Source: Betaproteobacteria bacterium (lineage in GTDB: Bacteria; Pseudomonadota; Gammaproteobacteria; Burkholderiales; Usitatibacteraceae). From it: 44,181 nucleotides of DNA. Numbering within the stretch: the stretch's first letter is position 1; every line of letters begins with the position of its first letter. The stretch spans positions 1 to 44,181 of the forward strand of contig JAEUNB010000030.1 in the NCBI GenBank assembly GCA_016790625.1. Reading direction: 5' to 3'. The notes below the pieces were generated by a model, which worked only from the letters and a program-made list of their open reading frames with translations, had not been told where the DNA came from and made no database searches. Shown here piece after piece: positions 1 through 44,181 of this stretch. The translations under genes and the position numbers were made by a program.

Positions 1-884
1 ATCAGCCGCCGGTAGCGCGTGGCGTCGCTGTACATGCTGGCCATTTCGCGCAGTTCGATCACGCGGTTATGCGCATAGACCGTGTTGATCAGGTGCCAGG
101 TGGCGAGGTCGAAATAGACCTTGCCGGGCACGCGCCGCCCGCCGGGGCCGCTCGAACCGAAGCCCAGCTCCGGCATGACCGCGGCCAGGTTCACCGAGTG
201 GTCGAAGTCGGTACCGGCGACGTGGATGCCGTGGTTGGCGAGGATGTCGCGTTGCCGGTCGATCAGCGCGTGGCGGCTGGGGCCGACACGCACCACAGAG
301 AAATCGGACGTGCCACCGCCGATGTCGGCCACCAGTACCAATTGCTCTTCGTCGATGCCCGATTCGTAATCCAGCGCGGCGGCGATCGGCTCATACTGAA
401 ATGCAACGTCGCGGAAGCCGGCGGCTTGTGCAGCGGCGGCCAGCGTGGTTTCCGCCTTGGCGTCGCGCTCGTCGTTGTTGTCGACGAACCATACCGGGCG
501 GCCGACGATGGCGCGGGTGAGCGGACCGTCGTGCTGTGCCTCAGCCACGCGTTTCAGGTGTTTCAGGTAGCCGATCACCACATCCAGATATTTAATGCTG
601 ATGCCGTGGCCGATTTCGGTGGTTTGCTCCATCAGGTCGGAACCGAGGATGCTCTTGATCGAACGCATCAGCCGACCGTCGTAACCATCGACATAGGCCT
701 TGACCGCTTCGCGGCCGAAGCAGCGCGTCTCGTCCTCGGCGTTATAGAACACGGCGGTGGGCATGGTGCGAAAGCCGGGTTCGAGCTCGACCAGTTTCAT
801 GCCTTCGGCGTGCGGGATGCCGATGGCGGAATTGGAGGTGCCGAAGTCGATGGCGCAGTAGTCTGCGTGAGGTGTGGCGGGCAT
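1..884 (-). CDS. Hsp70/actin-fold ATPase, YegD-like chaperone homologue (3' end runs off the window)
   Basis: Open at the left edge, so absent from the ORF track. Reverse translation from ATG (884-882) gives MPATPHADYCAIDFGTSNSAIG...QLVLVADIGGGTSDFSVVRV, carrying the Hsp70-family phosphate-1 (DFGTSNS) and phosphate-2 (DIGGGTSD) motifs. The 69..1001 + ORF is its antisense shadow. Confidence 0.8.
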   Translation of the reverse strand, partial: MPATPHADYCAIDFGTSNSAIGIPHAEGMKLVELEPGFRTMPTAVFYNAEDETRCFGREAVKAYVDGYDGRLMRSIKSILGSDLMEQTTEIGHGISIKYLDVVIGYLKHLKRVAEAQHDGPLTRAIVGRPVWFVDNNDERDAKAETTLAAAAQAAGFRDVAFQYEPIAAALDYESGIDEEQLVLVADIGGGTSDFSVVRVGPSRHALIDRQRDILANHGIHVAGTDFDHSVNLAAVMPELGFGSSGPGGRRVPGKVYFDLATWHLINTVYAHNRVIELREMASMYSDATRYRRL

Positions 885-959
885 GGGAGGCGGGGGCTTG
901 AAACGGGGGACGCGGATTATAGCGGAGCGAAGATGGCGCGGCCAAGTGTTTATTGCGAA

Positions 960-1033
960 AATAAAACTCCAGCACTGGCGCGGCTCTCCGGCCAGAAATG
1001 ACCTGTGAGCCTCGCCAGTGCTGGAGTTTTATT
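960..1033. repeat. REP-like inverted repeat, copy 1 (best copy)
   Basis: Perfect 21-bp arms AATAAAACTCCAGCACTGGCG (960-980) and CGCCAGTGCTGGAGTTTTATT (1013-1033) with a 32-nt loop. It sits 20 nt downstream of the yafY-like stop. The core CGCCAGTGCTGGAGTTTT recurs at five other sites. Confidence 0.85.
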
Positions 1034-1052
1034 CCGTTATGCGGGCTGGTGG

Positions 1053-1745
1053 CTAGCCCGGACTATCTTCGCAGCCTACCTGCCGCAGGAAGTCAGCGAT
1101 GGTCTTGCCCGGCTCGTCGCGGAACTGGCGTTCGCGCACGGTCAGCGTGCGCATGCGATCCAGCCGGAACATGCGGAAATCCTGGCGCAGCTCACACCAT
1201 GCAGCCAGCGTCCAGCGCTCGCCCCAGAAGTGCAGGGCCACGGGGCGCAATTCGCGGCTCGATTCGCGCTTGTCCTCGGTCACATAGTCGATAAACACGA
1301 ACTGGCGCGCGCGGATTGCTTGGCGCAGCGTCTCGAAGCGTTCCGCTACCACGCGATCGATGTGGAAGTCCGGCACGTAGATCTGCGTGGTCTCGAGCGC
1401 CGCGCGGCGATTGTCCGGCAGCACGGCAGCGATTTTTTCCAGCGCGCGCTCGGCGCTGCGCGCAAGCTTCTGCCCACCATAGGCGCCGGCCATGCGCGCG
1501 CCGACCAGCAGCGCCTCAACCTCGTCGTAGTCGAACATCAACGGCGGCAGGTCGAAGCCTTTTTTCAGCGCATAGCCGATGCCGGCCTCGCCCATGATCG
1601 GCACGCCGGACAAAGACAAGTCCTGCACATCGCGGTAAATGGTGCGGTCGGAGACTTCCAGCCGCTGGGCAAGATAGTGTGCCGTGGTCAACCGCCGGCC
1701 GCGCAGGATCTGGACGATTTCAAACAGGCGGTCGGCGCGGCGCAT
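1053..1745 (-). CDS. YafY-family transcriptional regulator (HTH + WYL domain)
   Basis: 230 aa. N-terminal HTH (RLFEIVQILRGRRLTTAHYLAQRLEVSDRTIYRDVQDL) and a WYL-type C-terminal half (PVALHFWGERWTLAAWCELRQDFRMFRLDRM). Confidence 0.85.
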   Translation of the reverse strand: MRRADRLFEIVQILRGRRLTTAHYLAQRLEVSDRTIYRDVQDLSLSGVPIMGEAGIGYALKKGFDLPPLMFDYDEVEALLVGARMAGAYGGQKLARSAERALEKIAAVLPDNRRAALETTQIYVPDFHIDRVVAERFETLRQAIRARQFVFIDYVTEDKRESSRELRPVALHFWGERWTLAAWCELRQDFRMFRLDRMRTLTVRERQFRDEPGKTIADFLRQVGCEDSPG

Positions 1746-2075
1746 CTAAGTTTTCTTCCTGGCCTTGCCCCACTTGCCAATGTCGCTGTCGAATTTCCAG
1801 TTCCACCATTTCAGTTTTTCCGGATCATGCCTGCTGTTTGATGCGTAATAGACCGCGCAGCGGAAGGTATACAGCACGCAGGGGTCCTGATAGCCACCCG
1901 TCATGCCGGCCAGCTGCTTGTACATCGCCTCCGGGCTTTTCCCCTTCAAGTCCGAGATTTTGGTGATGCCCATGTCGATCAGGTCCTGCGCGATGCTGGG
2001 TCCGACGCTGGGAATTTCCTCCAGTTCGGAGCGTTCGCGCTTTGCCGGCCTGGACTTGGCTACCTTAGCCGCCAT
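1746..2075 (-). CDS. Small helix-hairpin-helix protein (Cdd1 'pathogenicity locus'-like HhH family)
   Basis: Starts at the internal ATG (codon 86) of track ORF 1746..2330. MAAKVAKSRPAKRERSELEEIPSVGPSIAQDLIDMGITKISDLKGKSPEAMYKQL... contains an HhH motif. Its stop TAG directly abuts the yafY-like ATG (TAGATG). Its start overlaps the VOC gene stop by 11 nt. Confidence 0.65.
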   Translation of the reverse strand: MAAKVAKSRPAKRERSELEEIPSVGPSIAQDLIDMGITKISDLKGKSPEAMYKQLAGMTGGYQDPCVLYTFRCAVYYASNSRHDPEKLKWWNWKFDSDIGKWGKARKKT

Positions 2076-2433
2076 GGCCTGCCTTGAAATGCGGGTTTTC
2101 GATAATGCCGACGACGTTGTCGAAGGGGGTGAAAAACGAGGCCACTCGAATACCGTCGCCCACATCCGTGATCTCCTCATTGGGTTTTGCGCCGAGTGCA
2201 AGCAGGCGCGCGTATTCGGCGGTGATGTCGGGCGTGCCCCAATAAGTGGAGACGCTGCCCGGGCGCTTATCGTCAGGCCATACGCCCAACTCGTAGCCGC
2301 CGACCTCGAAGCCGACATAAAACGGTTCATTGAAATAGGGAGGATGGCCCGCGACCGAGGTGAACCACTCGACTGCCTTGGGCAGGTCGCCCGGCGGGAC
2401 GTGATAGATGACAGTACGCAGGCCTTGGAACAT
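2065..2433 (-). CDS. VOC (glyoxalase/bleomycin-resistance/dioxygenase) family protein
   Basis: 122 aa. MFQGLRTVIYHVPPGDLPKAVEWFTSVAG...FYVGFEVGGYELGVWPDD...GIRVASFFTPFDNVVGIIENPHF resembles the small paired beta-alpha-beta-beta-beta VOC fold. Confidence 0.75.
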   Translation of the reverse strand: MFQGLRTVIYHVPPGDLPKAVEWFTSVAGHPPYFNEPFYVGFEVGGYELGVWPDDKRPGSVSTYWGTPDITAEYARLLALGAKPNEEITDVGDGIRVASFFTPFDNVVGIIENPHFKAGHGG

Positions 2434-2482
2434 GTTTTCCCCTTTGAAAATCGCTGTGCTGCGAAAAGAATTCTGGACTTAG

Positions 2483-2508
2483 CCTACTGACAACGTATTG
2501 TCAGCAGG
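2483..2508. promoter_or_regulatory. 26-bp imperfect palindrome: candidate operator of the VOC-HhH-YafY operon, or a terminator stem for the upstream gene
   Basis: CCTACTGACAA-cgta-TTGTCAGCAGG, 10/11 matching arms with a 7-bp perfect core (CTGACAA/TTGTCAG). It lies 50-75 nt upstream of the VOC ATG (2433) and 17 nt downstream of the 2525 stop. No T-tract follows it. Confidence 0.35.
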
Positions 2509-2524
2509 TGGCAGTTGAGGCGGA

Positions 2525-3001
2525 TCAGACGTAGGCCAGCATGCGGCCGCACAGAATCACGGAGAGCCAGATCGCGATCGACGCGGCGGTCATCAGCCGC
2601 GCGCTCAACGGTGCAGTGGCACTAGTGTCCCATTCGGTCACGCTGCGATACGGGCCGGCATGGAATGCCAGGGCGTTGCAGCCGGCGAGGAAAATCAATC
2701 CCAGCTTCAGCATGAACACGCGATTGGCAAGGAACTCCGTTGGCTGGGTGGCGAACAGCAGCGCACCGGTCGGCACGACGATCAGGACGGCCCCAAGTGA
2801 AAACGGCAACAGGAATTTCGACAGCGCGCGAACGGAAATGGTCTTCGCCATGCCCAACACACGCAGGTCGAACATCACTACCGAGCCGACGAGGATCACG
2901 AAGCCCCAGATGTGCGCCGTCTCGACCAGCGGAAACAGCCAGGTCGAACTTTTCATCAGCGCCGTCAGCGGGAACTCCGGCGGCGTGATGGGGGCCGTCA
3001 T
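2525..3001 (-). CDS. Four-TM integral membrane protein (DUF6644-like)
   Basis: 158 aa with four hydrophobic helices (WLFPLVETAHIWGFVILVGSVVMF, FLLPFSLGAVLIVVPTGALLF, VFMLKLGLIFLAGCNALAF, LMTAASIAIWLSVILCGRML). It lies 21 nt downstream of 3023..3379. Confidence 0.7.
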   Translation of the reverse strand: MTAPITPPEFPLTALMKSSTWLFPLVETAHIWGFVILVGSVVMFDLRVLGMAKTISVRALSKFLLPFSLGAVLIVVPTGALLFATQPTEFLANRVFMLKLGLIFLAGCNALAFHAGPYRSVTEWDTSATAPLSARLMTAASIAIWLSVILCGRMLAYV

Positions 3002-3022
3002 AATGCGATGAGTTGCTGGCGA

Positions 3023-3379
3023 TTACCGCAGCTCAACGGTCTTGTCGCCGAATGTGATGCGCTCTGCCCGCATCTCCTCGGCCTTTTCGCGATTCTGGTA
3101 GCCGACCACCGTCACCTTGTTGCCGGGTTTCAAGGCGTCCTTCGGCAATCCCCGGCTCTCCATGCGCGAGGGCGGCGCCAGGATCACCAAGCGTGTCTTG
3201 CCCGCCAGGTCCAGCTTGACGAAGCCATGCGGGTGGTCGTAGCCGTATTCCTTGATGGTGCCGGTCTCGGTCAATGGTTTGGTCTGGTCGTATTCGCTCC
3301 AGCCATGGTGGGCGAGGGCGGCGATGGAAAACAGTGCCGTTGCAAACGCGGCGAGTGTCTGGAGAATGAACTTGCGCAT
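3023..3379 (-). CDS. Small secreted protein whose predicted mature N-terminus is His-His (DUF6152-like)
   Basis: 118 aa. Signal peptide MRKFILQTLAAFATALFSIAALA followed by HHGWSEYDQTKPL...; the family name is recalled from memory, not searched. Confidence 0.7.
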   Translation of the reverse strand: MRKFILQTLAAFATALFSIAALAHHGWSEYDQTKPLTETGTIKEYGYDHPHGFVKLDLAGKTRLVILAPPSRMESRGLPKDALKPGNKVTVVGYQNREKAEEMRAERITFGDKTVELR

Positions 3380-3403
3380 GGGACCTCCTGTGGGCGGAAA
3401 CGG

Positions 3404-4483
3404 TTAGTGGGCAAAAATCGATAGTGTGTAGTTTCGCAGGGTAACGCCAATTTGTGCGTCACCACTGACCTCGTTGTTGAAGCTGAAATTGTCGATGGCA
3501 TAGTCTGAAAGTTCAGCCGACAGCAAAGGGTCGAAAGTACGAGCCTTTGCCAGTACCTGACGAAAATCTTCCGGACGCAAGCGGAACCTGAATTGCGTAT
3601 TGCCGGCGTTGCAAAAAGCGGGCTCGTCATTGGTGTTGCAGACGAACGATTGTCCCGAAATGCGCAGCCCGAAAGCCGGATTGCTGCGAAAGGTGGTGGA
3701 GACAATGGCGTTGCCGACGCCAAAATCCTTGCCCGAAAAATCATCCTCCGGTCGGGTGGGATGAGGCGAAACGGAGGCTGCGCCGATTGTGAGATAAAAG
3801 TTACGCCGGCTTCGCGTATCGATCAGTTCGATCACCGGATGACTCTGCGCAAAGCTCTGGTCATTGGTCTGGCCCGCAGTCCGGCGGAATGTTTTCACTA
3901 GAATCTCGAATGACAGTTCCAAGTCGCGAGTCACACCATCTCGCCAAGGCATGACGCGGCGATCAACTTCACCACCGGACGGCGGCGTGGTGGTGAATTG
4001 ATATAGCGGATTGACGCTGGTGGCGGGAATCGCCGTGGAACGATCGACGGTGTTGACGTAAAGCCCAATCTCGCTTGAGGCGGCTTTGGTCTGGGCAAAG
4101 GAGCGGGCATCGATTTCATACAGCGTGCCGCCGGTCTGGGCGGTATGCACCTGGCCGCTGGTGCCAGTCCGTCGCGTAAAGGGAATGACCAGTGGATCGG
4201 TTGGTACTTGCTGGTCCAGCGGAATAATGCGCGGCATTTCCGGCTGCTGGTTGATGCCGACGCAGCCGCCGAGGCCGGTAACCTCATCCTCGCACAAGGC
4301 GCTTCGTACCACGCGCGCTGGTACCACAGTGTATGTCGCCACCAGAGTTTCGGTTGGCGTGGCCGGTGGAGGCGGCGACGTCGGCGCAGAGTCGCCGCCA
4401 CCTCCGCCACAGCCCACCAGCATCGTCGCAATCATCGTAGCCGCGACAAGAAGACGGTGGGCTGGGAAAATCGGCCGAGCCAT
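3404..4483 (-). CDS. Lipoprotein of unknown function
   Basis: Starts at the internal ATG (codon 44) of track ORF 3404..4612. MARPIFPAHRLLVAATMIATMLVGCGGGGGDSAPTSPPPPATPTE has an LVGC lipobox and a Gly/Pro linker. It begins 8 nt downstream of the rsgA stop. I recognise no family for the remainder. Confidence 0.7.
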   Translation of the reverse strand: MARPIFPAHRLLVAATMIATMLVGCGGGGGDSAPTSPPPPATPTETLVATYTVVPARVVRSALCEDEVTGLGGCVGINQQPEMPRIIPLDQQVPTDPLVIPFTRRTGTSGQVHTAQTGGTLYEIDARSFAQTKAASSEIGLYVNTVDRSTAIPATSVNPLYQFTTTPPSGGEVDRRVMPWRDGVTRDLELSFEILVKTFRRTAGQTNDQSFAQSHPVIELIDTRSRRNFYLTIGAASVSPHPTRPEDDFSGKDFGVGNAIVSTTFRSNPAFGLRISGQSFVCNTNDEPAFCNAGNTQFRFRLRPEDFRQVLAKARTFDPLLSAELSDYAIDNFSFNNEVSGDAQIGVTLRNYTLSIFAH

Positions 4484-4491
4484 ATGAACGG

Positions 4492-5382
4492 CTACTTCTT
4501 CCAATCCGGGTGTGCTTCCCGCAGTTCCTGCTGCTGTTCGATCAGCGCTTGATAAAACGCCATTCTGCCGGCGTTGACCTTGCCTTGTTCGGCGGCCGCC
4601 ACCACGGAGCATCCCGGCTCGGTCAGATGCAGGCAGTTATTGAATTTGCAGGTGCCGATATAGGGACGGAATTCCGGCATGGCGAACGCAATGTCCTCAT
4701 CGCTCATGTGGAACAAGCCGAAGGACTGCAGGCCCGGCGAATCCATGATGGCCGAGTCTTCATCAAGGTGATAAAGGCGGGTATAGGTGGTGGTGTGCTT
4801 TCCGGAGTCGAGTGCCTCCGAGAAATCGCCTTCTTTCGCAACGTCACGCATCACCAGATTGTTCACGGTGCGGGACTTGCCCATGCCGGACTGGCCGACC
4901 AGCAAGGTGCGTTTGCCTTTGAGTAGCGGACGCAAGGGTTCAATATCGAACTTGGCCGACATCGGCAGCACCTCATAACCGATTTCTTCCAGATGAGCAA
5001 TGCTTTTGCGCGCCGCTTCAAACTCCGGCATATCCTTTTTGTTCAGCATAATCAGCGGTGCGATTTGCGCGGCATCGCAGGCCACCAGACACATGTACAG
5101 GAAGGTTTCACTGAACGTTGGGCGTGGCGCAATGATGACGATGGCCTGATCGATATTCGCTGCAAGCGTCTTCTGCCGCCATGCATCGGTGCGGAAAAGC
5201 ACATTGCGGCGCTCGTGCACTTCGTCGATGCGCGCATGGCCCGGACTGGTGATACTCAATTCGACTTCATCACCACAGGCCACATCCTGCTTCTTGCCTT
5301 TGCGCACGCACACCAGTTGAGTGCGGTCCGGCAGCTCTGCCAGATATTCGCGGCCAAAATCGCCGGTGACGAGGGCGCGCAT
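4492..5382 (-). CDS. rsgA: Ribosome small-subunit-dependent GTPase A
   Basis: 296 aa with an OB-fold N-terminus, circularly permuted GTPase motifs (LNKKDM ... VGQSGMGKSRTVNNL) and a C-terminal Zn knuckle (CKFNNCLHLTEPGCSV). Confidence 0.92.
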   Translation of the reverse strand: MRALVTGDFGREYLAELPDRTQLVCVRKGKKQDVACGDEVELSITSPGHARIDEVHERRNVLFRTDAWRQKTLAANIDQAIVIIAPRPTFSETFLYMCLVACDAAQIAPLIMLNKKDMPEFEAARKSIAHLEEIGYEVLPMSAKFDIEPLRPLLKGKRTLLVGQSGMGKSRTVNNLVMRDVAKEGDFSEALDSGKHTTTYTRLYHLDEDSAIMDSPGLQSFGLFHMSDEDIAFAMPEFRPYIGTCKFNNCLHLTEPGCSVVAAAEQGKVNAGRMAFYQALIEQQQELREAHPDWKK

Positions 5383-5705
5383 CAGAGGGCAAACAGCGCG
5401 TCGAGTTTGGCTGCGCAGATGAAGTCGTTAAGCGTGATTCCGCCAGCGTCGTGGGTGGAGTACGCCACCACACACTTGTTGTAATGCACCGACATGTCAG
5501 GGTGATGATCTTCGCGGTGCGAGATCCACGCCGACGCGTTCACGAACGCCATGGTTTCGTGATAGTTCTTGAACGAGTAGGTCTTGCGAATTTCGTGATC
5601 AACCTTCTGCCAGCCACTCAGCGTATTCAGGTGCGACTGGATGTCCTCGGTAGTCAACGCTTTGGCTTGACCACCGGGTGCGCATTTCATCTGTGCAAGA
5701 TTCAT
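5382..5705 (-). CDS. phhB: 4a-hydroxytetrahydrobiopterin (pterin-4-alpha-carbinolamine) dehydratase
   Basis: 107 aa. ...LSGWQKVDHEIRKTYSFKNYHETMAFVNASAWISHREDHHPDMSVHYNKCVVAYSTHDAGGIT matches the PCD family signature. Its stop overlaps the rsgA ATG by 1 nt. Confidence 0.88.
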   Translation of the reverse strand: MNLAQMKCAPGGQAKALTTEDIQSHLNTLSGWQKVDHEIRKTYSFKNYHETMAFVNASAWISHREDHHPDMSVHYNKCVVAYSTHDAGGITLNDFICAAKLDALFAL

Positions 5706-5708
5706 GGT

Positions 5709-6974
5709 TTATGCAGTCTGCAGTGATTTGAGGTGGGCGATGCGGATCGATGCCGGAGGATGCGAGTCGTAAACCGCTGAGTGCAACGGATCCGGTGTCA
5801 AGGTGGATGCGTTGTCACGATAGAGCTTGACCAGCGCGGTGATCAGATCGTTTACCTCCGTCTGCGAAGCCGCATAGGCATCGGCCTCGAACTCGTGTTT
5901 GCGCGAGATCAGGCTGCCGAGCGGTGTCATCCAGAATGTGAATACTGGCAGCACGAGGAAAAACAACACCAGCGACACCGCAACATGTGGAGCGGCGCCA
6001 TCGAATGGGATGCCCAACCCTTTATAGAACCATGGCTTGTCGATCACCCAGCCCATCAGCGCCAGGACGACAAAGGTGATGGCGAACTGACTGACGATGC
6101 GCTTGACGATATGTTTGCGCTTGAAGTGTCCCAGTTCGTGGGCCAGCACCGCTTCGATTTCGGTGGGTGTCAGCCGCTCGATCAGGGTGTCGAAAAATAC
6201 GATGCGCTTGGTCTTGCCGAATCCGGTGAAGTAGGCATTGCCGTGGCTGGAGCGCTTTGAGCCGTCCATGACAAACAGGCCGCTGGAGGTAAAGCCGCAG
6301 CGTTTCAGCAGTGCCTCGATGCGCTCTTTAAGACTGGCATCGGACAAGGGGCTGAATTTGTTGAACATCGGCGCGATGAAATTGGGATAAATCGCCAGCA
6401 TGGTGAGGCTGAAACCCAGCCACACCAGCCAGACATACAACCACCACAGGCTGCCCATTTTTTCCATCAGCCAGAACACCACCAGCAATAACGGGATTCC
6501 GATGGCCGCTGACAGGACCAGGCCCTTCACCATATCCAGCAGATAAAGCTGCCAGGTCATCTTGTTGAAACCGAAGCGGCTTTCGATCACAAACGTGCGA
6601 CACAGATCAAAAGGTGTGGAAACGATGCTGGAGACAATGCCGAGCAGGGCAAAAATGAGCAGGCCCGGCAAATAGCGATGAGATGCAAAGTCGCCTGCCA
6701 CCTGCGAAATCAGCAGCAAGCCGCCGCCTAGCGTGAGCCCGAGCAACAGCAATGCATCGACACCGCTTTCGATCAAGCCCAGCCGGTTGCGGGCGATGGT
6801 GTAGTCGGCCGCTTTCTGGTGCGCTTCCAACGTGATCGATTCGGTGAACTCTGCCGGTACTGCGTGGCGGTTGGCGGCGATGTGCCGGATATGGCGTAGC
6901 GAAAGCCAGACGCCGACGCCGAAGCTCAACAGTAAAAACAGTAGAAAAACAAGGGTAAAAAGCTGGGAAGTCAT
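5709..6974 (-). CDS. M48-family zinc metallopeptidase (Ste24-type, multi-TM)
   Basis: Starts at an internal ATG of track ORF 5709..7403 (MTSQLFTLVFLLFLLLSFGVGVWLS). It has the HEXXH motif (LAHELGHFKRKH) and several TM helices. The region upstream of 6974 is AT-richer and overlaps orn on the opposite strand, so the long N-terminal extension is rejected. Confidence 0.85.
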   Translation of the reverse strand: MTSQLFTLVFLLFLLLSFGVGVWLSLRHIRHIAANRHAVPAEFTESITLEAHQKAADYTIARNRLGLIESGVDALLLLGLTLGGGLLLISQVAGDFASHRYLPGLLIFALLGIVSSIVSTPFDLCRTFVIESRFGFNKMTWQLYLLDMVKGLVLSAAIGIPLLLVVFWLMEKMGSLWWLYVWLVWLGFSLTMLAIYPNFIAPMFNKFSPLSDASLKERIEALLKRCGFTSSGLFVMDGSKRSSHGNAYFTGFGKTKRIVFFDTLIERLTPTEIEAVLAHELGHFKRKHIVKRIVSQFAITFVVLALMGWVIDKPWFYKGLGIPFDGAAPHVAVSLVLFFLVLPVFTFWMTPLGSLISRKHEFEADAYAASQTEVNDLITALVKLYRDNASTLTPDPLHSAVYDSHPPASIRIAHLKSLQTA

Positions 6975-7026
6975 GAATGGAGGGGCGGTTGAATCATGAG
7001 AAAATAGCGTATTCCCCATTTTACGG

Positions 7027-7047
7027 TGCATTTGTGCTGCAAATGCA
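7027..7047. promoter_or_regulatory. Inverted repeat in the orn / M48 divergent control region
   Basis: TGCATTTG-tgctg-CAAATGCA, perfect 8-bp arms, ending 10 nt upstream of the orn ATG. Confidence 0.3.
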
Positions 7048-7056
7048 TACTCCCAC

Positions 7057-7602
7057 ATGGCCCAAGACCAAAACAATCTGATCTGGATCGACATGGAAAT
7101 GACGGGCTTGTCGCCGGAGAACGACCGCATCATCGAGGTCGCGCTGGTAGTGACCGACGCCCAGCTCAACACCATCGCCGAGGGGCCGGTGCTGGCCGTA
7201 CACCAGCCGGATTCAGTGCTCGACGGCATGGATGCTTGGAACAAGTCCACGCACAAAAAGTCAGGCTTGATCGACAAGGTCAAGGCATCCACGCTGAACG
7301 AAGCCCAGGTCGAGGCGCAGATGATCGAGTTTCTGAAGGAGCATGTGCCGGGCAGTACCTCGCCCATGTGCGGAAACTCGATCTGCCAGGACCGCCGTTT
7401 CATGGCGCGCTCAATGCCGGCGCTGGAAGCGTACTTCCACTACCGCAATCTCGATGTATCGACTTTGAAGGAACTCGCCAAGCGCTGGAAGCCGGAAATC
7501 ATGTCCGGAATGAAAAAACACGGCAAGCACGAAGCGCTGGCGGATATTTACGAGAGCATTGAAGAATTGAAGTATTACCGGGAGCATTTTTTGAAGGTGT
7601 AG
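7057..7602 (+). CDS. orn: Oligoribonuclease
   Basis: 181 aa. [28 protein letters not shown] (DEDDh Exo I motif) ... [18 protein letters not shown]. It is divergent from the rsgA cluster, as in many proteobacteria. Confidence 0.93.
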
Positions 7603-7673
7603 CAGGCGCATCGAACCCGCGCGCCTTATGCGGCGCGGGTGCATACAATTCAGAAAAACAGGACCGATAACGG

Positions 7674-10600
7674 ATGGCGTTTTTTGTGCGCAGATTGGCC
7701 TCGGCCATTTGCCTGATCCTAGCTGCGGGTTTGTTGTCGATAAGCGCTGGTGCGCAGGTTCCCTCGCTGGCATGGCAAAAGTCCATTTACGGCCATGGCA
7801 ATACCGACGCCGTACCCGGTGGCGCGGACTTTGTGCTCGGCAAGCGGTCGATGGCGGTTGACGCGAGCGGCAACGTCTACGTTACCGGCAGCAGTTCCAA
7901 TGGTTCGAATGCCGATTTTCTGACGATCAAGTACAACGCCGCCGGCGCAATCCAATGGCGTGCGGTGGCGAATGGCAGTGCCAACAGTGCGGACGTGGCT
8001 TATGCACTGGCGCTCGATGGTTCCGGTAATGTGGTGGTGACGGGCACCAGTTATGCCGCCGGGTTGGCCAACTATTTGACGGTCAAGTACGACAATAACG
8101 GCAGCGAGTTGTGGCGAGCCACGTTCAATGGCGCGCAAAACGGTGACGACGAAGCTTATGCCGTGGCGATTGATGCCGGCGGAAATATCTATGTCACGGG
8201 CACATCGTTCAACGGAACGGCCTACGATTTTGGCAGTGTGCTGGACTTCCTCACAATTAAGTACAGCCCGTCCGGAGCACAGCTCTGGACCCGGCGCGTG
8301 ACCGGCACCGATCGAGGCGTCGATCGGCCTAACGCCATCGCGGTCGATGGCAGCGGCAACGTCGTCGTCGCCGGCTATAGCTACAGCGGTAGCAGTGCCG
8401 GCAACGATTTTCTGACGGTCAAGTACGACACCAGTGGCAACGAGCTCTGGCGGGCGACGTTCGATGCGGCAGGCGGCAGCGATCTGGGCTTTGCACTGGC
8501 CATCGATGCGAGCGGGAATGTGTACGTTGCCGGTCAGGGGTTCAATGGAACGGACAACGACTACCTGACGATCAAGTACGACGCGAGCGGCGCCAAGCAG
8601 TGGCACCGCATGGCCAACGGAACCGGCAATGCTGGCGATATTGCCTATGCGGTGGCGGTGGACGCAAGCGGTAATGTCATCGTTCATGGCCAGAGCGATC
8701 TCGCCAGCGGCGGATTGCCTGGCCCGGCCAACCCCAAGTACATGACGGTCAAGTACGACGCGGCAGGGACCGAGCTGTGGCGTGCGACAACGAACGGCTC
8801 GGGTACCGGCTACGATATTTCATCCGCCTTAGCGGTGGATGCGGCAGGCAATATCTATGTGACAGGCTATGACGGCAGCGGCGTGTTGCTCAGCCTGAAA
8901 TATGGCCCGGCCGGCGGCGCGCCTGCATGGAGCAGCAGCATCGCCGGCGCGGGCAGCGCCAATGGTGCGGCCCTGGTATCGACGGTCATCGACGGTACCG
9001 GCAACGTTCATGTCGCCGGATATCAGGGGAGCGGAACCGGCAATGACTTTCTGGTTGTCAAGTACGACGCCAGCGGCGCGGAACAGTGGCGCGCCAATGA
9101 GGGACAGCATATTGGAATCAGTACGGCGTTTGCGTCGGATTTGGTCGGGCGTGATGCGATGAAGGTAGATGCGGCCGGCAATATCTACATCACCGGGCGC
9201 AGCAACTATGGTGCCGGCAGCGATTACCTGACCGCCAAGTACGACCTGTCCGGCAATGAGTTATGGCGCGCGATGGCCAACGGCCCGGGCAACAATATCG
9301 ATCAGCCTTATGCATTGGCAGTGGACTCCGGCGGCAATGTTTACGCGACCGGCGACTCCTATGCCAACAGCCGCAGCGGCATGCTGACGGTGAAGTACAG
9401 CGCGAGCGGCATCGAACAATGGCGCGTGGTGGCCAGCGATGGTGCAACGGAAAGTGTGTCGGCGCGCGTGCTGGCGGTCGATTCGGCAGGCGACGTCATC
9501 GTTTCCGGCTTGAGCTTCAACGGTTTCGACTTCCTGACGGTGAAGTACAACGCGAACGGCGTCGAGCAATGGCGTGCAAAGGCCAATCGCGCTGCCGACG
9601 GCATCGATACGCCGGTTGCCATGCTGACCGATGCCGCGCGCAACGTATATGTCACTGGGCGCAGCGCCGACGGCATCAACAATGGCTACCTCACCGTCAA
9701 ATACAACGCCAGCGGACAGGAGCAGTGGCGTGCGCTGGAAAATGCTTCCATCGACTATGTGGCCAAGAGAAATTATGCTATGGCACTGGATGCCAACGGC
9801 AATCTGGTGGTGGCGGGCGATGCGGTCGTCAAGTACGACGGCACCGGTGCTTTCTTGTGGAGAGTGGAGCCCACCTTTCAACCACAGCAGGTCGCCATCG
9901 ATGCCAGCGGAAATATCTTTATGGCCGGTACGCGTGGCATGGCGGCCAAATACAATGCCGCCGGTGTCGAGTTGTGGAGTCGCGCAGTAAGCGGCACGGC
10001 AGATGCCAACGATGCGATTCGCGCCATGACCATCGACGCAGACAGCAATGTCTACGTCAGCAATCAGAATTACGCGTTGGGAAATACCGACTACATGACC
10101 GTCAAGTACAACGGCGCCGGAGCGGAGCAGTGGCGAATCGTCACGCCGACCCAGGGGGGCGCTTATTTTTCCGCCGCTGCGTTGGCGGTAGATGCTGCGC
10201 GCAGTGTGATACTGGCCAGCAATTCGATCTCGACCGGCAGCCCGACCGCAATGTCGCTCAGCAAATATCGCGTGGTGACACCGGCACCGACCATCACGGC
10301 GGCTGTCGCCGGCAACAGCCGCGCGACGGTTACCTTCCTGCCACCGGCAAGCGATGGCGGCGTACCGATTGTCAGTTACACCGTGTCATGCGACCCGGGC
10401 ATGGCGGCGACGGGTCCTGCCTCTCCCATTGTTGTTGCCGGATTGAGCAATGGCGTTACCTATCAATGCTCGGTAACGGCCAACAACGCGCTGGGCGCCA
10501 GCCTGCCTTCTGCCGCGCTGAGCGTGACACCTTCGGCAACGGCGCCGCTGGTGCTGATCGACGTGGTGTCGCGCAAGACCCATGGCAGCGCCGGAGATTT

Positions 10601-11069
10601 CGACCTGCCACTGGAAACACTGCCGGCCATTGGTGGCGCAGTATCGGTTGAGCCACGCGCAATCGGCGCCGGGCACACAGTCGTCTATCGGTTCAGCGAT
10701 ATCGTTTCGAGCAGCGGGACCGCTTCCGCAGTCGGTGCGCAATCGATGCCGGTGGGTACGATTTCGTCGGTAACCGTTTCGGACAACAGCGTGCTGGTTA
10801 CGTTGACCGGCATTGCCGATGGTCAACGGGCAACCGTGTCGCTCAGCGGCGTTAATGTCAGCACCAGCGCGACGGTGTCGCTGGGTTTCCTGGTGGGCGA
10901 CGTAAACAGCTCACGCTCGGTCAACGCCAGCGATATCAGCGGTGTGAAGGCGCGCATTGGCCAGACAGCCAACACGTCAAATTTCATGTTTGATTTCAAC
11001 ACTTCGGGCGTTATCAATAGCGCCGATCAGTCTGCCGCAAAGGCCCGATCCGGCGCCGTTCTTCCTTAG
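7674..11069 (+). CDS. Large secreted SBBP-type beta-propeller repeat protein with C-terminal FN3 + beta-sandwich + dockerin-like module
   Basis: 1131 aa. Signal peptide (MAFFVRRLASAICLILAAGLLSISAGAQ) followed by about 15-16 repeats of the pattern A.AVD.SGNVYVTG....DFLT(V/I)KY(D/N).SG.E.WR. Next comes FN3 (NSRATVTFLPPASDGGVPIVSYTVSC), then VSRKTHGSAGDFDLPL..., and it ends with two dockerin-like loops (GDVNSSRSVNASDISGVKA, FDFNTSGVINSADQSAAKA). Confidence 0.85.
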   Translation: MAFFVRRLASAICLILAAGLLSISAGAQVPSLAWQKSIYGHGNTDAVPGGADFVLGKRSMAVDASGNVYVTGSSSNGSNADFLTIKYNAAGAIQWRAVANGSANSADVAYALALDGSGNVVVTGTSYAAGLANYLTVKYDNNGSELWRATFNGAQNGDDEAYAVAIDAGGNIYVTGTSFNGTAYDFGSVLDFLTIKYSPSGAQLWTRRVTGTDRGVDRPNAIAVDGSGNVVVAGYSYSGSSAGNDFLTVKYDTSGNELWRATFDAAGGSDLGFALAIDASGNVYVAGQGFNGTDNDYLTIKYDASGAKQWHRMANGTGNAGDIAYAVAVDASGNVIVHGQSDLASGGLPGPANPKYMTVKYDAAGTELWRATTNGSGTGYDISSALAVDAAGNIYVTGYDGSGVLLSLKYGPAGGAPAWSSSIAGAGSANGAALVSTVIDGTGNVHVAGYQGSGTGNDFLVVKYDASGAEQWRANEGQHIGISTAFASDLVGRDAMKVDAAGNIYITGRSNYGAGSDYLTAKYDLSGNELWRAMANGPGNNIDQPYALAVDSGGNVYATGDSYANSRSGMLTVKYSASGIEQWRVVASDGATESVSARVLAVDSAGDVIVSGLSFNGFDFLTVKYNANGVEQWRAKANRAADGIDTPVAMLTDAARNVYVTGRSADGINNGYLTVKYNASGQEQWRALENASIDYVAKRNYAMALDANGNLVVAGDAVVKYDGTGAFLWRVEPTFQPQQVAIDASGNIFMAGTRGMAAKYNAAGVELWSRAVSGTADANDAIRAMTIDADSNVYVSNQNYALGNTDYMTVKYNGAGAEQWRIVTPTQGGAYFSAAALAVDAARSVILASNSISTGSPTAMSLSKYRVVTPAPTITAAVAGNSRATVTFLPPASDGGVPIVSYTVSCDPGMAATGPASPIVVAGLSNGVTYQCSVTANNALGASLPSAALSVTPSATAPLVLIDVVSRKTHGSAGDFDLPLETLPAIGGAVSVEPRAIGAGHTVVYRFSDIVSSSGTASAVGAQSMPVGTISSVTVSDNSVLVTLTGIADGQRATVSLSGVNVSTSATVSLGFLVGDVNSSRSVNASDISGVKARIGQTANTSNFMFDFNTSGVINSADQSAAKARSGAVLP
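7854..10260 (+). repeat. Tandem coding repeat array (about 150-180 nt period, about 15-16 units) encoding SBBP beta-propeller blades
   Basis: The motif ...ctgacggtcaagtacgac... (LTVKYD) recurs with variants through 7920-10100. Protein-level KY(D/N)..G...W occurs about 15 times. Confidence 0.8.
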
Positions 11070-11081
11070 CGGAAAATCACT

Positions 11082-11148
11082 AAACACTAGAGCTGGCGCG
11101 GCGCTCAAGAGCCTTTCGTGCCAGAGGCCGCGCCAGTGCTGGAGTTTT
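11082..11148. repeat. REP-like inverted repeat, copy 2 (left arm degenerate)
   Basis: Right arm GCCGCGCCAGTGCTGGAGTTTT (11127-11148). Left arm AAACACTAGAGCTGGCGCGGC (11082-11102). It starts 13 nt after the SBBP gene stop. Confidence 0.7.
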
Positions 11149-11321
11149 GCACGCCGCATCAGGCGCCAACAATGATCCGGTGATGCACCGAACTTGCGTT
11201 TCCGGATAGGCTGGCTGTATCGCAAGCGAGTTTGGCACCGTCTTCGCTGACAATCGGACATGCTGCAGAAAATGTCTTATCGCTGCTGCTGCCACCGATA
11301 AACCTGCCATAGGTCCGTCAG

Positions 11322-14300
11322 ATGATGACAATTTTCGTCAAGCTCCTGCGTCGCGCTGCAATCGCGTTGTGCGTTACCGCACACCTGCCGCTTGCTGCCC
11401 AGACCATTCCGCCGATTCCCACCGGGCATCCACGCATCCTGCTGGTGGGGGCGGAGTTGCAGCGGTTGCGTGAAGATCTGAACAACGGGGCGGCTTACGC
11501 GACCCGCTTCCGCTCCATGGTAGACAACGCGGTCGGCGGCGCCAACATCTACGACTACAAGCCATGGTATTCGGCCATGATTGGCGTGATTCGCGGCAAC
11601 ACCACCTATCCGCAGTACTGCGCACACGCGGTTAACCGTACCGAGGCATTCGTTGTTTCTGAAGAAGCCGTCATTGCCAGTGGGCAGCGGGCAACGGTGT
11701 CGTACGACGTCTACCTTGAGGTCGGCGATCTGATCGGCAATGTGATGCTGGTGTACGACTGGTGTTACGACGTTTTGACGCCGACGCAGCGGGCACGTTG
11801 GCTGGACTATTCAAGTCGTGCTGTAACCAACGTCTGGGATCCCCCCAATGCGCGGTGGGGCAGCGTTTCACACCCATGGAACGGATGGTCGATCAACAAT
11901 CCGGTCAACAATTATTACTACTCATTTCTGCGTGCGACCATGCTTTACGGAATCGCGGCCAAGCATGATCGTGCCGATGCCGATACGTGGTTGACCCAGT
12001 TCCGCACCACCAAATTGAATAATCAGTTGGTGCCGCTGTTCAATAGCGATCTTGCCGGCGGTGGATCGCGCGAAGGCACCGGTTACGGTACCGCGATGAA
12101 GGGTTTGTTTCACCTCTACTACATTTGGGAAAAGACTACGGGTGAGCGCATTGCCGACCTCACCACCCATACCGCATCGAGCATGCCTTACCTCGTTCAC
12201 TCGATGATGCCGACGCGGGATCGTATTGCGCCAATCGGCGACCACGCTAGGGACTCCACGGCGACTTTTTATGACTACCAACGCGAATCGCTGATGGCGT
12301 TGTCCACGTTGTATCGCGGCTCGCCAATGGCCCGCCGTGTGCGAGCCGAGTTGGCAGCGTCGACGGTTCCGCAGATGCAGGACTCATTCAATATTGTCTA
12401 TGACTATTTCTACGGTGGCACCGATGCCGGGACAGCCGCCAATCTGAACACGGTGTATCGAGGTGCCGGCACCGGACATCTTTTTGTGCGCTCGGCGTGG
12501 ACGACGAATGCAACCTGGTTGGGTTTTTTGACCGGGCCTTACACCGAGTCGCATGCCCATCCGGATGGGCTTTCGCTTCTGCTATTCAAGAACGGCTGGC
12601 TGGTCAACGACGCCAATATGCAGTCGCATAGCGGCTTGCAGAATGTGCAGGAAGCTCACGCACTGGTGACGCAACGGGTGGGCGGCACGGTCGTCCGGAT
12701 GTACGAGACCACCTCGTCCAGCGCCCAATTGACCGCGCTTTCACAGCGGCCACTGTATCTGTACGCTGCCGCGAATCAGGGAACGTTGTTCAATCACCCA
12801 AGTACGGGCAATCCCGGTGTGCAGTCGAAGCGGGAAATTGTTTATGTCAAACCGGATGTGGTTGTCGTTTTTGATCGTGTGCAATACACGCCGGGCAGTT
12901 CGGTCAAAACCTTTCAGTTGCCGACCCCTTACTTGCCGACGATCAGCGGTCGCACAGCCACCGTTGGCAATGGTGTGAGCAGCCTGCGCTTGCACGCTGT
13001 CGCGCCTGCCAGCGCGACGTTGAGTACAACTTCCTACGCCGCCCTCGATCCCGATTTCACTGGTGGTGGCCATCGGATTGATGTCTCAGTGACGGGCAGC
13101 GGCGAAACCAAATTCATGAACGTTCTCTCCATCGACAACGCCGCCGCCACGGTTACAGGATCGCCAACCGACAGCGGCGAGGTCACCATTACATTGACTG
13201 ACGGACGCAGTGTGTTGCTACGCTTCAATGCGTCGGCCCCCGGCGGTACGATAGAGATTCGCGATGCTGGCGGCCAGGTAGTGGTATCGGAACCACTGGC
13301 CGGCACGGTGGAGACGATTGCGGAAACGATACCGACGCAGGAAACGCTGACGGTCAGCAAGACCGGGACTGGTGGGGGCACGGTCAGTTCGTTGCCAAGT
13401 GGAATCAACTGCGGCAGCACTTGTTCCGCTGTGTTCAATAGCGGCACCGGCATCACGTTGAGTGCGATTCCGAACATTGGCTCCAGCTTTGCGGGCTGGA
13501 GTGGTGGTTGTTCCGGTACGGGAAACTGCCAGATTACACTCGCCGGTGCGACGGCAGTTTCAGCGATATTTACGCTGATTCCGCCAACAGTACCTGGCGC
13601 GCCCACTGCCTTCATGGGAACCGCCGGCAATCAGCGTGTCATCGTTGGCTTTGCGCCGCCCGCAATAAACGGTGGCGCACCGATTACCGGCTACACCCTG
13701 ACCTGCACGGCGGGAAGCTTTACCGGCAGCGCCACCGGTGCGGCATCGCCACTGGCGATAGGCGGCCTGACCAATGGCACGGCCTACGATTGTTCGGTGA
13801 CGGCAAGCAATGCGGTTGGCAGTGGCGCGGCATCCGCGCCAATTTCGATAACGCCTACTTCTGGTGCAACCTTGACGCTGGTCGGCGCGTATTCACGCAA
13901 GACGCACGGTGCAGCGGGGCCGTTCGATTTGCCGCTGACCCTTGGCGAGGGAATCGATGGTGCCATCACCGTGGAGCCGCGCAGCGAAGCCAACGGCCAT
14001 ACGCTGTTGTTGCAATTCAACGATACGGTCGGCTCCGTCGGTACGGTATCGGTGCTTGATGCATCGGCAACGATTGCCGGCAACGCAACCGCATCGGCGT
14101 CCGGTTATGTCGTCACCGTTCCGATTCAAGGCATAGCGGATGGCAAGCGGGTAACGGTCACTGTCAACGGTGTGAACGGCGGGCCTGCGTTCAGCGTCGC
14201 GCTCGGCTTCATGGTCGGGGACTTCAATCACACCCGCGCCATCAACGCCAGCGATATCAGCGCGATGAAGCAGCATGCGGTACAAGTCGTCAACGCACAG

Positions 14301-14390
14301 AACTACTTGTTCGACGTGAACGTCGATGGTCTGATCAATGGCGCCGATATGTCGGCAACCCGCACTCGATCGGGCAGGGTTTTCAACTAG
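11322..14390 (+). CDS. Secreted heparinase II/III-like polysaccharide lyase fused to InlB-B-repeat-like, FN3 and dockerin-like C-terminal modules
   Basis: 1022 aa. Signal peptide (MMTIFVKLLRRAAIALCVTAHLPLAAQ) and an N-terminal GHPRILL motif. ESHAHPDGLSLLLFKNGWLVNDANM resembles the heparinase II/III H-x-H-x-D region. 13344-13577 encodes TLTVSKTGTGGGTVSSLPSGINCGSTCSAVF...FAGWSGGCSGTGNCQITL (divergent InlB B-repeat type). The C-terminal 270 aa are homologous to the C-terminus of 7674..11069. Confidence 0.8.
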   Translation: MMTIFVKLLRRAAIALCVTAHLPLAAQTIPPIPTGHPRILLVGAELQRLREDLNNGAAYATRFRSMVDNAVGGANIYDYKPWYSAMIGVIRGNTTYPQYCAHAVNRTEAFVVSEEAVIASGQRATVSYDVYLEVGDLIGNVMLVYDWCYDVLTPTQRARWLDYSSRAVTNVWDPPNARWGSVSHPWNGWSINNPVNNYYYSFLRATMLYGIAAKHDRADADTWLTQFRTTKLNNQLVPLFNSDLAGGGSREGTGYGTAMKGLFHLYYIWEKTTGERIADLTTHTASSMPYLVHSMMPTRDRIAPIGDHARDSTATFYDYQRESLMALSTLYRGSPMARRVRAELAASTVPQMQDSFNIVYDYFYGGTDAGTAANLNTVYRGAGTGHLFVRSAWTTNATWLGFLTGPYTESHAHPDGLSLLLFKNGWLVNDANMQSHSGLQNVQEAHALVTQRVGGTVVRMYETTSSSAQLTALSQRPLYLYAAANQGTLFNHPSTGNPGVQSKREIVYVKPDVVVVFDRVQYTPGSSVKTFQLPTPYLPTISGRTATVGNGVSSLRLHAVAPASATLSTTSYAALDPDFTGGGHRIDVSVTGSGETKFMNVLSIDNAAATVTGSPTDSGEVTITLTDGRSVLLRFNASAPGGTIEIRDAGGQVVVSEPLAGTVETIAETIPTQETLTVSKTGTGGGTVSSLPSGINCGSTCSAVFNSGTGITLSAIPNIGSSFAGWSGGCSGTGNCQITLAGATAVSAIFTLIPPTVPGAPTAFMGTAGNQRVIVGFAPPAINGGAPITGYTLTCTAGSFTGSATGAASPLAIGGLTNGTAYDCSVTASNAVGSGAASAPISITPTSGATLTLVGAYSRKTHGAAGPFDLPLTLGEGIDGAITVEPRSEANGHTLLLQFNDTVGSVGTVSVLDASATIAGNATASASGYVVTVPIQGIADGKRVTVTVNGVNGGPAFSVALGFMVGDFNHTRAINASDISAMKQHAVQVVNAQNYLFDVNVDGLINGADMSATRTRSGRVFN

Positions 14391-14393
14391 AAC

Positions 14394-14461
14394 GAAACTC
14401 CAGTACTGGTGCGGGTTTCCGAGCAATTTTGGCCTGGAAGCCGCACCAATGCTGGAGTTTT
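14394..14461. repeat. REP-like inverted repeat, copy 3
   Basis: GAAACTCCAGTACTGGTGCGG (14394-14414) and CCGCACCAATGCTGGAGTTTT (14441-14461). It lies between convergent stops. The right arm overlaps the corA stop codon by 2 nt. GGTGCGG/CCGCACC is a compensatory variant of GGCGCGG/CCGCGCC. Confidence 0.8.
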
Positions 14462-15428
14462 AGTCCAGCCAGCCCTTGCGCTTGAAGTAGGCGAACGGCA
14501 CGGCGACCGAGACCACCATCAGTGCCAGCGCGAAGGGATAGCCGTATTCCCAGTCCAGCTCGGGGAAGAAACGCTTGAAGTTCATGCCGTAGATGCTTGC
14601 GATCAGCGTTGGTGGCAGCAGTGCCACCGAGGCCACCGAGAAGATCTTGATGATCTTGTTCTGGTTGATGTTGATGAAACCGACCGTCGCATCCATCAGG
14701 AAGTTGATCTTGTCGAACAGGAACGCGGTGTGACCATCCAGCGATTCGATATCGCGCAGGATCTGGCGCGCTTCCTCCATCTGTTCCGTTTGCAGCAGCT
14801 TTTGCCGCATCAGGAAGGAAACCGCACGGCGCGTGTCCATCACATTGCGGCGGATGCGTCCGTTCAGGTCTTCCTCGTTGGCGATGCGTGCCAGCACCTT
14901 GCCGGCTTCAGCGTCGGTCATTTTCTCCGTGAGCACCGAGGCGGAAATTTTCTCCAGTTCTGCGTAAACGCTCTCCAGCGCGTCGGCCGAATATTCGGCG
15001 TCGGTGGCGTACAGGTCGAGCAGCACTTCACGCGCGTCCTCGATATAGCCAGGCCGTGTGCGGGCGCGCATGCGCACCAGCCGGAATACTGGCAGGTCTT
15101 CCAGATGCAGCGACAGCAGCGAATTGTTCTTGAGGATAAACGCGACCGGCACGTTGCGTGAATCGTCCTCGTTTATTTCCAGCAGAAAGTCCGAGCGCAG
15201 GTGCAGCTCGCCGTTCTCGCCTTCGTAGAAACGCGCGCTCGATTCGAGATCCTGCATGTCTTCCAGAGAGGGAAGTTCAAGCTCAAACAGCTCTTTGATC
15301 CAGCTACGCTCGGTTTCGGTCGGCGAGACAAGGTCAATCCAGATCGGTTCTGAATTGCGCAGGTCGTCGAGTGTCTCGACATGCAGCTGATTCAGCCGCC
15401 GGTTGTTGAGTACAAAAACATTGAGCAT
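14460..15428 (-). CDS. corA: Magnesium/cobalt transporter CorA
   Basis: The GMN motif (YGMNFKRFFPELDW) lies between two C-terminal TM helices. The track start at 15440 is TTG; the ATG at 15428 has GGAG 7 nt upstream and is preferred. Confidence 0.9.
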   Translation of the reverse strand: MLNVFVLNNRRLNQLHVETLDDLRNSEPIWIDLVSPTETERSWIKELFELELPSLEDMQDLESSARFYEGENGELHLRSDFLLEINEDDSRNVPVAFILKNNSLLSLHLEDLPVFRLVRMRARTRPGYIEDAREVLLDLYATDAEYSADALESVYAELEKISASVLTEKMTDAEAGKVLARIANEEDLNGRIRRNVMDTRRAVSFLMRQKLLQTEQMEEARQILRDIESLDGHTAFLFDKINFLMDATVGFININQNKIIKIFSVASVALLPPTLIASIYGMNFKRFFPELDWEYGYPFALALMVVSVAVPFAYFKRKGWLD

Positions 15429-15515
15429 GACGCGCTCCAAAAGGTTGCGCGATTGTAGTGCAGGAGTTCAGGCCAATGCCAGTGAAATATCGCCTGCAGC
15501 AGGTCAAAAAATGGC

Positions 15516-17393
15516 TTAACTGCCGATGATGCCGCCGTCGTCCTTGGTGATGACGATGGTGCCCGAGCGCGGCCGTGCGGCGGGGTCTTCCGATGGCCAG
15601 CTGCCAATGCGGCCGTTGGGGCTATCCTCGGCAAATTCGCCGGGGTGCTGGATATTCAGAAACGCGGTTTTGCCATCAGGCGTAAACGAAAGCCCGGTAA
15701 TTTCGCAGCCGCGCGGGCCGGTGAGAAAGCGGCGGATTTCGCCGGTCACGGTATCGGCCGCGAGCAACTGGTTGTTCCCCAGATTGGCATAGACGCCGCG
15801 ACCGGGCGAACTGGTGTCGGTGCCGATCCACAAGGTTCCGTCGGGCGCAAATTGCATGCAATCGGGGCAGGCGAAAGCATCGCCTTTGACATTGCCGCGA
15901 TGCTCATTTTCGGCGTGCATGGGGTCGCCGGCAATGACAAACAGGTCCCATAAAAACGTGGTTGCAGCAGCGTTGCCGCCCGCTTCGCGCCAGCGCACGA
16001 TCTGGCCAAATCGATTGCGCTCGCGCGGATTCGCTGCATCGGCACCGGGTTTGCCCTTCATTCCCCGTTCGCTATTGTTGGTCAGCGATGCGTAGACCTC
16101 GCCCGATGTTGGATGGATCACGATCCATTCCGGGCGATCCATTGGCGTGGCACCCACCTGCGTACCTGCGAGCTTGGCATGAATCACCACGTCGGCCTGG
16201 TCGGCAAAATCATTCGCTTCGGTAAGCCCGTTCTGACCATGCACCAGCGGAATCCAGACCCCGGTACCGTCGGCGTTGAATTTCCCGGCGTAGAGCGTGC
16301 CGTGATCGAGCAGATCGCGATTGGCGGCGCGATTGTTCGGGTTGTATTTGTCGCGCGAGACGAACTTGTAGATGAACTCGAACGCAGTGTCGTCGCCGGT
16401 GTAGATCACGACGCGACCGTCTGGCGCAAGCGTGTAGTACGCGCTCTCATGCGCGCAGCGGCCCAGGGCGGTGCGTTTTACCGGCTTTGACGCGGGATCG
16501 AACGGGTCGATTTCAACCACCCAGCCGAAACGGTGAAATTCGTTGGGATGCTTGTCGGCATTGAATCGCTCTTCGAACTCGAACCAGCGGGCGCCAGACG
16601 TTCTGCGCAGGATGTGCCGCAGCTGTTTCTTGTTTTGCTTGCCGGACGGCATTGCAAACTGGCTGTGGATATTCTCTTCACAAGTGAGATAGGTACCCCA
16701 CGGTGTGAAGCCATTGGCGCAATTGGAATAGGTACCCAGTATTTCCTCGCCGCGCGGATCGGCCTCGGTACGCATCAAGACATTGCCACGCGCCGGGCCG
16801 CCGATCGACATCGGCGTCTGCGCAGTAATCCGCCGGGCGTATTTTGATGGCCGCACCACCTGCCATTCGTTGCCACCGGTCTTCTTAACTTCTATCACGG
16901 ATACGCCGACACCGTTCAGACATTTTTTGACCTTCTCAGCGGTCCACGTTTCCATCGCATCAGGGAACAGCAGCTTCTGGTCCAGATACTCGTGATTCAG
17001 TACCAGCAGGCCGTGGTCCGATGTGTTCGAGCCCAGAGGCAGCGGGAAGAAGTGCATGCCGTCGTGATGCATGCCTGCCTGCAGCGCCTGCTCGTCGGCG
17101 GTGTTGGAGGCATCTGGCTTGTAGGGCGGACCATCCGAAATCGGGTCACCCCACGCATACAGCAGGCGAGACGAATACCCTTGGGGGACTGTCACGGTAT
17201 CCGCGCTGGAGAGCGGTACCGACCGGAAGCCGATGCCGCTTTTGATTGATGCAGTACCTGCGGCAGTTACGCACCCCGTTAACGATGTGCCAATCAATGC
17301 CGACAGCCCTGCCATCGACCCCAACGTAATGAACTCGCGGCGGGACAGCCGCAATTCCGCGAGCTCGTCGAGAGCGGGCTGCGGCATCGACAT
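15516..17393 (-). CDS. phoX: PhoX-family alkaline phosphatase (Tat-exported)
   Basis: 625 aa. Twin-arginine leader (LRLSRREFITLGSMAGLSAL), then PQGYSSRLLYAWGDPI...HHDGMHFFPL...LVLNHEY...GWVVEIDP, typical of the PhoX/DUF839 beta-propeller phosphatases. Confidence 0.85.
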   Translation of the reverse strand: MSMPQPALDELAELRLSRREFITLGSMAGLSALIGTSLTGCVTAAGTASIKSGIGFRSVPLSSADTVTVPQGYSSRLLYAWGDPISDGPPYKPDASNTADEQALQAGMHHDGMHFFPLPLGSNTSDHGLLVLNHEYLDQKLLFPDAMETWTAEKVKKCLNGVGVSVIEVKKTGGNEWQVVRPSKYARRITAQTPMSIGGPARGNVLMRTEADPRGEEILGTYSNCANGFTPWGTYLTCEENIHSQFAMPSGKQNKKQLRHILRRTSGARWFEFEERFNADKHPNEFHRFGWVVEIDPFDPASKPVKRTALGRCAHESAYYTLAPDGRVVIYTGDDTAFEFIYKFVSRDKYNPNNRAANRDLLDHGTLYAGKFNADGTGVWIPLVHGQNGLTEANDFADQADVVIHAKLAGTQVGATPMDRPEWIVIHPTSGEVYASLTNNSERGMKGKPGADAANPRERNRFGQIVRWREAGGNAAATTFLWDLFVIAGDPMHAENEHRGNVKGDAFACPDCMQFAPDGTLWIGTDTSSPGRGVYANLGNNQLLAADTVTGEIRRFLTGPRGCEITGLSFTPDGKTAFLNIQHPGEFAEDSPNGRIGSWPSEDPAARPRSGTIVITKDDGGIIGS

Positions 17394-19642
17394 CAGGGTT
17401 GTCCGAGGAACAGGTAGAAAATCGGGCTGCGTTGTCGAGCGCGGCCGTAGCCGACGTACAGCGGCCCGAACAGCGTATCAAAACCCACAAACAAGCCAAT
17501 CGAATTCCGTGTTTCGCTCTTCATCAGTTGCTCGCGGGTATCGGAAACCTTGCCGTACTCCGTTGAAAGACCCACATACAGATTCTTGCCAAACGGGTTG
17601 TTGAGCTGAGCCAGACGGCGATAGTAGGTGAGGCGCGCCAGAGCAATATTGCCGCCGAACAACTCACCGGGCGCATATCCCGACAGTTGCAGGAAACCGC
17701 CAAGCGAATAGCGGTTGAATTGCGACAAAATGCCGTCGTAAGACTGACCGTAGCGAGCCGCGAATGAAAGCGTATTGTTGCCGATCGAGTAGTTGTCCAG
17801 ATAGTTGACTTCACCGCGGCGATATTCCGACGTCGCCTTCAGCGACTCCAGGCTGGCGTAATAATCGAGTTCGAACTTGCGTCCCTCGCGGGGAAAGTTG
17901 GGGTCATCAACATCGTCATAAACAAACTTGAAGCGTGCGCCGCCTTCCTTGAAACGCCGCTCTGGAAATATGGAAATTCCGACATTCAATTCCGCCGTGT
18001 TGCTGGATTGCATCACCCCAAGCCGCATGATGGCGTTGCGGCTGAAATCGAATCCCAGGTCAAGACTGGTGGCGTTGGTGCTCAACTGAAATTGAGTGTC
18101 GCGGCGTATCCCGGTAAAGAAATCGACCGGGCGCCGCGAGTATTCGACACCCGGGGTAATGCTGAATGCATTGGCGAGCCCCGACGCGCCAAACGGCTGG
18201 AAGAAATATGAAGCGACACGACGATCGCGGCCCAGCTGAAAATCGTTGCGCCACTCGGCCCCGGCGGAATTGAACTGGGTGAGCAGGTAACGCATGAGCA
18301 GATTGAAGCGGCCTTCACCGACGGTATCGGCAGCCAGCGAAATGCCGAAGCGCAGATAGTTGGGGCCCCACTGCTTCTCCTTGGCGTCAATGGCCAGCAC
18401 GTTGAAGCCATCGTCGTTGAGCAGGTTGTAATTTACCCGCTCGTAATAGCCGCTGCCGAATACCCGGCTGACGCCGCGATTCAGTTTTTTGAAGTCGATC
18501 GGGTCACCGGGCTTGATCCCCAGTGTTCGTTTCAACTCGTCGGCGTTGGATCGCTCCAGCCCTGCAACGCGAACGGCGTCAATCCGCTCGCGATCGCCCG
18601 GCGGCTTCGGTGCCTTGGCCAGTTGCGCATTACGCAAGGCATCGTATTCGCTTTGCGGCAGGCTCAGTACGCTGAGTTTGCCCGCCATGCCGCGTGTCGT
18701 CGCGGCACCGATGGTAATGGCGTCGCCCACCAGGCTGAAGTCCGCCGCACCTATCGTGTCCAGCGGCGGCGAGATCAGATGATCGGTGCTCTTCATCGAG
18801 TCCAGCGATGTACGTACGTTCTGCTCAGTGAGAATATTGACCATCTGCAGCGAAACGCCGACCAGCGATTGAATGTCCTGCTTCTTCAACAAGGGGGTAC
18901 CGATGTTGACCACGATGACTACGTCGGCACCCATCTGGCGGACTACGTCGACCGGCAGGTTACGGGTCAGTCCACCATCCAGAAATATGCGATCGCCGAT
19001 TTGATAGGGCGCGATTGCGCCGGGAACCGACATGGAGGCGCGCATCGCATCGGGCAGCAACCCGCGGTCGAATACCACCATCCGTCCGCTTTCGGCATCG
19101 GTGGCCACCGCGCGAAACGGTACCGGTAGGTCATCGAACAACTGGCTGGCCGGTGCATTGCGGGTAATCTGGCTGAATAGCGAATCGAGCTTCTGCCCGG
19201 TTATCGCGCCTGGTGGAAGGCGGACGGTGCCATCCTTGACGCCAAGTTCAAGCCGCAACAGGCGATTCTGGTCATCCTCCTTGCGCTGAAAACTCTTGTC
19301 GCTGCGCGGGGATTCATCGGTCAGCAGGCGATCCCAATCCTGTCCTACCAACCGCTCCTCAAGTTCCCTGGCCGAAGTGCCGGCGGCGTAGGCTGCGCCT
19401 ACCAAGGCACCCATGCTGGAGCCTGCAACGTAATGGATTGGGATGCGCAATTCTTCCAGTACTTTGATGACACCGATGTGCGCCGCGCCGCGCGCGCCTC
19501 CACCGGATAGCACCAGACCTATCTTCGGGCGCGCTGGGATGTTCGTGGAATCATTGGGCGGCGTTTGCGCGCGCGCCGGGGTGGCGAACAACGCAATTGT
19601 GGCAAGCAAAAACGGAAGGGATAAGACCTTGGGGAAAATCAC
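17393..19642 (-). CDS. Patatin-like phospholipase fused to POTRA + Omp85-type beta-barrel (PlpD-like, type Vd autotransporter architecture)
   Basis: 749 aa with a GTG start and signal peptide (IFPKVLSLPFLLATIALFATPARAQ). Patatin motifs: GLVLSGGGARGAAHIGV, GSSMGA nucleophile elbow, DGG. The C-terminal half is rich in alternating beta-strand aromatic residues. The TGA stop shares one nt with the phoX ATG. Confidence 0.8.
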   Translation of the reverse strand: MIFPKVLSLPFLLATIALFATPARAQTPPNDSTNIPARPKIGLVLSGGGARGAAHIGVIKVLEELRIPIHYVAGSSMGALVGAAYAAGTSARELEERLVGQDWDRLLTDESPRSDKSFQRKEDDQNRLLRLELGVKDGTVRLPPGAITGQKLDSLFSQITRNAPASQLFDDLPVPFRAVATDAESGRMVVFDRGLLPDAMRASMSVPGAIAPYQIGDRIFLDGGLTRNLPVDVVRQMGADVVIVVNIGTPLLKKQDIQSLVGVSLQMVNILTEQNVRTSLDSMKSTDHLISPPLDTIGAADFSLVGDAITIGAATTRGMAGKLSVLSLPQSEYDALRNAQLAKAPKPPGDRERIDAVRVAGLERSNADELKRTLGIKPGDPIDFKKLNRGVSRVFGSGYYERVNYNLLNDDGFNVLAIDAKEKQWGPNYLRFGISLAADTVGEGRFNLLMRYLLTQFNSAGAEWRNDFQLGRDRRVASYFFQPFGASGLANAFSITPGVEYSRRPVDFFTGIRRDTQFQLSTNATSLDLGFDFSRNAIMRLGVMQSSNTAELNVGISIFPERRFKEGGARFKFVYDDVDDPNFPREGRKFELDYYASLESLKATSEYRRGEVNYLDNYSIGNNTLSFAARYGQSYDGILSQFNRYSLGGFLQLSGYAPGELFGGNIALARLTYYRRLAQLNNPFGKNLYVGLSTEYGKVSDTREQLMKSETRNSIGLFVGFDTLFGPLYVGYGRARQRSPIFYLFLGQP

Positions 19643-19699
19643 AAGCGTATTGTAACGCGGGAGGTGATGCCTCCCACGTTTGCACCATAGCCGCTTGTC

Positions 19700-22600
19700 C
19701 TAAAGAGCGGCTGGAATTTTGGCAGGCGTTGTTGGCGTAATCCGGAACCAGATCGCGTACAGCGCTGGCAAAAACAGAAGCGTCAACAGGGTGGCGACGA
19801 ACAGTCCGCCCATGATGGCGACGGCCATCGGGCCAAAAAAATCGGATCGGATCAGCGGGATCATGGCCAGAATGGCTGCCAGCGCGGTCAGTGCGATAGG
19901 TCGCAAACGCCGCACCGTTGCGTCGATGATGGCCGTAAACGGCGCATGCCCGGCTTCAATGTCGCGTTCAATCTGGTCGATCAGGATCACGGAATTGCGC
20001 ATGATCATGCCAAATAAGGCGATGGTGCCGAGCATGGCGACGAAGCCAAACGGTTTGTTGAATACCAGCAGCGCAGCGGCTACGCCGATCAGGCCCAGCG
20101 GCGCAGTGAGCACCACGAGAATGACTCGCTGAAAGCTCATCAATTGGATCATCAAGACGGTGAACACCACACCGAGGAACAGTGGCATGCCGGCGTTGAT
20201 CGATGCTTGGCCCTTGGCACTTTCCTCCACCGCGCCGCCAACATCGATACGATACCCAGATGGCAGCTTGGCGCGTATCGGTTCCAGTAGGGCATTGACC
20301 TGTGCCGTGGCGGTGGCAGGTTGCAATCCCGCCTGATAAATGTCGGCGCGAACGGTAATGGTCGGCAGACGATCGCGACGCCAGATGACACCATCTTCGA
20401 ATTCGTAGCGCACCTTGGCAATTTGGGTCAGCGTGACCGCTTTGCCGGTGCGGGTTGGCACGGCCAGGCTTTCAAGCAGGTGCAGTTTTGCGCGCTCGTC
20501 GGCCGGGCCGCGGATCAGGACTTCGATCAACTTGTCGCGTTCGCGGTAGAAGGTTGCCTGCACGCCGTTTAGCGATGTGTTCAGGAAAGCCGCCAGCTCC
20601 TGGGAAGAGACGCCCAGCAAGCGTGCCTTATCCTGATCCACTTCCAGCTTGATCACTTTTGAACGCTCATCCCAGTCGAACTGCACATTGGCCAAGCCGG
20701 AATTGGTACGCATGGCATCGGCCACTTGAGCGGCCACGTCGCGTATCACCGGAATTTCCTCGCCCGACACGCGGAACTGAACGGGGAAGCCCACGGGCGG
20801 ACCGTTCTGCAGTTCCAGGACCCGTGTGCGGATCTCGATAAAGTCTTTCTGAAACAGCGCGATGAGGCGGCTACGCAGTTCGTTGCGCGCCTTTACGCTA
20901 TTGGTGGTGACGACAAATTGCGCAAAGCTCGCGGCCGGTAGCTGCTGGTCCAACGGGAAATAGAAACGCGGGCTGCCGGTACCGACATAGCTCACGTAGT
21001 TGTCGAACAGATCCTTTTGTCCATCAAGATATTTTTCAAGCTTCTTCACCTGAACTTCAGTGGCCTGGAAAGATGAGCCTTCAGGCAGCTTCAGATCCAC
21101 CAGCAGTTCTACCCGGGTTGATGAGGGAAAGAACTGCTGCTGAACGAATTTGAACGCGAAGATGGAAGCAAAAAACAATAGCGCGGTGACGGCGATAACG
21201 GTCTTGCGATGAGTTACACACCATGCGACCGTCGCGCGGAAGCGCTGGTAGAAGGGGGAGTTGTAAACGTCATGCTCGCCGTGTACCGACGGGTCATGTG
21301 TGGCTGAGTCGCTTTGATCGGCGGTGGCGTCGGGCGGAGCAATGCGTATTGCCAGGCGCTGGCCGATCAGCGGAATACGTCCGATCCACGCCGCAATGCG
21401 CCGTGTGCGCGGCGTGATGACGGGTTTGCCATTTTTGTAGTCGGGCAGGAAGTGATAGCCAAGGTAAGGAATGAAGATGACCGCGGCAAACCAGGAAATG
21501 ATCAGGGCGAGCGAGGTCACTTGAAAGATCGAGCGGGTGTATTCACCAGTGCCGGACCGCGCGGTGGCAATGGGCAGGAAACCGGCAACGGTCACCAACG
21601 TGCCGGTGAGCATCGGGAATGCTGTTGACGTGTAGGCAAAGCTTGCGGCGCGAACCCGGTCCCAGCCCTGTTCCATTTTGATGGCCATCATTTCTACGGC
21701 AATGATGGCGTCGTCCACCAGCAAGCCGAGCCCAAGAATCAAAGCGCCTAGCGAAATCTTGTGCAGGCCGACATCCAGCAAATACATGAAAAAGAATGTC
21801 AGCGACAGCACCAGGGGAATCGACAGTGCGACCACCAGACCGGTGCGTACGCCCAGGCTGAAGAAGGTTACTGCCAGCACGATGATGACGGCTTCGGCGA
21901 GCGAGCGTACAAATTCTCGAATGCTCGCACTGACCGCACGAGGCTGATCATTGACACGGTGCAACTCAAGGCCGATGGGCAGTGTTTCTTCCAGTTTGTG
22001 CAGGGTGGAATCCAGATTCTTGCCCAGTTGGACTATGTCACCACCCTGGCGCATCGATACGCCTAGCCCTAACGACTCTTTGCCGAGATAGCGCATTTTA
22101 GTGAAAGGCGGATCCGCAAAGCCGCGTTTGACAGTTGCAATGTCGCCAATCTTGAACACACGGTTGTTGGCGCGGATGGTGAAGTTCTTGATCGCATCGA
22201 CGCTGTCGAAGCTGCCGGTGGCACGAACAAAGATCTTGTCGGTCGCGGTCTCAAAGGCGCCGCCGGGAGCAACCGCATTTTGTGCCTGCATGGCGGCAAT
22301 GATCGAGGCGCCATCCAAGCCAAGCGTGGCGAGCTTGATGTTCGACAGCTCGATGAAAATCTTCTCCTCCTGCTCGCCAATGATGTCGACTTTTGCCACA
22401 TCGGGGATGCGCAGCATTTCCCGGCGTACGCGATCGGCGAACAGTTTTTTGTCTGCGTAGCTGTAACCTTCGCCGGTAATGGCAAAGATGTTGCCGAACG
22501 TATCGCCGAATTCATCGTTGAAGAACGGCCCCAGTACTCCCTGCGGCAATGTCTGGCGAATGTCACCGACCCGCTTGCGCACCTGGTACTGAGTTTCGGG

Positions 22601-22921
22601 GACGGCTGATGCTGGCGCTGCATCATTGATGGCGAAGAAAATCAGCGATTCGCCGGGACGAGAATAGCTACGGACAAAATTGACGTTGGGCACTTCCTGC
22701 AGCTTGCGCTCGAGCCGCTCGGTGACCTGCTGATCGACTTCAGCTGCCGACGCACCCGGCCATATGGTCCGGATGGTCATGAATTTGAACGTGAACGGTG
22801 GGTCTTCAGACTGGCCCAGCCGGCCATAGGCAAAAACGCCCATCAGCCCCATCACCAGAATCATGTAAAGCACCAGCGGCTGGTGCTTCAGGGCCCACTC
22901 TGACAAATTGAAGTTTTTCAT
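19700..22921 (-). CDS. RND efflux transporter permease (AcrB/AcrD/AcrF superfamily)
   Basis: About 1073 aa from the ATG at codon 14 of track ORF (MKNFNLSEWALKHQPLVLYMILVMGLMGVFAYGRLGQSEDPPFTFK). 12-TM RND topology with two large periplasmic loops. The track start at 22960 is TTG. The start coordinate is derived from track arithmetic. Confidence 0.88.
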   Translation of the reverse strand: MKNFNLSEWALKHQPLVLYMILVMGLMGVFAYGRLGQSEDPPFTFKFMTIRTIWPGASAAEVDQQVTERLERKLQEVPNVNFVRSYSRPGESLIFFAINDAAPASAVPETQYQVRKRVGDIRQTLPQGVLGPFFNDEFGDTFGNIFAITGEGYSYADKKLFADRVRREMLRIPDVAKVDIIGEQEEKIFIELSNIKLATLGLDGASIIAAMQAQNAVAPGGAFETATDKIFVRATGSFDSVDAIKNFTIRANNRVFKIGDIATVKRGFADPPFTKMRYLGKESLGLGVSMRQGGDIVQLGKNLDSTLHKLEETLPIGLELHRVNDQPRAVSASIREFVRSLAEAVIIVLAVTFFSLGVRTGLVVALSIPLVLSLTFFFMYLLDVGLHKISLGALILGLGLLVDDAIIAVEMMAIKMEQGWDRVRAASFAYTSTAFPMLTGTLVTVAGFLPIATARSGTGEYTRSIFQVTSLALIISWFAAVIFIPYLGYHFLPDYKNGKPVITPRTRRIAAWIGRIPLIGQRLAIRIAPPDATADQSDSATHDPSVHGEHDVYNSPFYQRFRATVAWCVTHRKTVIAVTALLFFASIFAFKFVQQQFFPSSTRVELLVDLKLPEGSSFQATEVQVKKLEKYLDGQKDLFDNYVSYVGTGSPRFYFPLDQQLPAASFAQFVVTTNSVKARNELRSRLIALFQKDFIEIRTRVLELQNGPPVGFPVQFRVSGEEIPVIRDVAAQVADAMRTNSGLANVQFDWDERSKVIKLEVDQDKARLLGVSSQELAAFLNTSLNGVQATFYRERDKLIEVLIRGPADERAKLHLLESLAVPTRTGKAVTLTQIAKVRYEFEDGVIWRRDRLPTITVRADIYQAGLQPATATAQVNALLEPIRAKLPSGYRIDVGGAVEESAKGQASINAGMPLFLGVVFTVLMIQLMSFQRVILVVLTAPLGLIGVAAALLVFNKPFGFVAMLGTIALFGMIMRNSVILIDQIERDIEAGHAPFTAIIDATVRRLRPIALTALAAILAMIPLIRSDFFGPMAVAIMGGLFVATLLTLLFLPALYAIWFRITPTTPAKIPAAL

Positions 22922-22956
22922 TGGTTTGACGGCTTGTCGTTGCGACGGGCTGGCCG

Positions 22957-24156
22957 TCAATTACCAAAAAAGGACGTATTTACCTTGGCCTGCACCGGCG
23001 GATTGTCTGTCGGGGCGTACGCTACTTTGCCGTCGCCAGTGACTTGCGGGTCCGAAATCGGCTTGACCATTTCTCCCTCACGCAGCTTGTGCACGCCAGC
23101 GGCCACAATGACATCGCCGATTTTCACGCCATCCTTGATCAGAGCCAGGTTTTCCTTGTACTGCACGACGGTCACGGGCTTGAGGCTCACCTTGCCATCT
23201 GCCGCTATCAACCAGACGCCGGTAGTGTTGCCTTTGACGTAGAGAGAGGAGAGCGGCACGGCAAGCACACCCGCATCGTTGGCCCCCAGAAATACCGCGT
23301 AGGCGCTCATGCCGAGTTGCACGATGTCGTCGGCTTTCTGCAAAGTAACGCGCACGGCATAAGTGCGGGTAATCGGATCTGCTGCGGCGCTCACTTCCCG
23401 TACCTTGGCGGCGTAGTACTTGTCAGGTTGGGACCAGGTTGCGACACGCAGTTCTTTCTTTGCCGCGCTATTGGAGCCTGCTGTACGGAATTCAGCAATC
23501 TTGGCTTCCGGCACGCTGATCGAAAGCTCTTTTTCCGCCGGATTGGCGATACGCATGACGGCCTGTCCTTGTGCCACCACCTGTCCCGATTCCGCCATGA
23601 CTTGCGTTACCACGCCATCCTGCTCAGCCGTCAGCACAGCATAGCCGGCCTGGTTGATCGATACACTGGCTTGCGCGCGGGCAGATTCGAGGCGGGCTTT
23701 GGCCGCATTGGCCACATTCAGCTTTTGATCGAGCGCCGACTGGCTCACGAATCCTTTGACGAAGAGATCCTTGAAGCGTTTGTATTCCGCATCGGCGAAG
23801 GTGGCTTCTGTGTCAGCAGCCGTTACGTTTGCTGTCGACGCATCAGCGGCCAGCTTTGAGTCCTGCGGGTCAAGTCTTGCCAGCGGCTGGCCGCGACGAA
23901 CGACACTACCTTGGTCGACCAGACGTGCGACCATTTTCCCGCCAATGCGGAAAGCGTGATCCGCTTCGTGACGCGCACGAATTTCGCCTGGGTACACATC
24001 GGCATCCACGCCGGAATTTGCGCCGATTTTGTAGGACAGCGCGGGTCGTAGGGTTGTGCCGGCCGCTTCGGGCTTCGAGCAGCCCGCAAGGAATGCTGTC
24101 ACCACAAAAATTGGTGTAAGAAGACTAATTAAATATTTGTTTTTAATGATATTCAT
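22957..24156 (-). CDS. RND efflux periplasmic adaptor (membrane fusion protein), lipoprotein
   Basis: The ATG at codon 5 of the track ORF has GGGAG upstream. MNIIKNKYLISLLTPIFVVTAFLAGC carries a lipobox. Typical MFP lipoyl/coiled-coil region (RLDPQDSKLAADASTANVTAADTEATFADAEYKRFKDLF). Confidence 0.85.
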   Translation of the reverse strand: MNIIKNKYLISLLTPIFVVTAFLAGCSKPEAAGTTLRPALSYKIGANSGVDADVYPGEIRARHEADHAFRIGGKMVARLVDQGSVVRRGQPLARLDPQDSKLAADASTANVTAADTEATFADAEYKRFKDLFVKGFVSQSALDQKLNVANAAKARLESARAQASVSINQAGYAVLTAEQDGVVTQVMAESGQVVAQGQAVMRIANPAEKELSISVPEAKIAEFRTAGSNSAAKKELRVATWSQPDKYYAAKVREVSAAADPITRTYAVRVTLQKADDIVQLGMSAYAVFLGANDAGVLAVPLSSLYVKGNTTGVWLIAADGKVSLKPVTVVQYKENLALIKDGVKIGDVIVAAGVHKLREGEMVKPISDPQVTGDGKVAYAPTDNPPVQAKVNTSFFGN

Positions 24157-24239
24157 GACTACTCCCAACTCAGGTTACGACATGAAGCAAGCAGACAAGC
24201 GAATGCACAGAATCACAAAAATATAACTGACTGGTCGGT

Positions 24240-24268
24240 AAGTTACGCTCAATTTTGGGGTGTGTCAA
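24240..24268 (-). promoter_or_regulatory. Candidate sigma70 promoter for the adaptor-RND operon
   Basis: On the minus strand, TTGACA (24268-24263), a 17-nt spacer, then TAACTT (24245-24240), about 85 nt upstream of the adaptor ATG. The -35 element lies inside the 10-bp palindrome GTCAATTGAC (24264-24273). Confidence 0.3.
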
Positions 24269-24388
24269 TTGACTTTTATTGCGCGGATTGCGGGTTGAGA
24301 TGAGCCGTGTGTCGCCGGTTTGGAGCCGCTCCCAAGTGAGATGTATATTGAGGGCTAAATGATCAGCTGATCAGCGGAGAAAAGTGTC

Positions 24389-25168
24389 GTGAACAAATCA
24401 AGACAACAGCCCACGATTGTTGCCACTGCCGGTGAGCGGGCATGCCAAGCGTCCACAGCCGATGAAAGGCGCCGGCGTGCGTTGCAACTTGCACTGGCAT
24501 CCATGATTGGCGTGACGCTGTCACCTTACGCCGCAGCGCTGTCGCTGGCTGATCTGTCGGACAAGGATGCGGGTGCCGGATTGAAAGGTGCGCTCGAGCG
24601 CGGTGCCGAGGTTGCAGTGTCGCTGCTGGGGAAAAAAGACGGATTCTGGGGTGACGAGCGTGTTCGCATCCCTTTGCCGGACTGGATACGCAAGGTCGAA
24701 AAGGCGATCAAAGTGCTGGGCAAGAGCAAGGATATCGAGCAAATGAAGGAGGGCGTCAATCGGGCAGCCGAGCAGGCGGTGCCGCAAGCCAAAGCCTTGT
24801 TGCTGGGTGCGGTCAAGGCAATGACGGTTGAGGACGCAAGGAAAATCCTGCAGGGCGGCGATAACTCAGTGACTGCATTCTTCCAGGACAAGACGCAAGT
24901 GGCGCTGGCGCAGAAATTCCTGCCGGTGGTTATGAGCGTTACCAATCGTATTGGCTTGGCCCAGCAATACAATCAGCTTGCGGCGCAAGTTCAGCAGACC
25001 GGCTTGATTACGTTGTCACCGGATCAGACGAGGGTGGAAAACCACGTCACGAAAAAAGCTCTCGACGGGCTTTATTTCATGATTGGCGAAGAAGAGAAAA
25101 AGATTCGCCAGAATCCTGCTGCGGCCGGCAGTGAAATTCTCAAACGCGTATTTGGCGCGATGAAATAG
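24389..25168 (+). CDS. DUF4197-family exported protein
   Basis: 259 aa with a GTG start preceded by GGAGA and an Arg-rich leader (ERRRRALQLALASMIG). LKGALERGAEVAVSLLGKKDGFWGDERVRIPLP ... HVTKKALDGLYFMIGEEEKKIRQNPAAAGSEILKRVFG matches my memory of DUF4197. Confidence 0.65.
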   Translation: MNKSRQQPTIVATAGERACQASTADERRRRALQLALASMIGVTLSPYAAALSLADLSDKDAGAGLKGALERGAEVAVSLLGKKDGFWGDERVRIPLPDWIRKVEKAIKVLGKSKDIEQMKEGVNRAAEQAVPQAKALLLGAVKAMTVEDARKILQGGDNSVTAFFQDKTQVALAQKFLPVVMSVTNRIGLAQQYNQLAAQVQQTGLITLSPDQTRVENHVTKKALDGLYFMIGEEEKKIRQNPAAAGSEILKRVFGAMK

Positions 25169-25184
25169 TGCTGAGCTACTCGTT

Positions 25185-26681
25185 TCAGGCCCAGTCTTTG
25201 GCGCGTTCCACAGCACGCATCCATTTCTGCATCCTGGCCTGAGCCTGTTCGCGAGCAGCCCCGGGTAGGAAGACGCGATCAACGGACCAGAGCGAGGTGA
25301 TTTCAGCCGTGCTGTCCCAGAATCCGACCGCCAAGCCGGCGAGGTACGCTGCACCCAGTGCGGTTGTTTCGGTGATTTGCGGACGTATCACCTTTACACC
25401 GATCAGGTCAGCCTGGAATTGCATCAGCAGATTATTGACAGCGGCACCGCCATCGACGCGCAGTTCAGACAGAGGTATATCGGCATCATCCCGCATCGCT
25501 TGCGCGAGTTCCGCACTCTGGTAGGCAATGGCGTCGAGCGTGGCACGCGCGATATGCGCACGGGTGCTGCCACGAGTCAAACCGAGTATTGTGCCGCGTG
25601 CGTTTGCATCCCAATGCGGCGCTCCCAAGCCCGCAAAGGCGGGTACCAGAAACACGCCGCCGCTATCAGGAACCGAAGTCGCCAGCGCTTCAATTTCAGC
25701 GGAACTACCGATAATGCCGAGGCCATCGCGCAGCCACTGCACTGCTGCGCCACCAATGAACACGCTGCCCTCCAGCGCATAGTGCGTTTTTGCGCCATGT
25801 TTGCTGCCCAGCCGCCAGGCGACGGTCGAGATCAGCCGGTGCTGTGAAGTAACAGCTCGCTCGCCCGTGTTCATCAACATGAAACAACCGGTGCCGTAGG
25901 TATTCTTTGCCATGCGCGGCTCATGACAGGCTTGCCCAAACAGGGCGGCCTGCTGATCTCCCGCAACGCCGCCGATCGGGATGCCTGTCGGTAAACCCTC
26001 GCAAGCTGTATGGCCCACAACTTCGCTGGAGCTGACGATTTGCGGCAAAACACTTCGCGGAATGTCCAGTAGTGCCAGCAGTTCCTCATCCCACGCCAAA
26101 CGGTGAATATCGAACAGCATGGTGCGTGACGCATTCGATACATCCGTGGCATGGAGCTTGCCTCCGGTCAGATTCCATATGAGCCAGCTATCGATGGTGC
26201 CAAAAGCCAATTCCCCGCGAGTCGCTTTTTCCCGTGCGCCCGGAACATGATCCAGCAGCCATCTGAGCTTGGTGCCGGAAAAATAGGCATCGACCACCAA
26301 CCCGGTTTTCGCGCGAATTCGATTTTCATGCCCATCAGCCTTGAGTTGGTCGCAGATTGCGGCGGTGCGCCGGTCCTGCCAGACAATGGCTGGCGCGACG
26401 GGCTTTCCGCTGGCCCGGTCCCACAAGATTGTGGTTTCACGCTGGTTGGTAATGCCGATCGCTCCGATGTCGGCGGCAGCCAGCGCCGACTGTTGCAACG
26501 CGGATTGGGTAACGCGCAATTGCGTGCGCCAGATTTCCTCGCCGTCGTGCTCCACCCAGCCCGGCTCAGGGAAGTGCTGGGTGAATTCCTGCTGGGCGAG
26601 CGCAAGAATATGACCGGTTCTATCGAAAAGCAGCGCACGCGAGCTTGTCGTGCCTTGATCGAGGGATAAAATGGCCTTCAT
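25185..26681 (-). CDS. glpK: Glycerol kinase
   Basis: 498 aa from the internal ATG of track ORF 25185..27641. [51 protein letters not shown] ... GITNQRETT ... FHGK family sugar kinase. The 320-codon upstream extension is antisense to a better + strand gene. Confidence 0.93.
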
Positions 26682-26831
26682 GAATGACTTGATAAAGATG
26701 GGCTGACACAGATAAATTCTGTGCGGTAAAATGTTTACATAATTTGCGCGGCAGTTGGAACGATCTGGCTCTTGGACGGATCCGCCGTTCGCAACTACAG
26801 CATAACGCACTATCGAAACACCGGAGACCAC

Positions 26832-27632
26832 ATGGGACTGCTCGACGACCTCAAGAAAGAGGCCGACACCCTCAAAAATCAGGAAGCGGCTCGCACGCAA
26901 TCCATCAAGGCCAACGCGGCTGCGGTGGATCGCGCCCTGCGCAAGACCTTTCACTACATGAACGAGCTGTTCAAGCAGCTCAATGTGGTCAAGCCCGCGT
27001 GCCCTCGAACCTACGATTTGCAAACCGTGGGCAAGATTGATGGCTTGGTGCAGTCGGATTACCGCATTGAGTTCCGCACCTCGCAGCGCGAAAACGCCGA
27101 GCATTACGAAAATCTGACTGTCACCTTCAAGCGCAGCAAGCCGGAGCAGATGACGGTAAAACGTGAGGCTGAGCAGATTGAGCGATTCCGCGATCTGCTG
27201 TGGCAGAACAATATGCGCTTTACGTCCGAGCCGTTCCGCAACGAGCGCCGCGTGATCATCATGGAAGTGTTCAAGATCAATTGCGACGTGATTTGCGGTG
27301 CTGAAATCGTCGGTGATTACGATAGCGGCGCAATCCGTTTCAAGCTGAAGAATGTCGAGGATTTCGGCCCGACGGTCTACACCCTGGAACCGGATTCGGT
27401 GAACGACCAATCTCTGGAAGACTTGGCCAAGCTGTTTATCGGCAAGGACTCCAATTTCAAGAACTACAACCGGCGTCCGGCGTTCAATCCGAGTGCGACC
27501 GGCCAGTTTGCCAAGACTCAGCCCAAGGTTCCCCAGTACATGGCCAATCCGGTGCCTGAGCGTGAGGAAGAAGAAAAGAAAAGCGGTTTGTTCGGCTCGC
27601 TGAAATCGGTGTTCAAGAAGCCATCTGAATAA
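26832..27632 (+). CDS. Hypothetical cytoplasmic protein, no family recognised
   Basis: 266 aa from an ATG with GGAG 7 nt upstream (codon 21 of the track ORF). Third-codon-position GC is high and the composition is balanced: [40 protein letters not shown]...; acidic/Lys-rich tail [24 protein letters not shown]. No TM helix or signal peptide. Confidence 0.7.
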
Positions 27633-27647
27633 GCGGTACAAATAATG

Positions 27648-27683
27648 AAAAAAGCCGCGTCATGGACGCGGCTTTTTTGTTTT
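27648..27683. terminator. Bidirectional rho-independent terminator
   Basis: AAAAAAGCCGCGTC-atg-GACGCGGCTTTTTT, a perfect 14-bp symmetric stem including the A and T tracts. It lies between the convergent stops at 27632 (+) and 27697 (-). Confidence 0.88.
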
Positions 27684-27696
27684 GGAACGATGCGTT

Positions 27697-28569
27697 TTAG
27701 CGTTTGCCCTGCAAAGCAGCAATGCGCTCTTCGATCGGCGGATGGCTGGAGAACAGCGCCATGAAACCTGCCTTGTCGCTGATCCCGGAGGCCGCCATGC
27801 TCTTCGGCAGTTCGCCAGCTTCTACCCCGCCCAGACGTGCCAGTGCCTTCATCATCGGCTGCGGTGTGCCCATCAGCGAGGCGGCACCGGCATCGGCACG
27901 GAATTCACGTTGGCGCGAGAACCAGGCAACGATGATAGACGCCAGCAATCCGAAGACGATTTGGCACACGATGTCGGTCGCGTAGTAGCCAATTCCGGGG
28001 CCATCGCGGTCGTTCTTCAGCACCACGCGATCGACGAAGTAGCCAACGACTTTCGACATGAATACGACGAAAGTGTTGACGACACCCTGTATCAGGGTCA
28101 GCGTTACCATGTCGCCATTGACGATGTGCGCGACTTCGTGCGCCAGCACCGCTTCGACTTCTTCCTTGGTCATGGATTCGAGCAGACCGGTGGAAACTGC
28201 AACCAGCGAGGAATTCTTGAACGCGCCCGTGGCAAACGCATTCGGGGCACCCTCGTAAATCGCCACTTCCGGCATGCCGATATTGCCCTTGTTGGCCAAG
28301 CGGCGAACCGTTTCGACCAGCCAGCGCTCGGTTTCGTTTTGCGGGTTATCGATCACCTGCGCGCCGGTGCTCCATTTCGCCATTGGCTTGGAGATTAGGA
28401 GCGAGAAAATCGCGCCGGTGAAGCCGACCACGGCTGAAAACGCCAGCAGCATCGGCAGATTCAAGCCTTTACCAGCGAGGAACTGGTTAACGCCCAGCAG
28501 GCTGGTAATGATGCCCAGCACAAGCATAACGGCCAAGTTAGTCAGCAGAAATAAAACAACACGTTTCAT
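27697..28569 (-). CDS. htpX: Heat-shock membrane zinc protease HtpX (M48B)
   Basis: 290 aa from the internal ATG ([26 protein letters not shown]). HEXXH motif ([13 protein letters not shown]), and the C-terminus [14 protein letters not shown] is typical of HtpX. Confidence 0.92.
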
Positions 28570-28648
28570 AGAGTCAGTTCTCCGTGAAAAAAGGGTTACA
28601 GCGCGCGCATTGTACCTTTGTCGGATGACAACCACGCCTTGAACGGGA

Positions 28649-28675
28649 CAATGGGGACAATGCCGGTATTTTCAA
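28649..28675 (-). promoter_or_regulatory. Sigma32 (RpoH)-type heat-shock promoter upstream of htpX
   Basis: Minus strand reads aTTGAAA-N13-CCCCATTG (-35 at 28675-28670, -10 at 28656-28649), about 80 nt upstream of the htpX ATG. It matches the enterobacterial consensus CTTGAAA-N13/14-CCCCATnT. Confidence 0.6.
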
Positions 28676-28764
28676 TGCTTCGCAAGCCGACTTTGCGACC
28701 GTTTAACTTGCTGCTTTGGCAGCATTTTTGGCGGAAAGTTTGTGCGTCCGGAAGATTTTTCGGT

Positions 28765-29913
28765 CTATCCAGTCGTTCGCCGGCGAATCCGGTCGGCAAA
28801 TACGCCGCCGCCAATCAGGACCGCCGCAATCGTCCAGAAAACCGGCAGCATGCCGAGGGCGGCGCCGACCGCGCCAAACATCAACGGCATGACGGTTTGG
28901 CTGCCGTTGATGAGCGTGGTTCGCAGCCCTAGCGCCTCGCCGGCGCGCCCCGGCGGAGCGGACTCATGCAATAGCGTCAGCACCATGGGTTGAGGCGCAC
29001 CCAGGCCCAACCCGAGTAAGAATATCAGCGGCATCATCAGGCCGATATGCGTGGTGAAGGAGAGCGCAAAGAAACTCGCGCCCGACACCAGCAGGGCGGT
29101 CACCAGCATGGTCCAGGGTTTGACGCGGTGGACGAAAAACGGCATCGCCAACCGCACGGCAAAAGTGGCGGCGGCAAAGGTGCCCATTACGATGCCAATT
29201 TCGGATGCCGACAGGCCAATGCGGATGCCGTGTACCGGAATGGCAAAGTTATAGACGTCCCACGATACCGTCAGGATAGCCATGGTGATGAAAAGGTTTC
29301 GCAGCGGCGTGTCGCGCAGCAGGTCGAATACATCGCCGGCGGCCGCGCCGTGCGGTCTTGGGGTGGGCTTGGGAAATGGAATTTGCCTCATCGCCAGAGC
29401 GAGTATTGGCAGCACCGTGAACAGCGCGAGCAAGAGAAATGTGACGCGATGGCCGAATCGATCGATGCCGACGCCGGAAAGAATCGGCCCGATAAAGCCG
29501 GAGGTGGAAAAGCCCAGCGCGACATAGCTGAAGTTGATAGGCCGCTCTTCAGGTGTCGAAAGCTCGCCCACCGCGTGATAGGCGGCGACATTAATCAGCA
29601 TGAAAGCCACGCCGACGATGATGCTGGTGGCATATAGCGTGATGAGCCCCGGAAACACGAACGGCAGCAGGGTGCCGAAACCGACGGCTACAGAGCCCAG
29701 CATCATCGGTTTTTCCATGCCAATTCGGTCCACCCAGCGGCCCGCCGATACCGACAACAGCGCGGGTAGCAAGGCGTACATCGCCATCAGGATGCCGACG
29801 GTCAACGCCGACGCACCCTCATGAATGGCAAACAGGGTGACCGTCACGCGGCTGCCGTTGAAAGCCACGTGATCGAGCACCATGAGAATGATGATGAGCG
29901 GGAGCGGACGCAT
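28765..29913 (-). CDS. MFS transporter
   Basis: 382 aa, about 12 TM helices. The loop motif GRWVDRIG between TM2 and TM3 is characteristic of the MFS. Confidence 0.8.
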   Translation of the reverse strand: MRPLPLIIILMVLDHVAFNGSRVTVTLFAIHEGASALTVGILMAMYALLPALLSVSAGRWVDRIGMEKPMMLGSVAVGFGTLLPFVFPGLITLYATSIIVGVAFMLINVAAYHAVGELSTPEERPINFSYVALGFSTSGFIGPILSGVGIDRFGHRVTFLLLALFTVLPILALAMRQIPFPKPTPRPHGAAAGDVFDLLRDTPLRNLFITMAILTVSWDVYNFAIPVHGIRIGLSASEIGIVMGTFAAATFAVRLAMPFFVHRVKPWTMLVTALLVSGASFFALSFTTHIGLMMPLIFLLGLGLGAPQPMVLTLLHESAPPGRAGEALGLRTTLINGSQTVMPLMFGAVGAALGMLPVFWTIAAVLIGGGVFADRIRRRTTG

Positions 29914-29934
29914 TTGAGCTGGATTATCAAATAA

Positions 29935-30828
29935 TTATCGGGACGGAACTTCTGATCGTTTCATGGCCATCGCCACACCGATCGAGGTGATGACAATGCC
30001 GGCAATCGATAACGCGGTTGGTATGACGCCGAATACAAAATACTCCATCGCAACGGCAAAAACTGGTGGCAGGTAAAGCATGCTGGTGACGCGCGTCGCT
30101 TCACCGCGACGCATCAGTGTGTGCAATGCGTTGACGCCAAGAATCGAGGCAAAGATGACCAGAAAAGCGATCGAGCCAAACAATGCCCAGCTCCACTGCA
30201 CCTGGAAATCCTCAAACACGAGGCCCAGCGGCGCCAGCACCAGCAGCGACGCCGCGAACTGGATCAAGGCACCGCTACGCAGGTCGACCTTCGGACAGAA
30301 GCGGCGCTGATAGAGCGTGCCACCGGTGAGTGAGACCAGGCCGATAAAAACGGCGATCAGGCTGCCGGGGGTGACGGCGCGAATATCGATCTTGTGCCAG
30401 ACAATCAGGGCCACACCGGCAAATCCGATGGCGATGCCGGCCCACTGAAGGCGGCCGATGCGCTCGCCGAACCAGCCGATGGCGATAACAGCGGTTGCCA
30501 GCGGCTGCAGGGCGAGTATCACGGCGGCAATCCCCGCCGACATGCCGAGGTATTGCGCATAGTGGCTGCCGGACAGGTGCACCGCGTGCATCAGCAGGCC
30601 GGCAACGACGACGTGAAACCATTCCCCGCGAGACGAAGGCCATGCCGGTTTCAGCCAAAGCACCAGAGGTATCAGGCACAACAGGCCAAACACGAAGCGC
30701 AGCGCCAGGAAAGTGAAAGGCGCAGCGTACTGGATGCCCACCTTGGTGGCGATAAAACCCGAACCCCAGATCACCACGAAATACCAGGCGAGCAGGATGT
30801 CAGTGCGGTGAGGGTGCGATGCGCTCAA
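29935..30828 (-). CDS. DMT-superfamily (EamA-like) transporter
   Basis: 297 aa, 10 TM helices in two EamA-like halves (ILLAWYFVVIWGSGFIATKVG...). It ends 21 nt upstream of the MFS gene. Confidence 0.8.
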   Translation of the reverse strand: MSASHPHRTDILLAWYFVVIWGSGFIATKVGIQYAAPFTFLALRFVFGLLCLIPLVLWLKPAWPSSRGEWFHVVVAGLLMHAVHLSGSHYAQYLGMSAGIAAVILALQPLATAVIAIGWFGERIGRLQWAGIAIGFAGVALIVWHKIDIRAVTPGSLIAVFIGLVSLTGGTLYQRRFCPKVDLRSGALIQFAASLLVLAPLGLVFEDFQVQWSWALFGSIAFLVIFASILGVNALHTLMRRGEATRVTSMLYLPPVFAVAMEYFVFGVIPTALSIAGIVITSIGVAMAMKRSEVPSR

Positions 30829-30849
30829 ACGTCTGTCATCAGAAGGGGG

Positions 30850-30914
30850 AACTCAAGCACCGGTGCGGCCTCCAGAAAGAAAATAGCTGTAAAACCGCGC
30901 CAGTGCTTGAGTTC
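30850..30914. repeat. REP-like inverted repeat, copy 4
   Basis: GAACTCAAGCACCGGTGCGG (30850-30869) and CCGCGCCAGTGCTTGAGTTC (30895-30914). CTCAAGC/GCTTGAG is a compensatory double change relative to CTCCAGC/GCTGGAG. It lies 21 nt 3' of the GMC oxidoreductase stop. Confidence 0.8.
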
Positions 30915-30934
30915 GTGGTTTGAGTTCGGCGAGC

Positions 30935-32569
30935 TCACGCGCGTTGCTTGCGGTCTTCGCGAATCATTTCGCTCGCGCGCTCGGCAATCATGATGGTCGG
31001 CGAATTGGTATTGCCGGACACGATGGTCGGCATGATTGAAGCATCGACCACGCGCAGCCGGTCAATGCCGTGCACTCGCAGGCGTGCGTCGACGACTGCC
31101 ATCGGATCGCTGGCGACACCCATCTTGCAGGTACCAACCGGATGAAAAATGGTGGTGCCGATATTGCCGGCGGCGCTGATCAGCGCTTCGTCGCTGGCGT
31201 AGGCAGGACCGGGCATGAATTCCTGTGGCTGGTATTTCGCCAATGCGGGAGAGGCGGAGATGCGTCGCGTCAGCTTGAGCGAATCGATGGCGACTTGCCG
31301 GTCGGTGTCGGTGGACAGATAGTTGGGTTGAATGGCCGGCGCCTTCAACGGATCGTTGCTCTGGATGCGGACGAATCCGCGGCTCTCGGGCCGCAGATTG
31401 CATACGCTGGCGGTGAAGGCGGGAAAGGGATGCGGCGGATCACCGAACTTGTCCAGCGACAGCGGTTGCACGTGATATTCGACGTTGGCACTTGCCATAT
31501 CCGGGCTCGATTTGGCAAAGGCCCCCAACTGCGATGGCGCCATCGTCAGTGGCCCGGTACGGAACAATGCGTATTGCAGCCCCATTTTGGCTTTGCCCAA
31601 CCAACTGTTGGCTTGTTCGTTCAGCGTCGGCACACCTTGCACTTTGAATGCCATGCGCAGTTGCAGGTGATCCTGCAGATTCTCGCCGACACCCGGCAGG
31701 ATGTGGCGTATGTCGATGCCCTGTTGCTGCAGCAGCCGGCCCGGGCCTATGCCGGAAAGCTGTAGCAGCTGTGGCGAATTGATCGCACCGGAGGCGAGGA
31801 TGGTTTCCATGCGCGCTTCGGCAACGAATGTCTCACCATTGCGCAGGAATTCGATGCCGCGGGCTTGGCGCGAACCGTCTCGGGTGTTCATGACAATCTC
31901 TTTGGCATGAACGCCGGTCAGCACGGTGAGATTCGGCCGTTGCATCGCCGGACGCAAAAAGGCTTTTGATGCATTCCAACGCACGCCAGTGCGCTGATTC
32001 ACCTGAAAGCGCGCCGAACCGAAATTGTCGCCGCCGTTGAAATCGGCAATTTTCGGAATGCCGCATTGCTCCGCCGCGTCGCGCCATGCATGGAGGATCT
32101 TCCAGTCCAGCCGCTGCTCTTCCACCCGCCATTCGCCGCCGGCGCCGTGAATATCGCTGCCGCCGCCGTAATGATCCTCGGAGCGTTTGAAAACCGGAAA
32201 CACATCGTTCCACGACCAGCCTGGGTTGCCCAGCGCCGCCCATTCGTCGTAATCGCGTGCCTGACCGCGCATGTACACCATCGCGTTGATCGACGAGCAG
32301 CCGCCCAGCACCTTGCCGCGGGCGTACAGGATCGAACGACCATTGAGGCCCTCGCATGGCTCGGTGCGATAACACCAGTCGGTGCGCGGATTGCCGATGC
32401 AATACAGATATCCGACCGGAATATGAATCCAGATCCAGTCATCCTTGCCGCCGGCTTCCAGCAACAGCACGCTGACATCGGGGTCGGCCGAGAGCCGGTT
32501 GGCCAGTACGCAGCCGGCGGTGCCGGCACCAACAATGACGTAGTCGAAGGTGCCGAATGATTGGGGCAT
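30935..32569 (-). CDS. GMC-family FAD oxidoreductase (choline/alcohol dehydrogenase-like)
   Basis: 544 aa from the internal [46 protein letters not shown]...[18 protein letters not shown]...; C-terminal HPVGTCKMG matches the GMC signature. Confidence 0.88.
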
Positions 32570-32694
32570 GACTTCCAAAGTGTATGCGTGGCGTTGCGGC
32601 GACCAGCCGTTAGAATAGAACTGAATAGTGCCACATGCGGGCCTCACAATAAATTGCGGCGCTTCGTACCGCGCCGGGCATTCAGGAGGGTGGG

Positions 32695-34545
32695 TTGAAC
32701 GTTTCGGCAATCGTCGACAAAGGGCTGAAACTGCGTACGTCGCAGAACATCGTCCAGTTGGCAGTGGCGATTTTGCTGTTTTCGTTCTTGTTGCGCGTGC
32801 CGACCACTGAGCTGGCAATTCTCAGCGTGCTTGAAAGACTGTCATTCGACTTGCAGATCAAGCTGCTGCGCGAAATACGTCCTCAGCCGGCCGCGGTCGA
32901 ACCGGTCTTAATTGGCATTGACGAAGGTACGGAGGATGCATTCGAGGAGCCGTTGGCGATGTGGCATCGGCATCTGGGGAAGACCATGCAGGCGCTGGCC
33001 ATTGCCAAGCCAAAGCTGGTGGGAATGGACGTGGTGTTGCCACCGAAATCGTTCGACAAAATTCTGCCGGGTCTCGATTTTGCGTTTGTCGTTGGATTGA
33101 GGAGATTGCAGGATGTCGCGCCGCTGGTGGTGGTGAACACAGTTGATCGGACCGGCAAACTGGCCTCCATTCACCCGCCTTTTCTCCGCATGCTCGGGGA
33201 CGATGCGTTTGGCCTTGATAAGCACCTTGAAGACCCTGATCGCGTGTCGCGGCGCTTCAGCGAGAGCGAGGTGCTGATAAAAGGCGCTGACTTTCCAACG
33301 TTTGTCGGACGCATTGCGCGTGTGCTCGGGCGCGAAGTGCAGGAAGGCTATATCGACTTCACGGTAGGCGGTCTCGTCCAGTATGTGCCGATCCAACAAG
33401 TGATCGGCTGGCTGGAGGCCGGCGATATCGAACAATTGCGGCGCCGTTTTGGCGGGCGAGTGGTTTTGATTGGCAACGTAACCCAGACCCAGGATCGCTG
33501 GAATCTGCCGGTGCCGTTGTCGGACTGGGAGCGGCTCAACTCAGGTGAGCTCAAGCTCAATCAGCCGGGTGTCATGGTCCATTTCCAGAGCCTGCGCAGC
33601 ATGTTGGGCGATGGTTTGATCGTGCCAATACCGGTCTGGGTGAAGTGGTCAATCTGCGCACTGCTGCTTACGTTTGTCTTCGTGCCATCCAACTGGCGCA
33701 CTTATGTGTTCGCGTTCCTGGTTGCACCGATTCTGTTTTTTGTCATTTCAGTGACCCTGATCACAGCGAAAATTCTGATTCCGGCCGTAACCTTTCTCGT
33801 GTTGCTGTGGATTTCGGTTATGGTCGGCGCGGTCGCGGATGGCACACGAACCTTGCTGGAGAAGAATCGGCTTAAGCGGTCATTTTCCGGCAGTGTTTCC
33901 CCTGCGGTCCTGCACGAAATGCTGGCGGGAAACCTGGCGGGAGGCGTATCGGCAAAGACGGCGGAGATATGCGTGATGTTCAGCGACATTCGTGGTTTTA
34001 CGGGGTTGTCCGAAACACTCTCCCCCGAAGCGGTCACCAGCCTGCTGACGCGCTACTTCGACAGCATGGTGAAATGCGTGCACCGCCACGACGGCACCAT
34101 GGATAAATTCATGGGTGACGGCATGATGGTGCTGTTTGGCGCGCCGAGGCGGGCGGGCAATATTTGCGTAAACGCCGTCAATTGCGCCTTCGATATGGTG
34201 GAAGAGCTCAAGAAACTCAACGAGGAGTTCGCGGCCGAAGGGCTGCCCCACGTCGAGATTGGAATCGGCATAAACTACGGCAAAGTCGTGGTTGGCAATA
34301 TCGGCTCGACCGAACGGCATAACTATTCAGCTATCGGCGACGCGGTCAATGTGGCATCCCGGGTTGAGGGATTGACCAAACGGCTGGGAAAGCCGATTGT
34401 GTTTACCGATTCGGTCAAAGAGCAGTTGGGTCAGGGGTTCGACATGATCGATTTTGGCGAGCAGCCGATAAGAGGACATAGTCCCATGCGGCTGTGGGGT
34501 GTGCAGGCGGTACCACCAAGACTGGCGGCGCCTGCGGGGCATTAG
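32695..34545 (+). CDS. CHASE2 sensor-domain class III adenylate cyclase
   Basis: 616 aa, TTG start 5 nt after AGGAGG. N-terminal TM helix, then a CHASE2-like extracytoplasmic region (VLIGIDEGTEDAFEEPLAMWHRHLGKTMQALAIAKPKLVGMDVVL), then a block of about three TM helices (nt 33640-33850). The cyclase domain carries FSDIRGFTGLSE, DKFMGDGMMVLFGAP and YSAIGDAVNVASR. Lys in DKFMGD and Ser in YSAIGD suggest ATP specificity (class IIIb-like). Confidence 0.85.
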   Translation: MNVSAIVDKGLKLRTSQNIVQLAVAILLFSFLLRVPTTELAILSVLERLSFDLQIKLLREIRPQPAAVEPVLIGIDEGTEDAFEEPLAMWHRHLGKTMQALAIAKPKLVGMDVVLPPKSFDKILPGLDFAFVVGLRRLQDVAPLVVVNTVDRTGKLASIHPPFLRMLGDDAFGLDKHLEDPDRVSRRFSESEVLIKGADFPTFVGRIARVLGREVQEGYIDFTVGGLVQYVPIQQVIGWLEAGDIEQLRRRFGGRVVLIGNVTQTQDRWNLPVPLSDWERLNSGELKLNQPGVMVHFQSLRSMLGDGLIVPIPVWVKWSICALLLTFVFVPSNWRTYVFAFLVAPILFFVISVTLITAKILIPAVTFLVLLWISVMVGAVADGTRTLLEKNRLKRSFSGSVSPAVLHEMLAGNLAGGVSAKTAEICVMFSDIRGFTGLSETLSPEAVTSLLTRYFDSMVKCVHRHDGTMDKFMGDGMMVLFGAPRRAGNICVNAVNCAFDMVEELKKLNEEFAAEGLPHVEIGIGINYGKVVVGNIGSTERHNYSAIGDAVNVASRVEGLTKRLGKPIVFTDSVKEQLGQGFDMIDFGEQPIRGHSPMRLWGVQAVPPRLAAPAGH

Positions 34546-34572
34546 CAGTTTGGGATGTTTTTTCGGGAGACC

Positions 34573-35427
34573 ATGATGAATACAAAACTGATACTGGCAG
34601 CAACGGCGTTTGCCTCGTTCGCACTCACGACGCAGGCGCAGAGCGGCATTGCTTTTATTACCGACGTCAAAGGCGAAGCGGCCATGGATGCGGGCAAGGC
34701 GACGCTGATGGCGGAGCTGAAAAAAGGCGCCCGGGTCACTTGCGCCAAGGAATGCATGGTCGGTGTGATGTATCTGCTGTCCGGCAAAGAGTATGTGCTT
34801 AAAGGGCCGGGAGACTTCGTGGTTGGCGACAACGAGGTTTCGGCCAAGATCGGCCCGCCGCCAACCGTGCGCGAGACAAAATGGAAAGTGTCGTCGCAGG
34901 TTGTCGCGCAAACCGCGCAGTCTTCCAGCGCATCGATTCGCATGCGCAGCCTGGGTGGCGGCAATAAGGCAGAGGCCCCGTTGCCGGCCGAGCGCCTGAT
35001 TTATCCGCGCGACACCAAGGTGGCAACACTGCAGCCGGCCTTCCGCTGGGCCTCGGCCAACGCCAAGGGACCGTTCGAGTTCGAACTGAAGGCCGCCGGC
35101 AGCGCCAAGCCGGTGCACAAGGCGAAGTCAAGCTCGCTCGGTCTCACCTTGCCCGGCAATGTGCGGCTGCAGCCGGACATGGAATACAGCTGGGTGGTGA
35201 AATCCGGCGCCGTGGACGTGGGCATGACGACGTTCAAGACCCTGCCGACGCATGCGCTGGAATTGACGCAGAAACGCAAGCCCGACGACAAGGCGCCATT
35301 TTCGGACTGGCTGCTGTTTGCCCTGACGCTGAAGGATGTAAACGCTGATCAGGATGCGGCGGAAGTATGGGCCAAGCTGGCCAAGGAGCGCCCGGACTTG
35401 CCGGAATTGGCGGCATTGGCAAAATAG
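34573..35427 (+). CDS. Secreted protein of unknown function: FecR-like N-terminal half, DUF928-like C-terminal half (tentative)
   Basis: ATG 27 nt after the cyclase stop, with GGGAGA upstream. Signal peptide MMNTKLILAATAFASFALTTQAQ. N-terminal half GIAFITDVKGEAAMDAGKATLMAELKKGARVTCAKECMVGVMYLLSGKEYVLKGPGDFVV. C-terminal half has ATLQPAFRWASANAKGPFEFELK and LQPDMEYSWVV. The family resemblance is from memory only. Confidence 0.7.
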   Translation: MMNTKLILAATAFASFALTTQAQSGIAFITDVKGEAAMDAGKATLMAELKKGARVTCAKECMVGVMYLLSGKEYVLKGPGDFVVGDNEVSAKIGPPPTVRETKWKVSSQVVAQTAQSSSASIRMRSLGGGNKAEAPLPAERLIYPRDTKVATLQPAFRWASANAKGPFEFELKAAGSAKPVHKAKSSSLGLTLPGNVRLQPDMEYSWVVKSGAVDVGMTTFKTLPTHALELTQKRKPDDKAPFSDWLLFALTLKDVNADQDAAEVWAKLAKERPDLPELAALAK

Positions 35428-35455
35428 CCGCCCAGCACGACTTTAGTCCTACAAG

Positions 35456-35496
35456 AACGGCGTTCCGACGTGGTCGGTGCGCCGTTTTTTGCTTTT
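35456..35496 (+). terminator. Rho-independent terminator
   Basis: AACGGCG-tt-CCGAC-gtg-GTCGG-tg-CGCCGTT followed by TTTTgcTTTT. It starts 29 nt after the 35427 stop. Confidence 0.75.
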
Positions 35497-35566
35497 AGAC
35501 ACGATTGAGTCATCGCTAGGGGGCACGATTTGCGCAATAATCGGGAGAAATACCTATAGCAGTCTT

Positions 35567-37747
35567 ATGCGCACCTTTGAAAAATCGCGAGTAGTGCTTG
35601 GCCGTATTGGCGCCGCCCTGGCGCTGGGCATGGCTTTGCTCGCAGCGCAGATGTCGTGGGCATTCGATAACGAACGTGTAGCGCTGGTGATCGGCAACGA
35701 CAGTTATCCGAACGAGCCGCTGAGAAATGCGGTCAACGATGCGCGCGCGATGCAGAAGTCATTGCAGGAACTGGGCTTCAAGGTGGTGTTCAAGCCCAAC
35801 GCCGACATCAACACCATGCGCGCGGCTGCGGTGGAGTTTGCCAAGATGATGGATGGCGCTTCGGCGGCGGTGTTTTTCTACGCCGGTCACGGCATTCAGT
35901 ACGCCAACAAGAACTACCTGATTCCGGTCGATGCCAAGCTGATGTCCGAGCCGGAGATCGTGTATTACGCGATGGAAGTCGGACAGATCCTCGACAGCAT
36001 GGAAGAGGCCAAGGTGCGGCACAAGTTCATCGTCCTCGACGCCTGCCGCAACAATCCCTTCCGCAACCTGTTCACCTCGTCCACCGGCTTGGCGAAGAGC
36101 ACGCGCGTGCCGCCGGGCACCTTTATTTCCTACGCAGCGGCGGCAGGCGCGGTGGCGCTCGATGGCGAGGGTGAGAACGGCCTCTATACGAAGCATTTGC
36201 TTAAGGAAATCCGTACACCGGGTTATACCGCCAGCGCCATGTTCGAACGCGTTGGATCGCAGGTTGCGCAGGAAAGCAACGGCCGTCAGTATCCGGAAAA
36301 CACCTCCACGCCCTCACCGCGCGGTGCCTTCTTCTTTGCCGAACGTGCGACCACTGCCGTCGCCACCGCCGCCCCTGCGGCAACTGCGGTATCGAGTGAG
36401 ACCGCAGCGCTGCTTGAGCGCGATCTCTGGAACGACATCAAGGACAGCAGCAAGATCGAGGATTATCAGGATCACCTGCAGAAATTCCCCAACGGCATTT
36501 TCGCCAGCCGCGCACGCAGCCGCATCGATAACCTGCGCCAGGAGCGTTCCCAGCGACAGGTAGCCGCCGCGCCGCTGTCGGCGAATCCTGCGGCAGCCAC
36601 CGCGCCGGTACTGGTGGCAGAGCGGCCGAACGAACCCGCTGCGCGTCCTGCTGCCAATCCTGTACCTGCCAGCACGCAGGTGGCGCAGCCCCTGGCACCG
36701 GCATCCGCGCCGATTCAGGCACCCGCACCTGCCAGCCCCGCGCCGACGCAAACTGCGGCAACCAAGCCGGCGGAGCCGGTACGAATTGCGACCGCTACCC
36801 AGGTGCCCAGCGCCGCCAGCGAGGTCCGCAGTCTTGAGCCACGTACGGCAGCTGCTTTGCCTGCTGCGCCGAGCTCAGGCGCGCCGGCTGCCAATCAGGT
36901 TGCCGCGCTGTCACCGGAACAGAAAACTTCGCTGCCGCCGGTGCCGGTATGGCCCAAGTTTGTGACCGGGCCGATCGATTATCCCAATGGTGACCGCTAT
37001 GTCGGCGAATACCGCATCGAGTCCGACAAGAAAGAGGTGTTGCACGGTAAGGGCGAATACGTCGCCAAGGGCTTCCGCTATAACGGCGACTTCAAGGACA
37101 ACAAGAAGCAGGGCAAAGGCGTGTACGTCTGGTCGGATGGCGCCAAGTACACCGGCGATTTTGCCGATGACCAGGCTTCCGGCAAGGGTGTGTGGGAATT
37201 CGCATCCGGTGACCGCTATGAGGGCGATGTGGTCAATGCGGTGATGGTCGGCAAAGGCGTGCTGATTTCCAAGGATGGTTCGAAGTTCGATGGCACGTTT
37301 GCCGACGGCAAGCCGCATGGTCGCGGGACGTACGTTTTTGCCAACGGCGACAAATATGAAGGCGGTATCGCTGCCGGCAAGAAGTCCGGCAAAGGCACCT
37401 ACATTAGCAAGAACGGCGACCGTTTCGAGGTCACCTTTGTCGACGATGTCGCGCAGGGCAGCGGTTCATACGACTTCGCCAACGGTGACCGCTACGAGGG
37501 TGAGATCAAAAATGGCGCGCTATCGGGCAAGGGCAAGTACTTCCATTCCGGTGGCGAGCGTTCGGAAGGCAATTACCTGAACGGGCTGCTCAACGGGCAG
37601 GGCACTTTTTACTTCAAGGACGGCTCCTGGTTCGAGGGGACGTTCGAAGAAGGGCTGAAGCGTGCCAAGGGCATCATCATCTACAAGGATGGCACCAAGC
37701 GTGCCGCCGAAATTGTCAACGGCAGCATGACCGTGGCGGGCGGCTGA
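35567..37747 (+). CDS. Exported caspase-family (peptidase C14) protein with Pro/Ala-rich linker and 10 C-terminal MORN repeats
   Basis: 726 aa from the internal ATG. Signal peptide MRTFEKSRVVLGRIGAALALGMALLAAQMSWA. The caspase fold has the catalytic His (AVFFYAGHGIQ) and Cys (FIVLDACRNNPF). A linker of about 130 aa is rich in A/P/T/Q. Then come ten 23-aa Y.G.f.....GkG MORN units. Confidence 0.85.
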   Translation: MRTFEKSRVVLGRIGAALALGMALLAAQMSWAFDNERVALVIGNDSYPNEPLRNAVNDARAMQKSLQELGFKVVFKPNADINTMRAAAVEFAKMMDGASAAVFFYAGHGIQYANKNYLIPVDAKLMSEPEIVYYAMEVGQILDSMEEAKVRHKFIVLDACRNNPFRNLFTSSTGLAKSTRVPPGTFISYAAAAGAVALDGEGENGLYTKHLLKEIRTPGYTASAMFERVGSQVAQESNGRQYPENTSTPSPRGAFFFAERATTAVATAAPAATAVSSETAALLERDLWNDIKDSSKIEDYQDHLQKFPNGIFASRARSRIDNLRQERSQRQVAAAPLSANPAAATAPVLVAERPNEPAARPAANPVPASTQVAQPLAPASAPIQAPAPASPAPTQTAATKPAEPVRIATATQVPSAASEVRSLEPRTAAALPAAPSSGAPAANQVAALSPEQKTSLPPVPVWPKFVTGPIDYPNGDRYVGEYRIESDKKEVLHGKGEYVAKGFRYNGDFKDNKKQGKGVYVWSDGAKYTGDFADDQASGKGVWEFASGDRYEGDVVNAVMVGKGVLISKDGSKFDGTFADGKPHGRGTYVFANGDKYEGGIAAGKKSGKGTYISKNGDRFEVTFVDDVAQGSGSYDFANGDRYEGEIKNGALSGKGKYFHSGGERSEGNYLNGLLNGQGTFYFKDGSWFEGTFEEGLKRAKGIIIYKDGTKRAAEIVNGSMTVAGG
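36989..37700 (+). repeat. Array of 10 MORN repeats (69-nt coding period)
   Basis: YVGEYRIESDKKEVLHGKGEYV, YNGDFKDNKKQGKGVYVWSDGAK, YTGDFADDQASGKGVWEFASGDR, YEGDVVNAVMVGKGVLISKDGSK, FDGTFADGKPHGRGTYVFANGDK, YEGGIAAGKKSGKGTYISKNGDR, FEVTFVDDVAQGSGSYDFANGDR, YEGEIKNGALSGKGKYFHSGGER, SEGNYLNGLLNGQGTFYFKDGSW, FEGTFEEGLKRAKGIIIYKDGTK. Confidence 0.85.
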
Positions 37748-37780
37748 AAAGATGCAGTTATCCTTCCTGCCGGGCGAGTC

Positions 37781-38194
37781 ATGGCACTGATCCTTAACAT
37801 CGCGCCCGGCACCATCGGTACGCACAGCATCATCGTCGGCGACGAACATACCGCACCGCGCGTCGGCTCCGGCAAGATACAGGTCCTGGCCACACCCGTG
37901 ATGATCAATCTTTTCGAAGCGGCCGCGCTGGCGGCCTGTGAGCATTTGCTGCCTGAGGGGCACCAAAGCCTGGGTACGCATCTGGACGTTTCGCATGTTG
38001 CTGCCACGCCGGTGGGCATGCGCGCCACGGCGACCGCAGAAGTGGTGTCAGTCGAAGGCCGCACCATCAAGTTCCGGCTCGAAGCGCGTGACGAGCGCGA
38101 TGTGATTGGTGAAGGTACCCACGAACGCGTGGTGGTGAACGTCGCCAAATTCGATGTGCGGGTGCAGGAGAAAGTGGCGCTGATCAAGCGCTAG
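37781..38194 (+). CDS. Hotdog-fold thioesterase, FlK (fluoroacetyl-CoA thioesterase)-like family
   Basis: 137 aa. VLATPVMINLFEAAALAACEHLLPEGHQSLGTHLDVSHVAATPVGMRATATAEVVSVEGRTIKFRLEARDERDVIGEGTHERVVV closely follows the FlK-type pattern (SLGT..V.H.AATP.G...AE...VEGR...GTHER). It starts 34 nt after the caspase gene stop. Confidence 0.8.
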   Translation: MALILNIAPGTIGTHSIIVGDEHTAPRVGSGKIQVLATPVMINLFEAAALAACEHLLPEGHQSLGTHLDVSHVAATPVGMRATATAEVVSVEGRTIKFRLEARDERDVIGEGTHERVVVNVAKFDVRVQEKVALIKR

Positions 38195-38224
38195 CGGTTC
38201 CGATTTCTGCAACGGCATCGGCCG

Positions 38225-38289
38225 GAAATCCAGTATCCATGCGCCTCTTCGAGGCATGTGCCCGGAATGCCTCGCCAGTGCTTGTGTAC
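38225..38289. repeat. REP-like inverted repeat, copy 5 (degenerate)
   Basis: The right arm CCTCGCCAGTGCTTGTGTAC (38270-38289) keeps the CGCCAGTGCT core. The left arm GAAATCCAGTATCCATGCGCC is eroded. There is an internal 8-bp hairpin CGAGGCAT/ATGCCTCG. It lies between convergent stops. Confidence 0.4.
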
Positions 38290-38326
38290 CGGCCGATGCC
38301 CTGCGAGAAAAACACTCAGCCCATGT

Positions 38327-39238
38327 TCAGCGTAAGCGTGCCAGCGCTTCGCGGATTTTCGGCAATGCTGCTCGTGCGGCATCTTCGCCGCGCTTGATGC
38401 ACATAAGACGGTATTCCTGACTGATGCTGGCGTAGTAGCCCAGATCGGGATGGATCAGCACGTCGGCGAAAGCCGCTTGCGCGTCGACTTTTCCCGCGCG
38501 CATGCGATCGCGTACCGCCCAGGTTGCAGGTGCCTCGGGCGGAATGGCCGAGACGTACGCCGACACATCCACTGCAATCACCACTTGTGCACCGAGCTCA
38601 CGCGCCGCCTTGATCGGCACCGGCTCGGCTTCGTCACCGTCGTGATATTCGACGCCGAGTATGCGCACCGGCGAAAACTGGCGCGGCGTGGCGCTGGATG
38701 CGCGCACTGCGGCTGCGGTGCTGCCACGATTGAACAGCGTGAGCTGATTGCCGGTGCGGGTCGCCGCCGCAACCACCAGCTTGCGCTTGAAGCCATCCAG
38801 CGGTTTGTTGTCGGTGCGCTCGGCCACAAAGTCCGCGACCGCGCTGCCGTTGCCGGTGAGGCCGGATGAGGAAACGCCGATAAAGCGCTTGGGATCGATA
38901 TCGAGCGCGGTCTGCTCGATATCGCGTGCGCTGGCACCGTTGGCATACATCGCTCCCAGCATGGCGCCTACGCTGGAGCCGACCACCAGATCGGTCTCGA
39001 TGCCGTTGGCCTCCAGCACTTTCAGCACACCGACATGGGCAAAACCGCGCGGCCCACCGGCGCCCAGCACCAACGCGACACGGGGTCGCTGGGAGTCGGT
39101 GTAAGGCACGAATTTCGGCGCATCGGGGCCGTTGTATTCGGCAATGCCCCCAGCGCAGCCGGCGAGTAAGACAAGCAGTCCGGCGAGTGACTTGCGCGAG
39201 AATACGATTGCACGCATAGTGGCGAACGTTTTTTTCAT
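38327..39238 (-). CDS. Patatin-like phospholipase, lipoprotein (RssA-like)
   Basis: 303 aa from the internal ATG of track ORF 38327..40672. MKKTFATMRAIVFSRKSLAGLLVLLAGC carries a lipobox. VALVLGAGGPRGFAHVGVLKVLE (oxyanion G-G-x-R), GSSVGA nucleophile elbow, YHDGDEAEP (Asp dyad). Confidence 0.82.
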   Translation of the reverse strand: MKKTFATMRAIVFSRKSLAGLLVLLAGCAGGIAEYNGPDAPKFVPYTDSQRPRVALVLGAGGPRGFAHVGVLKVLEANGIETDLVVGSSVGAMLGAMYANGASARDIEQTALDIDPKRFIGVSSSGLTGNGSAVADFVAERTDNKPLDGFKRKLVVAAATRTGNQLTLFNRGSTAAAVRASSATPRQFSPVRILGVEYHDGDEAEPVPIKAARELGAQVVIAVDVSAYVSAIPPEAPATWAVRDRMRAGKVDAQAAFADVLIHPDLGYYASISQEYRLMCIKRGEDAARAALPKIREALARLR

Positions 39239-39262
39239 TGCACAGAATTTATCACGACGCCC

Positions 39263-40843
39263 ATGAGCAAATCCTACGACGCAGTGATCATCGGCGGTGG
39301 CCACAATGGCCTGGTCTGCGCCTGCTATCTGGCGGCGCGTGGCCTGAAGGTGAGGGTACTGGAGCGTCGCCACGTGGTGGGCGGCGCAGCGGTCACCGAA
39401 GAATTTCATCCGGGATTCCGTAACTCGACCGCCAGCTATACCGTCAGCCTGCTGAATCCCAAAGTGATCCGCGACCTCAAGCTGGCGGAACATGGGCTGA
39501 AAGTGGTTGAGCGGCCGTTCGGCAATTTCCTGCCGTTGAACGATCGCGAATTCATCAAGGTGGGCGGCGGTCTCGCGGCAACGCAGGCGGAAGTGGCGCG
39601 ATTCTCGAAGCGCGATGCCGAGCGATTGCCGGACTACTACCGCATGCTCGATGGCGTCGCGGCAGTGCTGAAAGATCTGCTGCTGGAAACGCCCCCTAAC
39701 GTCGGCGGTGGCATTGCCGACATGCTGCAGGCATGGAAAGTCGGCAAACGTTTCAAATCCTTGGACATGGCTGCGCGGCGCGATGTACTTGATCTCTTCA
39801 CCAAGAGCGCCGGCGACGTGCTTGATTACTGGTTCGAGTCCGACCCGATCAAGGCCTGCTTCGGTTTCGACGGCGTGGTGGGCAACTACGCGTCGCCGTA
39901 CACGCCGGGAACCGCTTATGTGTTGCTGCACCACGTGTTTGGCGAAGTGAACGGCAAGCCCGGCATCTGGGGCCACGCGGTCGGCGGCATGGGGGCGATC
40001 ACGCAGGCAATGGCGAGGGAAGCGGTTGCACGCGGGGTGGAGATTTCGCTGGATGCGGCGGTCGCAAAAGTCGAGGTCAGTGACGGAAAAGCGACTGGCG
40101 TCGTGCTGGAAGACGGCACGGTGATTTCTGCCAAACGGGTGGTGTCGAATCTCAATCCTAAACTGCTGTTCGGCAAACTGGTCTCGGGTGCCGACACAAC
40201 TGCTGAATTCGGCCAACGCATCGAAGCATACAAAGTTGGGTCCGGCACGTTCCGCATGAACGTTGCACTGTCGGAACTGCCGAAATTCTCCTGTCTGCCG
40301 GAAGCCGGCCCGCACTTGTCGTCGGGCATCATCATGGCGCCGTCGATGCGCTATATGGAGCAGGCATTTTTCGATGCGAAGACCTTTGGCTGGTCGAAAA
40401 AGCCGATTGTCGAAATCCTGATTCCAAGCACGGTTGACGATTCGCTGGCACCGGCGGGGCAGCATGTCGCGAGTCTCTTCTGCCAGCACGTCGCGCCGAC
40501 GCTGCCGGATGGCCGCAGTTGGGACGACTACCGCGAAGAGGTGGCGGATTTGATGGTAGCCACCGTCAATGGATTCGCGCCCAATTTCAAGGCCAGCGTG
40601 ATCGCACGGCAAATCCATTCGCCGCTCGATTTGGAGCGCAAGTTTGGTCTTGTAGGTGGGGACATCATGCACGGCGCGTTGACACTGGATCAGCTGTTCA
40701 GCACCCGGCCGGTAATGGGTTACGGCGACTATCGCACGCCGGTCAAGGGCTTGTACCAGTGCGGTTCAGGTACGCATCCGGGCGGCGGGGTCACTGGGAT
40801 TCCGGGGCACAACGCCGCACGCGAAATCCTCAAGGACGGCTAG
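39263..40843 (+). CDS. FAD/NAD(P)-binding oxidoreductase, phytoene-desaturase (CrtI)-like family
   Basis: 526 aa. SYDAVIIGGGHNGLVCACYLAARGLKVRVLERRHVVGGAA (Rossmann GxGxxG), then ...GIWGHAVGGMGAITQAMA...CGSGTHPGGGVTGIPGHNAA. Confidence 0.82.
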   Translation: MSKSYDAVIIGGGHNGLVCACYLAARGLKVRVLERRHVVGGAAVTEEFHPGFRNSTASYTVSLLNPKVIRDLKLAEHGLKVVERPFGNFLPLNDREFIKVGGGLAATQAEVARFSKRDAERLPDYYRMLDGVAAVLKDLLLETPPNVGGGIADMLQAWKVGKRFKSLDMAARRDVLDLFTKSAGDVLDYWFESDPIKACFGFDGVVGNYASPYTPGTAYVLLHHVFGEVNGKPGIWGHAVGGMGAITQAMAREAVARGVEISLDAAVAKVEVSDGKATGVVLEDGTVISAKRVVSNLNPKLLFGKLVSGADTTAEFGQRIEAYKVGSGTFRMNVALSELPKFSCLPEAGPHLSSGIIMAPSMRYMEQAFFDAKTFGWSKKPIVEILIPSTVDDSLAPAGQHVASLFCQHVAPTLPDGRSWDDYREEVADLMVATVNGFAPNFKASVIARQIHSPLDLERKFGLVGGDIMHGALTLDQLFSTRPVMGYGDYRTPVKGLYQCGSGTHPGGGVTGIPGHNAAREILKDG

Positions 40844-40852
40844 TTGGTTGCG

Positions 40853-42421
40853 ATGCGACTCATTGCGCGCCTGCTGATCGCGTTGATCATTGCTTTGCCG
40901 GTTTCGGCAAAAACGCTGCGCTTCGCCACGCAGAACGATGCCACCACGCTGGACCCGCACGCGGCAAACCTGTTGCCGAATGCGCGCATCACGCAGAACG
41001 TCTATGAGGGGCTGGTGGCGCGTGATGCTGACTTCAATATCGTCCCCAGTCTGGCGCTATCGTGGAGCCAGCCAGATGCGAAGACCTGGCGTTTCAAGCT
41101 GCGTCCCGGCGTGACCTTTCACGATGGCAGCGCATTCACCGCCGACGATGTCGTGTTCTCGGTCGAGCGCAGCTTGCATCCGCTATCGCAGCTCAAGTTC
41201 ACGCTGCAGGGCGTGCAATCGGCCCGGCGTGTCGATGACCTGACGGTGGATCTGGTGATGAAGGAGCCGAATCCGGTGCTGCTGAATCACCTCTATTTCA
41301 TGCGCATCATGTCGCGCCAGTGGTGCACGAAGCACGGTGTGTTGGCGCCGCAGAACTATCGCGACAACGAAGATACGTTTGCCGCGCGCAATGCCAACGG
41401 CACCGGCCCGTTCAAGGTCGAGTTGCGGCAGCCGGACGTCAAAACCGTGTTGCGCGAAAACCGCCAATGGTGGAATCGCGCTTCCCCATCGCGCGGCAAT
41501 GTGTCGGAAGTGATCTGGCTGCCGATGAAGTCGAATGCCACACGCATTGCCGCGCTGCTATCAGGCGAAGTGGATTTTGTTGTCGATCCGCCGGTGCAGG
41601 ATGTCGCGCGACTGAAGAAATCGCCGAATCTGAAAATAGTGCAGTCGGCCGAGGCGCGAATTCACTATCTCGGCTTCGATCTCTCTCACGACAATCTGCA
41701 GTACGGCCCGAAGAGCGGTAATCCGTTCAAGGACCTGCGTGTACGTCAGGCGGTCGTGCATGCGATCGATGTCAACGCCATTCGCGACAAGGTGTTCCGC
41801 GGATTCACCATCCCCACCGGTTCGCTGATTGCGCCGCAGGTACACGGCTACGTTAAGGAACTGGATACGCGTCTGCCGCTTGATCGCGCCAAGGCAAAAC
41901 GATTGCTGGCGGAGGCCGGCTATCCGCAGGGGTTCGACATCACGCTGGATTGCCTGAATACCGCGCCCAATTCTGAGCTGTGTCAGGCAATTGCGCCCAT
42001 GCTGACCAGTGTCGGTATTCGGGTCAACGCCAACCTGATGCCGATCACAACCTTCATCCCCAAGGTGCAGAAAGCCGATACCAGCTTCTTCTGGTACAGC
42101 TGGGGGGCCGTGACGTTCGATGCGCTCTACACATTGCAGGGGCTGCTGCACACCTACAGCGGCGATCAATCGGGCAATGGCGACAGCAATCTGGGCCGCT
42201 ATTCGAATCCGGCGCTGGATGCATTGATTGCGAAGATCAAAGTTGAGCCCGACAAGGTGGTGCGCGACCGCTTGATACGTGATGCGCTGGAAGTCGTGGT
42301 GCGCGAATTGCCGGTCGTGGTGCTTCACCAGCCGGTGATTCCATGGGCGATGCGTGCGACGGTCGAAATTGGCGCATCTCCCAACAACATCCCGGCGTTC
42401 GACCGATTTCGCATGCGTTGA
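40853..42421 (+). CDS. ABC transporter substrate-binding protein, family 5 (peptide/nickel/opine type), orphan
   Basis: About 522 aa. Signal peptide MRLIARLLIALIIALPVSA, then KTLRFATQNDATTLDPHAANLLPNARITQNVYEGLV...SWSQPDAKTWRFKLRPGVTFHDGSAFTADDVVFS. A TTG at 40844 directly abuts the upstream stop; the ATG at 40853 is preferred. Confidence 0.85.
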   Translation: MRLIARLLIALIIALPVSAKTLRFATQNDATTLDPHAANLLPNARITQNVYEGLVARDADFNIVPSLALSWSQPDAKTWRFKLRPGVTFHDGSAFTADDVVFSVERSLHPLSQLKFTLQGVQSARRVDDLTVDLVMKEPNPVLLNHLYFMRIMSRQWCTKHGVLAPQNYRDNEDTFAARNANGTGPFKVELRQPDVKTVLRENRQWWNRASPSRGNVSEVIWLPMKSNATRIAALLSGEVDFVVDPPVQDVARLKKSPNLKIVQSAEARIHYLGFDLSHDNLQYGPKSGNPFKDLRVRQAVVHAIDVNAIRDKVFRGFTIPTGSLIAPQVHGYVKELDTRLPLDRAKAKRLLAEAGYPQGFDITLDCLNTAPNSELCQAIAPMLTSVGIRVNANLMPITTFIPKVQKADTSFFWYSWGAVTFDALYTLQGLLHTYSGDQSGNGDSNLGRYSNPALDALIAKIKVEPDKVVRDRLIRDALEVVVRELPVVVLHQPVIPWAMRATVEIGASPNNIPAFDRFRMR

Positions 42422-42452
42422 CCTCGGCAGCGAACAACACCATTGTCTGGTT

Positions 42453-42520
42453 GAAACTCAAGCATTGGCGCGGTATACAGGGTGTTTTTGGCTGGAAACC
42501 CGCGCCAGTGCTAGGGTTTG
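42453..42520. repeat. REP-like inverted repeat, copy 6
   Basis: GAAACTCAAGCATTGGCGCGG (42453-42473) and CCGCGCCAGTGCTAGGGTTTG (42500-42520). The right arm contains the stop codon and last three codons of the minus-strand enoyl-CoA hydratase gene. Confidence 0.75.
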
Positions 42521-43320
42521 TTCTTCGATTGCGGCCAATTCGGTGCGCGCTTCTCCAGAAAAGCCGCCACACCCTCCTGCGCGTCGGCCTGCATGAAATT
42601 GCAGCTGATGGTCGCTGAGGCATCCTGATAAGCCGCCTCAATACCCGCTTCCATCTGACGGTACAGCAGCGCCTTGCCCATCGCCAGCGCATCGCGCGGC
42701 TTGGCTTTCAGCGTTTCCGCCAGCGCCAGCGTGGTGGCGCGCAGTTCTGCAGCCGGCACCACGCGATTGACCAAACCCCAGGCGAGAGCAGTGTTTGCAT
42801 CGATGAATTCGCCGGTCATCAGCATTTCCGCCGCTCGTTTGCGTGAAATGGTGCGTGACAGCGGCACGGCAGGCGTGGAACAGAACAGGCCGAGATTGAC
42901 GCCGGAGACGGCAAATTTGGCGTGATCGACCGCAACCGCCAGGTCGCACTGCGCCACCAGTTGGCACCCGGCAGCGGTTGCCATGCCCTGAATCTCGGCA
43001 ATCACCGGCACCGGCAGTTTGGCCAGCTTCAGCATCATGTCCGAGCAGCGTTGGAATAGCCGACGAACGAAAGCCTCGTCATTTGCAGCACGCATTTCCT
43101 TGAGATCGTGGCCGGCGCAAAAGGCGTTGCCATTGGCAGCGATCAACAGCACACGAACGGATTGATCGTCACGAACCTGATCGATGGCCGCGTGCAGGGC
43201 ATCCAGCGTGGCGGCCGAGAGCGCGTTGTACTGTTTCGGCCGGTTTAGCGTGAGGGTGGCGATGCCATCGGCGATGGCAAGTGTCACGAGCGTGTCTTGC
43301 GCGGGGGCTAAGGTATCCAT
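42511..43320 (-). CDS. Enoyl-CoA hydratase/isomerase (crotonase) family protein
   Basis: 269 aa. IATLTLNRPKQYNALSAATLDALHAAIDQVRDDQSVRVLLIAANGNAFCAGHDLKEM ... AEIQGMATAAGCQLVAQCDLAVA (oxyanion-hole segments). Confidence 0.88.
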   Translation of the reverse strand: MDTLAPAQDTLVTLAIADGIATLTLNRPKQYNALSAATLDALHAAIDQVRDDQSVRVLLIAANGNAFCAGHDLKEMRAANDEAFVRRLFQRCSDMMLKLAKLPVPVIAEIQGMATAAGCQLVAQCDLAVAVDHAKFAVSGVNLGLFCSTPAVPLSRTISRKRAAEMLMTGEFIDANTALAWGLVNRVVPAAELRATTLALAETLKAKPRDALAMGKALLYRQMEAGIEAAYQDASATISCNFMQADAQEGVAAFLEKRAPNWPQSKNKP

Positions 43321-43640
43321 GGCGGACTAATCTTCAAAAATTCGTCTTGATTGATGATACGCCAGCCGGATTTGTAGCCGGCCAAGGGACGCAGCCAACA
43401 CTGGTTTTCAATGTGCGATTTGCCACTGCCATTTGCTTGCTGCCCGCGTAGCATCCCCGCAACAAGGGGTGGATAAGCGGTTTACAACAAGAGGGCAAGC
43501 GCATAGTATGTGTTGCTGGGACGTTATCAAATGACTTTCCCTTTGAAATCAAAAACAAAGGCGTTGGTCTTGACGCGGCTTAACAAGGTTCGCCCGTACA
43601 GAGGTTTGACTGCGGGCGGCGCACCAACACGGTACTGCCC

Positions 43641-44181
43641 ATGACAAAAATATCCCCCTTGCGCGGCGCACGCCGGCAATCGATTCCGCACCTGCTCGCG
43701 GCGCTGTTGTTGGCGTTTTCTGGGACGGCCTTAGCCAATCCCAAATTGTTGGCAGATGCCCAGCAGCAGCTTGCCGCCGGCAATCCCAAGCAAGCCTATA
43801 TGCTGCTGGTGGCCGAGCAGAACAAACTCTCCGGTACGCCGGAGTACGACTACTTGCTGGGGGTGTCGGCGCTGGATAGCGGCAAGATCGACGAATCGAT
43901 CATCGCTTTCGAGCGCGTATTGGCGGTCAATCCCAAGAACGCGGGAGCCTTGATGGACTTGGGCCGCGCCTACTTCTCCGCCGGTTCCATTGACCTGGCC
44001 GAGGCCACGTTCCGCCAGTTGCAGAACAGCAACCCACCGCCCGCGGCGCAAGCCTCGATCGATCGCTACTTGCAGGCGATTGCGCAAAAACGCGATCAAG
44101 GCAAGCGCGCGCTGTATGCCTATGGCGAGGTTTCGCTGGGCTATGACAGCAATATCACCGGCGTGCCGAAAGATTTCACCG
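43641..44181 (+). CDS. TPR-repeat outer-membrane protein, Slam/DUF560-like (N-terminal part; runs off the window)
   Basis: Manual translation from ATG 43641: MTKISPLRGARRQSIPHLLAALLLAFSGTALA (signal peptide), then TPR-like LLGVSALDSGKIDESIIAFERVLAVNPKNAGALMDLGRAYFSAGSIDLAEATFRQL, then ALYAYGEVSLGYDSNITG (start of a beta-barrel). Not in the track because it is open at the right edge. Confidence 0.6.
   Translation, partial: MTKISPLRGARRQSIPHLLAALLLAFSGTALANPKLLADAQQQLAAGNPKQAYMLLVAEQNKLSGTPEYDYLLGVSALDSGKIDESIIAFERVLAVNPKNAGALMDLGRAYFSAGSIDLAEATFRQLQNSNPPPAAQASIDRYLQAIAQKRDQGKRALYAYGEVSLGYDSNITGVPKDFT

Follow-up and report, generated by a model that had tools for sequence, protein, structure and literature searches.

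A C-terminal FN3, Ig-like and dockerin block shared by two neighbouring betaproteobacterial proteins: a candidate X-dockerin-like docking module outside cellulosomes

Background

Cellulosomes are built from a scaffoldin with multiple cohesins and from dockerins borne mainly by carbohydrate-active enzymes. The type I dockerins, such as that of Clostridium thermocellum Xyn10B (1OHZ/2CCL; PF00404), consist of two ~22-residue loop-helix repeats with internal two-fold symmetry, bind cohesins in a Ca2+-dependent manner, and usually stand at the C-terminus of exported proteins with varied heads. In the XDoc of the CipA scaffoldin (2B59, 3KCP), an Ig-like sandwich (the X module) is fused directly to a type II dockerin; each genome has this unit on one or a few scaffoldins, where it serves to anchor the entire complex. 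A non-cellulosic use of dockerins is represented by the FIVAR-dockerin / X82 cohesin complex of Clostridium perfringens glycosidases (2OZN/2JNK), where an accessory domain directly precedes the dockerin. Peer et al. (2009) reportedly surveyed non-cellulosomal cohesin and dockerin modules across bacteria and archaea.

Here we analyse two neighbouring genes in a stretch of 44,181 nt from a Betaproteobacteria bacterium (GCA_016790625.1, JAEUNB010000030.1:1-44181; hereafter, the window), for which an initial annotation had proposed a common C-terminal module. The organism, an uncultured wastewater betaproteobacterium, occurs in bioreactor, sludge and biofilter metagenomes, all of them biofilm settings.

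Results

ORF A (7674..11069, + strand) and ORF B (11322..14390, + strand) are separated by 252 nt and encode proteins of 1131 and 1022 aa, respectively, which had been called giant and are better described as large. ORF A is made up of a signal peptide, SBBP/delta-60 beta-propeller repeats, FN3, an Ig-like sandwich and a dockerin; Pfam detected SBBP (E 7.9e-29), fn3 and Dockerin_1, and the NCBIfam matches, to a LipL53-like SBBP and a delta-60 repeat, were under the equivalog cut-off. ORF B carries a signal peptide, a head, an InlB B-repeat-like domain, FN3, an Ig-like sandwich and a dockerin (Pfam: Flg_new_2, fn3, Dockerin_1). Its head is weakly heparinase-II/III-like (NCBIfam HepB, E 3.3e-4; PDB heparinase III 4mmi, E 0.026), and the divergent InlB B-repeat (Flg_new_2, PF18998; aa 677-753, 13350..13580, + strand; E 1.2e-8, 35.2 bits) lies immediately upstream of the shared block. 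Reading the sequence directly, we predict Sec signal peptides in both, namely MAFFVRRLASAICLILAAGLLSISAGA followed by Q in ORF A (7674..7754, + strand), with a putative basic n-region, hydrophobic core and A-x-A site, and MMTIFVKLLRRAAIALCVTAHLPLAA followed by Q in ORF B (11322..11399, + strand). A sister assembly contains counterparts of ORF A (P0382, >=90% identical) and of ORF B (P0384).

The pairwise alignment confirmed that the two C-termini match along their full length. In a BLASTP comparison of the full proteins, the sole significant alignment joined residues 871-1130 of ORF A to 760-1021 of ORF B (126/263 identical, 65% positives, 4 gaps), which amounts to 48% identity end to end over the last 263 residues (E 8e-66). 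The Smith-Waterman score of the block was 628 vs 55 +/- 9 in 300 shuffles (z = 64), and therefore the similarity is not low-complexity background; at these values the two blocks are homologous. Since the second-best BLASTP segment reached only E 0.14, the N-terminal parts are unrelated, as had been proposed. Identity was even across the block (FN3 51%, Ig-like 46%, dockerin 50%), and codon-aligned DNA identity was 55%, falling to 38% at third codon positions, so that the duplication is old and not recent, again in keeping with the initial annotation, whose quoted motif pairs were all found at the positions it gave. A six-frame motif scan of the window disclosed only these two copies of the module.

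In both proteins the block runs from FN3 through a 115-aa Ig-like sandwich to a dockerin of ~57 aa, and the composition first suggested (FN3, beta-sandwich and two dockerin Ca-loop repeats) is borne out by Pfam, by an AlphaFold2 model and by the matches of a profile to dockerins of known structure. Both FN3 domains belong to PF00041, scoring between 28.3 and 32.5 bits where the cut-off is 25: that of ORF A (aa 874-951, 10293..10526, + strand) scored 28.3 bits in the whole protein and 31.5 bits in the isolated module, and that of ORF B (aa 769-843, 13626..13850, + strand) 29.0 to 32.5 bits. The Ig-like sandwich with the 'SRKTHG' motif occupies aa 960-1074 of ORF A (10551..10895, + strand) and aa 852-965 of ORF B (13875..14216, + strand). 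No Pfam or NCBIfam model matches it; the hallmarks of its family are SRKxHG, VEPR and GH, and the residues invariant in the family (S-R-K-x-H, V-E-P-R, G-H, R and G-F) are retained in the ORF B copy. Modelling of a 179-aa query comprising sandwich and dockerin yielded one rigid unit (pLDDT 96.7, pTM 0.90), in which a 9-strand Ig-like sandwich (query residues 9-120, pLDDT above 90) is contiguous with, and packed against, the dockerin (residues 123-179; helices 133-140 and 164-172). A Foldseek PDB search with this dyad returned generic Ig-like, CopC and amylase C-domain matches only (E 1e-3 or worse) and no X-dockerin structures, so that the Ig-like domain can be called only a possible homologue of X modules; neither Pfam nor the Foldseek PDB search matched the dyad to a carbohydrate-binding family. 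Against PDB dockerins, the family profile matched 2ccl_B (1.8e-5), 2b59_B (7.3e-5), 1ohz_B (9.8e-5) and, weakly, 2jnk_A (0.046). The alignment to 2b59_B spans chain residues 43-155 and reaches into the X module, although its total score of 25.8 bits is no higher than that of dockerin-only chains (27.8 bits) and is carried mostly by the dockerin part; with a single sequence, the match to 2b59_B had E 0.076.

The dockerin of ORF A (aa 1075-1131, 10896..11066, + strand) scored 30.0 bits with Dockerin_1 vs a cut-off of 22.9, and that of ORF B (aa 966-1022, 14217..14387, + strand), borderline at 22.8 bits when the whole protein was scanned, reached 24.2 bits as an isolated module. Each contains the two tandem ~22-residue repeats of PF00404, a 12-residue Ca loop and then a helix. 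The putative loops are DVNSSRSVNASD (10899-10934, + strand) and DFNTSGVINSAD (10992-11027, + strand) in ORF A, each with a helix after it, and DFNHTRAINASD (14220-14255, + strand) and DVNVDGLINGAD (14313-14348, + strand) in ORF B. Calcium ligands in dockerin loops are at positions 1, 3, 5, 9 and 12, and conservation measured over 324 distinct dyads was high in both repeats: D1 99-100%, N3 85-90%, S/T5 about 90% and D12 98-99%. Loop position 5 is thus Ser/Thr in this family, and the first loop has Arg at its position 6. The two helices have a common consensus, D-I-S-x-V-K-A-R-S-G (K17 95% in each repeat; R19 88% and 94% in repeats 1 and 2), and the linker between repeats is 9 aa long in 304 of the 324 dyads. 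In sequence, the repeats have the two-fold symmetry that is a feature of dual-binding type I dockerins. The proteins end in ..KARSGAVLP or ..RTRSGRVFN, with no hydrophobic helix. The first dockerin helix of ORF B departs from the family consensus, with MKQHAVQ in place of VKARSGQ, and this is a point against docking.

The module is not confined to these two proteins, as a profile of the sandwich alone found 3,095 protein clusters, 1,246 of them with an E of at most 1e-10, and in all 150 of the 150 best-scoring of them a dockerin followed directly. Among 50 full-length relatives, Dockerin_1 was matched in 43 and FN3 was present in 16. The three-part module first described is accordingly narrowed: what is conserved elsewhere is the 170-aa dyad of Ig-like domain and dockerin, FN3 being a frequent but optional spacer. 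The block at the end of ORF A and ORF B belongs to a large family of modules that is unstudied. The dyad was confirmed in 147 genomic stretches, the best 80 of which were all in MAGs of Betaproteobacteria, Burkholderiales, Usitatibacteraceae or Rhodocyclaceae; in 13 of those 80 loci two or three dyad genes stood side by side, like in the window, and single MAGs held at least 14 (JAYVXF), at least 9 (JANNRY) and at least 8 (JBKJMK) copies. The heads of the relatives (fn3, RCC1, Kelch, FG-GAP, GSDH, lactonase-like propellers, RHS, CHRD) are mostly non-enzymatic propellers and adhesin-like repeats and not CAZymes. The idea of one module shared by differing heads fits these thousands of relatives, many per genome and with unrelated heads. 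About 90% of the proteins have the dyad at their very C-terminal end, and in about 10% it is N-terminal or internal; in ~14-16 of 140 representatives it comes directly after the signal peptide and the head follows. Such N-terminal dyads occur in independent assemblies, and one of them (P0230) appears to belong to a MAG that also has C-terminal copies.

No cohesin (PF00963) was matched in any window ORF scanned, in agreement with the initial annotation. Cohesins were likewise missing from the conserved neighbours of dyad genes, from the families common to >=2 of 46 secreted neighbours and from flanking sequence, about 650 kb in all, around related genes, and the one recurrent downstream neighbour domain that was modelled was not cohesin-like. 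Many non-cellulosomal dockerins have no known partner in the literature.

Discussion

We give somewhat better than even odds (roughly 0.55) to the explanation that the two proteins have a modular appendage at the C-terminus, made of an FN3 spacer plus a two-domain unit that docks onto a common receptor on the surface or in the matrix. With their N-terminal signal peptides the proteins would be exported along the Sec route, and the dockerin, judging from its invariant ligand positions, would fold around two Ca2+ ions. By analogy with cohesin and dockerin, the dyad would then attach, by non-covalent binding, to a receptor that these proteins have in common on the cell surface or within the biofilm matrix, the candidates being a cohesin-like or another conserved partner; binding to a cohesin is something that we infer. 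The Ig-like domain would act like an X module, lending stability to the dockerin and perhaps contributing to the binding surface, and one platform would display many heads, among them propellers, lyase-like enzymes, Ig-repeat adhesins and cytochromes. Through the dyad family, a wide variety of proteins would probably be attached to the same receptor. The docking explanation is supported by the conservation, across the 324 dyads, of both the calcium ligands and the helix faces, and also by the homology of the two copies, the dockerin matches, the compact model, the pairing of the two domains in the relatives listed, the copy numbers per MAG, the varied heads, the occurrence at either terminus and the biofilm habitat. 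Against it count the lack of a cohesin in the window ORFs and neighbours scanned and the missing X-dockerin structures in the Foldseek PDB search.

The dockerin fold could also serve with no protein receptor, either as a Ca2+-dependent binder of an envelope or matrix polymer (LPS, exopolysaccharide) or as a terminal cap, stabilised by Ca2+, that helps the protein to fold or stay soluble outside the cell. The failure to find a cohesin in the window or the ~650 kb of flanks, the scarcity of CAZyme heads and the biofilm or sludge habitat are all consistent with this, and the invariant H, H, E, R and K of the Ig-like domain could form a ligand site. However, the helix faces (K17, R19, S20, G21) are near-identical across paralogues that are themselves ~50% identical, which has the look of a protein interface common to them all; a purely structural cap would not be expected to persist as an obligate dyad on heads that are unrelated and number in the thousands, and the dyad matched no carbohydrate-binding family in Pfam or the Foldseek PDB search. 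We consider such a role possible but rather doubtful. A homotypic mesh, in which the dockerin of one dyad binds the Ig-like domain of another with no scaffold, would agree with the two domains never being apart among the matches listed and with the lack of a separate receptor among window ORFs and secreted neighbours, and dual symmetric helices could pack in cis on one face and bind in trans on the other. Yet AlphaFold2 packs the sandwich on its own dockerin in a compact monomeric unit, and the Ig-like domain found no cohesin-like fold in the Foldseek PDB search, so that we regard the mesh as very improbable.

The block might instead mark proteins for sorting or secretion: a folded tag at one end would be recognised by a dedicated outer-membrane export or attachment machine, as is the type IX C-terminal beta-sandwich. 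Its mostly extreme C-terminal position, its many copies per genome in one lineage only and its conserved last residues (..KARSG.VLP) would suit a signal, but that tail is the second dockerin helix, a transmembrane helix, a basic tail and a sortase-type motif are all missing from ORF A and ORF B, none of the NCBIfam models for sorting domains matches, and no conserved processing or transport gene recurs beside dyad genes. The N-terminal and internal dyads, which directly follow a signal peptide and apparently coexist with C-terminal ones in the same MAG, argue against a C-terminal secretion tag. The secretion tag that had been offered as an option is weakened by them, and both window proteins have ordinary predicted Sec-type signal peptides; we find this explanation unlikely.

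Comparison with known systems

The dyad resembles C-terminal sorting domains (T9SS CTD, PEP-CTERM) in being lineage-restricted, present in many copies and mostly C-terminal on unrelated heads, and differs from these strictly C-terminal domains in its N-terminal occurrences, in containing a bona fide dockerin and in lacking the transmembrane helix and basic tail that come after the motif in the PEP-CTERM type; we do not place it in that class. Nor do we assign it to a cellulosome, as the window and the sampled neighbours contained no cohesin and the heads are SBBP, RCC1, Kelch and FG-GAP propellers, GSDH and Ig repeats, with a weak lyase-like head in ORF B only. With type I cellulosomal dockerins it shares repeat architecture, symmetry, a usual C-terminal place on varied heads and significant profile matches. 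In contrast with them, it occurs in a Gram-negative betaproteobacterium, most of its heads are propellers or adhesin-like repeats and not glycoside hydrolases, a dedicated Ig-like domain precedes the dockerin in all listed relatives, and the loops have Ser/Thr at position 5 and Arg at position 6 of the first. The C. perfringens FIVAR-dockerin is alike in its non-cellulosic use, in the accessory domain directly before the dockerin and in the weak profile match to 2jnk_A, but it belongs to another lineage and has another accessory domain, and paralogues per genome are far more numerous here. The XDoc of CipA shares the direct fusion of an Ig-like sandwich to a dockerin, one rigid unit in our model, and the profile alignment over part of the X module plus dockerin of 2b59_B, in which the dockerin contributes most of the score; unlike XDoc, the dyad is on many proteins and its symmetric helices resemble type I and not type II dockerins. 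Our verdict, computational throughout, is that the block is probably a non-cellulosomal, X-dockerin-like docking module.

Shared C-terminal block of ORF A and ORF B

On the + strand, ORF A (7674..11069, 1131 aa) is followed after 252 nt by ORF B (11322..14390, 1022 aa) in the same orientation, and each opens with a putative Sec signal peptide, read from the sequence as MAFFVRRLASAICLILAAGLLSISAGA before a Q in ORF A and as MMTIFVKLLRRAAIALCVTAHLPLAA before a Q in ORF B. The head of ORF A is a series of beta-propeller repeats of the SBBP/delta-60 type (E 7.9e-29 for Pfam SBBP; also NCBIfam). That of ORF B bears a weak likeness to heparinase II/III (NCBIfam HepB, E 3.3e-4; PDB heparinase III, E 0.026) and is followed by an InlB-B-repeat-like domain (Pfam). 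When the full proteins were compared by BLASTP, a single significant alignment was obtained, between A 871-1130 and B 760-1021 (48% identity, 263 columns, 4 gaps, E 8e-66), no second one being better than E 0.14. All three sub-domains were about equally conserved (51%, 46% and 50% identity), and the local score of the two modules stood 64 standard deviations above 300 shuffles, so that chance or low-complexity similarity is ruled out by both E value and z score. Codon-aligned DNA identity was 55%, falling to 38% at third positions, and the ORF A module showed up to 61% identity to modules in other genomes versus 47-48% to the ORF B module. This divergence, together with the closer modules elsewhere, rules out a recent local duplication or gene conversion and identifies the two copies, on sequence grounds, as old paralogues from a family that was already diverse. 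A six-frame scan of the window disclosed no third copy.

Two further observations concern this region. A GC-rich inverted repeat at 11093-11136 (CTGGCGCGGC ... GCCGCGCCAG; 10-bp stem, 24-nt loop) lies 24 nt past the stop codon of ORF A, with a short T run behind it; it could be a terminator that separates ORF A from ORF B, and the terminator consensus scan gave no match there because the loop is long. Within 10594-14226, Logan contigs of one DNA sequencing run (X1) break and cross-join around the two module copies (joints 10594>14203, 10907>11127 and 11147>13037), which looks like assembly-graph confusion among paralogous modules and no real rearrangement.

Pfam placed fn3 at A 874-951 and B 769-843, and Dockerin_1 at A 1075-1120 (30.0 bits) and B 966-1011 (22.8 to 24.2 bits; cut-off 22.9), the dockerin part belonging to this family by both sequence and architecture, while the approximately 115 residues between fn3 and Dockerin_1 had no Pfam or NCBIfam match. 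For the C-terminal 179 residues of ORF A, AlphaFold2 (alignment of 83 sequences) predicted nine strands (residues 9-120) and, after them, two helices (133-140 and 164-172), with a pLDDT of 96.7 and a pTM of 0.90; in the model, beta-sandwich and dockerin form one confident unit. These results agree with the initial annotation, according to which the aligning C-termini comprised FN3, an 'SRKTHG' beta-sandwich and two dockerin-like Ca-loop segments and went back to an old, not a recent, duplication or shuffling event. The invariant set of the sandwich is S-R-K-x-H, V-E-P-R, G-H, one further R and G-F. A Foldseek search of the PDB with the dyad (sandwich plus dockerin, about 170 aa) yielded nothing beyond generic Ig-like folds (titin I-set, CopC and an amylase C-domain), the best at E 1e-3, and neither a cohesin nor an X-dockerin was among them. 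The family profile matched the solved dockerins 2ccl_B (1.8e-5), 1ohz_B (9.8e-5) and CelS 2mte (1.5e-4), as well as 2b59_B, the CipA chain of X module plus type II dockerin (7.3e-5), to which a single-sequence search likewise pointed weakly. The 2b59_B alignment ran from within the X module to the dockerin end; since the dockerin part carries its score, we describe the sandwich as resembling an X module in where it sits and how it packs, homology being unproven.

Among 324 distinct dyads, both dockerin repeats followed nearly the same 22-residue consensus, D-V-N-x-(S/T)-(R or G)-x-(V/I)-N-A-S-D-I-S-x-V-K-A-R-S-G, with a linker of 9 aa in 304 of them. Loop positions were retained at 99-100% (D1), 85-90% (N3), about 90% (S/T5) and 98-99% (D12), which indicates that the Ca-ligand positions are strongly constrained, and so are the two helix faces (K17, 95% in both repeats; R19, 88% and 94%; G21, 90% and 94%). 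The ORF A dockerin fits this consensus well; that of ORF B keeps every loop ligand and has a divergent first helix (MKQHAVQ). In cellulosomal type I dockerins, a symmetric conservation pattern of this kind accompanies a dual binding mode, and by analogy the dyad dockerins may have one too.

Distribution of the dyad

A word-indexed search queried with the C-terminal 179 residues recovered 217 proteins, those with a named organism coming from Usitatibacteraceae or Betaproteobacteria MAGs, and a scan in which each species was represented by a single genome yielded 147 confirmed stretches, the best 80 of which without exception belonged to MAGs of Betaproteobacteria, Burkholderiales, Usitatibacteraceae or Rhodocyclaceae. 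Copies per MAG, all of them lower bounds, numbered at least 14 in JAYVXF, at least 9 in JANNRY, at least 8 in JBKJMK and at least 5-6 in several others. In the best 80 of the 147 loci the module ended proteins of 214 to 2,125 aa, and 13 of these 80 carried two or three module genes. The heads of 50 full-length relatives included fn3 (16), RCC1 (9), Kelch (3), GSDH (3), FG-GAP (3), lactonase- or YncE-like propellers and He_PIG; the word-indexed search additionally returned proteins with RHS and CHRD heads. Such varied architectures suggest that FN3 is a frequent yet optional spacer and that the conserved unit is the dyad. A profile of the sandwich alone, run against 1.84 billion representatives, found 3,095 clusters at E <=1e-3 (1,246 at 1e-10 and 342 at 1e-30), and in all of the best 150 of the 3,095 a dockerin directly followed the sandwich. 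The dyad family is very large, unstudied and betaproteobacterial. Public annotation names its proteins only 'dockerin type I domain-containing', 'fibronectin type III domain-containing' or 'hypothetical', and a literature search returned nothing relevant on dockerins in Usitatibacter or Betaproteobacteria.

The position of the dyad is not fixed. In approximately 14-16 of 140 new representatives it was N-terminal, starting about 28-50 residues in, directly behind the signal peptide and ahead of the variable part, and in a few others it was internal. Proteins with an N-terminal dyad occur in independent assemblies, and one of them (P0230) appears to share the MAG of JBDTSU010000038.1 with C-terminal dyads.

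One protein family of about 255 aa combines a signal peptide, a triple 'S.NF' domain of about 65 aa and the dyad (related loci L058:5752-6543, L071:5776-6531, L054:2188-2952 and L051:971-1738; also proteins P0004, P0049, P0055 and P0080). The 65-aa domain shows a weak similarity to PamT, a CPR pilus protein (E 1e-6 to NCBIfam NF058579, far below the cut-off), the pilus of which is reportedly described in a 2026 bioRxiv preprint (10.64898/2026.03.03.709456). The genes lie directly downstream of one for a fibre protein with collagen repeats and Peptidase_S74 (endosialidase chaperone).

Search for a receptor

In keeping with the initial annotation, to which no cohesin-like partner was evident in the window, ORF A, ORF B and the remaining likely genes gave no Cohesin match on Pfam scanning, and Cohesin (PF00963) was likewise absent from the families common to at least two of 46 signal-peptide-bearing neighbours. 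Several candidate partners were discarded. Neither the collagen and Peptidase_S74 fibre proteins beside the small PamT-like dyad proteins nor the He_PIG/fn3/Big_3_5 proteins of about 1000-1250 aa just downstream of dyad genes contained a cohesin. A 402-aa ORF with a lipoprotein-like start (..MLVGCGGGGGDS..; 3404..4612, - strand) had no Pfam match and no tblastn relative in 80 related loci.

The He_PIG/fn3/Big_3_5 proteins, rich in Ig repeats, are encoded directly downstream of dyad genes, in several MAGs with a start codon overlapping the dyad gene stop. They terminate in a second lineage-specific C-terminal module, a tandem of two 'DMWWAG..ENGWG' domains of about 120 aa each (L018:3960-4682, L069:4074-4796, L072:4723-5445, L029:6740-7237, L074:5989-6459 and L015:1812-3113, the last on the - strand). 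The tandem has 394 relatives, with heads that include cytochrome c553, plastocyanin and 'chitinase', and was not found in the window. It had no Pfam or PDB sequence match, and its AF2 model (pLDDT 93.1) matched PDB barrels of lipocalin or nitrophorin type only weakly in Foldseek, with no convincing solved relative. It was discarded as a cohesin-like partner, the model not being cohesin-like and the tandem being itself a C-terminal module on many heads.

Other features of the window

The remaining gene content (RsgA, M48 peptidase, CorA, PhoX, patatin-POTRA, AcrB/HlyD and others) points to a Gram-negative chromosome. ORF A and ORF B are both present on one 50,117-bp contig of a sister assembly, and the window sequence occurs in bioreactor, sludge and biofilter metagenomes. 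Transcription was represented by a single 247-nt contig within ORF A from one RNA run, too little to claim expression.

Four long + strand ORFs (69..1001, 1005..1841, 1903..2490 and 2541..3011) have no family matches and an odd composition, and are probably shadow ORFs of minus-strand genes; the minus-strand ORFs 1053..1745 (regulator-like), 1746..2330 and 2525..3001 (membrane protein) resemble real genes. Three consecutive + strand genes at 32695-37747, encoding a CHASE2-sensor adenylate/guanylate cyclase (32695..34545), a 290-aa protein with no family match (34555..35427) and a caspase (Peptidase_C14) with MORN repeats (35477..37747), may form a cassette for signalling or of a cell-death type. 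Two genes for patatin-like phospholipases lie at 17393-19642 and 38327-40672 (both - strand), the former fused to a POTRA domain as in outer-membrane-associated patatins. An 818-aa ORF with a TTG start (25185-27641, - strand) matches FGGY kinase domains only from residue 324 on, and is either over-extended or has an unrecognised N-terminal part of about 320 aa.

Discussion

The initial annotation read the shared block as an anchoring, sorting or assembly module, or possibly a secretion tag. This interpretation was essentially right, with the functional unit now narrowed to the dyad and the tag weakened by N-terminal dyads. We believe, with a probability of roughly 55%, that the dyad is a docking module. 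After Sec export, a Ca2+-loaded dockerin buttressed by the Ig-like domain would attach to a common receptor, so that the cell surface or the matrix would come to display many unrelated heads. This explanation accords with the occurrence of the dyad at either terminus, the obligate pairing of its domains, its copy number, the diversity of its heads and the symmetric conservation of the helices; our confidence goes no higher because no receptor was found in the window ORFs, in the recurrent neighbours or in the families of at least two of the 46 secreted neighbours. Docking is more likely than a sorting or secretion tag: the dyad also occurs N-terminally, and neither a sorting-type motif nor conserved machinery nearby was seen, so that we consider a tag unlikely. 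A Ca-dependent polymer binder, or a stabiliser, acting with no partner protein, is a serious, if clearly less probable, candidate. Homotypic association of dyad with dyad is the explanation to which we give least credit.

In its broadest form, the docking hypothesis would have Usitatibacteraceae-like Betaproteobacteria possess a large non-cellulosomal system in which dozens of exported proteins per cell are plugged, through an undescribed dyad, onto a receptor other than a classical cohesin. This would be a new principle of Gram-negative surface or matrix assembly, with the Ig-like 'SRKxHG / VEPR / GH' domain as a new family aiding recognition and the adjoining 'WWAG..ENGWG' barrels perhaps in the same network; taken as a whole, we regard this as doubtful. 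What the searches found is a dockerin permanently paired with an unmodelled Ig-like domain, expanded to thousands of clusters and to at least a dozen copies per genome in uncultured Betaproteobacteria of sludge, bioreactors and biofilters. At the least, the Ig-like domain merits a family model of its own. If a receptor exists, these bacteria would have a Gram-negative means of displaying or networking many exported proteins, which would matter for how biofilms and flocs are built in wastewater systems and could give protein engineers new orthogonal docking pairs.

The docking of dockerins to cohesins is known best from Gram-positive cellulosomes and, to our knowledge, the role of many dockerins outside cellulolytic bacteria is largely open. 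The dyad system is not a cellulosome, as no scaffoldin was found and the heads are not CAZymes, and the dyad differs from C-terminal sorting domains in both position and motif. In layout it resembles an X-dockerin, from which it differs in three respects: the X-dockerin is found on the scaffoldin and the dyad on many proteins per genome, the helices of the dyad are type-I-like and symmetric, and for its sandwich a common origin with X modules is unproven.

Follow-up and report, generated by a model that had tools for sequence, protein, structure and literature searches.

A CHASE2 cyclase, an MtxA-like secreted protein and an exported caspase-fold protease as a conserved proteobacterial module and a possible protease-controlled switch of cAMP synthesis

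Three consecutive genes encoding a CHASE2 adenylate cyclase, a secreted MtxA-like protein and an exported caspase-fold protease appear, on sequence evidence, to be a divergent copy of the mtx cluster, which recurs across Proteobacteria and was first noted in magnetotactic bacteria. The cluster is already known, although it is little studied and functionally unexplained, and the genes described here are a divergent variant of it. Their adjacency, as judged by genome comparison, holds as a conserved functional association that is independent of synteny and not strain-specific. As a tentative but plausible reading, the three genes may encode a switch in the periplasm through which the protease controls the synthesis of cAMP, by processing the MtxA-like partner of CHASE2.

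Gene organization of the module

The window, that is, the whole stretch of 44,181 nucleotides that was analysed, carried the following features.

30935-32569, minus strand: GMC oxidoreductase gene (Pfam GMC matches)
32570..32694, no strand: intergenic region between the divergent GMC oxidoreductase gene and gene 1, read from the sequence
32695..34545, plus strand: gene 1, receptor-type class III adenylate cyclase, 616 aa (Pfam and hydropathy)
34573..35427, plus strand: gene 2, secreted MtxA-family protein, 284 aa (family profile, profile-profile and fold searches)
34930..34950, plus strand: motif ASIRMRS of gene 2, residues 120-126, with the R125 codon at 34945-34947
35458..35500, plus strand: intrinsic terminator, hairpin AACGGCG-TT-CCGAC-GTG-GTCGG-TG-CGCCGTT, then TTTTTGCTTTT
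35567..37747, plus strand: gene 3, exported caspase-fold protease, 726 aa (Pfam, signal peptide, repeats)
35888-35890, plus strand: His108 of gene 3, in YAGHG
36044-36046, plus strand: Cys160 of gene 3, in LDACRNNPF
36989-37690: ten MORN repeats of gene 3, 23 residues each (aa 475-708)

The region 32570..32694 presumably harbours the promoter from which genes 1 and 2 are transcribed as an operon; a consensus scan of its plus strand returned no sigma-70 consensus promoter. The true start of the GMC gene was placed at 32569 because its homologues in loci L001 and L004 are 542-544 aa long.

Gene 1 starts at a TTG codon with AGGAGG 7 nt before it. Pfam analysis revealed a CHASE2 domain (62.2 bits against a cut-off of 26.3; residues 31-328) and a Guanylate_cyc domain (90.4 bits; residues 421-601), in agreement with the first-pass annotation of this gene as a class III cyclase with a CHASE2 sensor. 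The topology proposed there was also borne out by hydropathy, with an N-terminal TM1 (aa 19-37) and a hydrophobic three-TM block (aa 312 to about 385). The predicted layout consists of a periplasmic CHASE2 domain and a cytoplasmic cyclase domain. The cyclase catalytic residues D431, K471, D475, S545, N552 and R556 were kept in 54-58 of 58 homologues.

The true start of gene 3 is the ATG at 35567, while the GTG at 35477 is a mechanical ORF start. A signal peptide (aa 1-32; MRTFEKSRVVLGRIGAALALGMALLAAQMSWA, followed by FDNE) precedes a Peptidase_C14 domain (129 bits; aa 37-248), a helical motif with an Ala/Pro-rich linker (aa about 270-470) and the MORN repeats (131 bits), so that the earlier description of the protein, with its export, C14 domain, intact His/Cys dyad and ten repeats, could be retained. 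The dyad was conserved among homologues (His in 50/50, Cys in 48/50). The closest solved structure to the caspase domain was the MALT1 paracaspase (E 9e-14), an Arg-specific protease. Residues D58, D158 and D199, the equivalents of the acidic S1-pocket residues that we take to be D365, D462 and E500 in MALT1, were kept in 47-50 of 50 homologues, and this MALT1-like acidic pocket predicts cleavage after Arg or Lys.

The terminator between genes 2 and 3, also recognized at first pass, was supported by RNA folding: the hairpin at 35458-35490 with its T-run reached -24.2 kcal/mol (z -3.99), and none of 200 shuffled sequences was as stable. It was overlooked by a simple consensus scan because of its internal bulge. 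Gene 3 is cut off from genes 1 and 2 by this strong terminator.

Gene 2 product as a distant MtxA homologue

Gene 2 starts 27 nt after the stop of gene 1, and its N-terminus MMNTKLILAATAFASFALTTQA resembles a signal peptide (aa 1 to about 22); both points had been noted before. The protein itself had no Pfam or NCBIfam match even at E = 10. The identity of the protein was provided by its family profile, which matched MtxA (PDB 4z29) over the full length with an E-value of 5.9e-7, and by hhalign, which gave 94.9 % probability. The AF2 model (pLDDT 88.6, pTM 0.82) likewise had 4z29 as its best Foldseek match (E 2.4e-5). Based on these profile and model comparisons, the gene 2 product was identified as a distant MtxA homologue with the following domains.

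aa 27-101: N-terminal beta domain, equivalent of MtxA DUF7354
aa 108-127: conserved helix
aa 128-140: flexible linker
aa 141-223: Ig/fn3-like domain
aa 226-283: TPR-like helical domain

Clustering at 50 % identity gave 455 family clusters with E <= 1e-3. Signal peptides or membrane topology put the CHASE2 ectodomain, the MtxA-like protein and the caspase-fold protease outside the cytoplasm, as had been proposed for parts of all three products, and the catalytic residues are intact in both enzymes.

Conservation and neighbourhood of the module

The neighbourhood was analysed in a sample of 44 species-representative loci. Most of these represent one family-level lineage, Usitatibacteraceae and related Burkholderiales, in which the whole region is syntenic. 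A CHASE2 cyclase preceded the gene 2 homologue in all 41 loci scored, and a caspase was present downstream in 36 of 38. Two loci, L033 and L036, retained the cyclase and gene 2 pair with no neighbouring protease. The composition of the sample would suit inherited synteny within one lineage with the caspase functionally unlinked. However, this explanation is hardly credible, since the triad also occurs with other flanks, in other proteobacterial classes, with another caspase-fold protease and in fused form. In loci L037-L049 the flanking genes of the window were largely missing while the module was kept, with gene 2 duplicated. Arenicella-type Gammaproteobacteria carried the triad among unrelated flanks, with the C14 gene convergent; there the protease gene shares its own, convergent operon with genes for small unknown proteins and for an outer-membrane protein of the Gcw_chp type.

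The Magnetospirillum mtx cluster, again with flanks unrelated to those of the window, has the order mtxA, CHASE2 cyclase and exported TPR-CHAT protease; its protease is of the TPR-CHAT type, whereas that of the window is a C14 protease with MORN repeats. A family of gene-2::TPR::CHAT fusions comprised 19 clusters, and a CHASE2 cyclase adjoined the fusion in all three loci examined. A C14 or CHAT protease was nearly always found beside, or fused with, the MtxA-like module, and the exchange of C14 for CHAT together with the fusion indicates that this module is tied specifically to caspase-fold proteases. Signal peptides were present on all module proteases. The conserved association suggested at first pass is thus upheld by the counts, the changed flanks, the fusions and the mtx cluster.

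Caspase-fold proteases have roles in several bacterial defence systems. A role in conflict or regulated death, in which a Pycsar-like cyclase signals attack, with the caspase as the protease that brings about death or defence, had been offered as an alternative; it would accord with the match of the cyclase domain to PycC models and of the protease to a PADLOC caspase model. This role is nevertheless highly improbable. The PycC matches reflect general class III cyclase homology, and the caspase reached 48 bits against the 140-bit cut-off for the EACC1-associated type. No adjacent cNMP-binding effector was found, and every protease is exported, hence away from cytoplasmic targets. The module is surrounded by housekeeping genes in stable synteny and resembles its flanks in GC content, and neither mobile-element genes nor a defence island were detected there; its inheritance among these genes appears to be vertical, as judged from the sequence.

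In a further model, sensing would be the task of the cyclase together with the MtxA-like protein, and the caspase-MORN protein, rather than acting upstream of them, would be a periplasmic effector that is regulated by cAMP or merely co-regulated, with a role, for instance, in protein turnover or remodelling of the envelope. The separate transcription unit of gene 3 behind the terminator, the separate convergent operon of the Arenicella-type protease and the two loci lacking the protease are in line with this model. However, the gene-2::TPR::CHAT fusions imply direct physical coupling beyond co-regulation, and the survival of the association through the C14-for-CHAT swap is expected of a mechanistic partner rather than of a generic effector, which makes the model improbable.

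Conserved Met-Arg-small motif

The family motif A-x-x-x-M-R-[G/S/A] lies at the end of the conserved helix, immediately ahead of the variable linker. Among 66 diverse members, A120 was kept in 61 and M124 in 55, residue 125 was Arg in 62 and Lys in 3, and residue 126 was G, S or A in 59. The Arg was also kept in every one of the 70 gene-2-like ORFs that the collected loci contain, MtxA, the fusions and tandem paralogues among them. The linker that follows was gappy in the alignment and of low confidence in the AF2 model. Trypsin is an Arg/Lys-specific protease. The MtxA linker is sensitive to trypsin, and the cut leaves a stable Ig-TPR fragment (PMC4439547). The region of R125 may accordingly be regarded as a candidate protease cleavage site.

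The helix had a pLDDT of about 86 in the full-length model compared to below 50 when the N-domain was modelled alone. It therefore probably packs on the Ig-TPR module, in which case the conservation of R125 could be structural; the modelling suggests that the helix may have such a role.

Proposed mechanism

In the favoured reading, the MtxA-like protein would be the protein partner of the CHASE2 domain, as a co-receptor or pro-ligand. The exported protease, with its MORN repeats (elsewhere TPR) as a possible input or targeting module, would cleave this partner after Arg or Lys, at or near the Met-Arg-small motif ahead of the flexible inter-domain linker. With the N-terminal beta domain no longer joined to the Ig-TPR module, the partner would engage CHASE2 differently. 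This would switch the cytoplasmic class III cyclase, and the cAMP level would therefore change. Its effector would be encoded outside the window, elsewhere in the genome; as stated at first pass, no cNMP-binding protein was present among the main ORFs of the window. Of the two directions initially considered, the evidence favours that in which the signal for CHASE2 arises from, or is presented by, the protease and its partner. The CHASE2 cyclases of S. meliloti respond to an exogenous protein signal (PMC13001267), and a secreted protein with a FecR domain is the partner of CHASE2 histidine kinases (PMC5192318); both provide precedent for CHASE2 receptors that use protein signals or partners. 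Several points stand against this reading, namely the terminator, the convergent Arenicella protease, the two loci with no protease, the lack of a cAMP effector gene in the window, the possibly structural helix and the mtxA deletion in M. gryphiswaldense. This deletion, the one case in which a family member was tested genetically, gave no phenotype under standard conditions.

Alternatively, the MtxA-like protein could remain uncut as an adaptor or co-receptor, a stable periplasmic bridge between the protease and the CHASE2 receptor through its Ig/TPR-like surfaces, while the protease cleaves another target. One possible target is a protein of the envelope or of foreign origin, cut into fragments that serve as the ligand of CHASE2; another is the ectodomain of CHASE2, whose cleavage would activate the receptor irreversibly, as in protease-activated receptors. 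The co-occurrence and fusion data apply here as well, and a targeting subunit would naturally be joined covalently to TPR-CHAT. The Ig and TPR domains of MtxA share a hydrophobic face that suggests an interface for protein binding (PMC4439547), and the apparent packing of the helix and the S. meliloti protein signal are likewise compatible with bridging. However, an uncut bridge leaves unexplained the invariant basic residue, followed by a small one, exactly where a linker begins that is variable, flexible and accessible to trypsin, and no candidate for the other substrate is encoded in the module; we consider it somewhat unlikely, though a serious alternative to cleavage of the MtxA-like protein.

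Relation to FecR and DUF928 proteins

Gene 2 had initially been described as FecR/DUF928-like. The FecR part was rejected, as one of 66 family members matched FecR (E 0.09) and a fold search with the N-domain returned no FecR structures. DUF928 was matched by 14 of the 66 members (best E 3.6e-6), the window protein not being among them, which suggests a weak link at the family level only. As to the suggested cyanobacterial grouping of CHASE2, DUF928 and CHAT proteins, one paper places CHASE2 beside DUF928 in Nostoc punctiforme, without CHAT.

Architecture of the three-gene locus

ORF calling confirmed the three consecutive plus-strand genes described in the first-pass annotation, which had taken them together as a candidate extracytoplasmic signalling or regulated-death module composed of a CHASE2 cyclase, a FecR/DUF928-like protein and a caspase-MORN protease. 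The features of the locus were as follows.

32695-34545, + strand: gene 1, CHASE2 class III cyclase (ORF calling, Pfam, hydropathy)
34573-35427, + strand: gene 2, MtxA-like secreted protein (best start ATG 34573)
35458-35490, + strand: intrinsic terminator hairpin with T-run (RNA fold -24.2 kcal/mol, z = -4.0)
35567-37747, + strand: gene 3, exported caspase-MORN protease (true start ATG 35567)

Pfam searches matched genes 1 and 3 to the expected CHASE2, Guanylate_cyc, Peptidase_C14 and MORN models; NCBIfam gave sub-threshold matches only for these two genes. In gene 1, the CHASE2 domain (PF05226) occupied residues 31-328 with 62.2 bits against a cut-off of 26.3, and the Guanylate_cyc domain occupied residues 421-601 with 90.4 bits. 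Hydropathy analysis revealed a single TM segment at the N-terminus and a hydrophobic stretch that runs from residue 312 to approximately 385, and the description of this protein as a CHASE2-sensor class III cyclase with an N-terminal TM helix could be upheld. Reading of the sequence placed the TTG start codon 7 nt 3' of an AGGAGG. Class III cyclases use two metal-binding Asp residues, an adenine-specifying Lys, and an Asn and an Arg that act on the transition state. Among 58 cyclase homologues, D431, D475, N552 and R556 were kept in 58/58 and K471 in 54/58, and the second specificity position of the family was Ser or Thr. Gene 1 carries the residue set of a class III adenylate cyclase, from which its activity and nucleotide choice are predicted. 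A phmmer search of the CHASE2 region against PDB sequences did not reveal any solved relative.

Gene 2 starts 27 nt after the stop codon of gene 1 and encodes a Sec-type signal peptide at its N-terminus, both as had been noted earlier. The terminator proposed between genes 2 and 3 was also recovered; a consensus terminator scan missed the hairpin because of an internal bulge, and it was revealed by folding. Gene 3 lies behind it, presumably as a transcription unit of its own in the window. The GTG at 35477, at which the called gene-3 ORF begins, falls within the terminator region. The gene-3 product has a typical signal peptide, ending in SWA before FDNE, a Peptidase_C14 domain (129 bits against a cut-off of 21.4) with the YAGHG and LDACRNNPF motifs, and ten 23-residue MORN repeats, in agreement with its initial reading as a signal-peptide-bearing C14 caspase homologue with an intact dyad. 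His108 was present in 50/50 and Cys160 in 48/50 homologues. The model of EACC1-associated caspases, NF047832, reached 48.4 bits, below its cut-off of 140. By sequence, the closest solved structure to the caspase domain was the paracaspase MALT1, which is Arg-specific (E 9e-14). The positions of gene 3 aligned with three S1-pocket residues of MALT1, which we take to be D365, D462 and E500, were acidic in 47-50 of 50 homologues, and a basic P1 specificity is predicted.

Upstream, the minus strand encodes an M48 peptidase, MFS and EamA transporters and a GMC oxidoreductase; downstream lie genes for an FlK-type thioesterase, a patatin, an amine oxidase, a family-5 solute-binding protein and an enoyl-CoA hydratase. 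The GC content was even across the region. As already remarked from the sequence, Pfam analysis of the main ORFs of the window did not detect a cNMP-binding protein. PADLOC did report matches at the locus, although these consisted of generic cyclase (PycC, cyclase domain only) and caspase homology with no effector. A Pycsar-type defence or abortive infection system was rejected on the grounds of this generic homology and of the missing adjacent cNMP-binding effector in the window. The regulated-death alternative was not borne out, and a defence or death system of any kind is considered very improbable.

Assignment of gene 2 to the MtxA superfamily

Gene 2 did not match any Pfam or NCBIfam model even at E = 10, so the label "FecR" fails. 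The gene-2 family consisted of 711 clusters at the 90% identity level and of 455 representatives with E <= 1e-3 at the 50% level, nearly all of approximately 280 aa and of one common layout. When 66 diverse members were scanned one by one against Pfam, FecR (PF04773) was matched by 1/66 with an E value of 0.092. When the N-terminal domain of gene 2 was modelled alone, the fold search revealed no significant structural neighbour (best E 0.04) and no FecR or PupR structure. The first-pass identification of gene 2 as FecR-like was thus contradicted by both profile and fold. In the same scan, DUF928 (PF06051) was matched by 14/66 members (best E 3.6e-6), Ig and fn3 models by several members, TPR models by a few, and MtxA_IG-like was touched by 2/66 (best E 0.0057). 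The proposed DUF928 likeness stood weakly at the family level, where these matches suggest a distant relation limited to the Ig-like module, and did not stand for the window protein itself, which had no match to DUF928.

A profile built from the 66 members was searched against the PDB and hit 4z29, the structure of MtxA from Magnetospirillum gryphiswaldense, over its full length (E 5.9e-7; profile 23-277 to chain 20-276). The hhalign comparison of the family with the MtxA ORF gave a probability of 94.9% and an E value of 4.7e-8 over 249 columns, and the family HMM picked up the MtxA ORFs of two Magnetospirillum-type mtx loci (L058 and L059). The AlphaFold2 model of the window protein (pLDDT 88.6, pTM 0.82) was arranged as follows.

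Residues 27-101: beta domain
Residues 108-127: helix
Residues 128-140: low-confidence linker
Residues 141-223: Ig/fn3-like sandwich
Residues 226-283: TPR-like helical hairpin bundle

Foldseek with this model again returned 4z29 as the best PDB match (E 2.4e-5, probability 1.00). In MtxA, the region corresponding to the gene-2 N-terminal domain is Pfam DUF7354. Since the profile search, hhalign, the modelled layout and Foldseek all point to MtxA, gene 2 is assigned as a distant MtxA homologue, a relation that the first-pass annotation did not recognise. The window protein is approximately 15% identical to MtxA and was missed at E <= 10 by the three MtxA models of Pfam (DUF7354, MtxA_IG-like and MtxA_C); therefore, it is placed as a distant branch at the superfamily level. 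MtxA itself represents a single branch of this extensive secreted-protein family.

Conservation of the locus

Close relatives (66-75% identity) keep the trio together with the entire neighbourhood; because the whole region is syntenic there, they are uninformative on the association, and this first impression was discounted. The survey covered 44 species-representative genomes, namely Usitatibacteraceae, other Burkholderiales MAGs and the complete genome GR16-43, and was queried with 11 closer gene-2 sequences. Among these loci, which are consequently biased towards the Burkholderiales lineage, a CHASE2 cyclase gene preceded the gene-2 homologue in 41/41 loci with enough upstream DNA, and a C14 caspase gene followed within 2.5 kb in 36/38 loci with enough downstream DNA. 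Two loci, L033 and L036, keep the cyclase and gene 2 with unrelated genes at the position of the caspase. In a sister clade (L037-L049; 36-49% identity), the order of cyclase, gene 2 and caspase-MORN was kept and gene 2 was tandemly duplicated, while the flanking genes of the window were largely undetected, save that L045 and L049 gave weaker matches to MFS and FlK. The paralogues of this clade are 33-49% identical to the window protein (for example L042, CP019169 10001-11589), and both copies carry the Arg motif described below.

Three further architectures were found beyond this lineage. In Arenicella-type Gammaproteobacteria, in which gene 2 is approximately 25% identical, a CHASE2 cyclase gene and gene 2 are accompanied by a convergent exported C14 gene without MORN repeats, which heads an operon with an outer-membrane Gcw_chp protein (PF09694) and three uncharacterised proteins. 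A fusion family of 19 protein clusters (approximately 1250-1330 aa) combines a signal peptide, the gene-2 module, TPR repeats and a CHAT domain with an intact dyad; the fusion gene directly follows the gene of a 586-aa CHASE2 cyclase in 3/3 loci looked up, two of which are near-identical contigs encoding one protein, and the flanks are unrelated to those of the window. The Magnetospirillum mtx locus, recovered from metagenomes with 100% and 87% identity to MtxA (L058 and L059), contains mtxA, a CHASE2 cyclase gene and a gene for a TPR + CHAT protein of roughly 1300 aa with an N-terminal signal peptide.

All MtxA-like genes at the examined loci adjoin CHASE2 cyclase genes, and in most cases an exported caspase-fold protease is encoded next to them or as part of the same protein. 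What stays constant is the pair of CHASE2 cyclase and MtxA-like protein. Nearly as constant is a third member, an exported protease of the caspase fold that carries a repeat module; its family can change from C14 to CHAT, and it can be fused to the MtxA-like module. The adjacency is not strain-specific, which agrees with the first-pass proposal of a conserved module of CHASE2, secreted partner and caspase-fold protease. Synteny by chance within one lineage, the reading that the close relatives taken by themselves would allow, is regarded as extremely improbable. A tblastn search of the CHASE2 region and gene 2 against an annotated plasmid collection gave no match.

Several genes beside the compared loci could be recorded. 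The Arenicella-type operon lies at 5474-8116 in L051 and at 12531-15343 in L053 and encodes, besides the protease, a 242-aa protein, Gcw_chp and two further proteins of approximately 180 and 205 aa. Between the cyclase and the fusion gene, an 80-aa ORF without Pfam match is present in L055 (9596-9838) and L056 (3784-4026) and absent from L057. A few kb upstream of the cyclase-fusion pair, L055 (1424-5698) encodes a response-regulator-cyclase, a 113-aa cNMP-binding protein and a SulP-STAS transporter with a cNMP-binding domain, which are possible cAMP effectors in that organism. Upstream of mtxA on the opposite strand, L058 (3074-7513) encodes an MCP with a dCache_3 sensor and a CheR-TPR methyltransferase, the likely source of the "magnetotaxis" label.

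Comparison with the mtx cluster and other known systems

The mtx cluster was originally described by Richter et al. 2007, as related in two citing papers (PMC4439547, PMC5088516). The mtxA gene of M. gryphiswaldense, MGR_0208, shares its operon with genes for signal transduction, and the gene after it encodes a CHASE2 adenylate cyclase (Davidov et al. 2015, PMC4439547). Crystals of MtxA were obtained only once trypsin had cut away residues 1-141 of the full-length protein, so that the Ig-like and TPR-like domains remained; its homologues were reported in only five organisms, and deletion of mtxA produced no phenotype under standard conditions (PMC4439547). The magnetococcal cluster comprises a Sel1-domain protein, mtxA and an adenylate/guanylate cyclase (PMC5088516). 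Earlier work regarded MtxA as confined to magnetotactic bacteria and as having "no homology".

Common to the window and this cluster is a secreted protein of the MtxA family, built of a signal peptide, a beta domain, a linker and Ig-like/TPR-like domains, whose gene stands beside those of a CHASE2 class III cyclase and of an exported caspase-fold protease with a repeat module; the adjacency of MtxA-family and cyclase genes is an mtx trait seen also in L058 and L059. However, the order is mtxA, cyclase, protease in Magnetospirillum and cyclase, MtxA-like, protease in the window, and the protease is TPR + CHAT in the former and C14 + MORN in the latter, two families of one fold class. In the two citing papers, the product of the third gene is called a "Sel1 domain-containing protein" (PMC5088516) or the gene is counted with "putative signal transduction genes" (PMC4439547), and neither names it a CHAT protease. 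The locus is a variant of the mtx cluster with a C14-MORN protease, a highly divergent MtxA-like partner and an altered gene order. No magnetosome-related family was found among the Pfam matches of the window ORFs, and MtxA leaves the list of genes specific to magnetotactic bacteria. Within the open-access literature, no report was found that names the third mtx gene a CHAT protease, that takes the MtxA family beyond magnetotactic bacteria and their relatives, or that describes a module in which caspase-fold proteases are joined with CHASE2, MtxA or DUF928.

The CHASE2 adenylate cyclases CyaD1, CyaD2 and CyaK of S. meliloti, which act with NsrA and Clr and whose activation by a protein signal involves an outer-membrane protein, are likewise receptor-type class III enzymes that couple an envelope-perceived protein signal to cAMP output (PMC13001267). 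That pathway differs in using the outer-membrane beta-barrel NsrA and the plant protein uL2 (PMC13001267), and no MtxA-like partner or caspase-fold protease is reported for it. The window has no adjacent NsrA-like gene, whereas the Arenicella-type loci carry the outer-membrane Gcw_chp gene. The Burkholderia "BiofilmReg" operon and P. aeruginosa PA4035/PA4036 also co-transcribe a CHASE2 receptor with a secreted beta-rich periplasmic partner, but the partner is a (LysM-)FecR protein, the output is a histidine kinase with a response regulator, and there is no protease (PMC5192318). A Nostoc punctiforme cluster places a CHASE2 sensor beside a DUF928 protein (PMC5587647); by the family scan above, DUF928 has a weak relation to the Ig-like portion of gene-2 proteins. 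Cytoplasmic proteins that fuse a caspase to CHASE2 have also been described. MALT1 and the metacaspases/orthocaspases are Arg/Lys-specific C14 proteases; MALT1, the closest solved structure, has the His/Cys dyad and acidic S1 positions in common with gene 3. They are cytoplasmic, however, whereas the gene-3 product carries a Sec signal peptide and, at its C-terminus, MORN repeats, and its own specificity is a prediction.

Proposed mechanism

Signal peptides or membrane topology direct all three products to the periplasm, and both enzymes keep their catalytic residues across homologues. Four positions are conserved in the gene-2 family right before the gappy, low-confidence linker: A120 and M124, then position 125, which is basic (R in 62 and K in 3 of 66 members), and position 126, which holds a small residue. 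All 70 gene-2-like ORFs at the retrieved loci, paralogues, fusions and MtxA among them, carry the motif Arg. The protease may cut the MtxA-like protein at this A/M/R/small motif, and the processed or unprocessed partner would engage the CHASE2 ectodomain and switch the cyclase, with the MORN or TPR repeats supplying the input or the localisation of the protease. This gating of the cyclase by cleavage is plausible, at somewhat less than even chances. The conserved helix of gene 2 was confident only in the full-length model and therefore may be a structural element. An alternative in which the MtxA-like protein serves as an uncut adaptor is possible, if doubtful.

Three observations bear on the cleavage model as caveats: the presumably separate transcription unit of gene 3, the absence of the protease from L033 and L036, and the mtxA mutant without phenotype. 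The first two would also suit a scheme in which the protease is an output of the module, which is nevertheless judged unlikely.

Proteolytic ligand maturation is known from Spatzle/Toll in insects and from metacaspase-4, PROPEP1 and the PEPR receptor in plants. The logic proposed for cleavage is analogous, in that an extracytoplasmic protease would turn a pro-ligand receptor-competent, although ligand and receptor lack homology to those systems. In its most far-reaching form, periplasmic C14/CHAT proteases would mature a dedicated secreted MtxA-like pro-ligand, the physiological partner of CHASE2, as a cAMP-coupled counterpart of Spatzle/Toll widespread in Proteobacteria and the first signalling role of an extracytoplasmic bacterial caspase homologue; this is put forward tentatively.

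To our knowledge, CHASE2 has been a sensor domain with no known ligand since its definition in 2003, and MtxA has had a crystal structure but no known function and no relatives outside a handful of organisms. The locus links what CHASE2 senses to what MtxA does, and since both questions become one three-protein experiment, its interest is moderate to high. The entry point is three proteins, one predicted cleavage site and a cAMP read-out, and it bears on CHASE2 signalling, the function of the mtx cluster and the almost unexplored extracytoplasmic bacterial caspase homologues.

Other genes of the window

Two neighbouring ORFs were over-extended. The 627-aa GMC ORF (30935-32818, minus strand) truly starts at 32569, which gives 544 aa and leaves it clear of gene 1, and the 781-aa ORF at 38327-40672 (minus strand) contains a true patatin gene of approximately 323 aa (38327 to approximately 39300), its extension overlapping the plus-strand amine-oxidase gene. 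The family-5 solute-binding protein gene (40844-42421, plus strand), between the amine oxidase and enoyl-CoA hydratase genes, was detected among the syntenic loci only in L022 and is therefore a lineage-specific insertion or loss.

Three putative ORFs of 278-402 aa at 69-1841 and 3404-4612 had no Pfam match at E <= 1e-5. Two plus-strand ORFs look like cell-surface or secreted proteins, namely 7674-11069 (1131 aa; SBBP beta-propeller repeats, fn3 and dockerin) and 11322-14390 (1022 aa; InlB B-repeat-like domain and fn3). At 17393-19642 (minus strand), a 749-aa patatin + POTRA protein with the architecture of a PlpD-like type Vd autotransporter adjoins a PhoX alkaline phosphatase gene (15516-17393) and an RND efflux pair (19700-24168). 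Approximately 5 kb downstream of the module in the related locus L001 (17475-20849), and also in L002 and L003, a 471-aa TPR protein and a 773-aa FecR-domain protein are encoded. The window ends at 44181, approximately where the TPR gene would start, and the true FecR protein is therefore expected just outside it.
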